From positions 117,742 to 181,741 of the forward strand of contig SFCQ01000004.1 in the NCBI GenBank assembly GCA_004558525.1: a DNA stretch of 64,000 nt, written 5' to 3'. This document shows positions 1-64,000 of the stretch, in pieces. How positions within the stretch are numbered: position 1 is the stretch's first letter; each line of letters starts with the position of its first letter. Under the pieces are notes generated by a model that saw only the letters and a list, made by a program, of their open reading frames with translations, was not told the DNA's origin and did not search any database. The DNA comes from Clostridiales bacterium. Lineage in GTDB: Bacteria; Bacillota; Clostridia; Christensenellales; CAG-138. Made by a program: the position numbers and the translations under genes.

Positions 1-1162
1 CCGCCATCATGCCCACGGCTATGCGGCCTATGTCGCCCCTGCCGAGCACGTCCGCGCCGCCGGCCGTGGCGAGCTTGAGCATTTCATAGCCGCTTGGCGC
101 CTTTTCAGCCCAGTTCAGCCTGTGCAGAAGATAGCCTACCCTTAGCTCCTCAAGAAGGTTGGAGCCATCGTTGCTGGCGCTGCCGTCCACGGCAAGGCCG
201 ACCTTTATGCCAAGCTCCATCATTCTCGGCACGTTGGCTGTTCCGCTTGAAAGCTTCATGTTGGATATGGGGCAATGCGCAACGCCGGAGCCGCTTTTTG
301 CTATGCGCACAAGCTCGTCGTCCGTAAAATGTATGCCGTGCGCATACCATACGTCCCCGCCGGTCCAGCCGAGCGTTTCCATATAGTCATACGGCCTTAA
401 GCCGAAGCGCTCAAGCGTATAGTTTTCCTCGTCCCTTGTTTCGGCAAGATGCGTGTGCAGCCTCAGCCCAAGCTCCCTTGCGGCTATCGCGCTTTGGCGC
501 AAAAGCTCTCCGCTTACGGAAAACGGTGAGCACGGCGCAAGCGCGAGCGTGCGCATAGAGCCGAAAGAGGGGTCGTGATACTCGGCCGCAAGGCGGCGGC
601 TATCCTCAATTATCTCATCAATGGTCTGTACCACGCTGTCCGGAGGCAGCCCGCCGTCTTTTTTGGAAAGATCCATGCTGCCCCTGCTCGCGGCAAAGCG
701 CATGCCAATCTCCTCCGCCGCGGCAAACTGCTCGTCTATCAAAAGATGGCCCGCTTTTTTGGGGAAAACATAATGATGGTCGAACGCCGTGGTGCAGCCC
801 CACTTCATAAGCTCCGCCATTGCGGAAAGCGAGGAATACCTTATAACGTTGCCGTCTATCCCCTTCCATATCTCATAGAGCGCCACCAGCCAGTCAAAAA
901 GCTCCATGTTCTGCACCTGAGGCAGGTTCCTTGAAAAGTATTGATAGAAATGATGGTGCGTGTTTATAAGTCCGGGATAGCATATAAGATGCGCGCCGTC
1001 TATTATGTCTGCGCCGTCCTCAAGGCCTTGGGCGGCGTTCGGGCCTATTTTTGCTATGGCGTTGCCTTCAATAACAATGTCCGCATGCTTATATACGGCG
1101 TCGTTGGCATCGCAGCTCACTATTGCCTCTAAATCCTTTATTATCAGCCTTTGCATCACCAT
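1..1162 (-). CDS. Amidohydrolase-superfamily deaminase (8-oxoguanine/guanine/chlorohydrolase-like), 3' end truncated by the window edge
   Basis: The reverse-strand frame is open from the ATG at 1162 (alternative 1156) to position 1. My translation reads MVMQRLIIKDLEAIV...YPGLINTHHHFYQYFSRNL...LHTHLAETRDE...AHGIHF...AVDGSASND, which has the HxH / H / H / D metal-ligand pattern of amidohydrolases. It is absent from the ORF track because it runs off the window. Confidence 0.7.
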   Translation of the reverse strand, partial: MVMQRLIIKDLEAIVSCDANDAVYKHADIVIEGNAIAKIGPNAAQGLEDGADIIDGAHLICYPGLINTHHHFYQYFSRNLPQVQNMELFDWLVALYEIWKGIDGNVIRYSSLSAMAELMKWGCTTAFDHHYVFPKKAGHLLIDEQFAAAEEIGMRFAASRGSMDLSKKDGGLPPDSVVQTIDEIIEDSRRLAAEYHDPSFGSMRTLALAPCSPFSVSGELLRQSAIAARELGLRLHTHLAETRDEENYTLERFGLRPYDYMETLGWTGGDVWYAHGIHFTDDELVRIAKSGSGVAHCPISNMKLSSGTANVPRMMELGIKVGLAVDGSASNDGSNLLEELRVGYLLHRLNWAEKAPSGYEMLKLATAGGADVLGRGDIGRIAVGMMA

Positions 1163-2442
1163 GGTCTCCTTCCGCAATAAAAATGTTTTTTCCAATAGCT
1201 TGTAGTGTAGTCCCTTCTTACGACCTTGCCCTTGTTGTTGGAGGCGTCTATCATCTCGCTGCTGTTGAGCACTATGCCGACGTGGCCTATCTTGGTAAAG
1301 CCGTCGTCATAGAAGAATATAAGATCTCCCCTTTTAAGCGCGCTCATCTTTTCTATCTTGCTCCAGTCGTTTACACCTGAGTAGCCCGCGGCGTTGAGCC
1401 TTCTCCTGTTGCTGCCCGCCTCCTTGAGGCAATAGTATACAAGGCCTGAGCAATCGAATTTATCCGGGCCCTTAGCGCCAAGCACATATTTGTCGCCAAG
1501 CTGCTTTTTGGCCACGGCTATCATCTTGTCTATATTCGCCTTGGTGCGCTTGCTCTTGGCCTTGGTGGCGCTTTCCTTCGCATCGTCGCTGTATAGCAGG
1601 GCAAAGGTCTTTTCGCCGCACATGCCGTCCGGACTCAAGCCGTTCCTGTCCTGAAACGCCTTGAGCGCAGCCACCGTCTTGTCGCCGTAGTTGCCCGTAA
1701 CGGCGCTCATGTAACCAAGATCCTTAAGCTGATCCTGCATCTCGGTTATGTCGTCGCCCTGCATGCCGTATTTAACTATGTATTTGGGCGCGTCCTGACT
1801 ATACAGCAGCGCAAGTGTCTGTTCGCCCGCTATTCCGTCCTCCTGAAGCTGTACGTCTATCGTGTCCGTAAAGTTCACCTGCCTCTGGAAGAGCCGCACG
1901 GCGTTTTCCGTTGCGGGGCCGAACTTCCTGGTCGGCTCGTCCAGCTCCATAAAGCCGAGCTCTATAAGCCTTCTTTGCAGCGGCTCCACATCGTCCCTCT
2001 CCATGCCCCTTCTAAGCGTCGGATCAGGCGTAGGCGTTGGGGTAGGCTCCAATGTAGGCTCCGGCGCGAACGTGGGCGTAGGCTCCGGCACCACCATAAG
2101 CCCCTGCACCGCGTCCGGCGCGGAGGCGGGCATCCTGCTGCCGTCATTGTCGGCGCTTGCCTTTGCCGACCTGGCGCCGTTTACGCAAACTATCACTATA
2201 GCCACTATGAGCGCAGCCGCGCCCATAAGCCCGCCGGAAAGCACGGCTATGCGCTTTCGCCTGTCCATAAGCAGCACGTTCCTTGCCGCCCGCCTTGCGC
2301 CCATGCGCGTCCTTTTTACGCCGCGCCTTACGCTTCGCTTTATTCTTTTTGATAAACGCCTTAATATGGCGGAAATTGCTGCCATCGCTTCCTCCGGAAT
2401 AAATATTGCTTCTATTTTATATTTAATCCGCACATATTTCAA
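1156..2442 (-). CDS. Membrane-anchored cell-wall hydrolase: two peptidoglycan-binding (PG_binding_1-like) repeats plus a C-terminal NlpC/P60 (C40) peptidase
   Basis: 428-aa ORF with an N-terminal TM segment and a Pro/Thr-rich linker. Two repeats of the LQxxLxxLGY...G.FG..T..A...FQ type are followed by a C-terminal DCSGLVYY...GHVGIV Cys-His motif typical of NlpC/P60. The true start may be an internal Met. Confidence 0.8.
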   Translation of the reverse strand: MKYVRIKYKIEAIFIPEEAMAAISAILRRLSKRIKRSVRRGVKRTRMGARRAARNVLLMDRRKRIAVLSGGLMGAAALIVAIVIVCVNGARSAKASADNDGSRMPASAPDAVQGLMVVPEPTPTFAPEPTLEPTPTPTPDPTLRRGMERDDVEPLQRRLIELGFMELDEPTRKFGPATENAVRLFQRQVNFTDTIDVQLQEDGIAGEQTLALLYSQDAPKYIVKYGMQGDDITEMQDQLKDLGYMSAVTGNYGDKTVAALKAFQDRNGLSPDGMCGEKTFALLYSDDAKESATKAKSKRTKANIDKMIAVAKKQLGDKYVLGAKGPDKFDCSGLVYYCLKEAGSNRRRLNAAGYSGVNDWSKIEKMSALKRGDLIFFYDDGFTKIGHVGIVLNSSEMIDASNNKGKVVRRDYTTSYWKKHFYCGRRPW

Positions 2443-2544
2443 TCAATCAGCCGATATCTACAAATAATATTTACATTTTAAGCTCATGCTCCGCCTTAAA
2501 TCAAGCGGATATGGCGGGCGCAAGGCGCAAAACCGCCCTTTAAG

Positions 2545-2573
2545 TTGACATAGCATCTTCCGCAACATATAAT
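2545..2573 (+). promoter_or_regulatory. Sigma-A-type promoter (TTGACA-N17-TATAAT) upstream of the 2617 CDS
   Basis: Exact consensus hexamers at 2545-2550 and 2568-2573 with a 17-nt spacer, about 45 nt upstream of the start codon. Confidence 0.55.
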
Positions 2574-2616
2574 GCAGCTATGATATTTATTTATAATTTT
2601 ATAGGAGCATAATGAT

Positions 2617-3498
2617 ATGGAGGAGAAGAGAAAGCGCCGCTTTGGCGACAGGAAGGACGGCCGCAGGCTAAGGAGCATGGATCCGCTTTCACGCGTAGCA
2701 AGCTATATAATGGTAAACAGAAGCGGCGCGTCAAACTACTTTGTCGACAGCGTTGATATAGGCGAGATAGAGCGCTATATAAGGCACAAGCGCAATGACG
2801 AGGGGCTTGCAGGCTTTGGCATAATGCATGTGCTTGTTGCGGCTTATGTGCGCTGCGTATCGCAAAGGCCCGCGGTAAATCGCTTTATATCGGGCCAGAA
2901 GGTGTTTGCAAGAAACAATATCGAGGTTAACCTTACCGTTAAGCTCGAGATGAAGAGCGATTCCGAGGAAACCATAATAAAGATACGCCCCGAGCGGGAC
3001 GCCACGGCTACGGACATATACAATCTTTTCAAAAAAGAGATAGAGTTCGCAAGGAGCGGGGAAGACAGCAGCTTTGACGGTGCGGCCAGGATACTTGGGC
3101 ATATACCGGGCCTGTTCCTTAAATTTGCGGTATGGTTTTTGAAGCTGCTTGATTACTTCGGCCTGCTGCCAAAGAAGCTTACGGACCTTAGCCCGTTCCA
3201 CGGCAGCATGTTCATAACCAGCATGGGCTCGCTTGGCATACCGCCGGTGTTCCATCACCTTTATGATTTCGGCAACGTGCCTATATTCATGTCCTTCGGG
3301 CCGAAGCAGAGGAAGCTTGAGATACAGAGCGACGGCAAAATAGTCGAGCAGCGCTTCATAACCTATACCGCCGTTACCGACGAAAGGATATGCGACGGCT
3401 TCTATTTCTCCACCGCGTTCAAGACGATAAAGAGCATAATGCGCAATCCTTATCAGCTTGATGAGCCGCCCAAGGAGATATTCTACGATATAGACTAA
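2617..3498 (+). CDS. 2-oxoacid dehydrogenase acyltransferase catalytic-domain (CAT-fold) protein without a lipoyl domain
   Basis: 293 aa. The C-terminal TDERICDGFYFSTAF resembles the DHRxxDG active-site motif of E2/CAT-like acyltransferases. The N-terminal GDRKDGRRLR is typical of this stand-alone clostridial family, recognised from memory. Confidence 0.5.
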   Translation: MEEKRKRRFGDRKDGRRLRSMDPLSRVASYIMVNRSGASNYFVDSVDIGEIERYIRHKRNDEGLAGFGIMHVLVAAYVRCVSQRPAVNRFISGQKVFARNNIEVNLTVKLEMKSDSEETIIKIRPERDATATDIYNLFKKEIEFARSGEDSSFDGAARILGHIPGLFLKFAVWFLKLLDYFGLLPKKLTDLSPFHGSMFITSMGSLGIPPVFHHLYDFGNVPIFMSFGPKQRKLEIQSDGKIVEQRFITYTAVTDERICDGFYFSTAFKTIKSIMRNPYQLDEPPKEIFYDID

Positions 3499-3508
3499 AG
3501 AAAAAGCA

Positions 3509-3994
3509 TTGGAGAAGGATACCATGTCCATTGAAAAAGTAAGAAGCTATCTTGAGCCGTATGGCGTAGCGGACAGGATAAGGGAGTTTGAGGTGTCCAG
3601 CGCGACGGTGCAGCTTGCCGCGGCGGCATTGGGCGTTGATGAGGCAAGGATAGCAAAATCGCTTTCCTTCCACACGGGCGCCGGCTGCATGATAATAGTC
3701 ATGGCGGGCGACGTTAAGGTGGATAATCATTTGTTCAAGCAGCAGTTCGGCTTTAAGGCGCGCATGCTTTCCGCCGAGGACGCGCTTTTGATGACGGGCC
3801 ACGCCGTAGGCGGCGTATGCCCGTTTGCAGTCCCTGCTGACGTCAAGGTATACCTTGACGAATCGCTTAAAAGATTCGCTACGGTCTTTCCGGCTTGCGG
3901 TACGGCGGCAAGCGCAATAGAGCTTGCTCCGGACGAGCTTAAGGCCTGCCTGCCTGGAGCGGAATGGATAGCGGTATCCAAACCAATTGAATAA
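3509..3994 (+). CDS. YbaK/EbsC-family aminoacyl-tRNA editing (deacylase) domain protein
   Basis: 161 aa. The length and the ...AKSL.F......IIVMAGD.KVD...FK....KARMLS.E......GHAVGGVCPF pattern match YbaK/ProX-type trans-editing proteins. Confidence 0.7.
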   Translation: MEKDTMSIEKVRSYLEPYGVADRIREFEVSSATVQLAAAALGVDEARIAKSLSFHTGAGCMIIVMAGDVKVDNHLFKQQFGFKARMLSAEDALLMTGHAVGGVCPFAVPADVKVYLDESLKRFATVFPACGTAASAIELAPDELKACLPGAEWIAVSKPIE

Positions 3995-4017
3995 ATTTTG
4001 AATTATTGTCACATATC

Positions 4018-4039
4018 AGCCCCTTAAGGGGGCTTTTTT
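4018..4039 (+). terminator. Rho-independent terminator after the ybaK-like gene
   Basis: AGCCCC-TTAA-GGGGCT hairpin followed by TTTTTT. Confidence 0.7.
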
Positions 4040-4104
4040 ATAGCCGCAAATGTGGTATGCTATCTATAATGGCTTTATGCTTGACGAAAGGTCATGATTG
4101 CGAT

Positions 4105-4521
4105 ATGAAGGAACGTTTTATGCGGTTTATGGAGGGGAGATACGGCGCAGACCAGCTTTCCCGCTTCCTTAACTTTGTTGCGATAGCGCTTATAGTGCTA
4201 TCGATGATATTCGGCGCTTTTGGCTTATCCGTGGTATACAGCGTGCTTTGGTGGCTGGCCGTATTGATAATGCTTATAGCGCTGTGGCGCATGTTTTCAA
4301 AAAACATCTCAAAACGATATCAGGCCAACGTTAAGTATCTTACTATAAAAAACAACGTTGTCTCCTTTTTCAGGCGCAAATCCTCGCGCATAAAGCAGCT
4401 TAAGACCCACCGTTTCTTCAAATGCCCCAAATGCGGCCAGGTGGTACGCACACCCAAAGGCAAGGGCTCCATACGCATAACCTGCCCCAAATGCCGAGAG
4501 GTGTTCATAAGGAAAAGCTGA
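4105..4521 (+). CDS. Small membrane protein with a C-terminal double-CxxC zinc ribbon
   Basis: I trimmed the ORF to the ATG at 4105 because the longer frame runs through the upstream terminator. It has two TM helices followed by KCPKCG...CPKC. Its stop overlaps the next start (TGATG). Confidence 0.65.
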   Translation: MKERFMRFMEGRYGADQLSRFLNFVAIALIVLSMIFGAFGLSVVYSVLWWLAVLIMLIALWRMFSKNISKRYQANVKYLTIKNNVVSFFRRKSSRIKQLKTHRFFKCPKCGQVVRTPKGKGSIRITCPKCREVFIRKS

Positions 4522-5372
4522 TGTTCGGCTATGTTATGGCAGACGCCGCAACGCTTTCCACTCAGGCGCAGGCAAGATACAAGGCGGCATACTGCGGGCT
4601 TTGCCACAGCCTTTCGGGCAAAATAAGCCTGGGCAGGCTGCTGCTAAGCTTTGATATGGCGTATCTAACGCTGCTGCTGGATTGCGCATACGAAAGCGAG
4701 ATAAGCGCATCCAGGCTGAAATGCCTTGTCCACCCCATAAAGCCGCGCGAATGCGATATAAGCAAAAATACATCATATGCGGCGGATATGACAATCATAT
4801 TGGCCTATCACAAGGCGGTTGACGATATAATCGACGATAATAAGCTCACAGCCAGGTTTTCAAAAAAGCATCTGGAAAACGCTTACAGGGCCGCCTGCGA
4901 AAGGCACGGCGCAAAGGCGGACAGCATCGAGGCGAGCCTTATGGCGCTTGAAGCCATAGAAAGGCGCAACAGGCCGGGCGCAGATACGGACGAAGCTTCA
5001 AAATGCTTTGGCCGCCTGCTGGGCGAGGTTTTTGCAGAGGGCGAATTTGCACAAAGGCTGCGCCCGTTTGGCGAGGCGCTTGGCAGGTTTATATATATAA
5101 TGGACGCATGGGAGGACGCCGGGGCCGACCGCAAGCATTCCCGCTACAATCCGCTTATATTGAACGACACCTTTGAGCAGGACACATACGCGCTGCTCAA
5201 GGCGCTTATGGCGGCATGCATAAGGGAGTTTGAAAAGCTCCCGCTTTCCTGCGAAGGGGCAGGCAAAACAGAGCTTGAGATACTGCGCAACGTGCTTTAC
5301 CGCGGCATATGGACCAGATATGACATAAAGCGCGCCGCAAAACAGAAAAAGCCTGAAAAGCGCAAAGCTTAA
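4521..5372 (+). CDS. DUF5685-like protein of unknown function
   Basis: I trimmed the start to [13 protein letters not shown]...[12 protein letters not shown], the characteristic N-terminus of the DUF5685 family (from memory). It is translationally coupled to the preceding zinc-ribbon gene. Confidence 0.6.
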
Positions 5373-5392
5373 CGGCGGAAAGGGGGCGCAGC

Positions 5393-6040
5393 GTGACCGA
5401 CCCATACAAGGTGCTTGGTATTCCTACCACGGCTACCGACGATGAGGTGAAGGCCGCATACAGGCGGCTCGCCAAAAAGTATCATCCGGACGCTAACCCG
5501 GGCGACAAGGCCGCCGAGCAGCGCATGAAGGAAATAAACGCCGCTTACGACCAGATAATGAACAAAAACGCCTCCTCGGAGCCGTTCGGCTCAGGCTACG
5601 ACCCGTTCGGCGGGGCATATTCAGCATACGGCGGCGCAGGCGCGCAGGGCGGCGACCCGAAGATGCAGGCCGCATACAACTACCTTGCCTACGGAAGATA
5701 CAGGGAAGCGTTAAACGTGCTTTCATCCATACAGCAGCACGACGCGCGCTGGTATTATTACAGCGCCGCGGCTAATCACGGCCTGGGCAACACGGCGGCC
5801 GCGCTTGAACACGCACGAAAGGCCGTCAACATGGAGCCTGACAACATTGAATATGCCGAGTTCCTTGAACGGCTGCAAAACGGCGGCGCGTACTATTCTC
5901 CCTTCGGCGGCTTTGGCGATTTCGGCGGCTTTGGCGGCTCCCGGAGGGTATATAACTGCTCCTCAGGCTCAGGCAGGCTCTGCCTCGGCGCGCTGGCCAT
6001 GCAGCTCTTCTGCCTGTATTCGCGTTTCTGCTGCCGGTAG
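5393..6040 (+). CDS. J-domain (DnaJ-like) protein with a TPR-like middle, a Gly-rich segment and a Cys-rich hydrophobic tail
   Basis: GTG start. DPYKVLGI...[21 protein letters not shown] contains the HPD motif. It lacks the canonical DnaJ zinc-finger and C-terminal domains. Confidence 0.8.
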
Positions 6041-6212
6041 ATCATCAGCCGCTATTCACTTTATCCTTAGCCCTGTAAAAAACGCCATAGCTTTTTCAAA
6101 TCTATACACATAATGCATAGTTTTGTTCAATCGCGCCATAATATGCAAAATCGTTAATAAAGCGAGGTTTTTGTTTGATAGTTAACAAACGGGTATTTAC
6201 CCAACAAATATA

Positions 6213-6241
6213 TTGTAAATTCCAAAAGCTGCATTTATAAT
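6213..6241 (+). promoter_or_regulatory. Candidate sigma-A promoter of the V-ATPase operon (TTGTAA-N17-TATAAT)
   Basis: Hexamers at 6213-6218 and 6236-6241 in an AT-rich spacer, about 75 nt upstream of the first ntp gene. Confidence 0.45.
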
Positions 6242-6317
6242 GAATCTGTAGCGCCTTTTGGAGCGTACCTATTTGTTTTAGACGTATCAATATGCATAAT
6301 CAAGGAGGAGCATAGCT

Positions 6318-6629
6318 TTGTCATCGATGATAGAACGCATTGCCGAAGCCGAGCAGCAGGCGCTTGAGCTTAAAAAGCAGGCTGCGGCACAAGCACGCGA
6401 AAAAGCAGCCGAGGCTGCGGCGGAAGCAGCAAGGCGGACCGAGTCCGCGCAGGAAAAAGCGCGCGATAGGCTCGCCTACGCCGAGGAAACGGCAAAGGCT
6501 GAAGGGCGCGCCCTTTTTGACGAGATATTCAACGAAAACGCCGCCAAGGCGGACCAGCGGCGCAAGGAGGCCGAGAAAAGGCTCAACGCCGCGGCAGAAT
6601 ATATAATAGAGAAGGCGGCCCAGGCATGA
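6318..6629 (+). CDS. ntpF: V-type ATPase small coiled-coil stalk subunit (NtpF / G-H-like)
   Basis: 103-aa Ala/Glu/Lys-rich coiled coil in first position of an operon with Enterococcus hirae ntpFIKECGABD order. TTG start 8 nt after AGGAGG. Confidence 0.65.
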   Translation: MSSMIERIAEAEQQALELKKQAAAQAREKAAEAAAEAARRTESAQEKARDRLAYAEETAKAEGRALFDEIFNENAAKADQRRKEAEKRLNAAAEYIIEKAAQA

Positions 6630-8554
6630 TAGTTCCCATGAAACGGCTTACCCTTATCGGCCTTGCAAACGAGAGGGAGCAGGTTTTGTGCGCGTTGCAG
6701 CGGCTTAAGGCGGTGCAGATAATTTCCGAGGGTCAGCTTACGGACAGCGCCAAGCTGCGCCTGCTTGAAGAAAAGGTAGACAGGCTGGACAGCGCAAGAA
6801 AGTCCATTAAGGCCTATTACAAAAAGCCGCTGCTCAGCCCTACGCCGCAATGCACCGAGGATCAGCTTTACAAAAGCAAGGCGTCCGGCGATGCGCTTTG
6901 CCGCGAGATAGAGGGGCTTGAAAGCGAGCAAAGCGCCTGCAAGGCCGAAATAGAGCGCGAGAAGGCGCTCATAGCCTCGCTTGAGCCATTCAGGGAGCTT
7001 GGCACGGACATTGAGCTTATCAAGCCGACAAAGCATATAAGCTATATTTTAGGCGTTGCGGACGCAAAGGCCATGGAGGTCATTGAGAGCATAGAAAGCT
7101 GCCTCGATACGCATATAGGGCTTGAAACCTTCGGCGCGGAGGGCGCAAGGGCCGTGATAATCGCGTGCCAGAGCATAGACTATGAGCCTGTTATGCGCAT
7201 GCTTAAGGAGACCGGCTTTGTCGAGTTCATGCCGCCTAAGCTCACGGGCACTTTTTCACAGAACATAGAAAAAGAAAAGGCGAAGCTTACCTCCATTTCA
7301 GAAAGATTGGAGGAGATCAACAAGCAGCTTGCCGAGGCCGCTAAAAAGCGCGCCGAGCTGGACATGGCTGCCGACGCTTATGCGATAGAGCGCGACAGGG
7401 CGCAGGGGGACGCCGCATTGAGCGTGAGCGAATATGCCTATGTGCTGGACGGCTGGGCCAGGGCGGACAGGCTTGACGACATAAAGGCCGCCATAGAAAG
7501 CGTTACCGACGCCTATTATATGGATACGCGCGATCCTTTAGACGACGAGACGCCGCCGAGCGTCACCAGGAACAGCAGGCTAATAGAGCCGTTTGAGGTC
7601 ATTACCGAAATGTACGCCCTGCCTTCATACAGGGGCATGGACGCGGCCGCGGTGATGGCGCCGTTCTACTTCCTGTTCTTCGGCATGATGCTTTCCGACT
7701 TTGGTTACGGCATGCTGCTGTTTATAGGCGGTATGCTGTACACAAAATACTTAAAGCCCATGGGCAGCACCGCAAAGCTTGTTAAGGTCATAACCTACGG
7801 CGGCCTTTCCACCATGCTGTGCGCGCCGTTTATAGGCACGTTCTTCGGCATGGAATGGAACGATATATTCTCTACCACCATATTCCCGCTGCTCTTCAAC
7901 CCCATGACGGACGTTATGCCCATGATGTTCCTCTCCTGCGGCCTTGGCCTTGTGCATATGTATGCAGGAATAATCGCAAAGATGTATATGTGCTTCCGCG
8001 ACGGGGACTGGCAAAGCGCCATATTCGATCAGCTTAGCTGGATGCTGCTTTTGACCGGACTTGTACTGCTTTTTGCCGCCCCGGCAATAAAGACCGCCGC
8101 GCTCGTGCTTATAATTCTTGGCGGCGGCATGCTGCTGCTGTTTTCCGGCCGTTCCGCAAAAAATCCCATAATAAGGCTCGGCAAGGGTTTCAGCGCGCTT
8201 TACAATATAACCGGCTACCTTTCAGACATTCTCTCCTATGTGCGCATATTTGCACTCGGCCTTGTTTCGGGGGCTATGGGCATGGTGTTCAACCTTATTG
8301 GCGGCCTTTTATACAAGGCGTTTGGCGGCCTTGGCGTGCCGGGCGTAATAATAGGGCTTATAATTGCAGGCTTCCTTTTGATAGTGCTGCACCTGTTCAG
8401 CCTGTTTATAAATACGCTTGGCGCTTTTGCTCACACGGCAAGGCTTCAGTTCATAGAATTTTTCGGCAAGTTCTATGAGGCCGACGGCGTCAGGTTCAAG
8501 CCCCTCGGCATGAACACGCGCACCGTAAACATTGTGGATGACGCCGCAGAATAA
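6626..8554 (+). CDS. ntpI: V-type ATPase subunit I (a-subunit, stator/ion channel)
   Basis: 642 aa with an N-terminal soluble coiled-coil half and a C-terminal multi-TM half containing the ...SYVRIFALGL... Arg motif typical of subunit I/a. Confidence 0.9.
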   Translation: MIVPMKRLTLIGLANEREQVLCALQRLKAVQIISEGQLTDSAKLRLLEEKVDRLDSARKSIKAYYKKPLLSPTPQCTEDQLYKSKASGDALCREIEGLESEQSACKAEIEREKALIASLEPFRELGTDIELIKPTKHISYILGVADAKAMEVIESIESCLDTHIGLETFGAEGARAVIIACQSIDYEPVMRMLKETGFVEFMPPKLTGTFSQNIEKEKAKLTSISERLEEINKQLAEAAKKRAELDMAADAYAIERDRAQGDAALSVSEYAYVLDGWARADRLDDIKAAIESVTDAYYMDTRDPLDDETPPSVTRNSRLIEPFEVITEMYALPSYRGMDAAAVMAPFYFLFFGMMLSDFGYGMLLFIGGMLYTKYLKPMGSTAKLVKVITYGGLSTMLCAPFIGTFFGMEWNDIFSTTIFPLLFNPMTDVMPMMFLSCGLGLVHMYAGIIAKMYMCFRDGDWQSAIFDQLSWMLLLTGLVLLFAAPAIKTAALVLIILGGGMLLLFSGRSAKNPIIRLGKGFSALYNITGYLSDILSYVRIFALGLVSGAMGMVFNLIGGLLYKAFGGLGVPGVIIGLIIAGFLLIVLHLFSLFINTLGAFAHTARLQFIEFFGKFYEADGVRFKPLGMNTRTVNIVDDAAE

Positions 8555-8632
8555 CCTTCGCTTACTCCGGCTAAAGCCGGATAGAGATAACGGACTAAAA
8601 CAAACTTATTTTTCAGGAGGATCTTTATTAAA

Positions 8633-9169
8633 ATGAGCGCCTTACTTTACCAGATGGAAACCGCAGCGCAGAACAGCAGCATATTCGCTAACCTCAGCGA
8701 AAACCAGGTGGGTATTATACTTACCGCGCTTGGCGTTTTTTTAGCCGCCATACTTGCAGGCATAGGCTCCATGATTGGCGTAGGCAAGGCCGGCCAGGCC
8801 GCCGCAGGCGTGGTGGCTGAGCAGCCAGAGCGCTTCGGCAACTGCCTTGTGCTGGAGCTTCTTCCGGGTTCGCAGGGCATATACGGCTTCGCCGTTGCGA
8901 TACTTATACTTATACAGTCCGGCATACTTGGCGGCGCTACCGATGGCATAACCCTTCAAAGGGGCATAGCTTACCTTGTCGCCGGCCTTCCGGTTGGCTT
9001 TGGCGGCCTTATTTCCGCCATACATCAGGGCAATGTTTCCGTAAGCGGCATACAGATGCTGGCAAAGCGTGCCGACGGCTTCGGCAACGGCATGATGTTC
9101 GCGCTGATGGTCGAGACCTACGCGCTGCTTTCACTTATAGTCAGCGTGTTCCTGGTGCTCTTCGCCTAA
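8633..9169 (+). CDS. ntpK: V-type ATPase proteolipid subunit K (c-ring, 4-TM type)
   Basis: 178 aa. LLPGSQGIYGF, IHQGNV and MVETYALL closely parallel E. hirae NtpK LLPGTQGLYGF, IAQGKV and MVETYAIL. Confidence 0.9.
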   Translation: MSALLYQMETAAQNSSIFANLSENQVGIILTALGVFLAAILAGIGSMIGVGKAGQAAAGVVAEQPERFGNCLVLELLPGSQGIYGFAVAILILIQSGILGGATDGITLQRGIAYLVAGLPVGFGGLISAIHQGNVSVSGIQMLAKRADGFGNGMMFALMVETYALLSLIVSVFLVLFA

Positions 9170-9187
9170 TTTAGCGGAGGGGCTGAA

Positions 9188-9796
9188 ATGGAAAAGGAAA
9201 AACTGCCAAACAGCGCGCAGAAGCTTATAGACCGGATAATATCCGAGGCCCGCGATGAGGCGGAGGCCATGCTTGACGCCGCCGCCGGCGAGGCTGAGCG
9301 CACGCTGCTCGTGGCCAGGGACGATATATTCAAAATAGAAGAGGAAGCCGAGCTTAAAGCAAAAAAGCTCAGGGAGGCCGAGCTTGAAAAGAGCCGCACC
9401 AACGCTGCTCTCGATTCAAGAAAGTATGCCCTTAAAACAAAAAGGCAGCTTGTTGACGAGGCCTTTGCGCTGGCAGCCGATAAGCTTAACGCCATGGAGC
9501 AGGCCAAGCGGCTTGAGCTTATAAAAAAGCTTTTGCTCAAGGAGGCTGAGGGCGGCGAGCTCATAAAGCCCGCAAAGGCGGACAGGCAGCTTATAGCCTC
9601 GGCGTTAGATGCCGTAAACGCCGCTCTTAAGGAAGCCGGCAAGGCGGCGCTTAGCATGGACAATGCTGACGCCGGCATAGACGGCGGCTTTGTGCTTACG
9701 GCCAACGGCTACGAAAAGAACTGCTCCTTCGCGGCGCTTCTAAGGGACGTGCGCGCGCAGGAGGAAAGCGCCGTTGCGGCGATACTGTTCGGCTGA
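9188..9796 (+). CDS. ntpE: V-type ATPase subunit E
   Basis: 202-aa charged coiled coil plus a C-terminal globular part; position in the operon fits. Confidence 0.8.
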   Translation: MEKEKLPNSAQKLIDRIISEARDEAEAMLDAAAGEAERTLLVARDDIFKIEEEAELKAKKLREAELEKSRTNAALDSRKYALKTKRQLVDEAFALAADKLNAMEQAKRLELIKKLLLKEAEGGELIKPAKADRQLIASALDAVNAALKEAGKAALSMDNADAGIDGGFVLTANGYEKNCSFAALLRDVRAQEESAVAAILFG

Positions 9797-9856
9797 TACC
9801 ATACCCAGCCGAATGGTGGAGCAGCGATTATGACTATATGGAAGGCGGTATAACAT

Positions 9857-10843
9857 ATGCCACAGAACAGCGCGGTATACGCCGTTTCCCGCATACGCTC
9901 GCGTGAAAGGACGCTGTTTAACAGGGACGCAGTAAAAAGGCTTGCAGCCTCCTCCGCAAAAGAGGCGCTGCGCATGCTTATCGACGCCAACTACGGCGCA
10001 ATGCCGGACGCGAGCATACTCGATACGGACGCCATGATAGAAAGCGAGCTTGAAAGAACATACGAGCTTGTCAGGGAGGTTACGACCAAGCCCTCTCTTA
10101 CGGATATATTCTTCCTTGCGTCGGACATAACCAACCTTAAGCTTTATATAAAGCTCAGGATAACAGGCTCAAAGGAGACGCCGGCAGTCGCCAGGGGCGG
10201 CGTATACGAGCCGGCCGAGCTTAAGCGCATGGTTGAAAACGGCGACTATAAGGAGCTTCCCGGGGCAATAGCGGACGCGATGGCGGACATAGAGGCGGAC
10301 ATCGCCGCAGACCGTGTGGATCCGGCCATGATAAGCGTTAAGCTCGATCAAAGCTATATCGATCACGCAATAAGCAGCGGAGACGCTTTTATACAGGCCT
10401 ATTTCAAGGCCACGGCTGATTTTGACAACCTTATAGCCCTTGCAAGGCTTTCTGCGCTCAATGCGCCCGTGGAAAGGCTTAAAAAGCTTCTGCTGTCCGG
10501 CGGCGATATACCAAAGGAGCTTATTATAAAGCACTATCTTTCGCCAAGGGAGCAGCTTAGCAGGGAGCTGCCGGCGGGCCAGTTTAAGGAGCAGCTTAAG
10601 AAGGGGCTTGAGGAATACGCCTTAAGCTCAAACGCTATGGCGCTTGAAAGGGCAAGGGACAACGCGCTTATGCGCTTCGCCTCAAGGGGAAAGAACGAGA
10701 TAGACACCATTGCCCCCGTCATAGGCTTTTTGCTCGCAAAAAGGCAGGAGGCCAAGGTGATAAGGCTTATAATGACGGCGCTGAGGAACGGGCTGAGCGA
10801 AGAAGTTATAAACGAAAGGACGCGTGTGCTTTATGGCGAATGA
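9857..10843 (+). CDS. ntpC: V-type ATPase subunit C (eukaryotic d-like)
   Basis: 328 aa; the size and operon position match NtpC. Confidence 0.8.
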   Translation: MPQNSAVYAVSRIRSRERTLFNRDAVKRLAASSAKEALRMLIDANYGAMPDASILDTDAMIESELERTYELVREVTTKPSLTDIFFLASDITNLKLYIKLRITGSKETPAVARGGVYEPAELKRMVENGDYKELPGAIADAMADIEADIAADRVDPAMISVKLDQSYIDHAISSGDAFIQAYFKATADFDNLIALARLSALNAPVERLKKLLLSGGDIPKELIIKHYLSPREQLSRELPAGQFKEQLKKGLEEYALSSNAMALERARDNALMRFASRGKNEIDTIAPVIGFLLAKRQEAKVIRLIMTALRNGLSEEVINERTRVLYGE

Positions 10844-11159
10844 CAAGCATGAAATAGCCATGATAGGCGACAGGGACAGCATTTTGCTGGCAAAGGCGGC
10901 CGGACTTGCCGTTTTTCCCGAGGCTGACGGCGACGGCGCGTCAAAAAGGATACACAGGCTCGCCAGGGAAGGCGTAAAGGTGATATTCATAACCGAGCCT
11001 CTTTTTGCCCAGTGCGGCGAGGCTATAGAGCAATACAAGCAGGAATCTTTTCCGGCCATAATACCCATACCCGACTCCCACGGCAGCACGGGCGTGGCTA
11101 TGGCACAGATAAAGTCCAACGTCGAAAAGGCTATCGGCGCGGACATACTATTTTCATAA
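10833..11159 (+). CDS. ntpG: V-type ATPase subunit F (NtpG)
   Basis: About 108 aa, starting [24 protein letters not shown] (V-ATPase F-type IAVIGD motif). The start overlaps the ntpC stop. Confidence 0.8.
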
Positions 11160-11169
11160 GGAGCGGCAC

Positions 11170-12945
11170 ATGGCAACAAAAGGCACAATAATCAAGGTAT
11201 CCGGCCCCCTTATAGTGGCCGACGGCATGGCGGACGTGCAGATGTACGACGTGGTGCGCGTTAGTGAAAAAAAGCTTATAGGCGAAGTTATAGAGCTTCG
11301 TTCCGACCGCGCAAGTATTCAGGTATATGAAGAAACGGGCGGCATAGGCCCGGGCGAGCCGGTGGAATCCACAGGCGCTCCGTTAAGCGTTGAGCTTGCG
11401 CCCGGACTTATAGAGTCCATATATGACGGTATACAGCGCCCCCTTGACGTTATACGCGAGCGCGCGGGCGACAGGATAAACAGGGGCATCTCCGTAAACG
11501 CGATAGATCATGAAAAGCTTTGGAGCTTTGTTCCCACGGCAAGCATAGGCGATGAGCTTGGCGCGGGCGACGTGCTTGGCACCGTTCAGGAAAGCGAGGC
11601 CGTGCTTCATAAGATAATGGTGCCCTACGGCGTAAAGGGCAAGCTCAAGTGGATATTCTCCGGCGAAGCGAACGTGGTTACGCCTATAGCCAGGCTTGAA
11701 ACGGATGCCGGCGAGATTGAGCTGCCCATGCTGCAAAGGTGGCCCGTAAGAAAGGGCAGGCCCTATAAGGAAAAGCTTGCGCCCAACGAGCCTATGGTCA
11801 CCGGACAAAGGGTAATTGACACGCTTTTCCCCGTTGCAAAGGGCGGCGTCGCCGCAGTACCAGGCCCCTTTGGCAGCGGCAAAACGGTGGTTCAGCATCA
11901 GCTTGCAAAATGGGCTGACGCCGACATAATAGTATACGTCGGCTGCGGTGAGCGCGGCAACGAAATGACGGACGTGCTTATGGAGTTCCCCGAGCTTAAG
12001 GACCCGCGCACGGGCCTGAGCCTTATGAAGCGCACGGTGCTTATAGCCAACACCTCGGATATGCCAGTCGCCGCACGAGAGGCGAGCATATACACGGGCA
12101 TAACCATTGCGGAATACTTCAGGGATATGGGCTACAAGGTGGCCATAATGGCGGACTCCACCAGCCGCTGGGCCGAGGCTTTGAGAGAGATGAGCGGCAG
12201 GCTTGAGGAAATGCCGGGCGAGGAGGGCTATCCCGCGTATCTTTCAAGCAGGCTTGCCGAGTTCTATGAAAGGGCCGGCTGCGTAAAGGCCCTTGGCAAG
12301 GAGGGAAGGACCGGCGCCATAACCGCGATAGGCGCGGTTTCACCCCCGGGCGGAGATATAAGCGAGCCGGTATCGCAGGCAACGCTCAGAATAGTTAAGG
12401 TATACTGGGGACTTTCAAGCAAGCTTGCCTATGCGCGCCATTTCCCGGCAATAGACTGGCTGCAAAGCTATTCATTGTACACCGACAGGCTTGAAGGCTG
12501 GTTCGATAAAAACGTAAGCTCGCAGTGGGCGTCGCTGGTAAGGAAAACCATGACCCTTCTGCAGGAGGAAAGCGAGCTTGAGGAGATAGTGCGCCTTGTG
12601 GGTATAGACGCGCTCAGCTTTAACGACAGGCTGAAGCTTGAGGCGGCGCGCTCCATAAGGGAGGACTATCTGCACCAGAACGCATTCCATGAGGTGGATA
12701 CATATACATCCCCCGAAAAGCAGTGCATGATGCTCAAGACCATACTGAGCTATTACGATATGGGTTCCGAGGCGCTTGAAAACGGCGCAAGCTTTGCAAG
12801 GCTTGCTTCCCTGCCTGTAAGGGAGGCTATAGGCCGCTTTAAGTACGTTCCCGAAAACGAGGCGAAGAGCCGCTTTGACGAGATAATGGCAGAGCTTGGT
12901 TCCCAGATCCGCAGCCTGACAGACGGAGGTAACGAAGATGCATAA
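11170..12945 (+). CDS. ntpA: V-type ATPase catalytic subunit A
   Basis: 591 aa with Walker [10 protein letters not shown], plus ...CGERGNEMT... and ...[10 protein letters not shown]... signatures of A subunits. Confidence 0.97.
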
Positions 12946-14317
12946 GGAATACCGCACAATAAAGGAAGTCGTAGGCCCTCTTATGATGGTAGAAGGCGTA
13001 GAGGGCGTAAAGTACGACGAGCTTGTTGAGATTGAGCAATCCAACGGAGAGATAAGAAGGGGCCGCGTGCTGGAAATAAACCGGGACAAGGCGCTGCTGC
13101 AGCTTTTTGAAGGCTCGCAGGGCCTTAGGATAAGCGACTCCAAGGCGCGCTTTTTGGGACACAGCATAGAGCTTGCCGTAGCTCCCGATATGCTCGGCCG
13201 CGTTTTTGACGGCATGGGCAGGCCAAAGGACGACGGAGAGCCGCTCATCGCCGAAAAGAGAATGGATATAAACGGCGCGCCTATAAATCCGGCCGCAAGG
13301 GACTACCCTTCCGAATTTATACAGACGGGCATAAGCGCGATAGACGGGCTTAACACGCTGGTCAGGGGGCAGAAGCTGCCCGTGTTCTCAGGCTCCGGCC
13401 TTCCTCATGCGCAGCTTGCGGCGCAGATAGCGCGTCAGGCCAGGGTGCTTGGCGCGGACGAAAGCTTCGCCGTCGTTTTTGCCGCCGTAGGCATAACGTT
13501 TGAAGAAGCCGACTTCTTCATAAACGATTTCCGCTCCACCGGCGCCATAGACAGGACGGTCACCTTCGTAAACCTTGCAAACGATCCGGCAATAGAGCGT
13601 ATAGCCACGCCGCGTATGGCTATAACCGCCGCGGAGTATCTTGCATACGACCTTGGCATGCATGTGCTTGTAATAATAACGGACATAACCAACTATGCCG
13701 AGGCCCTGCGCGAGGTTTCCGCCGCGCGTAAGGAGGTGCCTGGCCGCAGGGGCTACCCGGGCTATCTTTATACCGACCTTGCCACCATGTATGAGCGCGC
13801 AGGCAGGATAAAGGGCAGCAAGGGCTCCATAACCATGATACCCATACTTTCCATGCCGGAGGATGACATAACCCACCCGATACCCGACCTTACCGGCTAC
13901 ATAACGGAAGGGCAGATTATACTTTCAAGGGAGCTTAACAGAAGGGGCGTGACCCCGCCCATAAACGTTTTGCCCTCGCTTAGCCGCCTTAAGGACAAGG
14001 GCATAGGCCGCGGCAAAACCAGGGAGGACCATGCGGACACGATGAACCAGCTCTTCGCCGCCTATTCAAGGGGTAAGGACGCAAAGGAGCTTGCCGTTAT
14101 ATTGGGCGACGCCGCGCTTTCCGATACGGATAAGCTTTACGCCAAATTTGCCGACGCCTTTGAGGACGAGTATGTTTCGCAGGGCTATTATACCAACAGG
14201 CCCATAGAGGAAACGCTCGATATAGGCTGGCGGCTCCTCAGCATATTGCCGAGGACTGAGCTTAAGCGCATAAAGGATGAATATCTTGACAAGTATCTTC
14301 CAAAGGCGGAGCAGTAA
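12938..14317 (+). CDS. ntpB: V-type ATPase subunit B
   Basis: 459 aa. ...[25 protein letters not shown]... is typical of V/A-type B subunits. Confidence 0.97.
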
Positions 14318-14338
14318 ATATCCCAAAGGAGACGTAAT

Positions 14339-14971
14339 ATGGCTGCATTGCAGGTAAAGCCCACGAGAATGGAGCTTTCCAACCTCAAAAAGAAAAAGAA
14401 GGTCGCCGTTCGCGGTCATAAGCTGATGAAGGATAAGCGCGACGAGATGGTGCGCCGCTTCATAATCTATGTAAGGCGAAACAAGGAGCTTAGGGAGCAG
14501 GTAGAGGCTAAGCTTGGCGAAGCCATGCAGAGCTTTGTGCTTGCGCGCGCCAGCATGAGCAATGAGGATATAGAGGAGGCGCTGTGCTACCCCGCGCGTC
14601 CCGCCGAGATAGAGGTATCCAGCCAGCACGTTTTAAGCGTTCAGGCGCCAAAGCTTGAGCTTAAGGAAACGGGCGGCGCGATAGAGCTCCCCTACGGCAT
14701 TGCCACGACCAGCGCCGAGCTTGACGGCGCGGTGAAGCAGTTCAGCGAGCTTCTTCCGCTTTTGATAGAGCTTGCGGAGGTTGAAAAGATATGCAACCGC
14801 CTTGCGGACGAGATTGAAAAGACCCGCAGGCGCGTGAACGCGCTTGAATACGTCATGATACCCCAGTTTGACGAGGCGATACACACCATAACCATGAAGC
14901 TTGACGAAAACGAGCGCGGCAACCTGACAAGGTTGATGAAAACAAAGGATATGCTGGCAAACAAGCAATAA
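14339..14971 (+). CDS. ntpD: V-type ATPase subunit D (central stalk)
   Basis: 210 aa. The MAALQVKPTRMELSNLKKK...RGHKLMKDKRDE start is typical of subunit D. Confidence 0.9.
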   Translation: MAALQVKPTRMELSNLKKKKKVAVRGHKLMKDKRDEMVRRFIIYVRRNKELREQVEAKLGEAMQSFVLARASMSNEDIEEALCYPARPAEIEVSSQHVLSVQAPKLELKETGGAIELPYGIATTSAELDGAVKQFSELLPLLIELAEVEKICNRLADEIEKTRRRVNALEYVMIPQFDEAIHTITMKLDENERGNLTRLMKTKDMLANKQ

Positions 14972-15003
14972 AACGGATCAACGCAAATATAGCTGAAACA
15001 AAA

Positions 15004-15028
15004 GCGGCTGCCGTATTACGGCAGCCGT
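15004..15028 (-). terminator. Terminator hairpin between convergent ntpD and rpsR (T-run on the minus strand)
   Basis: CGGCTGCCG-TATTA-CGGCAGCCG. The minus-strand reading is followed by CTTTTGTTT. Confidence 0.65.
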
Positions 15029-15082
15029 TACTAACGCTCTTCGCTTGTTGTTAGATAGTTTTAATAAGCTGTCCCGTTCGCC

Positions 15083-15328
15083 TTAGTCAGCCACATAGGG
15101 CATAAGGGCGACCTGACGGGCGCGCTTTATCGCCACAGCCAGCTCACGCTGATGCTTGGCGCATACGCCGCTCATCCTGCGGGGCATTATCTTGCCGCGC
15201 TCGGTGGTGAACTTACGCAGGCGGTTCACGTCCTTGTAATCTATATGTTCCACCTTATCGGCGCAGAAGGCACAAACCTTACGGCGGCCCTTGCGGGGAC
15301 GGGGCTTCATGGTCCTACGCTCTTCCAT
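15083..15328 (-). CDS. rpsR: 30S ribosomal protein S18
   Basis: 81 aa; [54 protein letters not shown]. Confidence 0.97.
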
Positions 15329-15367
15329 GATGAAGTATCTCCTTTCAAAAGTTTGACTGCGGCTGCA

Positions 15368-15796
15368 TCAGAACGGCAGCGCGTCATCGTCTATATCAAC
15401 AAATCCGTCGGGAGCCTGCGGAGCCGTCCGCTCGCCCCTGGGGGCGAAGTCGCTTCCGGCGCCTGAAGCATCCCTGTCGCGAGGAGTGAGGAACTCGACC
15501 TCATCCGCGACTATCTCGGTCACATAACGCTTGGTGCCGTCCTTAGCGTCATACGAGCGGTTCTGAAGCTCGCCCGTTACGCAAACCTTGCGGCCCTTAG
15601 CAAGGTACCTTCCGCACAGCTCTGCAAGCTGCCTCCAGACAACTATGTTGAAGAAGTCCGTCTGCGCTTCGCCTGTGTTCTTATCCTTGAAACGGCGGTT
15701 AACGGCAACGGAGAACGTGCATACGTTCGTGCCGCCGGTAGTCTGCCGCATTTCCGGATCCTTGGTCAGATTGCCTATAAGAATGACTTTATTCAT
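15368..15796 (-). CDS. ssb: Single-stranded DNA-binding protein
   Basis: 142 aa. MNKVILIGNLTKDPE.R.T..G....FSVAVNR...... begins an OB fold, and the acidic tail ends DDDALPF. Confidence 0.97.
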   Translation of the reverse strand: MNKVILIGNLTKDPEMRQTTGGTNVCTFSVAVNRRFKDKNTGEAQTDFFNIVVWRQLAELCGRYLAKGRKVCVTGELQNRSYDAKDGTKRYVTEIVADEVEFLTPRDRDASGAGSDFAPRGERTAPQAPDGFVDIDDDALPF

Positions 15797-15826
15797 TGCG
15801 TTACGACCTTTCTTTTACGCGCTTTT

Positions 15827-16114
15827 TCAGCCGTCCTGACGAACGACGAGAAAACGGAGAATGCTTTCATCGTTGTTCAGGTTACGCTCAAGCTCCCTTG
15901 GAAGCTCGGGGTTGCCTTGGAACGTAGTCAGCACATAGTAACCCTCGGTCTTGTAGTCGATGGGGTAGGCCAGACGGCGGCGGCCCCATTCGTCCACCTT
16001 CTCGATCTCACCGCCATTGGCGGAGATAATGCCGGAATACTTTTCGACAATACCCTTCATGGCCTCATCTTCAAGCTCCGGCGTGATCACATACATAGCT
16101 TCGTACTTTTTCAC
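15827..16114 (-). CDS. rpsF: 30S ribosomal protein S6
   Basis: KKYEAMYVITPELEDE...WGRRRLAYPI. I prefer the second GTG (16114), which lies 8 nt after AGGAGG, over the ORF-track start at 16123. Confidence 0.93.
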   Translation of the reverse strand: MKKYEAMYVITPELEDEAMKGIVEKYSGIISANGGEIEKVDEWGRRRLAYPIDYKTEGYYVLTTFQGNPELPRELERNLNNDESILRFLVVRQDG

Positions 16115-16439
16115 GCTTTTCACCTCCTTATGGTCTTATGGCGCCGCAAAAACGGCGCAAGAAGCACGTTAGCAACATATTATAACATGCAAAAAACAAA
16201 GCCGCAATAGGGATATCAACTAAAAATCAAGCATTTTCATAATATCTGCGGCAATACCCAAAACGGTCCATTATTCTCCACAACAGACCTCCTTATCCTT
16301 TTTTCTCATATATTAGAGCTTCGCAATGCCGGTATCAACTAATTTAATATTTTTCCACCATTATTGTTTTTAGTCCAAGCATACTAAGAGTGAAAAGAGG
16401 TGATGGTATAGTGAACTTCGGCAACAAGCTTAAACAGCT

Positions 16440-16552
16440 AAAGTACGAAAACCTTTGGGCTTTCATCCGTTCTGACGTGCATGCCGTCAGAGCCGGAATA
16501 AAGCTTAATGGGCAGCCGCCCCTTAACAACCCCAGGGTTTTTCGACAGGCTG
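16440..16552 (+). repeat. Family-1 structured repeat, 5'-truncated copy (right-hand ~113 bp)
   Basis: Near-identical to 62458-62567: AAAGTACGAAAACC..GGGYTTTCATCCGTTCTGACGTGCATGCCGTCAGAGCCGGAATAAAGCTTAA.GGGCAGCCGCCCCTTAACAACCCC.GGGTTT.TCGACA. Confidence 0.85.
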
Positions 16553-16672
16553 AGATTATCTTCTTGGGCTTGACAAAGCCGACGTCGCCCCGCTCCGCTC
16601 TGTCGCGCAAAGATTGAGGGAGAAAAGGGGATAAGCCTGTTTTTGTTCAAGCAAAGGCATAGCATATGATCA

Positions 16673-17446
16673 TCATTTATCCTCAGCGTCAGCTTTATCC
16701 GCCGCATCCTCATTTGTTGAGTTAAGGTAGTTCATTATGCCCTTGGCGGCGCCCTGCATCATTTTGTTCATGTGCTCCTCGCTCAGCAGCAGCTTTTCAT
16801 CCGTGCTGTTGGAAAGGAAGCCGCATTCCAGTATCACCGCCGGCGGCTCGCTGTGCTTTAATATGAAATAATCGCCCGGGTTAACATGCCTGAGCGGGCG
16901 GTCAATAGCCTCGCATACGCCGTCAAGCACGCATTTGGCAAGCGCCTCGCCGGCATCATCTCCTTTTATATAGAATGCCATCGGGCCGGAAACGGACCTG
17001 TCGCGGAATTTGTTCATGTGTATGCTCACAACTATGTCCGCATTGCAGCCGTTCATTATCGCCTTGCGCGCCGCCATGTCCTCTTTTTTGTCTGCGCTTA
17101 TGGCGTTCTCGTCCTCCCTTGTAAGCACGACGCTGACGCCCATCGCCTCAAGCTGCTGCTTTAGCGCCTTTGCATAGTTCAGGTTTATGCCTGCCTCGGG
17201 CGTACCCGTGTCTATGCCCACGGCGCCGCCGTCAGGCTCGCCATGCCCGGGGTCAAGCACCACCGTGAATCTGATCTCCTCCTCGTCCGATAGCTGCCCG
17301 TCAGGGCTTGGCAGAGGCTCATCAAGCGTATTCAGCCGTTTTTCTCTTTTGACGAACAATACAATTATCAGCGCGCAGAATAACAGCGCGGCCAATCCTG
17401 TCCCCAGCAGACGGACTGCCTTCTTCATTTTTGCCTGAATCGCCAT
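16673..17446 (-). CDS. cwlD: N-acetylmuramoyl-L-alanine amidase (Amidase_3), CwlD-like
   Basis: 257 aa with an N-terminal TM. VVLDPGHGEPDGGAVG matches the CwlD LDPGHGGPDGGAVG motif, plus ...SIHMN... and ECGFLSN. Confidence 0.7.
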   Translation of the reverse strand: MAIQAKMKKAVRLLGTGLAALLFCALIIVLFVKREKRLNTLDEPLPSPDGQLSDEEEIRFTVVLDPGHGEPDGGAVGIDTGTPEAGINLNYAKALKQQLEAMGVSVVLTREDENAISADKKEDMAARKAIMNGCNADIVVSIHMNKFRDRSVSGPMAFYIKGDDAGEALAKCVLDGVCEAIDRPLRHVNPGDYFILKHSEPPAVILECGFLSNSTDEKLLLSEEHMNKMMQGAAKGIMNYLNSTNEDAADKADAEDK

Positions 17447-17591
17447 AATATCACCTCATAGAGAACGTATTCCGCTCAAGCTGAGCTTATGCCATATTTT
17501 GGAGGCGTATTATTTCTTTGGGTGTATAAAAAAGTCTTTGGCGCTTTATTTTTGGTTTTTTCGATGCATATTATTGCCTTAAAAATGTTAG

Positions 17592-17671
17592 TTGTCCACA
17601 TTGTCCACATACTTATCCACAGTTCTGCCCCTTATAAGGCGGCATTTTACCATTTTTCCACATAATCCACA
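17592..17671 (+). promoter_or_regulatory. Cluster of five same-orientation DnaA boxes
   Basis: TTGTCCACA (17592-17600), TTGTCCACA (17601-17609), TTATCCACA (17613-17621), TTTTCCACA (17654-17662), TAATCCACA (17663-17671). Consensus is TTATCCACA. Confidence 0.75.
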
Positions 17672-17854
17672 CATGCATCGTTTTGCATTAACCACACGGC
17701 TCTCCTGCAACTCATATGCGCATAAACGCCTGTTTTATGCCCAAGGTTTGGCTGTTATTTTATTATCAATCATAACATGCTGTGTGCGCATGCTGCGGAC
17801 AAGCGCCGTTGGGCGCTATTTTTGCCGAAAATGGGCGTGTTCGGGCATTTTTCT

Positions 17855-17884
17855 TTGACATTGGATATATGTAGATGCTAAAAT
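17855..17884 (+). promoter_or_regulatory. Candidate sigma-A promoter with extended -10 (TTGACA-N18-TGcTAAAAT) for the carD-like gene
   Basis: Hexamers at 17855-17860 and 17879-17884, with TG at -15/-14. Confidence 0.45.
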
Positions 17885-17968
17885 ATATTTGTAACAGACT
17901 GATTCTTTTTTTGACAACCGCTTTTATCCATTTGTGACTGCCGACCCACGGCGAAGGGAAGGAAGGCT

Positions 17969-18430
17969 ATGTTTTGCGTAGGCGAAAAAATATGCTACCC
18001 CATGCATGGCATAGGGGAAATTGAAGGCATTGAGGAAAGAACGGTGTTGGGTATTACCGCGCAGTATTATCTGCTGCGTTTTACAAAGGGGCGCATGAGC
18101 GCGATGGTGCCTGTTGAGTCCGCCGGCCGCATAGGCTTAAGGCGGCTTATCAGCAGGGAAGAATGTGATAAAGTAATAGCTTATATGAGGACCGAGCCTG
18201 AAGCGGAAGCGGAGAACTGGAACAGGCGATATCGTGAAAATTGTGAAAAACTGCGCAGGGGGGATATATATGCGGTCGCCGATGTGGTAAAATGCTTAAG
18301 CAGAAGGGATGAAAAGCGCGGCTTGTCCGCAGGCGAAAGGAAGATGCTCGTTACCGCAAGAAGGCTGCTCAGCGAGGAGCTGTCCGAGGTTTCCGGCATA
18401 GATGCGGGCGAGCTTATGCTCTCTTTATAG
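17969..18430 (+). CDS. carD: CarD/CdnL-family RNA-polymerase-binding transcription factor
   Basis: 153 aa. The F.VGEKI.YPMHGIGEIEGIEER.VLG....YY.LRF N-terminal domain is typical of CarD_CdnL_TRCF. Confidence 0.8.
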   Translation: MFCVGEKICYPMHGIGEIEGIEERTVLGITAQYYLLRFTKGRMSAMVPVESAGRIGLRRLISREECDKVIAYMRTEPEAEAENWNRRYRENCEKLRRGDIYAVADVVKCLSRRDEKRGLSAGERKMLVTARRLLSEELSEVSGIDAGELMLSL

Positions 18431-18554
18431 GCCATTATGAGCCGGCGGCTGTATTTATCTGTACGGCATCATGTGGGCGTGCGTGTCGCGTCCGCTTTGA
18501 TATATATTATAAAATATAAAATCAAACCCTATCAAGTATGGAGGTGAAGCTCTT

Positions 18555-19610
18555 TTGGCTAAAAAGTTGGCGCGCATCATTATTGCTATAGTGGGCGCGG
18601 GGATAGGCGCCTTTGCAATGGCGGGCATTGATAAGCTGTTGGCGCTTGCCAATATGCTTCCGCTGCACGAGGCTATGTATTTTGCCGGGGCAATCGTATT
18701 CGCAATCATATTTTTTATCATAGCGCCCCAAATAATAGCCGCGTTTTCACGCTTTATAGCCGCCGCAGAAAGCAAGCTTAGCGATATGTCCCTTTCGGAC
18801 ATATTCTTTGGGGTGGTAGGCCTTGTTGTAGGCCTTGTCATAGCGCTTTTGTTAAGCACGCTTACAGCAAGCCTGCCCTGGTGGCTCAAGCTTTCCATAA
18901 ACATATTGCTTTACTGCACGTTTGGCTACCTTGGCTGCGCTATCGTGCTGAAAAGAAGGGGGGAGATAAACATCCCCACCTGGTTCAGGCGCACCGGAAA
19001 GCTGAGCAAAAGCAGCGTCGCAAGGCCCAAGATACTGGATACGTCCGTTATAATAGACGGCAGGATAGCCGACATATGCAGTACCGGCATAATGGAAGGC
19101 ACGATAGTCGTTCCCGCATTTGTGCTTGCCGAGCTTAGGCATATTGCGGACAGTGCGGATGCGCTCAAGCGCAACCGCGGCAGGAGGGGGCTTGACATAC
19201 TTAACAGAATGCAGCAGGAGCAGGACATTCCGATTAAAGTAGTCAATACCGATTATGACGACATACAGGAGGTCGACGCCAAGCTTATAAAGCTTGCTTA
19301 CGATATGAACGGCGTGGTGGTGACTAACGACTACAACCTCAACAAGGTCGCCGGGGTGCAAAGGGTGCCGGTTTTCAACATAAACGAGCTTGCAAACGCG
19401 ATAAAGCCCGTTGTGCTGCCGGGCGAGGAGATGCGGCTGACGATAGTTAAGGAAGGCAAGGAGCTTGGCCAGGGCGTAGGCTACCTTAACGACGGCACGA
19501 TGATAGTTGTTGACGGCGGCAAGCGCTACCTTGGCGAGGACGTTACCGTTATAGTAACAAGCGCGCTGCAAACGGCGGCGGGCAGAATGATATTTGCAAA
19601 GCTTAAATAG
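18555..19610 (+). CDS. yacL: PIN/TRAM-domain membrane protein (YacL family)
   Basis: 351 aa with four N-terminal TM helices. A PIN domain (KILDTSVIIDGRI...VVTNDYNLNKVA) is followed by a C-terminal TRAM-like beta domain. Confidence 0.8.
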   Translation: MAKKLARIIIAIVGAGIGAFAMAGIDKLLALANMLPLHEAMYFAGAIVFAIIFFIIAPQIIAAFSRFIAAAESKLSDMSLSDIFFGVVGLVVGLVIALLLSTLTASLPWWLKLSINILLYCTFGYLGCAIVLKRRGEINIPTWFRRTGKLSKSSVARPKILDTSVIIDGRIADICSTGIMEGTIVVPAFVLAELRHIADSADALKRNRGRRGLDILNRMQQEQDIPIKVVNTDYDDIQEVDAKLIKLAYDMNGVVVTNDYNLNKVAGVQRVPVFNINELANAIKPVVLPGEEMRLTIVKEGKELGQGVGYLNDGTMIVVDGGKRYLGEDVTVIVTSALQTAAGRMIFAKLK

Positions 19611-19643
19611 GCTTTAAGCACAGCGGAGCGAAAGGAGCATTAC

Positions 19644-21344
19644 ATGAGACAAAATGAGCTTATACGCGCAGCATATGAGGGCAAAAGCACGCTCGTTATA
19701 AAAAATGCCCGCGTCATAAACGTTTTTACAAAAGAGATAACCAAGGCCGACGTTGCCGTGTATGAGGACATAATAACCGGCATAGGCTCCTACAGCGGCG
19801 AAAACGAGATAGACGCTAACGGCGCTTATCTCGCCCCGGGGTTTATAGACGCCCATGTGCATATAGAAAGCAGCATGGTGATACCCTCCTCTTTCATGAG
19901 GGTGATAATGCCGCACGGCACCACGACCATAATCGCCGACCCGCACGAGATTGCCAACGTTGCCGGAGTTGCCGGAATAAGGGCTATGTATAAGCTTACG
20001 GACGACCTGCCGCTGAGGGTGCTTTACATGCTGCCTTCCTGCGTGCCGGCCACGCCGTTTGAGCACAGCGGCGCGAAGCTGGTAGCGGAGGATATGGAGC
20101 AATTCATGCACAAGAGCCGCATACTCGGCCTTGGCGAGGTGATGGATGCAAACTCCGTGATAAACTGCAGCCAGGAAATGCTGGATAAGCTCAGGTTGTT
20201 CGACGGTAAGCCCATAGACGGGCACGCGCCCCTGCTCGGCGGCATGGGACTAAACGCATACAGGGTGGCAGGCGCGTTCAGCGACCATGAATGTTCAAAC
20301 TATGATGAGGTAAAAGAAAAGCTCGCCACGGGCATGCGTATACTTTTAAGGATAGGCAGCGCAGCAAACAACATGGATGAGATAATGCAGCGCATAGCCT
20401 ATGAAAAGCTGCCTACGGACAACATGATGTTCTGCACGGACGACAAGCACATAGAGGATATACGCAGGCAGGGCCATATAAACGCCAATGCGCGCATGGC
20501 CGTCGCCGCAGGGCTGGACCCGATAGACGTTATAAGAATGACCTCCTACAACGCCGCAAGGGCTTACGGCATACGCGGCGTGGGGGCCATAGCCCCGGGC
20601 TACAAGGCGGACATGGTGCTGCTTGAGGATCTAAAGGACTTTAAGGTAAAAGAGGTGATAACGCGCTTCGGCCTGCCGTACACGGGCGAGGAGCCTATAC
20701 CCTCCCCGCTGCTGCCGCCGCAGGTGTTCCACAGCGTAAGGCTGCCAAAAATAACAAAGGACAGCCTCGCCCTCAGGTGCGGCGCAAGCGCGCCTGCAAT
20801 AAAGATGAAGCCGCATCAGCTCGTTACCGAGCTTGTGTACAGAGATGTTAAGCGGGACGAAAACGGCTGCTTTATCCCCGACGGCGACCTGATGAAGCTT
20901 GCCGTAATAGAAAGGCATCACGCCACAGGCAGCATGGCCGTTGGCATACTGGAGGGCTTTGGCCTTAAGCACGGGGCTATGGCCTCCACCGTTGCGCACG
21001 ATAGCCACAACCTTGTGGTCGTGGGCGACAATGACGACGATATGCTTATGGCGATAGAGGCTTTAAGCGAGTGCGGCGGCGGCTACTGCGTGGTTAGCCG
21101 CGGGGTTGTGCTTGCAAGGCTGCCGCTGCCCATAGCGGGGCTTATGAGCAACGCGCCCGTCAACGAGGTGCTGGAGCTGCAGCAGGCGCTGCTTGATGCC
21201 GCATACTCGCTTGGCACAAAGCGCGATAACGACCCGCTCACGGCGTTATCGTTTATGGCGCTTCCCGTTATACCGGCCGCCAAGATGACGGACGAGGGCC
21301 TGTTTGACACCATAAACTTCCGCTTTATAAAATACAGCGATTGA
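19644..21344 (+). CDS. ade: Adenine deaminase
   Basis: 566 aa. APGFIDAHVHIESSM...GTTTIIADPHEIANV is characteristic of adenine deaminase. Confidence 0.9.
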   Translation: MRQNELIRAAYEGKSTLVIKNARVINVFTKEITKADVAVYEDIITGIGSYSGENEIDANGAYLAPGFIDAHVHIESSMVIPSSFMRVIMPHGTTTIIADPHEIANVAGVAGIRAMYKLTDDLPLRVLYMLPSCVPATPFEHSGAKLVAEDMEQFMHKSRILGLGEVMDANSVINCSQEMLDKLRLFDGKPIDGHAPLLGGMGLNAYRVAGAFSDHECSNYDEVKEKLATGMRILLRIGSAANNMDEIMQRIAYEKLPTDNMMFCTDDKHIEDIRRQGHINANARMAVAAGLDPIDVIRMTSYNAARAYGIRGVGAIAPGYKADMVLLEDLKDFKVKEVITRFGLPYTGEEPIPSPLLPPQVFHSVRLPKITKDSLALRCGASAPAIKMKPHQLVTELVYRDVKRDENGCFIPDGDLMKLAVIERHHATGSMAVGILEGFGLKHGAMASTVAHDSHNLVVVGDNDDDMLMAIEALSECGGGYCVVSRGVVLARLPLPIAGLMSNAPVNEVLELQQALLDAAYSLGTKRDNDPLTALSFMALPVIPAAKMTDEGLFDTINFRFIKYSD

Positions 21345-21415
21345 TATACTATTGTATATAATTATAAGGTTCATATATATCAACTTCATATATTGAAACA
21401 TGAAAGGAGCTGCCA

Positions 21416-23704
21416 ATGGGCGTTATAGGACAAAGCGTAAAGCGCGTAGACGCGCCTGACAAGGTAACAGGACGCGCAAAATATACCGACGATCTTGCCG
21501 ACCGTTCGGCGCTTATAATAAAGGTGGTGCGCTCCACCATCGCGCACGGCTATGTTAAAAGCATAGATACGAGCGAGGCTGAAAAGGTGCCAGGCGTGGT
21601 GAAAATAGTCACCTGCTTCGACGTGCCTGATATACCGTTCCCGACTGCGGGGCATCCGTGGAGCACCGACCCTCACCATCAGGACGTGGCGGACAGGCTT
21701 CTTCTTAATCGCCATGTGCGCTATTATGGCGACGATGTCGCCGCCGTTATAGCAAAGGACGAGGTAGCCGCCGTTCAGGCAATGCGCAAGGTAAAGGTGG
21801 AGTATGAGGAGCTTCCCTTCGTCCTTGATCAGCTTGAGGCAATGAAGGACGGCGCGCCGCAGCTGCACGAAAACTTCAAAAACAACATACTTGCGCATAC
21901 CTCGTATGAGGACGGCAACTATGAGGAAGCGATAAAGGAACCCGGGCTCATAGTTGTTGACAAATGGTACGATACGCCTACGGTGCAGCATTGCCATATA
22001 GAAAACCACATATGCTATGCATATATGGAGGCCGGCAAGATAAACGTAGTCAGCTCAACGCAGATACCGCACATAGTAAGAAGGATAGTTGGCCAGGCGC
22101 TGGGCATAGACTGGGGAGACGTAAGGATAGTCAAGCCATACATAGGCGGCGGCTTCGGCAATAAGCAGGACGCGCTGTATGAGCCGCTGTGCGCTTATCT
22201 TTCAACCGTGGTCGGCGGCAGGCTTGTCAAGATAGACATGACCAGGGAGGAAACCTTCACCTGCAACAGGGTGCGCCACGCCATACGCTATCATATAACC
22301 ACCCATGTGCGGCCGGACGGTACCTTCGTCGCGGGAAGGATGGAAGCATTCTCCAATCAGGGCGCATACGCCAGCCACGGCCACGGCATATGCGCTAAGG
22401 GCGCGGGCGCATACAGGCAGCTGTACCGCTACCGTTCCGCCTGCAAGGGGGACGCTTATACAATATTCACCAACACCCCTGCATCGGGCGCAATGCGCGG
22501 CTACGGCATACCCCAGATGATGTTCGCAATGGAAAGCCATGTGGACGATATAGCAAAAAGGCTGAACATGCCCCCGCTCGAGCTTAGGAAGCTCAACCTT
22601 ATGGAGGTTGGCTACAAGGACGGTTTCTCCAAAAACGAGAACTATTTTGATAGCTTTAACCAGTGCATAGAAAAGGGCATGAAGTATATAGACTACGAAA
22701 GGAAGCTTAAGGAGTTCGCAAACGACAAGGGGCCCGTAAGGCGCGGCATAGGCATGGCCGTTTTCTGGTACAATACCGCCGTTTGGCCCATATCGCTTGA
22801 AAGCTCCTCCTGCCGTATGGTGCTTAATCAGGACGGCTCCGTTCAGCTTCAGCTTGCGGAGACCGAGATAGGCCAGGGCGCGGACACGGCCTTCAGCCAG
22901 ATGGCGGCGGACGAGCTGAGCATACCGCTTGAAAAGGTGCATATAATCTCCTCCCAGGATACCGACGTTACCCCCTTTGGCACGGGCGCATACGCAAGCA
23001 GGCAGACATATGTGGGCGGCTTTGCCGTGCAGCAGACGGCAAGGCTTATGAAGGAGCGGATACTGCTTGCCGCGCACGAGCTGACCAGGATGAGCGTGCA
23101 TAACCTTGATTTAGAGGACGGCTATATTATAAACATAAACAACCGCCGCCGGCTGATGTCGCTTAAGGAGCTTGCGACAGAGGCGCTTTACAGCTTTGAG
23201 CACAGCCAGCATATCACGGCGGAAAGCACATATCAGGTAAAGTCAAATGCATATTCCTTCGGCTGCTCGTTTGCGGAGGTAGAGGTGGACATACCGCTCT
23301 GCAAGGTAAAGCTGATAAATATGGTAAACGTGCATGACTGCGGAAGGCTTATAAATCCGGCGCTTGCCGCGGCGCAGGTGCACGGCGGCATGAGCATGGC
23401 CATAGGCTACGGGCTGAGCGAGCAGCTGCTCTTCGATAAAAAGACGGGCAGGCCGCTCAACAACAACCTGCTCGACTACAAGCTTTCAACAACAATGGAT
23501 CACCCGCATCTTGAGGCGCAGTTCGTTGAAAACTACGAGCCTACCAGCGCCTACGGCACAAAGGCCCTTGGCGAGCCGCCGGCAACAAGCGGAGCGCCCG
23601 CGATACGCAACGCCGTGCTGAACGCCACGGGCGTTGAGATAGACTCCGCGCCGCTTACGCCGCACATTCTGTTTGAGCGGTTCCGCAAGGAAGGGCTTAT
23701 ATAA
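21416..23704 (+). CDS. xdhA: Xanthine dehydrogenase family, molybdopterin-binding large subunit
   Basis: 762 aa. VGQSVKRVDAPDKVTGRAKYTDD..., ...GGGFGNKQD... and ...GEPP... are motifs of aldehyde oxidase/XDH Mo subunits. Subunit sizes and order mirror XdhABC. Confidence 0.9.
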   Translation: MGVIGQSVKRVDAPDKVTGRAKYTDDLADRSALIIKVVRSTIAHGYVKSIDTSEAEKVPGVVKIVTCFDVPDIPFPTAGHPWSTDPHHQDVADRLLLNRHVRYYGDDVAAVIAKDEVAAVQAMRKVKVEYEELPFVLDQLEAMKDGAPQLHENFKNNILAHTSYEDGNYEEAIKEPGLIVVDKWYDTPTVQHCHIENHICYAYMEAGKINVVSSTQIPHIVRRIVGQALGIDWGDVRIVKPYIGGGFGNKQDALYEPLCAYLSTVVGGRLVKIDMTREETFTCNRVRHAIRYHITTHVRPDGTFVAGRMEAFSNQGAYASHGHGICAKGAGAYRQLYRYRSACKGDAYTIFTNTPASGAMRGYGIPQMMFAMESHVDDIAKRLNMPPLELRKLNLMEVGYKDGFSKNENYFDSFNQCIEKGMKYIDYERKLKEFANDKGPVRRGIGMAVFWYNTAVWPISLESSSCRMVLNQDGSVQLQLAETEIGQGADTAFSQMAADELSIPLEKVHIISSQDTDVTPFGTGAYASRQTYVGGFAVQQTARLMKERILLAAHELTRMSVHNLDLEDGYIININNRRRLMSLKELATEALYSFEHSQHITAESTYQVKSNAYSFGCSFAEVEVDIPLCKVKLINMVNVHDCGRLINPALAAAQVHGGMSMAIGYGLSEQLLFDKKTGRPLNNNLLDYKLSTTMDHPHLEAQFVENYEPTSAYGTKALGEPPATSGAPAIRNAVLNATGVEIDSAPLTPHILFERFRKEGLI

Positions 23705-23740
23705 GCTGTATAGGCTATATCTATTATGGAGGAATGAGCT

Positions 23741-24622
23741 ATGTATGATATAAAAGCGCTTTATGAAGCTTTCAGCGTAGAAGAAGCGGTCTCGCTTATG
23801 CAAAAGCATCCGGAGGCCAGGATAATCGCCGGCGGCAGCGACGTGCTTATAAAGCTGCGCGAAGGCAAGCTTGCCGGCTGCGAGCTTGTGAGCATATATA
23901 CGATAGACGCTTTGAGGGGCGTTAAGCTTGATGAGGACGGCGCCATACGCATACTGCCCTTAACAAGCTTTTCGCACATAACAAAGGACCCTATAATAAA
24001 CGAGCATATAAAGGTTCTTGGCGAAGCTGTGGACATGGTGGGCGGCCCGCAGATAAGGAACATAGGCACCATAGGCGGCAACATATCAAACGGCGTTACC
24101 AGTGCGGACTCCGCAAGCACGCTGCACGCATGGGACGCTATTGTTGAGCTTACCGGTCCGGACGGCGTGAGGCAGCTGCCGATAAGCGAATATTATGTAA
24201 GCGCAGGAAAGGTGGCGCTTAAGCCATGCGAGCTGCTTACGGCCATACTCATTAGAAAGCAAAGCTATTCAGGCTACAAGGGGCATTATATTAAATACGC
24301 CATGCGAAACGCTATGGACATAGCCACGCTTGGCTGCTCCGTAAACGTAAAGCTGAGCGATGATAAAAAGAGCGTGTCCGATGCGCGCATAGCTTACGGA
24401 GTAGCAGGCCCCGTCCCCATGAGGGCAAAAACGGCGGAGGAAAGGATAAAGAATATGCCTGTTTCACATGAAACAGTGGAGCTTTTTGCCGAGGCCGTGG
24501 AGCAGGATATAAACCCGAGGGACAGCTGGAGGGCAAGCAGGGATTTCAGGCTGCATCTTGCCAGGGAGCTTGCAAGGCGCTGCCTAACCGAATCCATACG
24601 CCTTAACGGAGGTGAACTGTAA
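23741..24622 (+). CDS. xdhB: Xanthine dehydrogenase FAD-binding subunit
   Basis: 293 aa. ...IIAGGSDVLIKLREG... and ...NIGTIGGNI... are CO-dehydrogenase flavoprotein-type motifs. Confidence 0.9.
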   Translation: MYDIKALYEAFSVEEAVSLMQKHPEARIIAGGSDVLIKLREGKLAGCELVSIYTIDALRGVKLDEDGAIRILPLTSFSHITKDPIINEHIKVLGEAVDMVGGPQIRNIGTIGGNISNGVTSADSASTLHAWDAIVELTGPDGVRQLPISEYYVSAGKVALKPCELLTAILIRKQSYSGYKGHYIKYAMRNAMDIATLGCSVNVKLSDDKKSVSDARIAYGVAGPVPMRAKTAEERIKNMPVSHETVELFAEAVEQDINPRDSWRASRDFRLHLARELARRCLTESIRLNGGEL

Positions 24623-25122
24623 TGGCACAGATGAAGCTTGTAAAATGCACCATAAACGGGGAATATACGGAAACCATGGTGGACGTGAGGGCCTCGCTTA
24701 CCGATATGCTGAGGAATGATTTCCGCCTTACATCGGTAAAAAAAGGGTGCGAGGTTGGCGAGTGCGGCGCATGCAACGTTATAATAGACGGCGAGTGCTA
24801 CAATTCCTGCATATATCTTGCCGTATGGGCGGACGGTAAAAGCATACGCACGCTTGAATGCCTTTTAGGCCCAAACGGCGAGCTTTCGGATATTCAGCAG
24901 GCGTTTGTTGACGAGGCCGCCGTGCAGTGCGGCTTCTGCACGCCCGGCTTTATAATGAGCGCGGTGGAGATACTTGAAAGCGGAAAGCGCTACACAAGGG
25001 ACGAGCTTCGCAAGCTTTTGAGCGGGCATCTCTGCCGCTGCACAGGCTATGAAAACATACTTAACGCGGTTGAAAAAACGATGAACAAACGCCTTGAACA
25101 GAAAGAGCAAGGGGAAAAATAA
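24622..25122 (+). CDS. xdhC: Xanthine dehydrogenase [2Fe-2S] iron-sulfur subunit
   Basis: 166 aa with GCEVGECGACNV and CGFCTPGF...CRCTGY cluster motifs. Confidence 0.92.
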   Translation: MAQMKLVKCTINGEYTETMVDVRASLTDMLRNDFRLTSVKKGCEVGECGACNVIIDGECYNSCIYLAVWADGKSIRTLECLLGPNGELSDIQQAFVDEAAVQCGFCTPGFIMSAVEILESGKRYTRDELRKLLSGHLCRCTGYENILNAVEKTMNKRLEQKEQGEK

Positions 25123-25125
25123 GCC

Positions 25126-25719
25126 ATGTTCCAGCAGGTATCGGGGGGAGCAAAGGATTCCTCAAAGATGGATTTTATCATTATATTGGCGCTCGTGCTG
25201 CTAATTATATTTATAAGGCGGCTTTCGGAGCTTTTTGCGGCTTTTGCTTCTCCCTTCAACATAATAGCGCAGGTATTCCTATTCGGCGCTATAGTCGCGG
25301 GGCTTTTGATGCTTTATGAAAGGCGGCTGTGCTCATATCGTTACAGCATAGTATACGACCCCTCGCCCAAAACCGACGAGGAGGGCAATGTGATATCGGC
25401 GCCTATAACATGGAAAAAGGGAACGTTCCTGTTTGAGCGCATGGTTGCCGTAAAGGGAAAGGTCATTGAGGCTGTTCAGCCTGAGGAATTTGTGAAACTG
25501 ATAGAGCCCGAAAAGCCCTGCACCGATGAAAACGGCAATGCGGTAGCTATACCCATATCAAGGCAATCCAAGCTCACCAATCTGCCCGCAAAAAAGGCGT
25601 ACAAGCTTATATTCAGGCGCAGCGGCAGGCTTTACAGCATAGATTTCAGCCCTGATGAGGAGTTCCTATGCTATGTTGAAAAGGCCATGCAGCCTGAAGC
25701 GCAGGCTGAGCAGGCATAG
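25126..25719 (+). CDS. Hypothetical membrane protein (two TM helices plus a soluble C-terminal domain), co-oriented with xdhABC
   Basis: 197-aa ORF starting 4 nt after the xdhC stop. I recognise no motif. Confidence 0.5.
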   Translation: MFQQVSGGAKDSSKMDFIIILALVLLIIFIRRLSELFAAFASPFNIIAQVFLFGAIVAGLLMLYERRLCSYRYSIVYDPSPKTDEEGNVISAPITWKKGTFLFERMVAVKGKVIEAVQPEEFVKLIEPEKPCTDENGNAVAIPISRQSKLTNLPAKKAYKLIFRRSGRLYSIDFSPDEEFLCYVEKAMQPEAQAEQA

Positions 25720-25852
25720 CTTATAACGTATTTCATATAGCCTTTATCCAATGCAGTTTATTGAAAAAACATATAATTTAGTGTAATATTAGTCCTGATT
25801 TGATTTATTAGAAGCTCGGGGCTAATATTTTTTTGACTGCGAGGGTAGTAAT

Positions 25853-26380
25853 ATGAACAGCACCACAAAAAACCTTATATACTGCGCGCTTTTTGCGGCG
25901 CTTACGGCCGTGTTTTCGCAGATAGCCATACCGATAGAGCCTGTACCCGTCAACCTGGCGCTTTTTTCCGTATTTGTAGCCGGCGGCCTGCTTGGCGCGG
26001 CAAAGGGCAGCATAAGCCAGGCTGTGTATATTCTGCTTGGGGCTGTCGGCGCGCCGGTGTTTTCAAACCTGCACGGCGGCTTTCAGGTGCTTATCGGGCC
26101 TACCGGCGGCTATATAGCGGGCTATGTTGTCGCGGCGCTGGCGGCAGGCATTGTCGCGGAGCGCTTCGGCAGGAAAACCGTACCCGTTATAATAGGCTGC
26201 GTCATAGGCTTGGCCGCGTGTTATACCATGGGTACTGTATGGTATTGCTTTCAATCCGCTACCCCGTTCGGCGCGGCGCTTTCGCTTTGCGTGCTGCCCT
26301 TTCTTCCCGGGGATACCATAAAAATAGCAGCCGCGGCGCTTATCGTGCCACGGCTGTATAAGGCGGTTTATAAGGCTTAG
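25853..26380 (+). CDS. bioY: Biotin transporter BioY (ECF S-component)
   Basis: 175 aa; ...VPV.L..F.V...G.LLG...G.........LGA.G.PVFS...GG...L.GPTGGYI.GY... Confidence 0.9.
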   Translation: MNSTTKNLIYCALFAALTAVFSQIAIPIEPVPVNLALFSVFVAGGLLGAAKGSISQAVYILLGAVGAPVFSNLHGGFQVLIGPTGGYIAGYVVAALAAGIVAERFGRKTVPVIIGCVIGLAACYTMGTVWYCFQSATPFGAALSLCVLPFLPGDTIKIAAAALIVPRLYKAVYKA

Positions 26381-26388
26381 CCCAGCCT

Positions 26389-26457
26389 CTGAGTATCGAA
26401 AAAGTGGCGGACAGCCACTTTTTCGACTACCTGAAAGGCGGACAGCTCCGCCTTTTT
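26389..26457. terminator. Two back-to-back hairpins between convergent bioY and jag; the first is the family-1 AAAAAGTGGC/GCCACTTTTT module
   Basis: ATCGAAAAAGTGGC-GGACA-GCCACTTTTTCGAC (26389-26427), then AAAGGCGGA-CAGC-TCCGCCTTTTTT (26434-26457). Confidence 0.75.
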
Positions 26458-26467
26458 TAATATGATT

Positions 26468-27418
26468 TTACCGCTCTTCCCTTGATTTTGGCGCTATTAC
26501 CACCCTGCGGTTAGGCTCCTCACCCTCGCTGTATGTGGTGACATAGGGGTTGTTTTGCAGCGTGGCGTGCAGCACCCTTCTTTCATAAGGATTCATGGGC
26601 TCAAGCGTGCGCGCCCTGCCGGTGCTCCTCACCTGAGAGGCCACCTTTCTTGCCAGCCTTGCAAGCGTTTCTTCCCTTCTTTCCCTATAACCCTCGGTAT
26701 CTATGGTGACCCTTGTGTAGCCCCTTTCCTTCCTGGCCCTGTTCACATGCAGGCTGGTAAGGTACTGTATGGCGTCAAGCGTTTCCCCCCTGTGGCCTAT
26801 AAGCACGCCCATTCCGGAGGAATCTATCCTCAGCCTTATTCCCTCCTCCTCGCTGACGTTGGCAAGCACCTGCGCTTCGACGCCCATAAGCGAGAGCATC
26901 TGCTTGAGGAAGGCGGCGGCCTCGTTATTCTCGGCAGCTTCAAGGGTATAGTCTATTTGGGGCTTTTCCATCGCGCTGTCGCGGCGCACGCGCTCACGCC
27001 TCGGCCTGTCCTCATTACGCTGCGGCTGCACGGCGGCGGCTTCAATGCCGTTATTGTCTATATAGGCTTCGCTGTTGTCCCTTCTTTCGGGCCTCGGCCT
27101 CCTATCCTGACGCGGGGCGCGCTCGCGCCTGTTCTGGCTGCTGCGGCGATCCCTGTTGTAGGGGGAGCTTTCCCTCTGCCCGCTGCGGCTGCCCGTGCGC
27201 ACCCTGTCAGCGTCGGTAAGGTAGTCGGGTATAACTATCTGCTCGGGCTCCCTTTCTATAAGCCTTACTATTGCAGGCTTCGCGCCTATGCCCAATAAGC
27301 CCTTGGTTTCGTGCTGAACTATATCTATTTCAACTTCATCTATCGATACCTCAAGCTCCTTGAGGCCGTTAAATATTGCTTCGTCTATCGTTTTTCCTGA
27401 TGCTTCCAAGGTTCTCAT
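26468..27418 (-). CDS. jag: Jag/KhpB RNA-binding protein (Jag_N + KH + R3H) with a long Arg/Asp/Glu-rich linker
   Basis: I trimmed the start to MRTLEASGKTIDEAI (Jag_N). The KH region is VLIGHRGETLDAIQYL and the R3H region is MNPYERRVLHATLQ. Confidence 0.9.
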   Translation of the reverse strand: MRTLEASGKTIDEAIFNGLKELEVSIDEVEIDIVQHETKGLLGIGAKPAIVRLIEREPEQIVIPDYLTDADRVRTGSRSGQRESSPYNRDRRSSQNRRERAPRQDRRPRPERRDNSEAYIDNNGIEAAAVQPQRNEDRPRRERVRRDSAMEKPQIDYTLEAAENNEAAAFLKQMLSLMGVEAQVLANVSEEEGIRLRIDSSGMGVLIGHRGETLDAIQYLTSLHVNRARKERGYTRVTIDTEGYRERREETLARLARKVASQVRSTGRARTLEPMNPYERRVLHATLQNNPYVTTYSEGEEPNRRVVIAPKSREER

Positions 27419-27419
27419 T

Positions 27420-28394
27420 TTACTTTGTTTCCTCCTGAATCTGGGGCGTTCTTGGGAATTTCTTATTGAGTATGACATTGACCAGTATCATTATCAGGCT
27501 TGTCAGCGTCCAATAAATTGCAAAGGCCGCGTTGTAGTTCAAGCAGAATATAAAGCTCATTATCGGGAAGAGATAATTCATCCACTTCGTGGATTTTGCA
27601 GCCTCCGCATTGGCGGCGGGGGTGCTCTTTGTCATGAGCCATGCGGAAAGGAAGTTAGATCCGCCGGCAAGTATGCTCATTATGAACCAGCCGTTGTTAT
27701 AACCGGCATAAACATCAAGGAACGGCTTTATTGCGGCGTCATATATGGCTATGGCCGATTCGTTTGAAAGTATCTGATATGTAACGTTGCCCTGATAAAC
27801 CTTTGTTACCGCAAGCCCCATTTCAACAAGCTTTTCACCGACGCCGGCCTCCTGCAAATAAAGCAGGTTTGAAAGGTTAGGGGTGGCCAAAAAGCTCGCT
27901 CCGCTTGCAAGCACGGGATATGTGCCGTTATCCGGCTGCCAGATATTGTTTATCCAAAGGAACTTAAAGGATTTGAAAAGCTCCATGGCGTTATCGTCAA
28001 CGAGCAGCCTCAGGTTCATCTCATAGCCCCAATAACGGAACGCGGCTATGAAGCAGAAGAACAGCGGCATGGTTATGAGCATAGGCAGGCAGCTGCTCCA
28101 CATGCTCACGCCCCTTTCCTTCATCAGCTTCGATTGCTCCATCTGGAAGCGCCTCGGGTCGTCGGCATACTTTTTTTGCAGTCTTTGTATTTCAGGCTGT
28201 ATGGCAGCCATCTTTGCTGAAGATTGGCGCGTCTTTATGTCGGAAAACAAAGTAAGCGCGCGAAGAAATACCGTGCTTACCAATATTGTAAGAAAAACGC
28301 TGCCGAAGCCGCTGGCTGAAAGCGAGCAGGTTATGCCGTATATCCAGCGCATGGCCTCAAGAAACCAGTTTGTCAAAAAGAAATCACCGGCCAA
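27420..28394 (-). CDS. yidC: YidC/SpoIIIJ membrane protein insertase
   Basis: 324 aa in the conserved rnpA-yidD-yidC-jag context. Multi-TM, with ...QPEIQRLQKKY.DD......E..KL.KE.GV....CLP.L..... typical of Firmicutes YidC. Confidence 0.92.
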   Translation of the reverse strand: MAGDFFLTNWFLEAMRWIYGITCSLSASGFGSVFLTILVSTVFLRALTLFSDIKTRQSSAKMAAIQPEIQRLQKKYADDPRRFQMEQSKLMKERGVSMWSSCLPMLITMPLFFCFIAAFRYWGYEMNLRLLVDDNAMELFKSFKFLWINNIWQPDNGTYPVLASGASFLATPNLSNLLYLQEAGVGEKLVEMGLAVTKVYQGNVTYQILSNESAIAIYDAAIKPFLDVYAGYNNGWFIMSILAGGSNFLSAWLMTKSTPAANAEAAKSTKWMNYLFPIMSFIFCLNYNAAFAIYWTLTSLIMILVNVILNKKFPRTPQIQEETK

Positions 28395-28454
28395 TTTTAT
28401 ATCCTCTCTTTCCTATTGCGCTTGCCTTGCGCGCAATATGAATATCGTATGTTT

Positions 28455-28700
28455 CTATGCTTTGTTTGTCGATTTGAATAAGCAAAACTCTTCCGGCACG
28501 GGATCATATCCCCCGCGCGAAAAAGGGTTGCAGCGCAGCACGCGCCACAACGCGAGCAAGCCGCCCTTAAGCGCGCCGAATCTGGCTATAGCCTCCCTGG
28601 CATAGCCGGAGCACGTTGGAATATAGCGGCAGCAGGGTCCGTGCAATGGGGATATCCACGCCCTATACCCTTCAATAAGCGTCAGCAATATACGCTTCAC
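28455..28700 (-). CDS. yidD: Membrane protein insertion efficiency factor YidD
   Basis: 81 aa; YR..ISP......CRY.PTCS.YA.EAI...G..KG..L...R.LRC.P...GGYDPVP. Confidence 0.95.
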
Positions 28701-28702
28701 AA

Positions 28703-29053
28703 CTATTTTTCTTCTTTCTTCATCAGATCGCCACGACGCAGAAGGCTGCGCGCCGCGGCCTCAATACCGGCAAATTCCGCCTTCGCTATAGGTTCCCTGG
28801 CTATAACTATTATGTCATAGCCGGGCTTTATGCTGCTTATCAAGGGAGCCATAACGCTGCGCAGCCTGCGTTTTATGCGGTTGCGGCATACGCTGTTGCC
28901 AAGCTTTTTGCTTACTGAAAAGCCTATATGCGTAAGCTCCGGCGTTTTTGATCTTACATATATAAGCACCATCAGCTCGTTCGCCTTTGAGCTCCCCTTG
29001 CGGTATACGTGGCGGAACTTTTTATTCCGCTTAAGCGAATAACAGCGTTTCAC
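28703..29053 (-). CDS. rnpA: Ribonuclease P protein component
   Basis: 116-aa basic protein. ...[14 protein letters not shown]... and ...[19 protein letters not shown]... form the RNR motif. Confidence 0.95.
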
Positions 29054-29215
29054 CTTTAAGAATTCTTTTCCCCTTTAAGGGAGCCGGCCCAATGCGTCAA
29101 TAATAGCCTTGCCGCGTTGGGCGGCCCGTATGCGCGCTAAATACCGCGCTTTTGTTCAATATACCAAAATATCCGCTTCCGTACTGATGTATCAGCTTTT
29201 ATATATATCTGCTTA

Positions 29216-29350
29216 TCAGGCGGAGATGACCTTGCGGCCCTTGCTGCGGCGGCGGGCAAGCACGTTGCGGCCGTTCTTGGTCTTCATGCGCTGGCGGAAA
29301 CCATGCACCTTTTTGCGCTGCCTCTTTTTAGGCTGAAATGTTCCAAGCAT
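29216..29350 (-). CDS. rpmH: 50S ribosomal protein L34
   Basis: My translation of the minus strand is [44 protein letters not shown] (44 aa). It is too short for the ORF track. Confidence 0.95.
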
Positions 29351-29761
29351 CTTTTTAGCACCTCTTTCCGTTTGTGTTATATCATGCTGCGCTCTGCCTT
29401 ACCATAGAGCCGAAGGTAATGCCTTCTTTTATATGATAAGCGTATCGGGCTGACGCCGCCCGACTCGGCCGGCCATTGATATGGCATAACTCAGCAGCGT
29501 AATCCATCAGTGTATGATTATATAAGAAAAACAAGCCCCCTGTCAAGAAATTCGGCTTTATTTTACTTTATTTTTGCTATCCTACAATATATAGTTGTCT
29601 GCGCCCGGCGTCTTCACAAGGCCAAAGATATCCCACTTGTAAAGAGCCCCGGCTTTTGTTATTATTAAAAACATGAAGAGTATACGCTATATACGCGCGC
29701 CCTTATAACGTATTTTATAAAGCCGTTTTAGCAGGGTTTTATATGCCTTGGGAGGAATTTT

Positions 29762-31084
29762 ATGGTGTCCGCAGCAGCAGTTTGGCAGAACTCACTTGAA
29801 GAGATAAGGAAGTCCATGACTCCCTTGAGCTATAATACATGGATAGCGTCCATGACGCCTATCTGCCTTCAGGATAATGTAATTATCCTTCAGGTTAAGG
29901 ACCCTTCAACAAAGAACACGCTCAAAAGCATATATACTCAGACGCTTACGGACTGCATAAACAGGGCCAATGCAGGCACATACCTTGTCCGCTTTATAGA
30001 TGAATCCGAGCTTCCTTTATATAATGCGTACAGGGAGGATCTTCCCGTAACCAGCAGCGACTATTTTCTTAACCCCAAATACACGTTTGAAAGCTTTGTC
30101 GTGGGCAACAGCAACAACTTTGCTCATGCCGCGGCGCAGGCTGTGGCGGACGATCCGGGCAAGGCATACAATCCTCTTTTTATATATGGCGGCGTGGGCT
30201 TGGGCAAGACCCATCTTATGCACGCTATAGGCCACAGGATACTTAAAAACAATCCCCAGGCGAGGATAATTTATATAACCACCGAAACCTTTACAAACGA
30301 CCTTATACAATCCATTCAGGAAAACAGCCGCGTTCAGTTCAGGAACAAATACAGGACTGCCGACGTGCTTATAATAGACGACATACAGTTCCTTGTCGCA
30401 AAGGACAGGACGCAGGAGGAGTTTTTTAATACCTTCAACGCGCTGCACACATACGGCAAGCAGATAATCATAAGCTCCGATAAGCCACCCAAGGACCTTA
30501 TAAATCTTGAGGACAGGCTTGTATCAAGGTTTGAAGGCGGCCTGGTGGCGGATATACAGCCGCCCGACCTTGAAACAAGGGTAGCCATACTTAAAAGAAA
30601 GGCTAAAAGCGAGAATATAGAAGTGAGCGAGGATGTGCTTACTTTTATAGCCGAAAAGGTTAATTCAAACATTCGCCAGCTTGAAGGCTCCTTAACGAGG
30701 GTGATAGCATTTGCAAGGCTAACTAAAAAGCCCATAGATATGGCGCTTACGTCGGCAGCGCTTAAGGATATAGTATCAGGCTGCGACAATACTCCCGTTA
30801 CCGTACCGCTGGTGCAGCAGGTGGTTGCGGATTATTATGATATAGATATAGACGCTCTGCTTTCGCAAAGAAGGACTATGGAAATAACCTATCCAAGGCA
30901 GGTGGCAATGTATCTGTGCAAGGAGCTTACGAACAAATCGCTCAAATACATAGGCTCCAGCTTCGGCGGCAGGGACCATTCTACCGTTATAAACGCCTGC
31001 AAAAAGATAGAATCCGATATGAATGAGGATGCTCAGGTGGCCGAGCTTATAGAGGATCTTACAAAGAGGATAAAAAAGCAGTAA
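29762..31084 (+). CDS. dnaA: Chromosomal replication initiator protein DnaA
   Basis: 440 aa. Walker A is GGVGLGKTHLMHAIG, the sensor region follows IIDDIQFL, and the C-terminal box-binding domain reads ...YPRQVAMYLCKELT..SL..IG..FGGRDHSTV. Confidence 0.98.
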   Translation: MVSAAAVWQNSLEEIRKSMTPLSYNTWIASMTPICLQDNVIILQVKDPSTKNTLKSIYTQTLTDCINRANAGTYLVRFIDESELPLYNAYREDLPVTSSDYFLNPKYTFESFVVGNSNNFAHAAAQAVADDPGKAYNPLFIYGGVGLGKTHLMHAIGHRILKNNPQARIIYITTETFTNDLIQSIQENSRVQFRNKYRTADVLIIDDIQFLVAKDRTQEEFFNTFNALHTYGKQIIISSDKPPKDLINLEDRLVSRFEGGLVADIQPPDLETRVAILKRKAKSENIEVSEDVLTFIAEKVNSNIRQLEGSLTRVIAFARLTKKPIDMALTSAALKDIVSGCDNTPVTVPLVQQVVADYYDIDIDALLSQRRTMEITYPRQVAMYLCKELTNKSLKYIGSSFGGRDHSTVINACKKIESDMNEDAQVAELIEDLTKRIKKQ

Positions 31085-31095
31085 GTCAAAAAAAG

Positions 31096-31347
31096 TTATC
31101 CACATAGTGTGGATAACTGCTGTGGATTAAACACCGCATCGATGTTAACATGGTGGAGAACGTGAACACGGTGGAGAACAAATTGAGTTATACAAAGTTT
31201 TCCACATTGCCTTCAACAGCGTTTTTTCAGCCAAAATAAGGCCGTATGGGGCTTATCCACAGTTTTAACAATTCTACTGCTGCTGCTGATTATTATATAT
31301 ATAGACACACTGCAAAGCGGGTGTGGATAAACTACGAATGTGGACAG
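31096..31347. promoter_or_regulatory. Probable oriC: DnaA-box cluster plus AT-rich unwinding tract in the dnaA-dnaN spacer
   Basis: Boxes are TTATCCACA 31096-31104, TGTGGATAA 31108-31116, TGTGGATTA 31121-31129, TTTTCCACA 31197-31205, TTATCCACA 31253-31261, TGTGGATAA 31322-31330 and TGTGGACAG 31339-31347. A period-3 tract CTACTGCTGCTGCTG (31274-31288) is followed by ATTATTATATATATAG (31289-31304). Confidence 0.75.
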
Positions 31348-31381
31348 CTTAAAGAAGCAAAACAACAGGAGGTTAATGTAT

Positions 31382-32494
31382 ATGCGCATAATACTCGATA
31401 CAAATGCTTTGAACGCCGCGCTTTCAACGGTAACGAAGGCCCTGCCTGTGAGGACGACAATCTCCGTCCTTGAAGGCATATACATGAAGGCGGATAGAAA
31501 GAGGCTGCTTTTAAGATGTACCGACCTTAATATACAGATAGAGACATATGTTGACGCCATGATAGAAAAGGAAGGCGCCGCAGTGCTGCCTGGAAGGCTG
31601 TTTTCCGAAATGGCAAAAAGACTGCCAGGCGACACGGTATCCATAGATGTAAAGAAGAACACGGCCGAGATAATAAGCGGCAGCTACAGGACCACCCTGC
31701 AATGCGAGGATGCCAACGAATACCATGCCATGAACGAGATAGAGGGGGAGAGTATAATAAAAATTGCCCCGGTCGATTTCAAAAACATGGTGCGCGGCTG
31801 CATATTCGCAGCGGCGCAGGACGATTCAAAGCCCATACTTACCGGCGCGCTTATGGAGATGAGCAGCGATTCTTTAAGGCTTATCGCGCTTGACGGCTAC
31901 AGGCTGGCGCTGAGAACAGCAAGAATAGAGGGCGAAGCCGGCGCGGATAAAAACGTCGTTGTTCCTGCAAGGTCTTTGCTTGAGGTGGCGCGCATCTTGC
32001 CCGACGATGGAGAAAGCAAGGCTGCGATATCCTTCAGCAGGACGCATCTTAGCGCCGTAGGCGGAGACGTTAAGATAATAGCAAGGCTTATGGACGGCGA
32101 CTTTATAAAGTATAAGCAGATATTGCCCACAGACCATGTAACAAGGGTAAGGGTGAACAGAAAGGAGCTGCTTGACGGTATAGAGAGAGTGGCCCTTATG
32201 GCAAGGGAGAGCAAGAGTAATCTGATAAAATTCGCTATTTCCCGGGAAATGATGGAGATAAGCGCCAACAGCGAAATAGGCAGGAGCAATGAGGAGATTC
32301 CCTGCTCGACCATAGGCGACGATATAGAAATTGCATTTAACAATAAATATCTTGTAGACGTTTTTAAGGCGCTTGAAGAAGAGGAGATATATCTTGACTT
32401 CAACAGCAACGTCAGCCCATGCGTGGTAAGGCCTGTAAACGGGGACGCCTTTTATTATCTCATACTTCCCGTAAGGCTATTTACCGGAGCCTGA
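31382..32494 (+). CDS. dnaN: DNA polymerase III beta sliding clamp
   Basis: I trimmed the start to MRIILDTNALNAALSTVTKALP..., 10 nt after AGGAGG. About 370 aa with the typical three-domain length; lies directly after dnaA. Confidence 0.95.
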   Translation: MRIILDTNALNAALSTVTKALPVRTTISVLEGIYMKADRKRLLLRCTDLNIQIETYVDAMIEKEGAAVLPGRLFSEMAKRLPGDTVSIDVKKNTAEIISGSYRTTLQCEDANEYHAMNEIEGESIIKIAPVDFKNMVRGCIFAAAQDDSKPILTGALMEMSSDSLRLIALDGYRLALRTARIEGEAGADKNVVVPARSLLEVARILPDDGESKAAISFSRTHLSAVGGDVKIIARLMDGDFIKYKQILPTDHVTRVRVNRKELLDGIERVALMARESKSNLIKFAISREMMEISANSEIGRSNEEIPCSTIGDDIEIAFNNKYLVDVFKALEEEEIYLDFNSNVSPCVVRPVNGDAFYYLILPVRLFTGA

Positions 32495-32514
32495 TGAGAA
32501 CAGATTATTGAATA

Positions 32515-33378
32515 ATGGAGGCCGGTATGCGCATTATAGACGGTTTTGACGGCATATATGGAATTTACTCCGAAAACGGCAGCTTTGATATGAATAAATG
32601 GAGAAGCTATGCCGATTCCCTATGCTTCGGCCTCAGCGAAAAGTGTGAGAAGGACTGTAGGGAAAGCTATGATTTTGATAAACAGGTTTTGCCTGTCCTT
32701 AACAAAGCTTATTTGGATAAAGAAAAGCTTGATAAGGCGCATGAGAGCTTTTTAGCGGCCACAAGCGGGATAGAGGACAGGTTCTTCAACGGTCTTGGTA
32801 TGAATATAGACGTTGATATAATACTCTATTTAGGCCTTTGCAGCGGCGCAGGCTGGGCCACCGATATAAACGGCAAAAGGTGCGTGCTTCTTGGCATTGA
32901 AAAAATAGTTGAGCTTGGTTGGCAGAATATAGACACGTTGAGCGCGCTTATTTATCATGAGCTTGGGCATATATGGCATTTTATCTTGAATAAGGAGCTT
33001 GAGGACAGCGATAGCATAGTTACCACAAGGGAAAAGGCAATAGCTCAGCTATATGAAGAGGGAATAGCCATGCTTGTTGAGCAGATACTTATGGATAAGG
33101 GCGAATACTATCATCAATATGATAAAAACTTGCTCGGCTGGTGCGAAAAAAACGAGGCTATGCTTGCCAAGGAATATCTTAGAAGAATAATTGAGAACGA
33201 CTCCGTTCAGGATTTTTTCGGGGATTGGTGCAGCTTTATGGGGCATAGCGACACGGGTTATTTTTTAGGCTGCCGCTTTATAAGGCATATGCTTGAAAGC
33301 TATTCATTAAAAGAAATAGCCACTATGGATATTGAGCTTGTTTCGCAGAATTTTGCGCGCTACGCAAGGAGCCTCTGA
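32515..33378 (+). CDS. Hypothetical HExxH protein (putative Zn-dependent protease, DUF2268-like)
   Basis: 287 aa. ALIYHELGHIWHF is a zincin HExxH motif; the family assignment is from memory and tentative. Confidence 0.5.
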   Translation: MEAGMRIIDGFDGIYGIYSENGSFDMNKWRSYADSLCFGLSEKCEKDCRESYDFDKQVLPVLNKAYLDKEKLDKAHESFLAATSGIEDRFFNGLGMNIDVDIILYLGLCSGAGWATDINGKRCVLLGIEKIVELGWQNIDTLSALIYHELGHIWHFILNKELEDSDSIVTTREKAIAQLYEEGIAMLVEQILMDKGEYYHQYDKNLLGWCEKNEAMLAKEYLRRIIENDSVQDFFGDWCSFMGHSDTGYFLGCRFIRHMLESYSLKEIATMDIELVSQNFARYARSL

Positions 33379-33383
33379 GTTAT

Positions 33384-34262
33384 ATGATAGATAAAAACAA
33401 AATAGATAAATGGAATTCTTTAACTTTCGGCCTTGTGCTTTCCGGCGGCGGCGCTAAGGGCGCGTATGAAGCGGGCGCCATAAAGGCCATGCAGGAGATG
33501 GACATAATGAACAGCGTATACGGCGTGAGCGGCACAAGCGTGGGCGCCCTTAATACGCTTGTATTCGCAATGGGCGACGTTAAGCTTATAGAGGAGCTTT
33601 GGGAGGGAATAGGGCTTATGACCGTTGCCGCGCCAAAGGTTATACAGGGCGAGGAAAAGGGAATAAGAGATATAGTTGAAAGGATGCATATAACCTCAAG
33701 AATACAGGGCAATGAGGAGCAGGCAATATTTACACAAAGCGCGCTGAGGGCGCTTATACACAAAAGCTGCGACTTTGATAAAATAAGAAGCTCAAGGGCA
33801 AAGCTTTATGCCTGCGCCTATGACATAAATGAAAAGCATGTAAAATACTTTGATCTTAAAAGCATGGATGACGAGGATATGATAGACGCCGTATTGAGCA
33901 GCGCGGCAATACCGCATGTTTACGACCCCGTTGTCATAGAAGGGCATAGGTATGCTGACGGCGGAATAAACGACCCTGCCTACGGCGTTAAAAACAGCGA
34001 CGTCACGCCCATAAAGCCGCTTCAGGACGAAGGGTATGACATAATACTGGTGATACATCTTAGGGAGCAGGAAGGCTTTGAGCTTGACCATATAGGCAAT
34101 ACAAGGCTTGTTCACATATATCCATCGCATCCGCTTGAGCAGATTAGGGGCTCCGGCACGATGAACTTTACAAAGCAGGCCATAAAAGAAAAGTTCAATA
34201 TGGGCTACAATGATATGTACATAGCTCTTGCAAAGCTGATGATGGAATATATAAGGAAATAG
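33384..34262 (+). CDS. Patatin-like phospholipase
   Basis: 292 aa with LSGGGAKGAYEAG (oxyanion GGGxxG), the GTSVG nucleophile elbow (GxSxG) and the YADGGINDP catalytic Asp. Confidence 0.85.
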   Translation: MIDKNKIDKWNSLTFGLVLSGGGAKGAYEAGAIKAMQEMDIMNSVYGVSGTSVGALNTLVFAMGDVKLIEELWEGIGLMTVAAPKVIQGEEKGIRDIVERMHITSRIQGNEEQAIFTQSALRALIHKSCDFDKIRSSRAKLYACAYDINEKHVKYFDLKSMDDEDMIDAVLSSAAIPHVYDPVVIEGHRYADGGINDPAYGVKNSDVTPIKPLQDEGYDIILVIHLREQEGFELDHIGNTRLVHIYPSHPLEQIRGSGTMNFTKQAIKEKFNMGYNDMYIALAKLMMEYIRK

Positions 34263-34329
34263 AAAAAGTGGCTGAGCCGCTTTCAGTCTGTCAAAAAAGT
34301 GGCTGGTCGCCACTTTTTTGAGCTTTTCA
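34263..34329 (+). repeat. Family-1 repeat, left-end fragment preceded by a related hairpin, between convergent patatin and mnmE
   Basis: AAAGTGGC-TGA-GCCGCTTT, then CAGTCTGTCAAAAAAGTGGCTGGTCGCCACTTTTTTGAGCTTTTCA. This is the terminal inverted repeat plus first hairpin of the 62369 element. Confidence 0.8.
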
Positions 34330-35685
34330 TTTACCTACGCAGAATCTTGAAAATATCCTGTCTATAACGTCGCCGGTAACCTCTCTTCCGGTTATGGAGC
34401 CGAGAGAGTATAGGGCCGTGCGCACGTTTGAAGCCAAAATGTCTGCGCCGAGCGATATATCCGCATCCTCAAGCGCGTCCCTTGCTTCCATCAATGCATG
34501 TATGTGCCTTGTATTGGTGACGAGCGCGCTTTCAGCCTCCTTTGATAAAAGCGAAGCTGCCAGCTTTTCTTTCAAAACATCAAGTCCTTCGCCTGTAAAG
34601 GAGCTTACCTTTATTGTGTCATAGCCCTTAAGCCCACCTTTTATGCTGAAATCGGGCCTGTCGCACTTTGTCAGCAATATGAGCCTTTTTTTAGCTGCCG
34701 TTTCACTTAAAATGGAATATGCTTCTTCCGATATATCTGCTGTGCCGTCTATTGCCACAAGTATTATGTCGGCGTTTTCGGCGGCTTTTTTTGCCCTGTT
34801 CACGCCTATTTTTTCCGCCTCGTCCATATGCCCCGTATCCCTTATTCCAGCCGTGTCTATAAGCCTTACGGGCGCTCCGGCTATATCAATAGTTTCCTCT
34901 ATAATATCCCTTGTTGTACCGGGGATGGCTGTTACTATGGCCCTGTCCGTTCCCATAAGCGCATTGAAAAGGCTTGATTTGCCGGCATTGGGCAGCCCAA
35001 GTATTGCCGCGGTTGCTCCGTCGCGGTATATACGTGCTGCCTCGCCGCCCCTTATCAGGCTATCAAGCCTTTTTATTACAGGCTCAAGCCTTTCAGGTAC
35101 GAGGGGGAGGGTATCCTCCTCAAGCTCGTCGGGATAGTCAAGCGCCGCCTCTATTTCGCTCAATATGTCTATAAGCTGTTCCTCGATATCTCTTATACCC
35201 TTGCCAATGCTGCCTGCAAGCTGCTCCTCGGCAAGCTTTGCGCTTTGTATGGTGACCGCACTTATAACGTCCATAACCGCCTCCGCCTGGCTGAGGTCCA
35301 GCTTTCCGTTCATAAAAGCGCGCTTTGTAAATTCTCCCGCTGCGGCTGGTTTGAGCATGCTTGACAGCGCGAGCAGAGTCCTTTCTACCGTTATCCTGCC
35401 GCCGTGTACATAAATCTCCGCCATATCCTCCCCAGTGTATGTATTAGGAGCCCTGAAAAGGCACGCCATGGCGGAATCGATTATTTCCGAGGTGGAGGGA
35501 TCGATAACGTTCCCGTATGTCATTTTCCTTACTTCAAGGCCGCTTGCAGCTTTGCCCGCTTTGGCGGACGCAGGAACGAATATTCTGTTTATTGCCGCTT
35601 CAGCTTCGCTTCCGGTTATGCGTATTACGGCTATGGCTCCGCCTACCGGCGTAGACAGGGCGTAAACGGTATCATCTTTTATCAT
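34327..35685 (-). CDS. mnmE: tRNA modification GTPase MnmE (TrmE)
   Basis: 452 aa with the G-domain GLPNAGKSSLFNAL...DTAG and the C-terminal FCVGK motif. Confidence 0.96.
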   Translation of the reverse strand: MIKDDTVYALSTPVGGAIAVIRITGSEAEAAINRIFVPASAKAGKAASGLEVRKMTYGNVIDPSTSEIIDSAMACLFRAPNTYTGEDMAEIYVHGGRITVERTLLALSSMLKPAAAGEFTKRAFMNGKLDLSQAEAVMDVISAVTIQSAKLAEEQLAGSIGKGIRDIEEQLIDILSEIEAALDYPDELEEDTLPLVPERLEPVIKRLDSLIRGGEAARIYRDGATAAILGLPNAGKSSLFNALMGTDRAIVTAIPGTTRDIIEETIDIAGAPVRLIDTAGIRDTGHMDEAEKIGVNRAKKAAENADIILVAIDGTADISEEAYSILSETAAKKRLILLTKCDRPDFSIKGGLKGYDTIKVSSFTGEGLDVLKEKLAASLLSKEAESALVTNTRHIHALMEARDALEDADISLGADILASNVRTALYSLGSITGREVTGDVIDRIFSRFCVGK

Positions 35686-37069
35686 CTTTTGTGCTGCCCC
35701 TTCCTATATCCCTGGCTATTTTTTCAAGCGTACAGCTATTGTTATCCTGCGGCTTGCATGCGCAGTGAAGAAGAAGCTTCCGCTTTACTTCGCCTACGCG
35801 CCTGCATGGCTTAATATCGAGCCAGCGGCATATATCCTCGCCCGTGCAGTTGAGCTGCTTTTCAGTAAAGGGGGCGTTGTCAGACTCCATATCGGATAAT
35901 ATGCTCTTCCATCTTTCGGCGGTATCCACTTTTCCAAGCTCTATGCCGCTGCCGTGAACGTCCGCCTCGCGCACAAGTATAAGCTCTTCTGCAAAAGCCT
36001 TGCCCCATGTTACAAAGCGCTTTTTTATAGACCTTGGCCTCGCTTCGCCCTTAAGATCATACATATGATATCTTACAAGCTGCACGATATGGTTTTTAAG
36101 CGCTGCCGGCGCCTTCATCCGCGTTAAAAAGCTTTCCGCAATAGAGGCGGAGTACATCTCATGCCCGTGCATGGAATTATGATGATAGAAGGCCGACGCC
36201 TTTCCGGTATCGTGAAGCAGCATGGCAAGCCTTATCTCAAGCTTTGGATAAGAGCATGCGCACGCCTGCAGGCAATGCTCCATCACCTCATATTTGTGAT
36301 AATCCCTGCGCTGCTTCAAGCCGTCGCACAGCTTAAGCTCAGGCAGTATAACCTCTATCACGCCGCAGCTATCAAGAAGATGTAGCCCGTAAAGCAGGCT
36401 TTCCCTGCCCATATTATAACAGGTATCGGCCATTAGCAGCTTGCAAAGCTCTAAAAATATCCTTTCCGCAGCTATGTCCTTTAAGCCGGCTCTGTTATTA
36501 TATGCGGCACAAACCGTTGCCTCGTCCGCAGTGAAGCCAAGCTGCGCCGCAAAGCGCGCAAGGCGCATTATCCTTACGCCGTCGTCCCTCATTATCGTAT
36601 TTGGATCCTCTGACGTGGCCCGAAGCACTTTTTTGCCGATATCGTCGATACCGCCTGTTGGGTCTATCAGCTTGTTCGCCAGAATATCAAAGTATATCGC
36701 GTTTACGGTAAAGTCCCGCCTGAAAGCGTCCTGCTCTATATTTGCGCCAAAGCTGACCTCTGTTGGCCTGTGGCTGCCGGTAGAATCGTATTTTTCGGTC
36801 CTGAAGCAGGCGTATTCAAAGCTTTGACCATCCGTTTTTATATCGAGCGTGCCGAATGAAGCCCCTTTTTGCCTGCATTCTATAGAAGCAGATGAGAGAA
36901 TGCTTTCAACCGCGTCTATGGGAAGAGTTGAGCATATGTCTATATCTTTAACAGGCAGGCCCAAAAGGCTGTTTCGCACCATTCCGCCGACGCAATAAAG
37001 AGTTGCTCCGTTTTTATCAAATAACTTAGCCAGCCTCAGCAAGGCCGCGCTTATATTGAGTTCTGCCAT
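35672..37069 (-). CDS. CCA-adding enzyme / poly(A) polymerase-family tRNA nucleotidyltransferase with an HD domain
   Basis: 465 aa with YCVGGMVRNSLLG.PVKDIDI (head domain), RD.T.NA and the HD motif LLHDTGK. Confidence 0.85.
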   Translation of the reverse strand: MAELNISAALLRLAKLFDKNGATLYCVGGMVRNSLLGLPVKDIDICSTLPIDAVESILSSASIECRQKGASFGTLDIKTDGQSFEYACFRTEKYDSTGSHRPTEVSFGANIEQDAFRRDFTVNAIYFDILANKLIDPTGGIDDIGKKVLRATSEDPNTIMRDDGVRIMRLARFAAQLGFTADEATVCAAYNNRAGLKDIAAERIFLELCKLLMADTCYNMGRESLLYGLHLLDSCGVIEVILPELKLCDGLKQRRDYHKYEVMEHCLQACACSYPKLEIRLAMLLHDTGKASAFYHHNSMHGHEMYSASIAESFLTRMKAPAALKNHIVQLVRYHMYDLKGEARPRSIKKRFVTWGKAFAEELILVREADVHGSGIELGKVDTAERWKSILSDMESDNAPFTEKQLNCTGEDICRWLDIKPCRRVGEVKRKLLLHCACKPQDNNSCTLEKIARDIGRGSTKDDKR

Positions 37070-37104
37070 AAAAACCCCTTTGTGTATAGCTTATATAATT
37101 ATTC

Positions 37105-37183
37105 TACCATCAGCTGACAATGGTATACAAGACCTAAAGGCCGGCTTTGGGACGCTTCTGCGTTCTTCTCGCTTGAATTACCT
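37105..37183 (-). repeat. Family-2 element, isolated half-copy (right end, inverted)
   Basis: TACCATCAGCTGACAA..ACAAGACCTAAAGGCCGGCTTTGGGACGCTTCTGCGTTCT.CTCGCTTGAATTACCT matches the reverse complement of 44766-44848. Confidence 0.8.
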
Positions 37184-37312
37184 GCAGCTTTAATTGAATT
37201 ATAATAGCAGCATAACGCCAAATATTGCGGCAAGGGGAAGCAAATGATATACTTATGCTGCCGAAAGGCATATTATGTATTGAAACAATACTTTTTTCCG
37301 AAAGGCGAAAGC

Positions 37313-38407
37313 ATGACTAAGACTATCGTATTCACCGGCGGCGGAAGCGCCGGCCACGTTACGCCGAATATGGCGCTTTTTCCACAGCTTTTGAGCGAGG
37401 GCTACGACATACATTATATAGGCACCGAAAACGGCATAGAAAAAAGCCTTATAGAAAACATGGAGGGCATAACTTACCATAGCGTGAGCGCCGATAAGCT
37501 GAGAAGGTATTTTTCGCTTAAGACCCTGAAAATGCCCTTTGAGGTGATAAAGGGCATAAACCAGGCGACGAGGATAATAAAAAATCTAAGACCGGACGTT
37601 GTGTTTTCAAAGGGAGGCTATGTGAGCGTGCCTGTCGTAATAGCGGCAAAGAATTGTAAAGTGCCGGTAGTTACGCACGAAAGCGACTACACGCCGGGGC
37701 TTGCAAACAGGATAAGCGCGCGCTATGCGGATAAGATATGCGTAACGTTTGAGGATACGCTCCAATATGTTGGAAAAAAGGGAATACACACAGGCACGCC
37801 CATAAGGCCTCAGCTGTATAGGGGCAACAAGCAGAAGGGGCTTGAGTTTTTAGGCTTTGACGATAAGAAGCCCGTGCTTATGATAATGGGCGGGAGTCTT
37901 GGCGCGGCGGCTGTGAACGACGCTGTAAGGGGAGCGCTGGATAAGCTTGAGAGGACGTTTGACATAGTGCATCTTTGCGGAAAGGGCAAGCTTATGTCAG
38001 AGCTTGATTCATGCAGCTACAGGCAGTTTGAATACATATCAAAAGAGCTGCCGGACGTTTTTGCCGCGACTGATATAGTTATAAGCAGGGCAGGAGCGAA
38101 CGCCGTGTTTGAGCTGCTCGCGCTGTGCAAGCCTATGCTTTTAGTGCCGCTGCCGCTGAGCGCCAGCAGGGGAGACCAGATACAGAATGCGGGCTATTTT
38201 TCAAGAAAGGGCTACGCCATGGTGCTTGAACAGGAGAAGATGACCCCGCAGACGCTGCTTGACGCGGTGAACGACCTATATGACAGGCGGCTTTCGTTTA
38301 TATCCACAATGAGTGCAGAACCCACCGCCGACGGCACTGACGAGGTGCTTGACGTGATAAGAAAAGAAGCAAAAGAGCATGAAAGCAGCAAAAGGGAAGG
38401 TAAATAA
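37313..38407 (+). CDS. murG: MurG (undecaprenyl-PP-MurNAc-pentapeptide GlcNAc transferase)
   Basis: I trimmed the start to MTKTIVFTGGGSAGHVTPNMAL. ...SRAGANAVFELL... belongs to the GT28 C-terminal domain. Confidence 0.85.
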   Translation: MTKTIVFTGGGSAGHVTPNMALFPQLLSEGYDIHYIGTENGIEKSLIENMEGITYHSVSADKLRRYFSLKTLKMPFEVIKGINQATRIIKNLRPDVVFSKGGYVSVPVVIAAKNCKVPVVTHESDYTPGLANRISARYADKICVTFEDTLQYVGKKGIHTGTPIRPQLYRGNKQKGLEFLGFDDKKPVLMIMGGSLGAAAVNDAVRGALDKLERTFDIVHLCGKGKLMSELDSCSYRQFEYISKELPDVFAATDIVISRAGANAVFELLALCKPMLLVPLPLSASRGDQIQNAGYFSRKGYAMVLEQEKMTPQTLLDAVNDLYDRRLSFISTMSAEPTADGTDEVLDVIRKEAKEHESSKREGK

Positions 38408-39966
38408 TGATACACATGAGCCGCGAAAGGGTCATAAAAGCGCTTAGTGAGCCTAACGGACCCGAGAAGCTTGTTTCAAAGGCAGATCAGGCGATTGAGC
38501 CGGCATGGGAGCTGTTTATTAAAGAAAACAACGCCCAGGCATGCTCCTTTTTGGCAAGGCTGGCAAAGCAGAAAAAGTACAGGCAGATGATAGAAAACAA
38601 GCTCAGCCGCGGCAGGAGCGAGCTGTATGCCGCCCTTGAAAGCGGCGACGCTAAGCTGAGAAAAAACGCGGCAAGGCTGATAGGCGCGCTTTCAGCGCCG
38701 TGCGATGCGGACAAGCTTATAGAGGCTCTTGAAAAGGAGCATACCAGATTCGTCAGGCCGAGCATCATACTTGCACTCGGCTCTGCAGGAGGAGACAGGG
38801 CTAAAAGCTATTTAGCTTCATATAAGGTAGCCGCACCCGGGGACGAAAGCGAAAAAAGGCACTTTGCGGACGAAACGGAAGCGCTTATGACGGCAAAAAG
38901 AAGGCTCGCTTCATTGCCAAAGCATGAGTTTGCGGGGCTTAAAACCGAATATGAGTTTGAATTGCGCGCTCCTGACAGGCTTGTAGGCTCGCTTTTATAT
39001 GATATAGAAGAAAGCGCGCTTGATGAAGCCGACATAATTGGCCACAGGGGCAACTGCGTTTTTGTAAAAACAAAGGCCGTCCAAGAGCTGTTGAAGCTAA
39101 GGAGCATGTCGGCCATGCTCATGCCCGTTGCGGCCAAAGCCGATATAACAAAGCCTGCTGCGCTGTTATACTGCCGAAGGTTTATAAAGGACTTCTTTGC
39201 CGATTCATGCTCAGGACTGCCTCCCTATGGCTACAGGATAGAGATAAAGGGCGAAAATGTGGACAGGGCGGCCATATCAAAGGCTATGGCGGCCGTGATA
39301 GACTCAGACGAAGTAGTCAATTCGCCCTCGGATTACGAAATCGAGCTGATAGCCGAGTTTGGAAAAAAGGACAAGAATACAGCGGACATATACGCAAGGC
39401 CTACGGTTTTTGCCGATAAGCGCTTTGAATACAGGGTGGGCGCCCTGCCCGCAAGCATACATCCCGCCACCGCGGCGGCCGTGCTAAGATACGCTATAGA
39501 GCATATGAAGGTCAACGCAAGGGTGCTCGACCCATGCTGCGGCAGCAGCACCCTTTTGATAGAAAGGGAGAAGCTTGCGCCCGTATCAAGCTCGACAGGA
39601 GTGGATATTGCGCATAAGGCCATAGACATTGCCAGAATGAACGCCGAAAGAGCAGGCTCAAGCGCAAAGTTTATTTGCAACGACATGCTGCGCTTTGAAG
39701 CGAAAAGACCGTATGACGAGGTGATAGCCAATCTGCCCTTCGGCAACAGGGTAGGCACGCATCAGGCTAACGAAAAGCTGTATGCCGGACTGCTTGATAA
39801 GCTTCCGCAATGGCTGAATGAAGATGGAGTGGCGATACTGTATACAATGGAGTTTACATTGCTAAAAAAGCTTATCAGGGAAAGGCCGGGACTTAAGCTG
39901 GTAACCGAAACAAGGACGGAGGCAGGCGGCCTTATGCCGGGGATATTTATAATTAAGCTGAAGTAG
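38407..39966 (+). CDS. Class I SAM-dependent (THUMP/UPF0020-type) RNA methyltransferase with an N-terminal HEAT-like repeat extension
   Basis: 519 aa. VLDPCCGSSTLLIE is SAM motif I and VIANLPFGNR is motif IV. The N-terminal ~130 aa (...LRKNAARLIGAL...PSIILALGSAG) look like HEAT/PBS repeats. The start overlaps the murG stop (TAATG). Confidence 0.7.
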   Translation: MIHMSRERVIKALSEPNGPEKLVSKADQAIEPAWELFIKENNAQACSFLARLAKQKKYRQMIENKLSRGRSELYAALESGDAKLRKNAARLIGALSAPCDADKLIEALEKEHTRFVRPSIILALGSAGGDRAKSYLASYKVAAPGDESEKRHFADETEALMTAKRRLASLPKHEFAGLKTEYEFELRAPDRLVGSLLYDIEESALDEADIIGHRGNCVFVKTKAVQELLKLRSMSAMLMPVAAKADITKPAALLYCRRFIKDFFADSCSGLPPYGYRIEIKGENVDRAAISKAMAAVIDSDEVVNSPSDYEIELIAEFGKKDKNTADIYARPTVFADKRFEYRVGALPASIHPATAAAVLRYAIEHMKVNARVLDPCCGSSTLLIEREKLAPVSSSTGVDIAHKAIDIARMNAERAGSSAKFICNDMLRFEAKRPYDEVIANLPFGNRVGTHQANEKLYAGLLDKLPQWLNEDGVAILYTMEFTLLKKLIRERPGLKLVTETRTEAGGLMPGIFIIKLK

Positions 39967-39970
39967 CAGA

Positions 39971-39986
39971 TGTTTCACGTGAAACA
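39971..39986. promoter_or_regulatory. parS: parS centromere-like site (perfect palindrome TGTTTCACGTGAAACA)
   Basis: Matches the Firmicutes parS consensus TGTTNCACGTGAAACA at 16/16 positions. Confidence 0.85.
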
Positions 39987-39998
39987 ATGGGGGAGAGT

Positions 39999-40315
39999 AT
40001 GAAGCTTTGTTTGATAGGCTGCTCCGGCACGGGAAAACGCACATGGCGAACAGGCTCGAAAGCGCGCCTGGGCTGAAGCATATCGATCTTGACGGCACAT
40101 TCCGGGACAATACCGCGCCCCGCTATTCAAAATAGAGAGATCCCGAATAAAAGGCGGGGCTGCTGAGCGATGCCGTAAAGGACGATAAATGGATAACGGA
40201 GGGAGCTTACTACGCATGGCTTGACGAAGCTTTTGAAAAGACAGATAGAATATGCATACTTGACATACCCAAAGGGGTTTACCTAAGCAGGACAATAAAA
40301 AGATTTATAACGTGA
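39999..40315 (+). pseudogene. Frameshifted remnant of a small P-loop NTPase (adenylate-kinase-like, topology-modulation FlaR-type)
   Basis: Frame a reads MKLCLIGCSGTGKRT (Walker A), then stops. Frame b reads MANRLESAPGLKHIDLDGTFRDN...stop. Frame c reads GLLSDAVKDDKWITEGAYYAWLDEAFEKTDRICILDIPKGVYLSRTIKRFIT-stop. Together these rebuild a typical ~170-aa kinase-fold protein. Confidence 0.65.
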
Positions 40316-40424
40316 AAGCTTGAGAAGTACGAAGCTGAAAACAAGGTATACGAGCTTAAAAGCAAGGACAGCGTAAACAGCGAAACAGAGGACATCATCA
40401 AAGCCTGTGCGGAGGAGATACAAT

Positions 40425-40790
40425 ATGAAATTACGATGCGTAATAGCGCTGAGATTCTTCAAGGATACAAAATGCTTCGGCCCCGGCATAGCCGAGCTTA
40501 TTGAGGGGATAGAGGAGCTTAAGTCGTTAAGGGCGTCAGCTAAAAGGATGGGCATGGCATATTCAAAGGCATGGCGAATAGTGCATGAGTGTGAGGAAAA
40601 GCTCGGCTTCAAGCTGCTGACCCTGTCGACAGGCGGAAAAAACGGCGGAGGGGCAGAGGTGACTGAAGAAGGTAAAAAGCTGCTTACAAGATACAGAGAG
40701 ATGGAGAAGGCCCTGAACGAGACGGCGGAGATAATGCTTAAAAGCTGGGAAAAAGAAGATAATGAAGCAGGGGGGCAGCAAGCCCCGTAA
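40425..40790 (+). CDS. ModE-N-terminal-like winged-helix (LysR-type HTH) regulator without TOBE domains
   Basis: I trimmed the start to MKLRCVIALRFFKD..CFGPGIAELIEGIEELKSLRASAKRMGMAYSKAWRIV..., the pattern of the ModE N-terminal DNA-binding domain. Confidence 0.6.
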   Translation: MKLRCVIALRFFKDTKCFGPGIAELIEGIEELKSLRASAKRMGMAYSKAWRIVHECEEKLGFKLLTLSTGGKNGGGAEVTEEGKKLLTRYREMEKALNETAEIMLKSWEKEDNEAGGQQAP

Positions 40791-40792
40791 TA

Positions 40793-40825
40793 ATAGAAAA
40801 AGTGGCGGCCAGCCACTTTTTCTAT
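40793..40825. terminator. Bidirectional terminator hairpin (family-1 hairpin module) between the modE-like gene and parB
   Basis: ATAGAAAAAGTGGC-GGCCA-GCCACTTTTTCTAT, a perfect 14-bp stem with A/T runs on both sides. Confidence 0.8.
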
Positions 40826-40849
40826 TATGAACAGATGCTTTTACTGGGC

Positions 40850-41713
40850 TTACATTTTCATGAGAGCTTCGTAAAGGCCTTCAAGCCCGTCCCTTGTGTA
40901 ATACTCTATGGTGATCCTGCCTTTTTTTTCGCTGCCTTCTATGGTAACCTTTGTGCCGAGATGCTCGCGCAGGCGCTCCTGTGCGATGTACATATCGTTG
41001 GTCTGCCTGATGTGCTTCTTCTTCGCTTCCTTTTCTATTTCTGCAAGCTCAGGATTTGCTATCTTGGCGGCTTTGCGCTCCACCTCGCGCACGGACCAGC
41101 CGTTTATTGCGGCGTCGTTAGCTAAGCGCAGCGCGGCAGGCTCGTCCTTTATTCCTGCAAGCACCCTTCCGTGGCCGGCGCTGAGCTTGCCTTCCTTTAC
41201 CATGGTCTGCACACTGTCCGGCAGGTTCAATAGCCTCAGGCTGTTCGCTATTGCCGGACGGCTCTTGCTCAATCTTGAGGAAACCTCCTCCTGTGTCAGG
41301 TCGTGCTGCTGCATGAGGAAGCGTATTGCCGCGGCCTCCTCTATTGGGTTGAGGCTCTCCCTTTGCAGGTTTTCAACAAGCGCTATCTCCTGTATCTCGG
41401 CGTCGTCAAACTGCTTCACTATTACAGGCACCTTTGTAAAGCCCGCTATCCTTGCCGCCCTGTAGCGGCGCTCGCCTGCAACAATGGTGTATCTTTCGCC
41501 GTTTTGGTGCACTATTATCGGCTGCACCATTCCGTGCCGCTTTAAGCTTTCGGCAAGCTCGTTAAGCCTGTCCTCATCAAATGTTTTTCTCGGCTGGTCG
41601 GCATTGGTATCTATAAGATAGATATCCGCCTGTATCACCCCTTCCGGCGGCGTTGCGGAAAAGTCGCCAAGCAGCGCGTCAAGCCCGCGCCCGAGTCCCT
41701 TTTTCATTGCCAT
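40850..41713 (-). CDS. parB: ParB/Spo0J chromosome partitioning protein
   Basis: 287 aa; MAMKKGLGRGLDALLG..., ...QPRK.FDE..L.ELA.S...HG..QPI.V......Y.IVAGERR.RAA... Confidence 0.95.
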   Translation of the reverse strand: MAMKKGLGRGLDALLGDFSATPPEGVIQADIYLIDTNADQPRKTFDEDRLNELAESLKRHGMVQPIIVHQNGERYTIVAGERRYRAARIAGFTKVPVIVKQFDDAEIQEIALVENLQRESLNPIEEAAAIRFLMQQHDLTQEEVSSRLSKSRPAIANSLRLLNLPDSVQTMVKEGKLSAGHGRVLAGIKDEPAALRLANDAAINGWSVREVERKAAKIANPELAEIEKEAKKKHIRQTNDMYIAQERLREHLGTKVTIEGSEKKGRITIEYYTRDGLEGLYEALMKM

Positions 41714-41716
41714 AGC

Positions 41717-42478
41717 CTACTCCTTCCCAACAAGCTCGCGTGCGAGCGATTCATATGCCTTTGCGCCCACGCTCTTCGGGTCATATTTGTTTATCGGCAT
41801 GCCGAAGCTGGGCGCCTCGCCAAGCCTTACGGAGCGCGGTATTATCGTGTTATACACCTTGTTCTTAAAAAACTTTTTGACTTCAACAACTACCTGCTCG
41901 GATAGATTGGTGCGCGCATCAAACATGGTAAGCACAACGCCTTCAACGGCTAACCTGCTGTTAAGATGCGTCCTTACGAGCTTTACCGTATTCATAAGGT
42001 CGCTAAGGCCCTCAAGCGCATAGTATTCGCACTGTATTGGCGCAAGCAGTGTATCCGCAGCGGTAAGCGCGTTTATGGTGAGCAGGCCTAAGGAGGGCGG
42101 GCAGTCTATAAAGATATAGTCATAGCTCTTGCGCACCTTGTCAAGAGCCCTTTTTAACACGGTCTCCCTTGCAAGAGTGTTGACAAGCTCTACCTCCGCG
42201 CCGGAAAGCTCCTTCCTTGCGCACAGAAGCTCAAGATTCTCGGTAGGCGTAGGCACTATCGCTTCGGCAACGCCAACGCCGTTGATAAGCACATCGTATA
42301 CGCTGTGCTCCGGCTCATCCTTGTTAACGCCAAGGCCGCTGGTGCAGTTGCCCTGCGGGTCTATATCCACGCAAAGCACCTTTTTGCCTAAAGCGGCAAC
42401 GCATGCTGAAAGGTTTACCGTTGTGGTCGTCTTTCCCACGCCGCCCTTTTGGTTAGCTATAGCTATTATCTTGGACAT
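41717..42478 (-). CDS. parA: ParA/Soj chromosome partitioning ATPase
   Basis: 253 aa with the deviant Walker A IAIANQKGGVGKTTT. Confidence 0.95.
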   Translation of the reverse strand: MSKIIAIANQKGGVGKTTTTVNLSACVAALGKKVLCVDIDPQGNCTSGLGVNKDEPEHSVYDVLINGVGVAEAIVPTPTENLELLCARKELSGAEVELVNTLARETVLKRALDKVRKSYDYIFIDCPPSLGLLTINALTAADTLLAPIQCEYYALEGLSDLMNTVKLVRTHLNSRLAVEGVVLTMFDARTNLSEQVVVEVKKFFKNKVYNTIIPRSVRLGEAPSFGMPINKYDPKSVGAKAYESLARELVGKE

Positions 42479-43047
42479 GCTTTTCTTATCTCCCTCAATT
42501 TATTCTGATCCACTTCAATGTACTTATCCATTATAAGCTGGTCGTAATATATTCCGTCAGCATAAAACTTTCTGCGGTGCCGGCCTGCCGCCTCAAAGCC
42601 GTAACGCTCATATAAAGCGATAGCCCTTACGTTATCCGCATATACGCTAAGCTCTATATTCTCAACGCAGGCGTCCTCAGCAAGCTTAATAAGCGTCTCC
42701 ATAATTGCCGAGCCTACACCTATATGCCAGAACTTCTCCTGAACGCTCAAGGCTATCTCGCCAGTGTGCGCCGTTTTGCGCCTGTGAGAACATGTAAGGT
42801 TGAACATGCAGGCTATTTCCCCGTTTATGCGGCCTATATGCATGCCGCCGCGCTCCTCCTTCAGACTGTCCTCAAGTATCGCGGCCTCCTTTTCCTCGCT
42901 TATGCCAAGGCCGTTGGAGTCCATCATCAAAAAATGCGTTTCTCCGCCAATAATCTTCAAATAGCTCAATATCTCTGCGGCATCCTTTCCGCATGGCCGG
43001 CTTATCTTAAGCATGCTGCCGTCCTTTAGCACTACGCTTTTCTCCAT
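42466..43047 (-). CDS. GNAT-family N-acetyltransferase, first gene of the parAB operon
   Basis: 193 aa. ...HIGVGSAIMETLIKLAE......IELSVYADNVRAIALYERYGFE..G is the acetyl-CoA-binding motif A region. It overlaps the parA start by 13 nt. Confidence 0.8.
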   Translation of the reverse strand: MEKSVVLKDGSMLKISRPCGKDAAEILSYLKIIGGETHFLMMDSNGLGISEEKEAAILEDSLKEERGGMHIGRINGEIACMFNLTCSHRRKTAHTGEIALSVQEKFWHIGVGSAIMETLIKLAEDACVENIELSVYADNVRAIALYERYGFEAAGRHRRKFYADGIYYDQLIMDKYIEVDQNKLREIRKACPR

Positions 43048-43148
43048 AAATAATAATAAACCTCAACAATCCCCAATAAATTACAATTCCAAGTCTCGCT
43101 TATAGACTCTATACCATTATAAGATATATTTGGCCATAACACAATCAA

Positions 43149-43164
43149 TGTTTCACGTGAAACA
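43149..43164. promoter_or_regulatory. parS: Second parS site (identical TGTTTCACGTGAAACA)
   Basis: 16/16 identical to the 39971 site; lies ~100 bp upstream of the GNAT-parA-parB operon start. Confidence 0.85.
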
Positions 43165-43190
43165 AATAAGGCGGGGCTAACGCCCTGCCT

Positions 43191-43325
43191 CAGAGTGTCG
43201 ATAAACTCCGGGGTTGTTAAGGGGCAGGCGCCCCTTAAGCTTTATTCCGGCTCTGACGGCATGCACGTCAGAACGGATGAAAACCTTTAGGTTTTCGTAC
43301 CTTGCGGGTTTTGCCGCCCGGGAGC
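43191..43325 (-). repeat. Family-1 structured repeat, truncated copy in inverted orientation
   Basis: Reverse complement aligns with 62430-62567 of the full copy. Homology stops at CCCGGGAGC, just before the thiT stop codon. Confidence 0.85.
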
Positions 43326-43335
43326 GGTGTTCGAT

Positions 43336-44025
43336 TTATTTGCCGTCCCGTATCCTTATTGCGGCCTTGCTGACGGCGGGGATAAGCGCGGCTATTACGC
43401 ACAGCACCGTATCGGCGCCTATGGTCGTAAGGTTATACATAAAGGAGTATAACCAGGCGCTTTGGTAGCCGGCTTCGGCTGCATATTCGCCGAAGAATAC
43501 CGCGCCGCTTATAACGCCGCATATCATTCTGCAAAGGCCGCCCACGCCCGCGCCGAGCGCAAGGCTCTTTGGGAAGAAGCCTGCAACGCCGAGCACGGTG
43601 AAGGCGAGTATATAATCCAGTATAAACTGCGCCCAATGCACGATATATGCGCCCTGTACGATCTGCAAAAGGCTGTACGCAAAGCCTGCAAGGAGACCCG
43701 CCGCAGGGCCGTAGAGCCATGCGTAAACGAATATGGGCAACATGGAAAACAGCGTTATGCTGCCGCCCATGGGCATGGAGAACAGCTTGATGTAGCTCAG
43801 CGCGAACGCGAGCGCAATGCACAGCGCGCCGTGTACCAGCATCTTGGTAGTCATCTTTCCCTTTTTTGGGAGGGAGATAGAGGTATCGGCCGCACGCTTT
43901 TTGCCTGCGCGGTTTATAACGGCCAACGCGGCTATAAGCACGGCAACAGCGGCTATGGCTCCTATAAACCACCATAAGTCCGCTCCCTGGAGTTCGGCAA
44001 GTTCCTTGAGCAATTCAAATTCCAT
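43336..44025 (-). CDS. thiT: Thiamine transporter ThiT (ECF S-component) with an N-terminal extra TM extension
   Basis: 229 aa, directly downstream of a TPP riboswitch. ...LSYIKLFSMPMGGSITL.SMLPI...... and ...Y.....GADT... resemble ThiT. Confidence 0.75.
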   Translation of the reverse strand: MEFELLKELAELQGADLWWFIGAIAAVAVLIAALAVINRAGKKRAADTSISLPKKGKMTTKMLVHGALCIALAFALSYIKLFSMPMGGSITLFSMLPIFVYAWLYGPAAGLLAGFAYSLLQIVQGAYIVHWAQFILDYILAFTVLGVAGFFPKSLALGAGVGGLCRMICGVISGAVFFGEYAAEAGYQSAWLYSFMYNLTTIGADTVLCVIAALIPAVSKAAIRIRDGK

Positions 44026-44069
44026 GGTTTTTTCCTTCCTTTGCTTTTGTTATTCTCTTTTTGCCTTTT

Positions 44070-44218
44070 GAAAAAAGAAAATCTCCGCAATTCATTGCGG
44101 AGAAGCGGCGGTCAAATAACCGCGTCATGTATTTTCTCCGCTTCCCTACGCCGGCATTATCCGAACAGGTTCAAAGGGTATATCTCAGCCTGAAAGGTAT
44201 TCAAGCTCCCCCAGCGGG
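44070..44218 (-). promoter_or_regulatory. TPP (THI-box) riboswitch with a terminator expression platform
   Basis: The minus strand reads CGCTGGGGGAGC...CTGAGATATACCCTTTGAACCTGTTCGGATAATGCCGGCGTAGGGAAGCGG, containing the conserved CTGAGA and ACCTG..GGATAATGCC.GCG.AGGGA elements. It is followed by TCTCCGCAA-TGAAT-TGCGGAGA plus TTTTCTTTTTT. GCGGAGAA at the aptamer 3' end can alternatively pair with TTCTCCGC. Confidence 0.85.
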
Positions 44219-44264
44219 TAATATTCTCTTTTCTGCGCTATATTAGCACTAATCTTTAATATTG

Positions 44265-44561
44265 TCAATCGTTTGCGCTTTCAAGCTTAACGGCGGTGAC
44301 CTGGACCGGTTCGCCGGCGTCCATCTGAGGCAGAATGGTTATCATAAACTCCCCGCCAACAATAAAGTTTTCCGGCACTTCAACATCGTTTGCTATGTAT
44401 ACTATCGCCTCGCCGAAGCCTACGTTATCGCTTGTGCTTACAAGTATGCAGCCCTCGCGTATCTGTTCTATCCTGCCTTTGAAAACGATATTCTTTTCGT
44501 TGCAGCCGAATAAGCCTGCGGCTATTGCCGCTGTCATAATGAGCGCGATCAGCCTTTTCAT
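44265..44561 (-). CDS. Small lipoprotein of unknown function
   Basis: 98 aa with a MKRLIALIMTAAIAAGLFGC lipobox signal peptide. Confidence 0.6.
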   Translation of the reverse strand: MKRLIALIMTAAIAAGLFGCNEKNIVFKGRIEQIREGCILVSTSDNVGFGEAIVYIANDVEVPENFIVGGEFMITILPQMDAGEPVQVTAVKLESAND

Positions 44562-44571
44562 AAAACCTCCC

Positions 44572-44848
44572 TACCATCAGTTGACAAGGGGACACAAGGT
44601 TTTAAGGGGCATACAGCACGCCATAGCCGCGTCAAACTCGTTTGAAATACCGCCAGTATTCCTTCACTCGTTTTCCTTGCTCTGTCATACTGTATGCTCC
44701 TTAAAACTCTCCGACCCTAAAGAGCCTGATTTGAGGGCGGTTCAAGGCCGAGGAGAGCAGAACTACCGGAGGTAATTCAAGCGACGAGAACGCAGAAACG
44801 TCCCAAAGCCGGCCTTTAGGGCTTGTGTCCCCTTCTCAACTGATGGTA
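44572..44848. mobile_element. Family-2 MITE-like element (277 bp) with 27-bp terminal inverted repeats
   Basis: TACCATCAGTTGACAAGGGGACACAAG (44572-44598) pairs with CTTGTGTCCCCTTCTCAACTGATGGTA (44822-44848), 26/27 complementary. No credible ORF inside. A half-copy lies at 37105-37183. Confidence 0.7.
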
Positions 44849-44922
44849 AAATATTATATAAATACAGACGCTTCAGGGAGGCAAAAGGTTGCTGCATATT
44901 GTAAGATCTGGGATTTGTTTAT

Positions 44923-45636
44923 TTATCTTATCACTCCGTTTTCATATACCGGCACCACGTCGGTTATATCCTCGCTGAAGCAATAGCGGATATCCTCTTC
45001 AAAGCCAAGGGATATGAGCCTTGCACAGTGCTTTGTAACGGAAAGATCGGCGCGGCCCTGCTTCCAGTCGGCATATAGCATGCAGCATACCATCGTTATG
45101 TCGGAAGCGTCTATCCCGCTGGGCGAGAGCCTGTTTATAGCCTCCGCAATGGAGCCTGCCGCAAGCAGATCGTCCGCCGATATCTGGCCATAAGTTCCGG
45201 CGCATACTATTATTATATCGTTGCCCAGCTCAACCGCCCTTTTGGCTACCGCTGAGCGGTTTATCATGCCGCCTATAAGCACGTCCTTAGCGGCGGACAT
45301 GCCGTGTATAGCGGCGGTGCCGTTGGTGGTGCTTATTATAACGGAGCGATCCTTAACTGTATTTGCACTGTATTCCGACGGGCTGTTGCCTATATCAAAA
45401 TCCGGCAGCTTTACCGCATCCCTTTCGCCCGCAAGCACAACGTCGGCATGGCCGAGCCTGCCGGCCAGCATGGCGGCTTCGCCCGGGTCGATAGCCGGCA
45501 CCACGCGGTTAGCGCCGTTGCCTACGGCTGTGATTATGCAGCTTGTTGAGCGCAGCACATCTACCGCAATAACCGTGCTTGAGGATATGTGGTGGCTCAA
45601 AACCCTTCCGTATACTGGAATAACGTCGATCTTCAT
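44923..45636 (-). CDS. comB: 2-phosphosulfolactate phosphatase (ComB family)
   Basis: I trimmed the start to MKIDVIPVY.... ...VIAVDVLRSTSCIITAVGNGA... is typical of ComB. Confidence 0.75.
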   Translation of the reverse strand: MKIDVIPVYGRVLSHHISSSTVIAVDVLRSTSCIITAVGNGANRVVPAIDPGEAAMLAGRLGHADVVLAGERDAVKLPDFDIGNSPSEYSANTVKDRSVIISTTNGTAAIHGMSAAKDVLIGGMINRSAVAKRAVELGNDIIIVCAGTYGQISADDLLAAGSIAEAINRLSPSGIDASDITMVCCMLYADWKQGRADLSVTKHCARLISLGFEEDIRYCFSEDITDVVPVYENGVIR

Positions 45637-45740
45637 ATGCCCTCCAAACGGCCCAGCCTGCAAAAAAGCAAGATAAACCAAAGGTTTTTGCGTGAAAACG
45701 GCTGCACGCATTATCTGCTATTATAGCATTATTTCATCAG

Positions 45741-46250
45741 CTATGCAAATCTTCTTCGGGACAGTATAATGGCCACCGCCGCGCCTACTATGCTGCTAAG
45801 TATTGCCGCAGGTATGGCGGCCCTGGTCCTTTTTACGCCTACGGAGCCGAAGTACAGGGCGATAGTATAAAATATCGTTTCGGTGGAGCCTAACATTATG
45901 CTTGCCGCGAAGCCTAAGTATGTATCCGCGCCATAGTTTACAAAAACGTCTTGAAGCAGCGACATCGCGGCGGAGCCTGAAAACGGCCTGAGCACGAACA
46001 TGGGCGCAAGCTCGGCAGGGAAGCCTATTTTATCAAGGATAGGGGATATGAGCTTAATAAACGCCTCCAGCGCGCCGGAGGCGCGCAGCGCGTTGATGGA
46101 TACCATCATAGCGGCCATGCACGGCAGTATTTTTACAAGCATGGGCAGCGCGTCATATGCGCCCTGAGTAAAGGCGGAATATATATCTACCTTTTTTATA
46201 AGCGAATATATCAGCAGCGCCGCTATAAGCGCGGGAAGAATATAGAGCAT
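45741..46250 (-). CDS. spmB: Spore maturation protein B
   Basis: 169-aa membrane protein with a nucleoside-recognition-like fold, paired downstream of spmA. Confidence 0.75.
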   Translation of the reverse strand: MLYILPALIAALLIYSLIKKVDIYSAFTQGAYDALPMLVKILPCMAAMMVSINALRASGALEAFIKLISPILDKIGFPAELAPMFVLRPFSGSAAMSLLQDVFVNYGADTYLGFAASIMLGSTETIFYTIALYFGSVGVKRTRAAIPAAILSSIVGAAVAIILSRRRFA

Positions 46251-46273
46251 ATATCAATATCCTTGCAGCTTGC

Positions 46274-46855
46274 TCAACGTGGCTTCTCCGGCATTATCCG
46301 GCAGAAAAGCCTGCATAATACGGCTGCCGAAACAAAGCTTATCAGCGACGCTATGAACGTTGGCAGCACTATGGAGTATACGTCGCTTGAGCCAAAGGCG
46401 CTTCTGAGCGCTATGACCCCTGCGGGCAATATTTCAACGGAGGATGCGTTCAGCGCAAGGAACATGCACATGGCGTCGCTTGCGGTGGCTTTATAGCGGG
46501 CGCTTTTGCTAAGCTCCCTCATCGCCTCTATGCCAAAGGGGGTAGCCGCGCTGCCCGCGCCGAAAAAGTTTGCCGCAAGATTCAGCGTGATGGGCGCAAG
46601 CGCTTCGCCCGCATCGGGGAAAAGAAAGCCGAGCGGCTTTGCCATCCTTCGGGCAAGGCCGTCTATAAGCCCCGCCCTTTTTGCCGTATTCATAAGGCCG
46701 AGCCACAGCATATATGCGCCCGCGAGCGATATGCAAAGCGTGACCGCCTGGCAGGCGCCCTCCGTAAGCGCGTCCATAACGGCGGCTATATTGCCGTTTA
46801 TGGCTCCGTACGCTATGCCAACGGCTATCATCAGGGCAAAAACATAGCTCATCAT
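46274..46855 (-). CDS. spmA: Spore maturation protein A
   Basis: 193 aa. The MMSYVFALMI...G....A....G........A...G...A... start is typical of SpmA / nucleoside recognition domain proteins. Confidence 0.75.
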   Translation of the reverse strand: MMSYVFALMIAVGIAYGAINGNIAAVMDALTEGACQAVTLCISLAGAYMLWLGLMNTAKRAGLIDGLARRMAKPLGFLFPDAGEALAPITLNLAANFFGAGSAATPFGIEAMRELSKSARYKATASDAMCMFLALNASSVEILPAGVIALRSAFGSSDVYSIVLPTFIASLISFVSAAVLCRLFCRIMPEKPR

Positions 46856-46907
46856 AGCTTATTATGATTTGCGATACCGCAATGCCGCAGCTGAAAGCAT
46901 GGCTCGC

Positions 46908-48488
46908 TCAGCTTAAGAATATAAGCCTGTCGCCCTCGTGCAGCTTGCCGGAGGGCTGGTCCTGGCAGGCTGCCTCAAGCACGCTTTTTACGGGCAGAGA
47001 GTAGCGCTTTGCTATATCAAACGCCGTCTCGCCCTCCGAGGCGAAGTACATTATTACCTGGCGGCTTCTTTTTACCGGTTCGCACTCCGTCATGCCGGTA
47101 AGCACGTTAAGCTCGTTTACGCAGTAAGGCACGGCGGATATATCCAGCGCGCATTCAACATTGAGCGCGCCTTGCTCATTCGTTGCAAGCGATATGCTCG
47201 CGCTGAGGCATCTTACGCGTGCAAAGGCCGAGTCGCAGTCCTGCCCCTGGTACTGTGTTTCGCAAAGGAAGGGTACCTCCGCAGGGAAGGAAAGCACAGC
47301 GCCGGAGGCCGTCCTCAGCGCGCAGCGCATGAATATAACGCCTTCAACGCTCAAAACCGAGCTTTTGACATAAGCGTTAGTGACATACGGCATGGCAAAG
47401 CAGCATATGACGGCATTTGCAGAGGGCGAGTTTTCCGGGAGCTGTACCGTTTCGTTTACCGTGCAGCGGAAGTTCTTCCTTTTAAGGCGGCAAATGACGC
47501 AGGTTGGCTCAAGCACGCTGACAAAGGCCTCTTTCGGGATAAATGCGTCTGACGGCACGCACAGCGCGGTCTGCTCGCTTGAAAATACTTCTGCCGAAAG
47601 CACGGCTTTTACCAAACCCATGCCGCTTGAAGCGTCAAGCGGCCTTACGTCTATGTCATTAACGTTTACGAATGCGAACGTGTCTCCCGCAGCTCTTTCG
47701 TCAAGGTCAGCCTCTATTGAGAAGGGGAGCTGCATAATATGGCTCATTATCCCGCCGCCAGAAAGCATTATAAGCTTTATCATCAGCTGGCCTTCTATCA
47801 TCGCGGTGTCTGAGCCTGTGTTAACGTCGCGCACGAAGGCTTCTCCCGTGGCGAATATCGGCTCCGCGCCGGCAGGCAGCGCGGCCTCGGCTTCAAAGGC
47901 TGTTTCGGATGAGCCTATCGCTTTTTCGTTGAATGTCAGCAGGTCGGTGCGCATGAATTCGCATTGCGCCCCGGCTATGCCGTCAAGCGCGCGCACAGGC
48001 TCCGCCATAAATGCGCTACACTCAAGCTGAACGGCGGCTTCCACGGTAAGCTCCATGCCGCTTCTAAGCTCGATGGATACCACGTCCGCGCTAACCTCGG
48101 CGCGCATGCCCTCGTGTACGGCGTCCATGGCAACGTTGTATTTGAATGCGGCGGAGGAGGTGAAGGCGCCGCCTCTTTCGCTCTGTGCCTGCTCAGCCCG
48201 TTCAGCCTCGGCCTGCTCGCCGTCTGCGCCGCCATCGCTGCCTGAGGAGGGCAGCGCCGCCGCCATGCTCTCGCGGCAGATAACGTTTACGCTTAGCCTG
48301 CCCTCTACGCATATCATGCCCTCTGCGGCGGTGGCCTTGGTAACGCTTGCCGAGGCGGAGCAGCACACAATTTCGGTATCGCTGAGCCTTCGCCCCGCAG
48401 GCAGCGGAAGCGCACCCTCAATAGAGGTCTGCGCGCTGGTCCTGGCCACCATCCGTTCTATGTTCATATCGCCAAAATGGAATTCCAT
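46908..48488 (-). CDS. DUF3794-like repeat protein with a C-terminal LysM domain (SipL/SpoVID-like spore morphogenetic candidate)
   Basis: 526 aa. The C-terminus YFASEGETAFDIAKRYSLPVKSVLEA...LHEGDRLIFL is a LysM fold. Size and architecture resemble clostridial SipL (from memory), and the gene is adjacent to spmAB. Confidence 0.55.
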   Translation of the reverse strand: MEFHFGDMNIERMVARTSAQTSIEGALPLPAGRRLSDTEIVCCSASASVTKATAAEGMICVEGRLSVNVICRESMAAALPSSGSDGGADGEQAEAERAEQAQSERGGAFTSSAAFKYNVAMDAVHEGMRAEVSADVVSIELRSGMELTVEAAVQLECSAFMAEPVRALDGIAGAQCEFMRTDLLTFNEKAIGSSETAFEAEAALPAGAEPIFATGEAFVRDVNTGSDTAMIEGQLMIKLIMLSGGGIMSHIMQLPFSIEADLDERAAGDTFAFVNVNDIDVRPLDASSGMGLVKAVLSAEVFSSEQTALCVPSDAFIPKEAFVSVLEPTCVICRLKRKNFRCTVNETVQLPENSPSANAVICCFAMPYVTNAYVKSSVLSVEGVIFMRCALRTASGAVLSFPAEVPFLCETQYQGQDCDSAFARVRCLSASISLATNEQGALNVECALDISAVPYCVNELNVLTGMTECEPVKRSRQVIMYFASEGETAFDIAKRYSLPVKSVLEAACQDQPSGKLHEGDRLIFLS

Positions 48489-48613
48489 TTATCCAAAGCT
48501 CCTTTCAACGCTAATATTCACCATAAATATATTTGAGGGCTTGCTTTTATATGACGGTGGTTTGCATTATAATGCCGACAATAAATCAGCATAAAAGTAA
48601 TTGCATAAATTTG

Positions 48614-48643
48614 TTGACAGATAAACCTTGCTTAGAGTATACT
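48614..48643 (+). promoter_or_regulatory. Candidate promoter of the tRNA cluster (TTGACA-N18-TATACT)
   Basis: Hexamers at 48614-48619 and 48638-48643, about 20 nt upstream of the first tRNA. Confidence 0.5.
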
Positions 48644-48665
48644 ATCTAATGCGGTTGGCGCATCT

Positions 48666-48741
48666 GGGAGCATAGCTCAGCTGGGAGAGCACTTGCCTTA
48701 CAAGCAAGGGGTCACAGGTTCGAGCCCTGTTGTTCCCACCA
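48666..48741 (+). tRNA. tRNA-Val (anticodon TAC)
   Basis: I folded the cloverleaf by hand: acceptor GGGAGCA/TGTTCCC, anticodon stem CTTGC/GCAAG, loop CTTACAA, T-loop GGTTCGAGCC, encoded CCA. Confidence 0.93.
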
Positions 48742-48774
48742 TAGCACATTATGGTGCATGGCGCAGCCGTGTAT

Positions 48775-48851
48775 GGCCCGGTGGTGCAGTTGGTTAGCAC
48801 GTCAGCCTGTCACGCTGAAGGTCAGGGGTTCGAGCCCCCTTCGGGTCGCCA
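48775..48851 (+). tRNA. tRNA-Asp (anticodon GTC)
   Basis: Anticodon stem TCAGC/GCTGA, loop CTGTCAC, T-arm AGGGGTTCGAGCCCCCT, encoded CCA. Confidence 0.92.
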
Positions 48852-48856
48852 AGCCT

Positions 48857-48932
48857 GCCTCGGTAGCTCAGCTGGTAGAGCAAGGGACTGAAAATCCCTG
48901 TGTCGGTGGTTCGACTCCACTCTGAGGCACCA
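48857..48932 (+). tRNA. tRNA-Phe (anticodon GAA)
   Basis: GCCTCGGTAGCTCAGCTGGTAGAGCA..., anticodon stem AGGGA/TCCCT, loop CTGAAAA, encoded CCA. Confidence 0.93.
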
Positions 48933-48939
48933 AGCTTAT

Positions 48940-49015
48940 GCGGGAATAGCTCATTTGGTAGAGCGCTGCCTTGCCAAGGCAGAGGTGGCGGGTTCGAGCC
49001 CCGTTTCCCGCTCCA
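48940..49015 (+). tRNA. tRNA-Gly (anticodon GCC)
   Basis: Acceptor GCGGGAA/TTCCCGC, anticodon stem CTGCC/GGCAG, loop TTGCCAA, encoded CCA. Confidence 0.93.
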
Positions 49016-49018
49016 TAT

Positions 49019-49093
<75 letters not shown>

Positions 49094-49127
49094 AAGCCCC
49101 AAGGACGCAAGCCTTTGGGGCTTCTTA
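49094..49127 (+). terminator. Hairpin after the tRNA cluster
   Basis: AAGCCCCAAGG-ACGCAA-GCCTTTGGGGCTT followed by a weak T-rich tail. Confidence 0.5.
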
Positions 49128-49187
49128 TATTCTAAAACCCTGCGGCGGAAATTCAGGGTACAAAAAAAGCCAGATTTCTCCGGCTCT

Positions 49188-49354
49188 CAGAGTGTCAAAA
49201 AAGTGGCTGGTCGCCACTTTTTTGAGTTTTCACAGGTTTTGCCTCTCGCATTAGCTCCCGGGCGGCAAAACCTGCAAAGTACGATGTCGTCAGAGCCGGA
49301 TTGAACATAAGGGGCTGCGGCCCCTTATCAACCCAGGGGTTTTTTGACAGACTG
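49188..49354 (+). mobile_element. Family-1 structured repeat, complete-ended copy with an internal ~35-bp deletion
   Basis: Termini are CAGAGTGTCAAAAAA ... TTTTTTGACAGACTG (13/15 inverted repeat), and the internal hairpins are shared with 62369-62572. It is flanked by AAAGCCAGATTTCTCCGGCTCT (49166-49187) and AAAGCCCGATTTCTCGGGCTCT (49355-49376). Confidence 0.8.
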
Positions 49355-49391
49355 AAAGCCCGATTTCTCGGGCTCTGATAATGATTCTTCC

Positions 49392-49736
49392 TTATTCCTT
49401 CGTAAAGGTTCCGCTTATGCCCATGCCGGCGTTGTCGTTCATGGTCAGGCTGTCGCCGTCAACGGAGAAGGTGTATACCTTTGCCTCATCCCAAAGCTCC
49501 AGCTTTACGGTCATCTGGTCGCCCTCAATGGTGTAAGTTCCATCCTGCTCCATATAGGTGTTTTTCATGGAGCATTTGCCGCTGCCGTTAAACTCCCAGG
49601 TAACAACACCGTCGGCGCCAAGGTCAGCCGTCCATTTTCCGGCAACAGCGTCCTTGCTGCCGCAGGCAACCATAGCAAGCGCTATAGCTATAACGAGAGT
49701 CATTGCGGCAAGCGTCTTAAAAATGTTTTTCTTCAT
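49392..49736 (-). CDS. Small lipoprotein (lipocalin-like beta protein of unknown function)
   Basis: 114 aa with a MKKNIFKTLAAMTLVIAIALAMVAC lipobox; the remainder is beta-strand-rich. Confidence 0.65.
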   Translation of the reverse strand: MKKNIFKTLAAMTLVIAIALAMVACGSKDAVAGKWTADLGADGVVTWEFNGSGKCSMKNTYMEQDGTYTIEGDQMTVKLELWDEAKVYTFSVDGDSLTMNDNAGMGISGTFTKE

Positions 49737-50059
49737 AGTGATATCCTTTCAAAAGCAGTATTTGACCCTGCGCGGCGCATGTGAAGGGAATATATGTAAG
49801 GCCGCGATTAGGATCATAGAAAGTATATCAAACAAGAAGGGGTTTAGCAAGGAGGGCGCCCATGCAGAAGGGGAGGGCAAAAAAGCCCCAGCTATCTGGC
49901 TTTTTCGGGCAACGGACAGGACGCAGGGAGAAAGTATTTACAATTACTTCACAGGTTTTATACCCGGCCAGGCCCATACGGCAAGGCCTGTATAAAGAAA
50001 AAGCGTGCAGCGGCTTTTTTATGCTATAATTAGCTATCATTTAATACCGGAGACGGCAT

Positions 50060-50902
50060 ATGGACAAACTGCTAATAATAGATGGCAGCAACCTGCTCTT
50101 TCAGATGTATTACGGCATGCCGGCGAGGATATTCGCAAAGGACGGCAGGCCTATACACGGCACAATAGGCTTTGTCGGCGCGCTCATAAGGGTAATACGC
50201 TCGATAAAGCCGACGCACGCCGCAGCCATATTCGATGGCGAGAACCCAAGCGAAAGAAGCGCGCTGTACGGCATGTACAAGGCCAACAGAACGGATTACA
50301 GCGGCATGAAGGTCGAGGATACGCCCTTTTCCCAGCTTAAGGACATATATTCTGCGCTTGATGCATTGAACATAAAGCATGCCGAAACCTGCGGCTGCGA
50401 AACGGACGACATAATAGCCGCATATGCGCACAGATACGGCGAGGCGTGTGAAATAGTAATAATGTCATTTGACAGCGATTATTTTCAGCTCATAACAAAG
50501 AACGTTACCGTGCTTAGATACAGGGGAAAGAACACGACCCTATGCACCGAAGAGTATATATTGGAGAAATACGGCATAAGGCCAGGCGACTATGCCGATT
50601 TTAAGTCGCTTACGGGGGACAGTGCGGATAACATTAAGGGAGCCTGTAAGGTAGGCCCTAAAACCGCGGCGGAGCTTATAAACAGCTTTGGCGGCATAGA
50701 AGACATAATAGCCGCGGCGGATATGATAAAAAAGCCATCCATAAGGGAATCGATAATAAAAAGCGGCGAAAGGCTAAAGCTCAACAAAAGGCTTATCAGG
50801 CTTGACGGCGGCCATGCGCTGCCGTTTGAAAAAGAAGCCCTCGTCTTTCATGACATGGGTCAAACAAGCACCCGGCTGTTAAAAGAGCTTGGCGTATTAT
50901 AA
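50060..50902 (+). CDS. 5'-3' exonuclease / flap endonuclease (Pol I N-terminal domain homologue)
   Basis: 280 aa with LLIIDGSNLLFQ, ...FD....R...Y..YKA.R..., ...E.DD.IA... and the H3TH LTGDSADNI.G...VGPKTA..L. Confidence 0.88.
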   Translation: MDKLLIIDGSNLLFQMYYGMPARIFAKDGRPIHGTIGFVGALIRVIRSIKPTHAAAIFDGENPSERSALYGMYKANRTDYSGMKVEDTPFSQLKDIYSALDALNIKHAETCGCETDDIIAAYAHRYGEACEIVIMSFDSDYFQLITKNVTVLRYRGKNTTLCTEEYILEKYGIRPGDYADFKSLTGDSADNIKGACKVGPKTAAELINSFGGIEDIIAAADMIKKPSIRESIIKSGERLKLNKRLIRLDGGHALPFEKEALVFHDMGQTSTRLLKELGVL

Positions 50903-50918
50903 TTATAGTATAGTTTGC

Positions 50919-50967
50919 AGAATGTCAAAAAAAGTGGCTATTCGCCACTTTTTCGAGCTTTCACAGG
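50919..50967 (+). repeat. Family-1 repeat, left-end fragment (terminal repeat plus first hairpin) acting as a terminator between convergent genes
   Basis: AGAATGTCAAAAAAAGTGGC-TATTC-GCCACTTTTTCGAGCTTTCACAGG. Confidence 0.8.
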
Positions 50968-50978
50968 CTGTAGTTTAT

Positions 50979-51803
50979 TCATTGCTTATTCGGGAACACT
51001 ATGCCGGTAAGCTCGCAAAAGCTGTGTATAACATAGTCCGGCTTTATGTCGTTGCGCTCAAGGTGCCTGGCCAAAGCCTTCTCCCTTTCGTAATCCTCAG
51101 GCAGCCAGCTCGTTATCTTGAGCAGCTTTTCGGAGTAGTCGTTATCCTCCCTGAAATAATTGGCCCAAACTGCCGTAACGCCCGCCGCCTTGGCCATATA
51201 AACGTCCTTTGTAAGGCTGTCGCCAACGTATACGACCTCGCCGGGGAGGTAGCCCTCCCTTTGGCATATGCCGCTTAGCAGCTCAACGTCCGGCTTGCGC
51301 CTGTGTACGGGTATCACCTTTTCGTTTGCCGCGTAGCTGCTTTGGAAGCCGCTTTCAAACGCGTATATATGCTTGAAGTACTTTTCCACGCCAAGCTTTT
51401 GCAGCCGGTATACGCCTGTTTCCTGCGATGATTCCGTGTAGCCTATAAGCGTTATGCCGTTGTTGTAAAGCGTATCGAGGGTGGCCTCCGCCCCGCTGAA
51501 AAGGTGGAGGTGGCTGTTGCGTATTGAGTTGAATTTCTGGAAAGCGGGCCTGAACACCTGCTTTAGCTCATCGTCGCTCAGCTTGGGATACTTTTTGCGT
51601 ATGGAAGGCAGCTGCAAGGTGGCATAGGGGTATTCCACCGAGCCCAGGCGCTGATGCGTCATGCGGTATTCGTCAAGAAGCGCGTCCTCGTCTATGCCTG
51701 TAATGGCCGCTATCTCATCGGCCATTGCATAGAATGCGGGCACAAAAAAACCGGACCAATCATATATAGTATCGTCAAGATCGCTGACAAGCAGTTTTAT
51801 CAT
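50979..51803 (-). CDS. HAD-superfamily hydrolase
   Basis: I trimmed the start to MIKLLVSDLDDTIYDW (motif I DxDxT); ...VGDS..KD... is motif IV. Confidence 0.8.
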   Translation of the reverse strand: MIKLLVSDLDDTIYDWSGFFVPAFYAMADEIAAITGIDEDALLDEYRMTHQRLGSVEYPYATLQLPSIRKKYPKLSDDELKQVFRPAFQKFNSIRNSHLHLFSGAEATLDTLYNNGITLIGYTESSQETGVYRLQKLGVEKYFKHIYAFESGFQSSYAANEKVIPVHRRKPDVELLSGICQREGYLPGEVVYVGDSLTKDVYMAKAAGVTAVWANYFREDNDYSEKLLKITSWLPEDYEREKALARHLERNDIKPDYVIHSFCELTGIVFPNKQ

Positions 51804-52035
51804 ACAAGCCCCCAAAAATGCAGCAATAGTGTAGCTTGCATATTACAATATAGCGCAGGCAAAGTCAACACGTTAAATAGCGAAGCGATACGGACCCGCC
51901 GTGCTTAATTGTATTGCAAGTTGATGTAAAACATTGTACAATAATGTCAAAGCGCTATTGTGGCGGTATACCGCTCGTCGGCTTGCATAAAGGCAGGTTA
52001 TCTTGAGGTGCGGAGCCGCGGAAAGGGGAGCGGAA

Positions 52036-52785
52036 GTGTTCGATCTGCAAAAGGCAAGCTTTTTGAAGAGGGCTTCGGCATTTCTTTTTGACGGGATACT
52101 TATAGGCGTATTGGCCGTCGGTTTCGGCTTCCTGCTCTCTTTGCTGCTCAATTATGACGGCAGCTATGCGCGGCTTTCGGGCCTGTATGATAAGTATGAG
52201 CAGAAGTACCGGATAAGCTTTGATATAGCTGACGGGGATTATGCCGCTTTAGATGAAGAAACGCTTGAAAGATACGAAAAAGCTTATTCCGAGCTTAATG
52301 CCGACGGCGAGGCTAACGCCGCTTTTTCAATGGTGGTGTATCTGTCGCTTATAATAATCACCTTCGGCGTGCTGCTTGCGTATATGGCGCTTGAGTTCGT
52401 GGTTCCGCTATTTCTTAAAAACGGGCAGACGCTGGGTAAAAAAATATTCGGCATCGCCGTCATGAGGACGGACGGCATACGCATATCACCTCTTATCCTT
52501 CTTATAAGAACACTTTTGGGAAAATATACGATAGAGACAATGACCCCCATACTTGTTGTATTTTTAACGGTATTCGCGGGGCTTGGATATATTGGATTGG
52601 TCGCGCTTGCGGGGCTTGCGCTGCTGCAAATACTGCTTATGGCATTCACAAAGACCAATTCCGCAATACATGACGTGCTTGCGCGCACGGTGGTCGTGGA
52701 TCTTGCGAGCCAGATGATATTTGACGACGAGCAGCACAAGCGGCAAAAGCTTGAAGAATACGCCAGCTATAACCCGTACGGCTGA
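52036..52785 (+). CDS. RDD-family membrane protein
   Basis: I prefer the GTG start at 52036 after GGGGAG. ...KRASAFLFDGILIG... and ...GQTLGKKIFGIAVMRTDG... are RDD domain motifs. Confidence 0.75.
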   Translation: MFDLQKASFLKRASAFLFDGILIGVLAVGFGFLLSLLLNYDGSYARLSGLYDKYEQKYRISFDIADGDYAALDEETLERYEKAYSELNADGEANAAFSMVVYLSLIIITFGVLLAYMALEFVVPLFLKNGQTLGKKIFGIAVMRTDGIRISPLILLIRTLLGKYTIETMTPILVVFLTVFAGLGYIGLVALAGLALLQILLMAFTKTNSAIHDVLARTVVVDLASQMIFDDEQHKRQKLEEYASYNPYG

Positions 52786-52870
52786 TACGGCCGGAGCCTG
52801 ACCCGCTGAGCTTAAGCGTTAAAAACAATAACAATAAATCAAAAAATAAGAAGCAAGGAAAAGAGAGCGT

Positions 52871-53974
52871 ATGAAAGTCGAATTGCGAAACATAACAAAG
52901 GTTTTTCCGGGGCGCAGCAAAAAGCAGAACGAAGAGGTGGTTGCGGTAGATAACTGCAGCATAACCATACCGGACGGTAAGCTTATAGGCCTGCTTGGGC
53001 CCTCCGGCTGCGGCAAAAGCACCACGCTTTATATGATATGCGGCCTGCAAAAGCCAACAAAGGGCCAGATATTCTTTGGCGAGGACGATGTTACGGAGCT
53101 TGCGCCGGAAAACAGGGGCGTCGGGCTGGTGTTCCAGAACTATGCGCTTTATCCGCATCTCACAGTAAAGCAGAACATACTTTTCCCGCTTCAAAACCTT
53201 AAGGGGGAGGACAGGCCCTCCAAGGAGGAGATGCTCAAAAGGGCGTATGAAACGGCAAAACTCGTGCAGATAAGCGAGCTTATGGACAGGAAGCCGAGCG
53301 AGCTTTCCGGCGGCCAGCAGCAGCGCGTGGCGATAGCGCGCGCGCTCGTTAAGATGCCCAGGGTGCTGCTGCTTGACGAGCCTCTTTCCAACCTTGACGC
53401 AAGGCTCAGGCTGCAAACAAGGGAGGAGATACGCCGTATACAGCGCGAAACGAAAATAACCACCGTGTTCGTTACCCACGACCAGGACGAGGCCATGAGC
53501 ATTTCCGACTATATAGTGGTTATGAAGCAGGGCGTGGTGCAGCAGATAGGCAAGCCGCAGGAGGTATATGACGATCCGGACAATCTGTTCGTAGCCAAAT
53601 TCCTCGGCACGCCGCCTATAAACGTGTTCAGCGGGCATATAAAGGACAATACGGTATTCATCGGCGGCGAGGGCGTGCTCAGGACCAAGTCCGCTCCGGA
53701 CGGCGAGGTATATATAGGCGTGCGTCCTGAAGGGTTCATACTTAACGATAGCGGCGCGCTTGGCTGCGAGCTGAGCAGGATAGAGGTAATGGGCAGGGAC
53801 ATGAGCATAATTTCAAAGAACGATGCTTCTGTAAACGAGACTATACGTTCAATAATAAATTCCGATATAAAGGCCGATCCGGGCGCAAAGACCGTCCGCT
53901 TCGACATAAAGCCGCACAAGCTGTTCTTATTCGATAAGGAAAGCGAAAAGCGGATACGCTTTGAGGTGGAATAA
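52871..53974 (+). CDS. Carbohydrate-type ABC transporter ATP-binding protein (MalK/UgpC/MsmX-like)
   Basis: 367 aa with Walker A GPSGCGKST, signature LSGGQQQRVAIARAL, Walker B LLLDEPLSNLD and a C-terminal TOBE-like regulatory domain. Confidence 0.93.
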   Translation: MKVELRNITKVFPGRSKKQNEEVVAVDNCSITIPDGKLIGLLGPSGCGKSTTLYMICGLQKPTKGQIFFGEDDVTELAPENRGVGLVFQNYALYPHLTVKQNILFPLQNLKGEDRPSKEEMLKRAYETAKLVQISELMDRKPSELSGGQQQRVAIARALVKMPRVLLLDEPLSNLDARLRLQTREEIRRIQRETKITTVFVTHDQDEAMSISDYIVVMKQGVVQQIGKPQEVYDDPDNLFVAKFLGTPPINVFSGHIKDNTVFIGGEGVLRTKSAPDGEVYIGVRPEGFILNDSGALGCELSRIEVMGRDMSIISKNDASVNETIRSIINSDIKADPGAKTVRFDIKPHKLFLFDKESEKRIRFEVE

Positions 53975-53975
53975 A

Positions 53976-54920
53976 ATGGTAGAAAGCAAGCAGAAGTGGA
54001 AGGCGTGGCTGTATCTGGCCCCGGCAATAGCCTTGCTGCTGGTGTTTACGGTATGGCCGATAATAAACACGGTGCGCATGGCGTTCCTTGAAGGGTACAG
54101 GGGGCTTGAGGCGGCAAACGGGCAAACCTTCCAAATAGGCGTAGAGAACTTTGTAAAGGTAGTAAAGTATAAAAGGTTCCTCAGCTGCCTTAAGAATACG
54201 GTGCTGCTGTGCGTGCTTACCGTGCCCATATCCAGCTTTTTGGCGCTGCTGGTGGCGGTGTTCCTCAATTCGATAAAGTGGCTGCAAAAGCCGCTGCAAA
54301 CGGTGTTCTTTTTGCCGTATGTAACGAACTCTATCGCAATAGGCATGGTGTTTGCCGCAATGTTCAATATCGTAGGCAGCTTTTACGGCACCGAAAATGA
54401 GATAGTGGTAACGGCCGGCATAATAAACAACATAATAGAGTTCTTTGGCGGCAAGGCCATAAACTGGATAAACTACGGCTCATCCTACATAGCCAACATA
54501 ACCGTTATGGTAATATACATCGTGTGGAACGCGCTGCCGTTTAAGATACTTATTCTGCTTGGCGGGCTGCAAAGCATAAACAAGCAGTATTATGAGGCCG
54601 CCAAGGTGGACGGTACGTCAAGAACAAGGATATTCACAAGGATAACCGTGCCGCTGCTTTCGCCAATGCTGGCGTATGTCGTCATAACCGGCTTTATAGG
54701 CGGGTTCAAGGAATACACCAGTATAATCGGCATATTCGGCGAATCCATGGGCCCGGCCGACGATGCCGGCAGGCTCAACACCATGGTCGGCTTTATATAC
54801 GACGCTATAGAAAGCAACAACCAGGGCAGGGCGAGCGCGGCAGCGCTTATACTGTTCGTGATAATTCTTGCGGTAACGCTCATCAATTTGCAGGTAAGCA
54901 AAAAGAGCGTGCATTATTGA
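53976..54920 (+). CDS. Carbohydrate ABC transporter permease (MalF/UgpA-like)
   Basis: I trimmed the start to MVESKQKWKAWLYLAP. The EAA loop is YYEAAKVDGTSRTRIFTRITVPLLSP. Confidence 0.9.
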   Translation: MVESKQKWKAWLYLAPAIALLLVFTVWPIINTVRMAFLEGYRGLEAANGQTFQIGVENFVKVVKYKRFLSCLKNTVLLCVLTVPISSFLALLVAVFLNSIKWLQKPLQTVFFLPYVTNSIAIGMVFAAMFNIVGSFYGTENEIVVTAGIINNIIEFFGGKAINWINYGSSYIANITVMVIYIVWNALPFKILILLGGLQSINKQYYEAAKVDGTSRTRIFTRITVPLLSPMLAYVVITGFIGGFKEYTSIIGIFGESMGPADDAGRLNTMVGFIYDAIESNNQGRASAAALILFVIILAVTLINLQVSKKSVHY

Positions 54921-54928
54921 GGTGTACT

Positions 54929-55816
54929 ATGGACGGCATTAAAGTTATGCGGGAGCGCGATATAGGCTCCGCCCGTTCGCACCAGAGGATAGTAGGAATA
55001 GCGGCGCAGGCGTTTTGCTATCTGTTCCTCATATTCATGGCGCTGGTGGTGCTTTTCCCGTTTTATTGGATGATAAACTCCTCGTTGAAGAGCCTTGCCG
55101 AATATAAGCAAAGCGTGCCCACGTTTTGGCCAAACAAGGTGCTTTGGAGCAACTATGCCGAGGCGTTCAGCTCGGCAAGCCTTGGCAGGCTGTTCCTTAA
55201 CACGGCATACGTCGGCATAGTGTCCACCCTGCTTTCGCTGGTCATAACCATACTTTCTGCATTCGCGTTTGCAAGGCTTGAATTCAGGGGCAAGGATCTT
55301 CTGTTTTCGGCTCTGCTCGCTACTATGATGATACCGGGCGAGCTTTTCACCATAACCAATTACAGCACGGTCACCATGCTCGGCTGGAGGAACACATACA
55401 CGGTGCTTATCGTGCCCTTCCTCGTCAGCGTATTCTATATCTATCTTTTAAGGCAGAACTTTTTGCAGATACCCAACGAGCTTTATCTTGCCGCCAAGGT
55501 GGACGGTACGAGCGACTTCAAATATCTGTGCAAGGTGATGATACCGCTTTCTCTGCCTACGCTTATATCGATAACCATATTAAAGATGATGGGCGCGTGG
55601 AACTCCTACATATGGCCGAGGCTCGTGGCCAACGATGAAGCGCACAGGCTCATAACAAACGGACTTAGGAACGCGTTTACGGATACTACGGGCGATGTTA
55701 ATTATCCCGTGCAGATGGCGGCTGTCGCGCTCGTGTCGGCGCCGCTGTTCCTGGTGTTCGTGTTCCTGCGCAAATATATAATGAAGGGCGTTAGCCGAAG
55801 CGGCATAAAAGGTTAG
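54929..55816 (+). CDS. Carbohydrate ABC transporter permease (MalG/UgpE-like)
   Basis: The EAA loop is LYLAAKVDGTSDFKYLCKVMIPLSLP. Confidence 0.9.
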   Translation: MDGIKVMRERDIGSARSHQRIVGIAAQAFCYLFLIFMALVVLFPFYWMINSSLKSLAEYKQSVPTFWPNKVLWSNYAEAFSSASLGRLFLNTAYVGIVSTLLSLVITILSAFAFARLEFRGKDLLFSALLATMMIPGELFTITNYSTVTMLGWRNTYTVLIVPFLVSVFYIYLLRQNFLQIPNELYLAAKVDGTSDFKYLCKVMIPLSLPTLISITILKMMGAWNSYIWPRLVANDEAHRLITNGLRNAFTDTTGDVNYPVQMAAVALVSAPLFLVFVFLRKYIMKGVSRSGIKG

Positions 55817-55858
55817 CCAACCATATATGACAAACAAAGAAAGGTAAGGAAAACACAA

Positions 55859-57364
55859 ATGACAAAAAGAATCCTCTCCATTATGCTGGCAGTAATGCTT
55901 GTGCTTGGCGCGGTCGCCATGACCGCGTGCAGCGCCGGCAATACTCCCGCGGACAACGATCAGCAGACAGCCGGGCCCGCCGATAACAGCGGCGCCAACA
56001 CGGACGAGCCTGCACCCGTAGAGCCTGCCAAGGCGAAGGGCAACTTTGAAGTACCCGAAGCCGGTTATGACGGAAGCGAGGTCACCATAACCTTCTATCA
56101 TACCATGGGTACCAACCTGAGCGACGTTCTCGACCTTTATATTGCCGAGTTCAACAAGCTCTACCCCAATATCCATATCGATTCCCAGAAGATAGGCAGC
56201 TATGACGACGTGCGCGACCAGGTCAGCACCGAGATCACCGTCGGCACCCAGCCCAACATCGCTTACTGCTATCCCGACCACGTTGCGCTGTACAACCTTG
56301 CCGGCGCCGTGGCTACGCTGGATAACCTTATCGACAGCCAGATAGAGGTTGCCCGTGCGGACGGTTCAACCGAAATACTCGGCCTGACCGACGGGCAGAA
56401 GGCCGACTTCATCCCCGGTTACTATGCGGAAGGCGCCCAGTTTGGCGATGGGCTGATGTACACCATGCCCTTCTCCAAGTCCACGGAGGTCCTTTATTAC
56501 AACAAGACCTTCTTTGACGCCAACGGCCTTACCGTACCCACCACCTGGGAGGAGATGGAGGCTGCCTGCGCCAAGATAAAGGAGATTGACCCCAACTCCA
56601 TACCCCTTGGGTATGACAGCGAAAGCAACTGGTTCATAACCATGTGCGAGCAGTACGGCTCCGAATACACCAGCGCGTCAGGCGACCATTACCTGTTCAA
56701 TAACGAGACTAACCGCAGCTTTATCAAGATGTTCCGCGAATGGTACCAGAAGGGCTACCTGACCACCCAGAAGCTCTATGGCGCCTATACCTCCGGCTTG
56801 TTCACCTCCACCGGCGATGTAAAGAGCTATATGTCCATAGGCTCCTCCGCGGGCGCGACCTATCAGCGTCCCGCCGCCGATGCTGACGGCAACTATCCCT
56901 TTGAGGTCGGCATCTCCACCATTCCGCAGCTTGGCAACGGCAACAACAAGGTAATCTCCCAGGGCCCGAGCGTATGCATATTCAAGAAGGATAACGCTCA
57001 GGAGGTAGTGGCCTCCTGGCTGTTCATCAAGTACCTGACCACCAGCGTGGATTTCCAGGCGGAGTTCTCAATGGCCTCCGGCTATGTTCCCGTGCTTAAG
57101 AGCGTGGCGAACAACGAAGCCTACGCTTCCTTCCTCGGCCAGGCTGACGGCGGCAAATTCATATCCGCCCTCAGCGCAAAGGTCTGCCTTGAGCAGGAGG
57201 AGTACTATTATACCTCCCCCGCATTCAACGGCTCTTCCACCGCGCGCGACCAGGTAGGCGCGCTTCTTACCAAGTGCCTTACCGCTGACGATGGCGGCGA
57301 TGCGGACGCCATGATAGAGCAGGCGTTTGAAGACGCCATAAGCGAGTGCGAGTATCACGGTTAA
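55859..57364 (+). CDS. Extracellular solute-binding lipoprotein (family 1), unusually long (501 aa)
   Basis: Lipobox LGAVAMTACS, a low-complexity linker, then a typical SBP_bac_1 pattern (...ITFYHTMG..., ...MPFSKSTEVLYYNK..F...G). Confidence 0.88.
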   Translation: MTKRILSIMLAVMLVLGAVAMTACSAGNTPADNDQQTAGPADNSGANTDEPAPVEPAKAKGNFEVPEAGYDGSEVTITFYHTMGTNLSDVLDLYIAEFNKLYPNIHIDSQKIGSYDDVRDQVSTEITVGTQPNIAYCYPDHVALYNLAGAVATLDNLIDSQIEVARADGSTEILGLTDGQKADFIPGYYAEGAQFGDGLMYTMPFSKSTEVLYYNKTFFDANGLTVPTTWEEMEAACAKIKEIDPNSIPLGYDSESNWFITMCEQYGSEYTSASGDHYLFNNETNRSFIKMFREWYQKGYLTTQKLYGAYTSGLFTSTGDVKSYMSIGSSAGATYQRPAADADGNYPFEVGISTIPQLGNGNNKVISQGPSVCIFKKDNAQEVVASWLFIKYLTTSVDFQAEFSMASGYVPVLKSVANNEAYASFLGQADGGKFISALSAKVCLEQEEYYYTSPAFNGSSTARDQVGALLTKCLTADDGGDADAMIEQAFEDAISECEYHG

Positions 57365-57370
57365 ACGAAT

Positions 57371-58744
57371 ATGAAAAGGCTTGCCGCAGCGACGCTGCTT
57401 TTGGCCGTTTGCCTTATCGCAGGCTGCTCCGCCATGCCGCAGGATGTACTGCCCAGCATGGCGGGGGCGGCAGCCACGCTGGAGCAAACGGCTGATGCGG
57501 CCGTAAGTGAAGCCGGCACAGAGGCTCAGGATAACGGCGAGGTTATAGACTACGCGGCCGAAGCGAAGATGGGCGGCAGCGAGACCGCAAAGCAGGAGGT
57601 TACCGTTGCTGCTTATGTGGACGGGGATACGGTCCACTTCAGCGTGCCGGAAAGCGTTGACCCCTCCGGCGTGCTGAAGGCCCGCTTTATAGGCGTAGAT
57701 ACGCCCGAATCCACCGGAAAGATAGAGGAATACGGCAAAAAGGCCGCCGGCTTTACGAAGGAAAGGCTAAGCGATGCCAGGAGCATAGTGATAGAATCCG
57801 ACAACGGGAGCTGGAACCTTGACTCCACCGGCGGAAGGAGCCTTGTTTGGGTATGGTATAAGCCGCAGGACGCAGGCGGCTACCGCAACCTTAACATAGA
57901 GCTTTTGCAGCAGGGGCTTGCTGTTCCCTATTCGTCAAGCAACAACCGCTTAGGCTCCGTGTGCATGGCCGCGATAGCGCAGGCCAGGCGGGATAAGCTC
58001 AACATATATTCGGGAGAGAAGGATCCGGACTTCTACTATGGCGACGCCGTTGAGCTTACGTTAAAGGAGCTGAGGCTCAACATAGCTGATTACGAGGGCG
58101 TGAAGGTCGCCTTTGAGGGCGTTATAACAATAAACGGCGGCAACAGCGTTTTTGTTGAGCAGTATGACGAGGAGACGGGGCTTTGCTACGGCATGAGCGT
58201 GTACTATGGCTACGGCATGTCGGGAGCCGGCCTTGATATACTCTCCGTCGGCAATCTTTCAAGGATAGTCGGCACCGTGCAGTATTATGAAGCCGGGGAC
58301 AGGTACCAGGTTTCCGGCCTGAGCTACAGGCAGATGAAGCCGGACGCGCCCGATAATATCAAAAAAATAGCCTCCGGCTACGAGCCGCGCTATGCCGAGA
58401 TAACGGCCGCTGATTTTGCAGGCGCCGCCGTTAAGCTTGACGGTGAAAACAGGGCGCAGGAGCTTGAGCTTAGCGAGCTTTTGATGGACACTACGGTATC
58501 GATGAAGGCGCTTAAGGTAAAAAGCGTATATATCGAGGATAACGGCAAGGCTACGCTCAGCTGCGAAAGCTCCGGCGCGGAAGTGAGCGTGCGCGTTGAG
58601 GCGCTTACAAACGCAGACGGCGAGCCGGTGATAACAAAGGCGCTCAAAGGCAAACGCATAGACGTTAAAGGCGTTGTGGACAGCCATAACGGCTTTAAGC
58701 AGGTGCATGTATTCCTGCCGGAGGGCGTTGCGGTAAAGAAGTAA
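57371..58744 (+). CDS. Secreted lipoprotein: staphylococcal-nuclease (SNase/thermonuclease) domain followed by OB-fold-like C-terminal domains
   Basis: Lipobox LIAGCS. The SNase motifs are VDGDTVHF...ARFIGVDTPES...EYGKKAAGFTKE...LDSTGGRSLVWVW...NLNIELLQQGLA. The C-terminus (...VAFEGVIT...NSVFVEQYDEE...RIVGTVQYY...YQV) looks like a YhcR-type OB fold. Confidence 0.8.
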   Translation: MKRLAAATLLLAVCLIAGCSAMPQDVLPSMAGAAATLEQTADAAVSEAGTEAQDNGEVIDYAAEAKMGGSETAKQEVTVAAYVDGDTVHFSVPESVDPSGVLKARFIGVDTPESTGKIEEYGKKAAGFTKERLSDARSIVIESDNGSWNLDSTGGRSLVWVWYKPQDAGGYRNLNIELLQQGLAVPYSSSNNRLGSVCMAAIAQARRDKLNIYSGEKDPDFYYGDAVELTLKELRLNIADYEGVKVAFEGVITINGGNSVFVEQYDEETGLCYGMSVYYGYGMSGAGLDILSVGNLSRIVGTVQYYEAGDRYQVSGLSYRQMKPDAPDNIKKIASGYEPRYAEITAADFAGAAVKLDGENRAQELELSELLMDTTVSMKALKVKSVYIEDNGKATLSCESSGAEVSVRVEALTNADGEPVITKALKGKRIDVKGVVDSHNGFKQVHVFLPEGVAVKK

Positions 58745-58785
58745 AGAATCAAACTAAATCTAACTAAACGAAAGAGGGAGAAAAG

Positions 58786-60198
58786 ATGAAAAGAATAATC
58801 GCGTGTATGATAGCGCTTGCGCTGTTCGTGATGGCGTTTGCGGGCTGCTCCGCCACTACGGACGGAGAGAACAACGCGCCCGTCGAGTCAGCTCAGCCCG
58901 ACGTCGAGCCCAGCACGGAGCCCAGCACAGAGCCTGTTGTTGAAGAGGACGCCATAAATCCCCTTGAAAACGCCAAGGAATATATCTACCAGATATACAA
59001 GAACGTCGCCAGCAAGACCCCCGCTGATTATCAGGTGGTGGGCGTTGTTGTGGTAAACGGCGTGACCTATCAGATTGAATGGACCGCCGCCGTGAACAGC
59101 GGAGCCGAGGATGCCGTTGCGGTAGCCGGGATGGGCGAGGATAAGATGGTCACCATAGACGTTAACGAGGCCTGCGCCGAGGAATCCGCCTACACCCTTA
59201 CCGCTACCATAAAGGACGAGCAGGGCAACAGCGCGCAGCAGAGCTTTGAGCGCATAGTCCCCAAGGGCTTTGACCTTGGCACCGCCAGCTATGATGAAAT
59301 AGTCGCCGCCGCCTACGAGCTTGAGGAGGACGCGGCGCTTGAAGGCACGCTCAGGCTGTTCGGTACCATTGTCAGCATAGACACTCCGTTCAGCGCCGAG
59401 TACAACAATATAACCGTCACCATAGCCGTAAAGGGCATGGAGGAATACCCTGTGCAGTGCTACCGCTTAAGCGGCGAGGGCGCTGACAAGCTTGCCGAGG
59501 GCGATGCTATCACCGTTGAGGGCAGCATAAAGAACTACAAGGGCACCATAGAGTTCGATAAGGGCTGCGTGCTTGTAGGCATGGGCGAGTTTATAGACCA
59601 GTCCAAGCTGCTTGAAAATGCCTACGCCCTCGAGGAGGACGCCGCCATGGTAACCGCCACCGCGCTCAAGGGCGTTATAAGCAGCATAGACACCCCATAC
59701 AGCGATGAGTACAAGAACATCACCGTAACCATAGTTTGCGACGGCATAGAGGATAAGCCCGTGCAGTGCTACCGCTTAAGCGGCGAGGGCGCAGACAAGC
59801 TTGCCGAGGGCGACGAGATAGCCGTGTTCGGTATCATAAAGAACTACAAGGGCACCATAGAGTTCGATAAGGGCTGCGTGCTCATACCGGCCGATGCGCT
59901 TTCGGGAGCAAAGACACTCGCCAAGGCCTACGCTCTTGAGCCCGATACCGAGATGAAGGGCGTAAAGACCCTCACCGGCACTATTGCGTCAATAGACACG
60001 CCGTACAGCGATGAGTACAAGAACATCACCGTAACCATAGTGGTCGGCGGCCTCAACGACTATGCCATACAGTGCTTCCGCTTAAGCGGCGAAGGCGCGG
60101 ACAAGCTTGCCGAGGGCGATGTTATAACCGTTACAGGAGCTATAAAGAACTACAAGGGTACCGTTGAGTTCGACGCGGGCTGCACCTTTGTAAAATAA
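58786..60198 (+). CDS. Lipoprotein with three tandem ~102-aa OB-fold-like repeats
   Basis: Lipobox FAGCS. The repeat unit A.AYALEEDA.....L.G.I.SIDTPYS.EY.NITVTI......PVQCYRLSGEGADKLAEGD.I.V.G.IKNYKGTIEFDKGC occurs three times, at roughly aa 170-270, 275-370 and 375-470. Confidence 0.75.
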   Translation: MKRIIACMIALALFVMAFAGCSATTDGENNAPVESAQPDVEPSTEPSTEPVVEEDAINPLENAKEYIYQIYKNVASKTPADYQVVGVVVVNGVTYQIEWTAAVNSGAEDAVAVAGMGEDKMVTIDVNEACAEESAYTLTATIKDEQGNSAQQSFERIVPKGFDLGTASYDEIVAAAYELEEDAALEGTLRLFGTIVSIDTPFSAEYNNITVTIAVKGMEEYPVQCYRLSGEGADKLAEGDAITVEGSIKNYKGTIEFDKGCVLVGMGEFIDQSKLLENAYALEEDAAMVTATALKGVISSIDTPYSDEYKNITVTIVCDGIEDKPVQCYRLSGEGADKLAEGDEIAVFGIIKNYKGTIEFDKGCVLIPADALSGAKTLAKAYALEPDTEMKGVKTLTGTIASIDTPYSDEYKNITVTIVVGGLNDYAIQCFRLSGEGADKLAEGDVITVTGAIKNYKGTVEFDAGCTFVK

Positions 60199-60224
60199 GG
60201 GAGTATTTATTGCACACTGATTTG

Positions 60225-60253
60225 AAGAAGCGGCAGCTTGCCGCTTCTTTTTT
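60225..60253 (+). terminator. Rho-independent terminator after the OB-repeat lipoprotein gene
   Basis: GAAGCGGCA-GCT-TGCCGCTTC followed by TTTTTT. Confidence 0.8.
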
Positions 60254-60306
60254 GCCCGGCATATGCTAAAATAATAATTAAAGTAATGTAAAAGGGGGAT
60301 GTGCGC

Positions 60307-60537
60307 ATGAAAAAGCTGTTTGATTTTAATAACGACGGTGAAGTAGACCTTACGGAGCAGATAATCGGCTGCGAGCTGCTTATGAGCGATGCGGAGGAGG
60401 CGGACGAACTTTCGCTTGACGCTTCCGACGCCATAGAAGAACCTGACGCTCTTGACGGCACTTTTGACGAGTACGGTGACGATGCCGTGCTTACGGAGCT
60501 TTACAGCGGGCTCGACTCTAAATTCGGAGAATATTAA
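60307..60537 (+). CDS. Small acidic protein with an EF-hand-like loop
   Basis: About 76 aa. DFNNDGEVDLTE fits the 12-residue EF-hand Ca-binding loop DxNxDGxxDxxE; the rest is Asp/Glu-rich. Confidence 0.45.
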   Translation: MKKLFDFNNDGEVDLTEQIIGCELLMSDAEEADELSLDASDAIEEPDALDGTFDEYGDDAVLTELYSGLDSKFGEY

Positions 60538-60550
60538 GAAGGAGCGCGAT

Positions 60551-60880
60551 ATGACCGTAAACGAATATCAAAAGCTGGCGCTGAGCACGATGAACCCGAA
60601 GCTGAACAGAAATGACGTGCTTATAAACAGCGCAATGGGCCTTTGCGGCGAAGCCGGAGAGGTAATAGACATAGTTAAAAAATGGTTCGCCCATGGGCAT
60701 GAGCTTAACAGGCAGAAGCTTATAGAGGAGCTTGGCGACGTTGCCTGGTATATTGCCGAAGCGGCATACGCGCTTGATACCGACCTTGAAAGCATACTTG
60801 CCGCCAACATAGAAAAGCTGAAAAAACGCTATCCCGAAGGCTTTTCGAGCAGGAACAGCATAGAAAGAACCGGCGATTGA
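60551..60880 (+). CDS. MazG-like nucleotide pyrophosphohydrolase (small all-alpha NTP-PPase)
   Basis: I trimmed the start to MTVNEYQKLALST.... ...GL.GEAGEV.D..KK........L......ELGDV.WY.A. is the MazG EExxE/D pattern. Confidence 0.75.
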   Translation: MTVNEYQKLALSTMNPKLNRNDVLINSAMGLCGEAGEVIDIVKKWFAHGHELNRQKLIEELGDVAWYIAEAAYALDTDLESILAANIEKLKKRYPEGFSSRNSIERTGD

Positions 60881-60955
60881 AGGGGCGGAAGTTGCACATT
60901 TCCGCTTGCGCGTGCTATACTTAATCAATCACTATCTATAAAGAGGTGTCAGAAC

Positions 60956-62263
60956 ATGAAAAATCCCGTTGCCGAAAAACTGCTTGATTTTATGAAGAAC
61001 AGCCCGACGCGCTATCAGGTCGTGGCAAACTTTGAACAAAGGCTGAACGATGCCGGATATACGAAGCTGTATCCGGAAAAGGTATGGCAGCTTGAGAACG
61101 GCGGCAAGTATTATCTTTCGCCAAACGGAACGGCCATAATGGCTTTCAGGATACCCGATAAGGTCAGCGGCGGCTTTATGATGGCCGCGGCGCACAGCGA
61201 TTCGCCAACGTTTAAGGTAAAGGACAATGCGGAAAAGGCGTCCGCGCATTATGTGCAGCTAAGCACGGAAAGATACGGCGGCGCGCTTATGGCCACATGG
61301 TTCGACAGGCCGCTTTCCGTTGCCGGCAGGGTGCTTGTAAGGGGCGAAAACGGAAGGATAGCCGTTAAGCTTGTAAATATAGACAGGGACCTTGTTATTA
61401 TCCCCAGCGTTGCCATACACATGAACAGGAACGCCAACGCCGGCTTTGAAATAAAGGCAAATATAGATACCCTGCCGCTGTTTTCCGATGAAAGCGGCAA
61501 GGATGCGTTCATGCAGCTTGTGGCCCAAAGCGCAGGCGTTGCAAAGGAGGATATACTCTGCCATGACCTGTATCTGTATAACAGGCAGCAGCCCGCCTTC
61601 CTCGGCAGGAATGATGAATACATAGCCTCGCCCAAGCTTGACGATGTCGAGTGCGCGTTCGGCTGCATGGAAGGCTTTATCGCGGCTGAAGAAAGCGGCA
61701 GCATACCCGTATGCTGCGTGTTTGATAACGAGGAGGTAGGCAGCGAGACCAAGCAGGGCGCGGCCGCAAACGTGCTAAGGGATACGCTGAGGCGCATAGC
61801 GCTTGCCTTAGGCAAAAGCGAGCAGGAGTATCTGGCCATGATAGCGCAGAGCTTCATGGTATCTGCGGACAATGCGCACGCCCAGCACCCCAATCACCCC
61901 GAGTATTCGGATATGGACAACTGCCCGTATATGAACCGGGGTATAGTAATCAAGTTCAACGCCAGCCAGAAATACACTACCGACGGCGTATCGGCCGCCA
62001 TATTCAGGCAGGTATGCAAGGAGGCAGGGGTACCCGTGCAGGTGTTTGCCAACAGGTCTGACCTTGCGGGCGGCGGAACGCTTGGCAGCATAGCCACCAC
62101 AAAGGTGCCGGTAAGCACGGTGGATATAGGGCTTGCCCAGCTTGCCATGCATTCCTGCTACGAGACCGCCGGCGCGGAGGATATAGAAAGCCTTGTCAAG
62201 GCCATGAGAGTGTTCTTCTCAAAGACGATGACGGTTGAAAACGGCGAATACGGCGTAGAGTAA
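60956..62263 (+). CDS. M18-family (aspartyl) aminopeptidase
   Basis: 435 aa. ...AAAHSDSPTFKVK..., ...DNEEVGSETKQGA... and ...DIGLAQLAMHS..E. are typical M18/M42 metal-ligand regions. Confidence 0.85.
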   Translation: MKNPVAEKLLDFMKNSPTRYQVVANFEQRLNDAGYTKLYPEKVWQLENGGKYYLSPNGTAIMAFRIPDKVSGGFMMAAAHSDSPTFKVKDNAEKASAHYVQLSTERYGGALMATWFDRPLSVAGRVLVRGENGRIAVKLVNIDRDLVIIPSVAIHMNRNANAGFEIKANIDTLPLFSDESGKDAFMQLVAQSAGVAKEDILCHDLYLYNRQQPAFLGRNDEYIASPKLDDVECAFGCMEGFIAAEESGSIPVCCVFDNEEVGSETKQGAAANVLRDTLRRIALALGKSEQEYLAMIAQSFMVSADNAHAQHPNHPEYSDMDNCPYMNRGIVIKFNASQKYTTDGVSAAIFRQVCKEAGVPVQVFANRSDLAGGGTLGSIATTKVPVSTVDIGLAQLAMHSCYETAGAEDIESLVKAMRVFFSKTMTVENGEYGVE

Positions 62264-62368
62264 TAAAGGCGCGCAAAAAAAAGAGGCGTCAGCATACCTG
62301 TGCAGGGCAGGTCGGCCGCGCCGTATAAAAAACGATAAAAGCAGGGGGGCGGATCATTCCGCCCCTTC

Positions 62369-62572
62369 AGAGCGTCGAAAAAGTGGCTGGTCGCCACTTT
62401 TTCGAGTTTTCACGGGTTTTGCCTCTCGCATTAGCTCCCGGGCGGCAAAACCCGCAAAGTACGAAAACCTCTGGGTTTTCATCCGTTCTGACGTGCATGC
62501 CGTCAGAGCCGGAATAAAGCTTAAGGGGCAGCCGCCCCTTAACAACCCCGGGGTTTATCGACACTCTTGAGT
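62369..62572 (+). mobile_element. Family-1 structured repeat, longest (reference) copy
   Basis: Six consecutive hairpins with imperfect terminal inverted repeats. It is bracketed by an exact 21-bp direct repeat at 62348-62368 and 62573-62593. Confidence 0.8.
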
Positions 62573-62578
62573 GGCGGA

Positions 62579-63964
62579 TCATTCCGCCCCTTCGTTTGCG
62601 TCCTCGATTTCAGCTTCAACGGATACGGCAACGGCTTCGTGCCTGTCCTTTTCCGGATGGCAAAGCGCGCTGCGGCGGAAGCATATGGCCATAAGCAGGC
62701 TGCATACCACCCAGCCCATGGGGTATGCAAGCGCCACCGTCACGAACCCGCCGCCGAGCCTTGTGCCGGCAAAAAGATATATCTGCCTGAACAGCACAAA
62801 GGAGGAAAGCATAACTATCATCGGCACGTTCGCCTTGCCTATGCCGCGCATGGCGCCGGCGAAGGTCTGGTTAAAGCATACGGTAAAGTAGAACGGCGCT
62901 ATTATGCCTATAAAGCGGGAGCCATACTGAATTACTATTGGATCGTCCGTAAAAAGCGTGAGCAGCGTCTCCCTGAGCAGCAAAAGCGGGATACATAGTA
63001 TCACGGTGGTCACAATCGATATTATAAGCGAGCAGCGCACGCCGTTTCTTGCCCTGTCAAGCTGCCTCGCGCCGTAATTCTGGCCGACGAAGGTGGTAGA
63101 GGCCATAGCTATGCTCTGCGCCGGTATAAGCACATAGGTATCCAGCTTGTTGTAGCTTGACCAGCCGGCCATGCAGTCCGAGCCAAAGCCGTTTACATAG
63201 GATTGCACGAACACGTTTGAAAAGGCGGTAAGCCCCTGCTGCACGCCGGAGGGCAGGCCTATCGCAAGCACCTTTTTCAGTATATAGCCCTTTATGCAAA
63301 GGTCTCCCCAGTGTATGGCATATGGGCCTGCGGAGCGGGTAAGCACGAACAGTACGAGCGCCGCCGAAATAAACTGGGAAAGTATAGTGGCGTATGCCGC
63401 GCCGGCAATATCCATTTTGAACGCTATAACGAATAAAAGGTCAAGCGCTATATTAAGAAACGCAGAGAAGAGAAGAAAGTACAGCGGCCGCTTTGAATCG
63501 CCCACGGCCCTAAGTATGGCCGAGCCCATGTTGTATATGAACAGGCCGGATATGCCGGCAAAGTATATGGTCAGATAATTATGCGCCGAGGCGAAAACAT
63601 CGTCCGGCGTGGCCATCAGCCTGAGCATGGGGTCAACTATAAATATGCCTGTTATCGTTGCCGCAACGCTCATTATAATGGTGAGCAATATGGTCGTATG
63701 CACGGCGTCATGCAACTTTTCATAATCCTTTGCGCCGTATGCCTGCGATATAACTACGCTTGCTCCCATTGAAAGCCCCGAGCACAGGCCGACCAGCATG
63801 TTTATTATGCTGCTCGTGCTTCCAACGGCGGCAAGCGCCTCTTTACCGACAAATTTGCCTACTACTATCGTATCTACCGTGTTGTATAGCTGCTGAAAAA
63901 GCAGCCCGGCCGCCAGCGGTATGGCGAACCGTATAAGCAGCGGCCATATGCTGCCTTGAGTCAT
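62579..63964 (-). CDS. MATE-family efflux transporter
   Basis: 461 aa, 12 TM. MTQGSIWPLLIRFAIPLAAGLLFQQLYNTVDTIVVGKFVGKEALAAVG is the canonical MatE N-terminus. Confidence 0.92.
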   Translation of the reverse strand: MTQGSIWPLLIRFAIPLAAGLLFQQLYNTVDTIVVGKFVGKEALAAVGSTSSIINMLVGLCSGLSMGASVVISQAYGAKDYEKLHDAVHTTILLTIIMSVAATITGIFIVDPMLRLMATPDDVFASAHNYLTIYFAGISGLFIYNMGSAILRAVGDSKRPLYFLLFSAFLNIALDLLFVIAFKMDIAGAAYATILSQFISAALVLFVLTRSAGPYAIHWGDLCIKGYILKKVLAIGLPSGVQQGLTAFSNVFVQSYVNGFGSDCMAGWSSYNKLDTYVLIPAQSIAMASTTFVGQNYGARQLDRARNGVRCSLIISIVTTVILCIPLLLLRETLLTLFTDDPIVIQYGSRFIGIIAPFYFTVCFNQTFAGAMRGIGKANVPMIVMLSSFVLFRQIYLFAGTRLGGGFVTVALAYPMGWVVCSLLMAICFRRSALCHPEKDRHEAVAVSVEAEIEDANEGAE

Positions 63965-64000
63965 ATCGGAATCTGCGCGCTTTATTCCCCGTCTTACTGC

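Follow-up and report, generated by a model that had tools for sequence, protein, structure and literature searches.

A gene-less MITE with IS1182-family ends in a bacterial terminator hairpin that is duplicated on both sides of the element

A 167-bp gene-less MITE with IS1182-family ends is confirmed here to sit in the terminator hairpin of a lipoprotein gene, with the 22-bp hairpin duplicated on both sides of it. The reading that we prefer, with a probability of roughly 85%, is that the element is a non-autonomous derivative of the IS1182-family DDE insertion sequences (ISs) common in Oscillospiraceae, that it landed on the lipoprotein terminator, and that the hairpin was duplicated by the insertion. 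The observations on which this mechanism is based are the exact tips of the element, a flush repeat that coincides with the hairpin, the same footprint around transposase-encoding relatives, and two independent hits with the same boundaries. Insertion of this kind is rare, but its principle was already known, from IS1630 in 1999 and from the hairpin targeting of IS1272 in 2016-17; the locus confirms it, without being a discovery, and adds a double hit and an allele series.

Results and discussion

The insertion site

The window, that is, the whole analysed stretch of 64,000 nucleotides, corresponds to C34:117742-181741 of a source assembly of 1.86 Mb in 35 contigs (93.7% complete). It contains a DUF5640 lipoprotein gene on the minus strand (49392-49736), a 114-aa ORF with a match to PF18692 (81 bits) and a lipoprotein-signal-like N-terminus. 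Reading along the minus strand, the stop codon of this gene is separated by 15 nt from the gene-proximal hairpin copy (49355-49376; plus strand AAAGCCCGATTTCTCGGGCTCT, minus strand AGAGCCCGAGAAAUCGGGCUUU), which is followed by the MITE copy and then by the distal hairpin copy (49166-49187, 22 bp; plus strand AAAGCCAGATTTCTCCGGCTCT, minus strand AGAGCCGGAGAAAUCUGGCUUU). The MITE copy itself (49188-49354, plus strand, 167 bp) starts with CAGAGTGTCAAAAAA, ends with TTTTTTGACAGACTG and covers positions 2-202 of the nhmmer profile of its family (E 1e-46).

Direct reading of the sequence bore out the original prediction of an element set flush between duplicated hairpins of about 21-22 bp, since both 22-mers abut the element with a gap of 0 and share 20/22 positions. 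The local-alignment score of this flank pair is 32, and the 99th percentile for flank pairs taken from mismatched copies is 19. The flank had also been called locus-specific, and the 22-mer indeed occurs at just these two sites in the whole assembly, with no third site when 4 mismatches are permitted. On the minus strand the proximal copy folds at -14.0 kcal/mol (z -5.3) and the distal copy at -11.8 kcal/mol (z -4.2), in agreement with their description as terminator-type hairpins 3' of the lipoprotein gene.

As had been noticed, the T-run is left at the distal copy alone. It is the original run, A7 on the plus strand at 49159-49165, so that the distal copy is followed by T7 on the minus strand, and at the proximal copy the element, not the T-run, now stands downstream. 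The terminator is split into a hairpin without a T-run and a distal hairpin with one, and about 200 nt of structured sequence are added at the 3' end of the transcript. The empty allele was reconstructed as the stop codon, 15 nt, AGAGCCCGAGAAATCGGGCTTT and TTTTGT, with an expected single-hairpin junction of ...TCATTATCAGAGCCCGAGAAATCGGGCTTTTTTTGTACC....

Structure of the element

The terminal inverted repeats of this copy match at 13/15 positions. The left one (49188-49203, plus strand, CAGAGTGTCAAAAAAG) is of the IS1182 left-end (IRL) type and matches the left ends CAGNCTGTCGAAAAAG of 63 full-length ISs, and the right one (49337-49354, plus strand, reverse complement CAGTCTGTCAAAAAACCC) is of the IS1182 right-end (IRR) type. 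A subterminal hairpin (49196-49224, plus strand), CAAAAAAGTGGC-TGGTC-GCCACTTTTTTG, extends over the inner half of the left repeat, and the IS left ends are built alike. In the Alifold structure of 70 copies this hairpin has a 12-bp stem, in which the pair 10/36 (window 49197 and 49223) covaries, being G-C in 35 copies and A-U in 22. The tip hairpins and the covarying left stem hint that shape is recognized on both partners of the reaction, the element end as well as the target.

No ORF is contained in the element; the one frame that reaches into it is a chance frame of 99 aa (48955-49254) running across tRNA genes and the distal hairpin. An Rfam search of 48000-64000 at E <=1 gave no match for the element, the only matches being tRNAs and two weak unrelated ones. 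With its short length, inverted repeats, many dispersed copies and locus-specific duplications, and with no transposase ORF, the element is a MITE. The original prediction that about 35 bp of the interior are missing was close: compared with the copies at the same site in nine other strains, which are 199-200 bp long, the copy in the window has an internal deletion of 33 bp (junction 49283/49284) that is private to the strain of the window.

Other reduced forms of the element were seen as well. A MITE copy at window 43190-43326 (C34:160931-161067) has a private 5' truncation of 64 nt, and all other strains examined have a full copy there. 'Mini' elements of about 45 bp consist of the left tip, the subterminal hairpin and an inverted right tip (CAGAGTGTCGAAAAAGTGGC-loop-GCCACTTTTTCGACACTCTG), for example at window 26391-26429, C22:36896-36938 and C28:25219-25261; most of them have unlike hairpins on their two sides and no duplication. 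Stumps of the left end that lack the inverted right tip are found at window 34285-34327 and 50919-50969.

Genome-wide family and its duplications

By BLAST and an nhmmer profile, the family comprises 197 pieces in the genome, 62 of them full-length (about 200 bp), with a total of 23.3 kb or 1.25% of the genome. The consensus derived from 70 copies with 60-bp flanks runs from CAGAGTGTCGAAAAAG through the hairpin and the interior to TTTATCGACAGGCTG, and in this alignment conservation ends exactly at the CAG and CTG tips. The closest pair of copies within the genome is 95% identical; because the copies are no more similar to each other than this, the family is old and largely fixed in the species.

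Duplicated flanks were scored in two ways. Under the local-alignment criterion (a flank pair scoring above the 99th percentile of shuffled left/right pairs) 39/62 full copies pass, and under a strict criterion (a repeat of at least 12 nt and at least 85% identity that abuts both tips) 32/62 pass, compared with 0/610 shuffled pairs. The finding that would have told against the original prediction, namely that no other copies have duplicated flanks, was therefore not obtained. The repeats of the 39 copies each have a different sequence, and the great majority fold: 95% reach -5 kcal/mol or better (13% of random genomic 22-mers) and 77% reach -10 kcal/mol or better (0.7%). Their ends lie at the feet of the stems, with no unpaired base at the 5' end in 27/39 copies and with 0-1 unpaired base at the 3' end in 29/39, exactly one in 23. 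The survey thus upheld one half of the proposal made from this locus, that the targets are stem-loops, and overturned the other, a duplication length fixed at 21-22 bp; the length varies from 15 to 32 bp (17-32 under the strict criterion), has a median of 22-24 according to how repeats are scored, and corresponds to the foot-to-foot span of the hairpin. For annotation, two identical terminator hairpins separated by about 200 bp are the mark of this MITE family, not regulatory tandem terminators.

A quite different explanation is that the 22-mers belong to the element itself, as a longer conserved end, or are attachment sites of a site-specific recombinase, and it has in its favour that direct repeats of about 20 bp are equally a product of site-specific integration. 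We consider it extremely improbable, given that the 22-mer is unique to its locus and that a different repeat stands at each of the 39 copies; the strain comparison below bears on it further, on both sides.

The remaining 23/62 full copies have no flanking repeat. A strong hairpin is present at the left flank in 16/23 of them and at the right flank in only 8/23, many having one at the left end only, so whole-hairpin duplication is not the sole outcome of insertion or else later rearrangement is frequent. The pattern suggests a second, one-sided insertion outcome or the loss of the right hairpin copy. Some of these copies have duplications of 4-6 bp at a hairpin foot.

Strain comparison and a second insertion in the same hairpin

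The public assembly collection has the exact lipoprotein sequence in 2,458 indexed blocks, and several of the contigs that were read are from pig-gut metagenomes. In 9/10 strain contigs read, the same insertion is present in the same orientation, with a length of 199-200 bp. In the tenth (L027), and in all seven contigs with the lipoprotein allele P0002 (96% identical), the site is occupied by a different family member, which is inserted the other way round, has the same two hairpin copies on its sides and shares the proximal junction. This alternative member is only 87-90% identical to the usual one and is nearer to copies elsewhere in the genome (up to 93%), and the flanks are 98.7-98.8% identical. 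Inversion in situ was rejected as the source of the opposite-orientation allele, because the elements differ by 11-12% and the flanks by just 1.2%. The hairpin was therefore hit twice, by different family members.

The lipoprotein site is thus a natural replicate, with two members, in opposite orientations, at the same hairpin and the same junction, which supports the conclusion that the duplication is determined by the hairpin rather than by the enzyme. It also argues further against the 22-mers being an element end or a recombinase site, as the locus-specific hairpin stays the same around another family member that points the other way; taken with the uniqueness of the 22-mer and the variety of the repeats, it disposes of the concern, raised with the original prediction, that the 22-mers might be an element end shared by other copies.

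One observation that would fit an element end or a recombinase site is that no empty site was recovered. No empty allele was present at the lipoprotein site in the ten strain contigs or in eight contigs from diverged lipoprotein alleles, and at the C17:84009 (chromate-transporter) and rplT copies all fetched strain contigs (10 and 4 read, respectively) were filled. In the 20-kb stretch around the lipoprotein site no copy was polymorphic for presence among the strains, and two metagenome scans for empty-site patterns gave 0 matches. In other species of the genus the tRNA cluster is kept and the downstream region is not. Downstream of rplT, eight anchored genomes of the genus have other, non-homologous sequence with no MITE, and several of them have a single hairpin with a T-run there; as the sequences compared are non-homologous, this comparison is only supportive evidence on the empty site.

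Several contigs (L028/L143, L137, L138 and L177) carry a chimeric element whose far end is joined to a different hairpin and different genes. This suggests that recombination between MITE copies rearranges the chromosome, the alternative being metagenome assembly chimeras at a repeat; MITE copies appear to mediate inter-locus rearrangements. Such inter-copy recombination is also suggested as one cause of copies that lack a repeat or lie between two different hairpins. At C17:84009-84210 the right tips differ among strains (...GACACTCTT, ...GACAGACTG and ...GACAGGCTG in L129-L138) and the interiors are mosaic, which suggests gene conversion among copies.

IS1182-family relatives and the source of the ends

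Transposases of the IS1182 family were found above the NCBIfam cut-off in 6/61 genomes of the same taxonomic family, all of other genera. One of them, L034, scores 394 bits with NF033551 (cut-off 270) and has DUF772, DDE_Tnp_1 and DDE_Tnp_1_6 domains. Used as a query, it retrieved 80 related loci, mostly in Oscillospiraceae MAGs, of which 63 could be delimited to elements of about 1570-1610 bp; the transposases of the other elements are 67-100% identical to that of L034 (tblastn).

In these ISs the left tip is CAGNCTGTCGAAAAAG, behind which come an A-tract, a hairpin and a T-tract; the right tip is CAGNCTGTCGA(G/A)AAAC, with a hairpin next to it. The MITE left end matches the IS left end at 16/17 positions; on the right, 17/18 positions are shared between the MITE consensus, CAGCCTGTCGATAAACCC, and the IS ends, CAGCCTGTCGAGAAACCC. 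At both ends, MITE and IS have the tip-plus-hairpin build in common. The full-length elements of Oscillospiraceae and related Clostridia (for example in MAGs and isolates of Faecousia, Pygmaiobacter and Pseudoflavonifractor; L049-L128) thus have tips like those of the MITE, with an 8-nt tip and then a hairpin at each end; like the MITE, they insert at GC-rich hairpins beside A- or T-runs and show flush whole-hairpin duplications. They differ in being about 1570-1610 bp long and encoding a DDE transposase, whereas the MITE has 167-200 bp and no ORF, and the likeness between MITE and IS is limited to some 16-18 nt per end and the architecture. An element moved by another enzyme family with the same footprint, for instance an IS30-type transposase like that of IS1630, is very improbable, as the tips of the MITE match the IS1182 left and right ends over 16-18 nt and its subterminal hairpin build agrees with theirs too.

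Among about 45 full-length elements with both flanks, 19 have perfect whole-hairpin duplications of 23-36 bp, with a gap of 0 at both tips, and about half lie between two different GC-rich hairpins (e.g. L049, L053, L054, L070, L080). Because these 19 elements carry perfect whole-hairpin repeats, the habit of duplicating the whole hairpin belongs to the transposase group, on which the MITE rides as a non-autonomous passenger.

The MITE occurs in 14/15 further genomes of the genus, and some genera elsewhere in the family have it too. In the 93.7% complete assembly, searches with NF033551, PF01609, PF13751 and PF05598 gave no match and no transposase of the IS4/IS5/IS1182 type, and pairs of the inverted repeats lying 1-5 kb apart, examined as candidates for an autonomous copy, enclose ordinary genes and share no transposase. 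None of the 15 other genus genomes has a match above the IS1182 cut-off, weak matches (<=39 bits) occurring in G013 alone.

The missing transposase would also be expected if the duplications were made by the host and not by staggered transposase attack, through stalled replication with template switching at the hairpin or through break repair with the element as filler. Hairpins are obstacles to replication, and long, variable target duplications made with no transposase are known from insertions of restriction-modification genes (PMC2853133). We nevertheless judge a host origin improbable: in dozens of copies the junctions are base-exact at the CAG...CTG tips, which are conserved, full-length elements with a DDE transposase gene show the same footprint around them, and both MITE ends match putative transposase-binding ends.

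Proposed mechanism and comparison with known systems

On the preferred reading, the element would have inserted into the DUF5640 lipoprotein gene's intrinsic terminator, by means of a transposase supplied from an IS that is absent from the assembly, and the copies would be old. The palindrome would most likely have been extruded as a cruciform or otherwise displayed as a hairpin. Each transposon end would have been joined to one foot of the hairpin, the two on opposite strands, probably with the transposon 3' ends linked to the 5' feet of the stem-loop, and gap repair would then have left a complete 22-bp stem-loop on either side. Because the ends would join at the hairpin feet and gap repair would copy the stem-loop, it is the hairpin, not the enzyme, that would set the length of the duplication. 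Since the insertion, the distal copy would have kept the T-run and changed from C:G through G:G to G.U, and the element in the strain of the window would have lost 33 bp.

Among described systems, IS1272 and TnSha1, staphylococcal elements of the IS1182 family, also insert at hairpins; many of these are confirmed terminators, and they share no primary-sequence consensus (Furi et al. 2016, PMC4923244). They resemble the MITE in transposase family, in hairpin targets and in terminal repeats that can form stem-loops, and also in striking the same hairpin repeatedly and in both orientations: the double hit at the lipoprotein site parallels the repeated hits of TnSha1, in both orientations, on one plasmid terminator (Furi et al. 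2016, PMC4923244).

The footprint of IS1272 is the opposite of that seen here. In IS1272 the stem-loop is partly deleted or replaced ('blunt cuts', 'IR-replacing') and the target is not duplicated, whereas the MITE duplicates its hairpin. The cruciform model proposed for IS1272 includes an alternative (b) that duplicates the stem-loop, and IS1272 follows branch (a), in which attack at the 3' feet leads to replacement of the stem-loop and no duplication (Wan et al. 2017, PMC5678879). For IS1272, duplication is thus a hypothetical branch of a model only, and the joining proposed above for the MITE would correspond to this branch (b). The IS1272-type 'stem-loop replacing' mode was rejected for the MITE, as the hairpin is intact on both sides at 49188-49354 and at 32-39 other copies.

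The footprint of the MITE is instead that of IS1630, an IS30-family element of Mycoplasma fermentans for which Calcutt, Lavrrar and Wise reportedly described hairpin-duplicating insertion in 1999, and which is said to have inverted repeats of 27 bp. As far as can be compared by description, both duplicate the hairpin, and the MITE family shows the IS1630-type behaviour in its repeats of 15-32 bp, of which 95% fold and which end at the stem feet. The two differ in that IS1630 has an IS30 transposase and other ends and is a full-length IS. ISfinder gives direct repeats of 0-60 bp for the IS1182 family; in the open literature searched, whole-hairpin duplication by IS1182 elements was not described.

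More tentatively, and with somewhat less than an even chance of being right, this IS1182 subgroup and its MITEs may use DNA shape on both partners, recognizing a tip-plus-hairpin end on the transposon and a hairpin or cruciform foot at the target, with strand transfer across a four-way junction. The polarity of attack might then decide between duplication of the hairpin, as in the MITE, and its deletion, as in IS1272; this part of the shape-reading proposal is put forward with the same reserve. If it is true, the length of the duplication could be set by the choice of stem-loop.

Paired substitution in the distal hairpin

The two differences between the hairpin copies had been placed on positions that pair with each other, forming C:G proximally and G.U distally on the minus-strand RNA, and this placement was confirmed. 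Across nine collinear strains (L139-L148), four of the 22 nt in the distal hairpin vary, compared with a mean of 0.35, and only 1.2% of the 22-nt windows in the surrounding 3 kb have at least four; one of its positions is tri-allelic (C/T/G). The proximal hairpin is invariant in all strains examined. The distal alleles form a series on the minus strand: C:G folds at -14.0 kcal/mol, the same as the proximal copy, U:G at -11.8 kcal/mol, the mismatched G:G at -9.7 kcal/mol and G:U, the state of the window, at -11.8 kcal/mol. The plus-strand fold is not regained, staying at -5.6 kcal/mol. The distal hairpin therefore looks like one that was broken and then repaired by a wobble pair in the sense of the lipoprotein transcript, and selection keeping terminator function is a plausible but unproven cause.

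Almost as probable as not is that the paired substitution reflects a mutation hotspot or chance, with no selection for a working terminator stem. The differences are paired in only 1/5 duplications with at least two differences, at the 49166-49376 locus alone, several other copies have uncompensated stem-breaking changes, and the concentration of variable sites in the distal copy, with its tri-allelic first position, is what a hotspot would produce. From a count of position pairs, we roughly estimate the paired state by itself as a 1-in-6 coincidence across the five loci. The existence of the G:G intermediate in other strains gives the paired substitution some extra weight: three of the four alleles pair on the minus-strand RNA, the mismatched allele is followed by G.U with a gain from -9.7 to -11.8 kcal/mol, and it is only in RNA of the lipoprotein sense that the pair comes back. 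As a trait of the family, the paired substitution was rejected on the count of 1/5 qualifying duplications. In one further copy, at C9:27953-28153, the hairpin copies have identical stems and differ just by a flip of the loop (AAAT versus ATTT), a small loop inversion.

Follow-up and report, generated by a model that had tools for sequence, protein, structure and literature searches.

A hairpin-rich element between two copies of a terminator hairpin

The intergenic region considered here separates two convergent genes, an M18 aminopeptidase gene on the plus strand (60956..62263) and a gene for a MATE/MurJ-type transporter on the minus strand (62579..63964), the product of which is identical to a protein with Pfam PF01554/PF03023 on record. 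All positions refer to the window, i.e. the whole 64-kb stretch of DNA that was analysed. A 21-bp direct repeat, GGCGGATCATTCCGCCCCTTC, encloses a hairpin-rich core of 204 bp; its two copies, 62348-62368 and 62573-62593, are identical at 21/21 positions and are the only ones in the window. By chance, approximately 6e-6 such repeats at a distance of up to 400 bp are expected in 64 kb. When two mismatches are tolerated, the direct repeat grows to 25 bp (GGGG/GAGT plus the 21-mer).

The insertion site of the element is the terminator of the MATE gene. The original stem-loop, GGGGCGGA-TCAT-TCCGCCCC, is located at 62346-62365, and the left repeat copy (62348..62368) comprises most of it. Read on the minus strand, this copy still has the original T-rich tail after it and scores terminator-like, in line with the original prediction, which took it for the original terminator. 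The right copy (62573..62593) contains the last five codons of the MATE ORF and its TGA stop, the latter located in the loop, and the ORF is therefore intact.

The core starts with a left terminal inverted repeat (62368..62383, plus strand; CAGAGCGTCGAAAAAG), the first C of which coincides with the final base of the duplication. This end matches CAGnnTGTCGAAAAAG of other copies of the family and of insertion sequences of the IS1182 family (see below). Hairpin 1 (62375..62405; TCGAAAAAGTGGC-tggtc-GCCACTTTTTCGA), with arms at 62375-62387/62393-62405 that are complementary at 13/13 positions, has an A5-stem-T5 shape resembling a bidirectional terminator and is the most conserved part of the family. 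The arms of hairpin 2 (62413..62454; CGGGTTTTGCCTCTCG ... CGGGCGGCAAAACCCG) lie at 62413-62428/62439-62454 and are 88% complementary. Then follow hairpin 3 (62463..62480; GAAAACC-tctg-GGTTTTC, arms 62463-62469/62474-62480), hairpin 4 (62487..62507; TCTGACG-TGCATGC-CGTCAGA, arms 62487-62493/62501-62507), hairpin 5 (62521..62542; TTAAGGGGC-agcc-GCCCCTTAA, arms 62521-62529/62534-62542) and hairpin 6 (62544..62555), the palindrome AACCCCGGGGTT, directly after which the T-rich start of the right terminus is found.

The right terminal inverted repeat (62554..62572, plus strand) consists of TTTATCGACACTCTTG (62554-62569), to be compared with the right-end consensus TTTTTyGACAnnCTG, and of AGT (62570-62572). 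These three bases of uncertain origin separate the consensus right terminus from the right repeat, and the exact junction is therefore uncertain by a few bases. The terminal inverted repeats CAGAGCGTCGAAAAAG ... TTTATCGACACTCTTG are imperfect (family consensus CAGnnTGTCrAAAAAG / CTTTTTyGACAnnCTG). In the family, the left terminus is composed of CAGnnTGTCGAAAAAG, a GC hairpin and a T-run, and the right one of a hairpin and TTTTTCGACAnnCTG. The ORFs of the core are only 44-71 aa long, cross hairpin arms on both strands and are read as spurious; non-coding and far below ~600 bp, the core has the size of a miniature inverted-repeat element (MITE). The exact duplication around the core, the six hairpins, the imperfect inverted repeats at its ends and the MATE stop codon within the right copy had all been named in the original prediction and were found as described.

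Filled and empty sites in the species

The insertion at the MATE site is polymorphic within the species. In ten contigs from gut metagenomes (L001, L004-L006, L009, L012, L015, L018-L020), which stem from the same species and have identical MATE or M18 proteins, there is a single 21-mer, corresponding to the left repeat copy; these contigs are exactly 225 bp shorter. Thus, they represent true empty sites, for which a search had been proposed originally. Nine contigs (L002, L003, L007, L008, L010, L011, L013, L014 and L016) are filled like the window, and one more, L017, is filled on the left side and chimeric from inside the element onward.

Family members in the window and in other gut Clostridia

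As had been suspected, the 204-bp core belongs to a repeat family, which is widespread in gut Clostridia. The window harbours two complete copies as well as two truncated ones and three end modules, and further copies were detected on conspecific contigs. The second complete copy (49166..49376, plus strand; element 49188-49354) is located downstream of a tRNA operon and has an internal deletion of ~33 bp. It is flanked by 22-bp hairpin repeats (49166-49187 and 49355-49376), which differ by 2 mismatches in the window and are perfect (22/22) in allele L298. In allele L293, a different variant is present in the opposite orientation in the same hairpin and with the same repeat, which indicates that this hairpin was struck independently twice. 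Differences between the two repeat copies at paired stem positions, seen at this site and in L078, were considered as a mechanism-linked signature and rejected, since the population alleles of the 49188 site show that the left repeat copy decays from a perfect 22/22.

A further target hairpin, TGAAGAAGCGGCAGCTTGCCGCTTCTTT (60223..60250), is unoccupied in the window and filled in the conspecific contig L017, where a family copy (9042-9295 of that contig) is accompanied by a 28-bp duplication. The truncated copies correspond to the right two-thirds of the element (43192..43325, minus strand), with the right terminus one base from a hairpin, and to its right half (16440..16547, plus strand). Among the end modules is a minimal element (26389..26433), in which the two termini (CTGAGTATCGAAAAAGTGGC...GCCACTTTTTCGACTACCTG) are folded together and which adjoins a terminator hairpin; the others are solo left-end modules with terminus and hairpin 1 (34284..34329 and 50918..50967, both on the plus strand).

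For each of approximately 20 independent family copies in different genera, the flanking direct repeat is an entire stem-loop specific to that locus. Examples are the 34-bp hairpin repeat in the isolate Lawsonibacter hominis NSJ-51 (L053) and the 29-bp one in the complete genome AP018533 (L074). The repeated sequence differs between insertion sites and always corresponds to the local hairpin, and its length (18-41 bp) correlates with the hairpin span (r=0.89, n=24). Consistent flanking duplications at other copies, suggested originally as a check, are thus long and locus-specific. The duplication of 21 bp holds for the MATE locus; as a fixed length it has to be given up, since it simply equals the size of the targeted stem-loop.

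Insertion sequences with the same termini

An autonomous element with the same ends, encoding a transposase, had been postulated as the counterpart of the core. Indeed, the same termini bound insertion sequences (ISs) of 1.53-1.6 kb, which encode proteins of 471-489 aa and have the ends CAGnnTGTCGAAAAAG plus hairpin plus T-run on the left and hairpin plus TTTTTCGACAAGCTG on the right. Two of the proteins (L252 and L154) were scanned, and both matched NCBIfam NF033551 ('IS1182 family transposase') with 392 bits (cutoff 270) and the Pfam domains DUF772 and DDE_Tnp_1_6. The remaining ISs encode homologues of 67-89% identity, for which precomputed Pfam annotation lists these domains too. The autonomous copies are flanked by perfect repeats of the whole hairpin from foot to foot, 22-37 bp in length: 27 bp in L259-L265, 37 bp in L271/L272, 22 bp in L273/L274, 28 bp in L284 and 30 bp in L281. 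Hairpin targeting is independent of sequence in both the MITEs and the autonomous copies. At several autonomous copies the hairpins on the two sides are unlike. We tentatively attribute this to chimeric short-read assemblies, because the matching halves occur on other contigs.

The similarity between the MITE and the ISs comprises ~16 terminal bases per end and the same subterminal architecture: the ISs have a hairpin of the same shape at the position of hairpin 1, and at the right end the same order of hairpin, T-run and CGACAnnCTG. Hairpins 2-5 in the MITE interior have no counterpart in the ISs examined, and a search of five IS loci, corresponding to three distinct ISs, did not detect the apex motif of hairpin 4. 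An autonomous element whose left end is exactly that of the subfamily (start CAGAGTGTCGAAAAAGTGGC; hairpin 1 of the type GTGGC...GCCAC) was not found. An IS1182 ORF behind a GTGGC-type left end in L114 was rejected as the autonomous partner; it is part of a nested element, which has termini of another kind (CAGCCCrCrCACAAACCC) and is inserted into a MITE hairpin. When the fetched loci were searched for pairs of terminal repeats 0.6-4 kb apart, none was detected in the genome-collection loci, and the conspecific loci examined contain no IS1182-family transposase. A scan of viral contigs with CTGTCGAAAAAGTGGC gave two chance matches only, both inside coding sequence, BLAST of the left end against plasmids revealed nothing meaningful, and a literal search of the literature for the terminal sequence returned only unrelated primers.

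Since the element shares its termini with these ISs, and since the autonomous copies duplicate hairpins, we conclude that it is a MITE of a hairpin-targeting IS1182 clade. Very probably, the 204-bp core carries the termini of this gut-Clostridia clade, is moved in trans and duplicates target hairpins. The insertion is polymorphic, whole hairpins are duplicated throughout the family, the termini are shared and the autonomous copies behave in the same way; transposition, the reading given in the original prediction, is therefore supported by empty sites, the repeat family, the flanking hairpin duplications and the autonomous elements alike.

One could alternatively think of mobilization by a transposase of the IS30 family, as in IS1630 or ISMhom-1. 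According to the passage of PMC3317919 that cites Calcutt 1999, IS1630 generates duplications of inverted repeats of 16-26 bp, and insertions of ISMhom-1 are located at gene 3' ends, where the duplicated repeat preserves the ORFs (PMC7648426), which is the outcome seen here. However, the termini of our element match elements with IS1182-family, not IS30-family transposases, the ORFs between matching termini are of the IS1182 type, and a phmmer search with the E. coli IS30 protein InsI against all ORFs of all fetched loci revealed no IS30-like ORF. An IS30-type transposase is thus a very improbable driver of this element.

Folding of the core and conservation of hairpin 4

The region folds far better than shuffled sequences on both strands (z = -9.2 and -9.3; 0/200 shuffles). 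In hairpin 4, the stem covaries across subfamilies while the apex CG-YRCAYGY-CG is conserved; both sides are altered at 11/12 stem pairs, 94% of the cells are paired, and the covariation score was reached by no shuffle. Together with the location of the element, which is always in transcribed 3' regions, this very stable folding and the covariation would fit a core that is primarily a structured non-coding RNA or a regulatory 3'-UTR module, the direct repeat having arisen, for example, by replication slippage at a palindrome. However, a scan of the region against Rfam with a permissive E-value gave no match at or above the gathering threshold (the best was sraL with 25.6 bits vs 39), and a known RNA family was therefore rejected. 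Moreover, slippage cannot account for the presence, in many genomes and in hairpins unrelated to one another, of one 200-bp sequence that has terminal inverted repeats, and exact presence/absence alleles and termini shared with transposons indicate transposition. An RNA module that spread without transposition is accordingly very unlikely, while a role as structured RNA and mobility could be compatible in one element.

It is tempting to speculate that the MITE interior is a conserved functional module and not transposon debris, although we regard this as rather unlikely. Hairpin 4, with its 12-bp stem and invariant CG-YRCAYGY-CG apex, might act as a structured RNA or as a cruciform to which a protein binds and, riding on IS1182 ends, might be brought specifically to gene 3' ends. 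If true, this and the foot-to-foot duplication would make a structure-guided DDE transposase directly testable.

The restored 3' end of the MATE gene is reminiscent of integrative elements at tRNA genes, and the 21-bp repeat might be seen as the attachment-site core of a site-specific recombinase of the integrase type. This is contradicted by the repeat itself, which varies from site to site and always equals the local hairpin; in addition, no recombinase gene is associated with the element, which bears terminal inverted repeats of the transposon type, so that we give this explanation hardly any credence. Finally, at these repeats, chimeric joins do occur in metagenome contigs (L017, L294 and several IS flanks), but an assembly or local-duplication artefact confined to the window is extremely improbable, as the filled structure was assembled independently in ten other samples (in L017 only up to the join inside the element) and the empty one in ten, and other copies show the same pattern in isolate and complete genomes (L053, L074).

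Proposed insertion mechanism

For a MITE mobilized by an IS1182-type enzyme, we propose the following course of events. An IS1182-family DDE transposase, supplied in trans, would recognize a stem-loop or cruciform by its shape and not by its sequence, and would link each 3' end of the element to one of the DNA strands, at or close to opposite feet of the palindrome. During gap repair, the entire stem-loop would then be copied, leaving one copy on each side of the element. In the locus analysed here, the MATE gene's intrinsic terminator was the target. Since this terminator overlaps the final codons and the stop, the duplication left the MATE ORF intact; a hairpin and the original T-tail are still located downstream of the gene. 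We infer the chemistry at the hairpin feet, the recognition of a cruciform versus a single-stranded form, and the transposase that moved the window copy. A published model (PMC5678879, Fig. 13, pathway b) predicts that the entire stem-loop is duplicated when joining occurs at the 5' feet. In the window copy, the repeat is offset by 2-3 bases from the perfect stem and the three extra bases AGT are present at the right junction, which counts against the proposed explanation, as do the failure to find an autonomous partner with the exact left end, the limited similarity between MITE and ISs, the unlike hairpins beside several autonomous copies and the deletion of hairpins by IS1272.

Comparison with known systems

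The best-studied member of the IS1182 family, IS1272, and TnSha1, both from staphylococci, insert into hairpins, mostly intrinsic terminators, with no specificity for a primary sequence; both orientations occur, and one hairpin can be hit repeatedly (PMC4923244, PMC5678879). The Clostridial elements resemble them in all these respects, and their autonomous relatives belong to the same transposase family (NF033551). IS1272 deletes a part or all of the stem-loop and does not duplicate its target, whereas insertion of the Clostridial clade and its MITE doubles the complete stem-loop. Replacement of the stem-loop in the manner of IS1272 is found neither for the MITEs nor for the autonomous relatives. 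A further difference is that the window element is non-coding.

The outcome of insertion, an intact ORF at the 3' end of a gene, is identical for IS1630 and ISMhom-1 of mycoplasmas in the accounts that the relevant passages of PMC3317919 and PMC7648426 give. Duplication of a terminator repeat of variable length, as known for IS1630, is also what we observe: the behaviour is common to both, the transposase family (IS30 there, IS1182 in the relatives described here) is not. IS1630 and ISMhom-1 are autonomous ISs of 1.3-1.4 kb, whereas the window element is a MITE, and their termini are unrelated to those of the element as far as could be judged. Thus, the statement in the original prediction that no element with this combination had been described needs correction, since IS1630 duplicates terminators of variable length and the IS1182 family targets terminator hairpins, according to the passages concerned of PMC3317919, PMC7648426, PMC4923244 and PMC5678879.

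The Correia, RUP, BOX/SPRITE and ERIC MITEs resemble our element in being small, intergenic and non-coding and in their multiple copies, some of them truncated; they too carry terminal inverted repeats, have a build that is both modular and mosaic and form strong secondary structures at the level of RNA (PMC10969869). Unlike our element, they have short fixed duplications (e.g. TA) or none, and duplication of a whole, structure-defined target is not reported for them. Direct repeats longer than 20 bp (24-29 bp) generated by a DDE element are shared with the IS1202 family (bioRxiv 10.1101/2022.12.17.520857). As a source of the long duplications this family was rejected: a term search of the same paper found no mention of hairpin, palindrome or terminator. 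Its transposase belongs to another family, and its repeat length is characteristic of the subgroup and not set by the target.

In spacer integration by CRISPR Cas1-Cas2, staggered attack at both borders of an often palindromic repeat leads to duplication of the whole repeat. This and the casposons, for which a target preference was described (PMC5137440), offer a mechanistic analogy only: in our case no Cas1 is involved and there is no fixed target sequence.

Implications

With the MATE insertion, a clear new case is added to a rare, previously described mode of insertion, and the locus reveals no mechanism of a new kind. It does bring to light an IS1182 clade of gut Clostridia together with an abundant MITE family carrying its ends, which duplicate terminators, while IS1272 deletes them. 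For annotation, this accounts for gene ends with long 'direct repeats' and doubled terminators in genomes of the Oscillospirales type, and it is a warning that these repeats are frequent sites of chimeric joins in contigs. Last but not least, filled and empty alleles in one species, a hairpin struck twice in opposite orientations and a duplication length set by the target make the locus a natural experiment of unusual clarity on structure-directed transposition.

The element at the MATE gene and its empty alleles

Exactly two copies of GGCGGATCATTCCGCCCCTTC are present in the window, at 62348-62368 and 62573-62593, and they agree at 21 of 21 positions; the chance expectation for such repeats at most 400 bp apart is approximately 6e-6. 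The exact 21-bp duplication of the original prediction was thus recovered, and all six hairpins proposed for the 204-bp core (62369-62572) are located between the two copies. The folding of the core is far better than that of shuffled sequences on both strands (z of approximately -9; 0 of 200 shuffles as good), and a scan of the element region revealed zero Rfam families at threshold.

In agreement with the prediction, the TGA of the MATE ORF (62579..63964, minus strand) sits in the loop of the right copy, and the left copy resembles the original terminator: on the minus strand it is followed by a T-rich tail and was scored as terminator-like. The MATE terminator overlaps the final five codons and the stop codon of the gene, and since the duplication restores both, the consequence of the insertion for the MATE gene is benign. 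The MATE transcript then enters the element in reverse orientation, where it meets hairpin 1 as a stem with five T's, followed by the left repeat copy and then the original T-tail. When compared to the perfect stem, the repeat begins 2 bases inside the 5' foot and stops 3 bases beyond the 3' foot, and three bases (AGT) lie between the consensus right terminus and the right repeat at 62573; with two mismatches tolerated, the repeat is 25 bp long. Imprecise repair or later mutation would explain these off-stem junctions.

For the allele comparison, contigs with exactly identical MATE protein and M18 aminopeptidase were retrieved; they come from 20 gut-metagenome assemblies, independent of each other and all of the window's species (loci on other contigs carry L numbers). 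Nine are filled like the window (L002, L003, L007, L008, L010, L011, L013, L014 and L016). Ten are empty (L001, L004-L006, L009, L012, L015 and L018-L020), with one 21-mer each and an intergenic region that falls short by exactly 225 bp (204 + 21). The original prediction suggested a search for such empty sites, and they exclude that a tandem pair of 21-mers pre-existed at this locus. In the remaining contig, L017, the left side is filled, but from a point inside the element the contig continues with the right half of a different copy and its flank; either recombination or a chimeric assembly accounts for this. Jumps between the flanks of different copies inside repeats (L017 at 11308-11650; L294; L270 and L275-L279) were seen for both the 200-bp MITE, as we call the element, and a 1.5-kb insertion sequence (IS) described below. 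Such contigs are chimeric assemblies or real recombinants, and therefore element flanks in short-read contigs are unreliable.

The filled alleles L016 and L010 contain CCCCCTC in the right repeat and CCCCTTC in the left (window 62589). Since CCCCCTC is also present in the empty allele L020, either this T/C polymorphism at the MATE C-terminus does not depend on the insertion or recombination has occurred between alleles.

A repeat family with duplicated target hairpins

The core belongs to a multi-copy family, as predicted. The window harbors a second complete copy (49188-49354), truncated copies at 43192-43325 (minus strand) and 16440-16547, solo left-end modules starting at 34284 and 50918, and a minimal element with the two termini paired together (26389-26433). 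When one genome per species was searched for the pattern of hairpin 1, many family ends were among the matches listed, in Flavonifractor, Lawsonibacter, Pseudoflavonifractor, Dysosmobacter, Faecalibacterium, Christensenellales and other Clostridia. Among the matches listed, the nearest relatives of the window subfamily were in the MAGs SFNQ01 and SFDB01.

Complete elements measure approximately 170-310 bp between the duplications, mostly 186-260 bp, and the direct repeats around each of them comprise a whole stem-loop particular to that locus. There are at least approximately 20 independent cases, including the isolate Lawsonibacter hominis NSJ-51 (L053) and the complete genome AP018533 (L074). 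The repeat length is 18 bp in L045, 21 bp at window 62348, 22 bp at window 49166, 27 bp in L093 and L120, 28 bp in L017, L075 and L104, 29 bp in L074, 30 bp in L044, 31 bp in L043, L092, L100 and L113, 33 bp in L086, 34 bp in L053 and 41 bp in L046. In an automated tabulation it tracks the span of the enclosed hairpin (r = 0.89, n = 24); therefore, the 21 bp reflect the size of the MATE terminator and are no property of the element. Together, the empty alleles, the repeat family and the consistent hairpin duplications of 18-41 bp at other copies bear out the proposal that the duplication signals transposition.

Minimal elements consisting of paired termini only (e.g. CAGCCTGTCGAAAAAGACTTTTTCGACAGGCTG) were also seen in L102 (605-640), L105, L141, L161, L213 and L240; these smallest members of the family adjoin terminator hairpins. 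In L044 (3262-3300), a subfamily has hairpin 1 altered on both arms (AAAAAGATGC...GCATCTTTTT instead of GTGGC...GCCAC), with the 30-bp hairpin duplication still present. The 18-bp palindrome ATGTTTCACGTGAAACAA occurs twice in the window (39970-39987 and 43148-43165), 3178 bp apart with four minus-strand ORFs between, the second copy approximately 10 bp ahead of the hairpin bordering a truncated MITE copy; the pair may represent an operator present in two copies or a further case of hairpin duplication. In the Faecalibacterium MAG contig CAYMOM010000073.1 (L114, 55-686), 25-bp perfect hairpin repeats (AGGGTCGGGAGCAATTCCCGACCCT) enclose a 582-bp segment without family termini, containing a strong promoter-like box and two small ORFs, one of them hydrophobic (38 aa). 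It is adjoined by an IS1182-family ORF with other termini (CAGCCCrCrCACAAACCC and a hairpin), nested in a MITE hairpin.

Two further polymorphic sites show that the family has been active in the species of the window. At the first, the hairpin that is intact in the window (60223-60250) is occupied in L017 by a family copy, with a duplication of 28 bp. The second is that of the copy at 49188. Across its alleles (L289-L298), the left hairpin copy (window 49166-49187) exists in five variants, while the right copy, adjoining a DUF5640 gene, is invariant; the repeat is perfect (22/22) in L298, and the left copy has decayed into its variants. The window copy is without approximately 33 bp (hairpins 3-4) that nine other alleles retaining the region have kept. 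In L293, at the site of window 49166-49376, the 22-bp hairpin repeats are the same but enclose a different MITE variant, which points the other way. This indicates that the hairpin was hit a second time, independently, with an inversion between the palindromic repeats as the alternative. A tRNA operon (Val-Asp-Phe-Gly-Cys, 48666-49093) lies directly upstream of this MITE copy, whose target hairpin is approximately 70 bp past the first terminator-like hairpin after the tRNA genes.

Autonomous elements with the same termini

The left terminus of the family is CAGnnTGTCrAAAAAG followed by an A5-stem-T5 hairpin, and the right one a hairpin followed by TTTTTyGACAnnCTG. A metagenome scan for the left terminus followed by a base other than T gave, among the matches listed, many chance matches and many contigs ending approximately 54 bases inside such a terminus, a pattern typical of multi-copy insertion sequences. 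Two full elements, L252 and L154, were also among them. Their ORFs (486 and 476 aa) match NCBIfam NF033551, 'IS1182 family transposase', with 392 bits (cutoff 270), and also Pfam DUF772, DDE_Tnp_1 and DDE_Tnp_1_6. IS1182-family ISs with these termini are thus candidates for the autonomous element that the prediction proposed to look for. Homologues of these transposases are abundant; genomic loci were examined for three. The ISs are 1531-1583 bp long. At the left end, the 16-base terminus is followed by a GC hairpin between A5 and T5, a -10-like box and the transposase start; at the right end, the T-run of a terminator hairpin passes straight into CGACAAGCTG. Both ends of the MITE, with hairpins 1 and 6, follow this layout.

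Around the IS copies, too, the hairpins are duplicated, and in clean cases the repeat spans a perfect palindrome precisely, from one foot to the other: 27 bp (AAACCAGCGGCACAAAACCGCTGGTTT) in L259-L265, which are one locus in 7 of 10 samples shown, 37 bp in L271/L272, 22 bp in L273/L274, 28 bp in L284 and 30 bp in L281. Some IS contigs have unequal flanks; since the partner halves occur on other contigs (e.g. the left flank in L270 and the right flank in L278), we read them as chimeric short-read assemblies through the 1.5-kb repeat. The direct repeats recorded in ISfinder for the IS1182 family measure 0-60 bp.

Nothing in the ISs examined corresponds to the MITE interior (hairpins 2-5). In an alignment of 12 representatives of different subfamilies, hairpin 4 (columns 132-166 of alignment A1; window 62487-62507) keeps a 12-bp stem in which 11 of 12 pairs are changed on both sides. 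Of the cells of this stem 94% are paired, versus approximately 50% for the whole structure with partners slid, and for the whole structure (all three helices) zero shuffles reach the observed covariation. The apex CG-YRCAYGY-CG (centre CATG) is conserved across subfamilies and absent from the autonomous IS1182-family elements checked. Palindromes can retain symmetry through template switching without selection, and therefore the covariation is no proof of function; still, the conservation exceeds what MITE interiors usually show, and on it rests the less likely reading that the interior is a conserved functional module.

Insertion mechanism and relation to known elements

The insertion duplicates the entire target stem-loop, chooses its target without sequence specificity, occurs in both orientations and can use one hairpin repeatedly, and the MITE and the IS1182-family ISs with the same termini insert alike. 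From these end products we infer the chemistry at the hairpin feet. A DDE transposase would recognise the hairpin, extruded or transiently single-stranded, the 3' ends of the element would be transferred to two strands at opposite feet, and gap repair would then duplicate the stem-loop. This proposed route corresponds to pathway b of the IS1272 model (PMC5678879).

Our literature search retrieved no description of the present MITE family. The original prediction that no described element has such a combination did not hold, since two precedents exist: IS1630, which duplicates, and IS1272/TnSha1, which target hairpins. For IS1630, the duplication precedent is Calcutt et al. 1999, by its title as cited in PMC3317919 and PMC7648426, and the statement on strain M64 in PMC3317919 gives duplications of 16-26 bp; its relative ISMhom-1 leaves ORFs intact when it enters genes at their 3' ends (PMC7648426). 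IS1272 and TnSha1 (IS1182 family) enter terminator hairpins whatever their sequence, in either orientation and more than once at the same hairpin, and remove the stem-loop without making a duplication (PMC4923244, PMC5678879); palindromic targets of some IS1182 members are attributed to Siguier et al. 2015 in the same two papers. With IS1272 the window element has the transposase family in common, via the ISs with the same termini, but IS1272 deletes the hairpin whereas the window element duplicates it. With IS1630 it shares the insertion outcome, while the transposase family differs. Thus, the MITE family is apparently undescribed and its kind of insertion already known: in the element, which is non-autonomous, the transposase family is that of IS1272 and the outcome of insertion that of IS1630.
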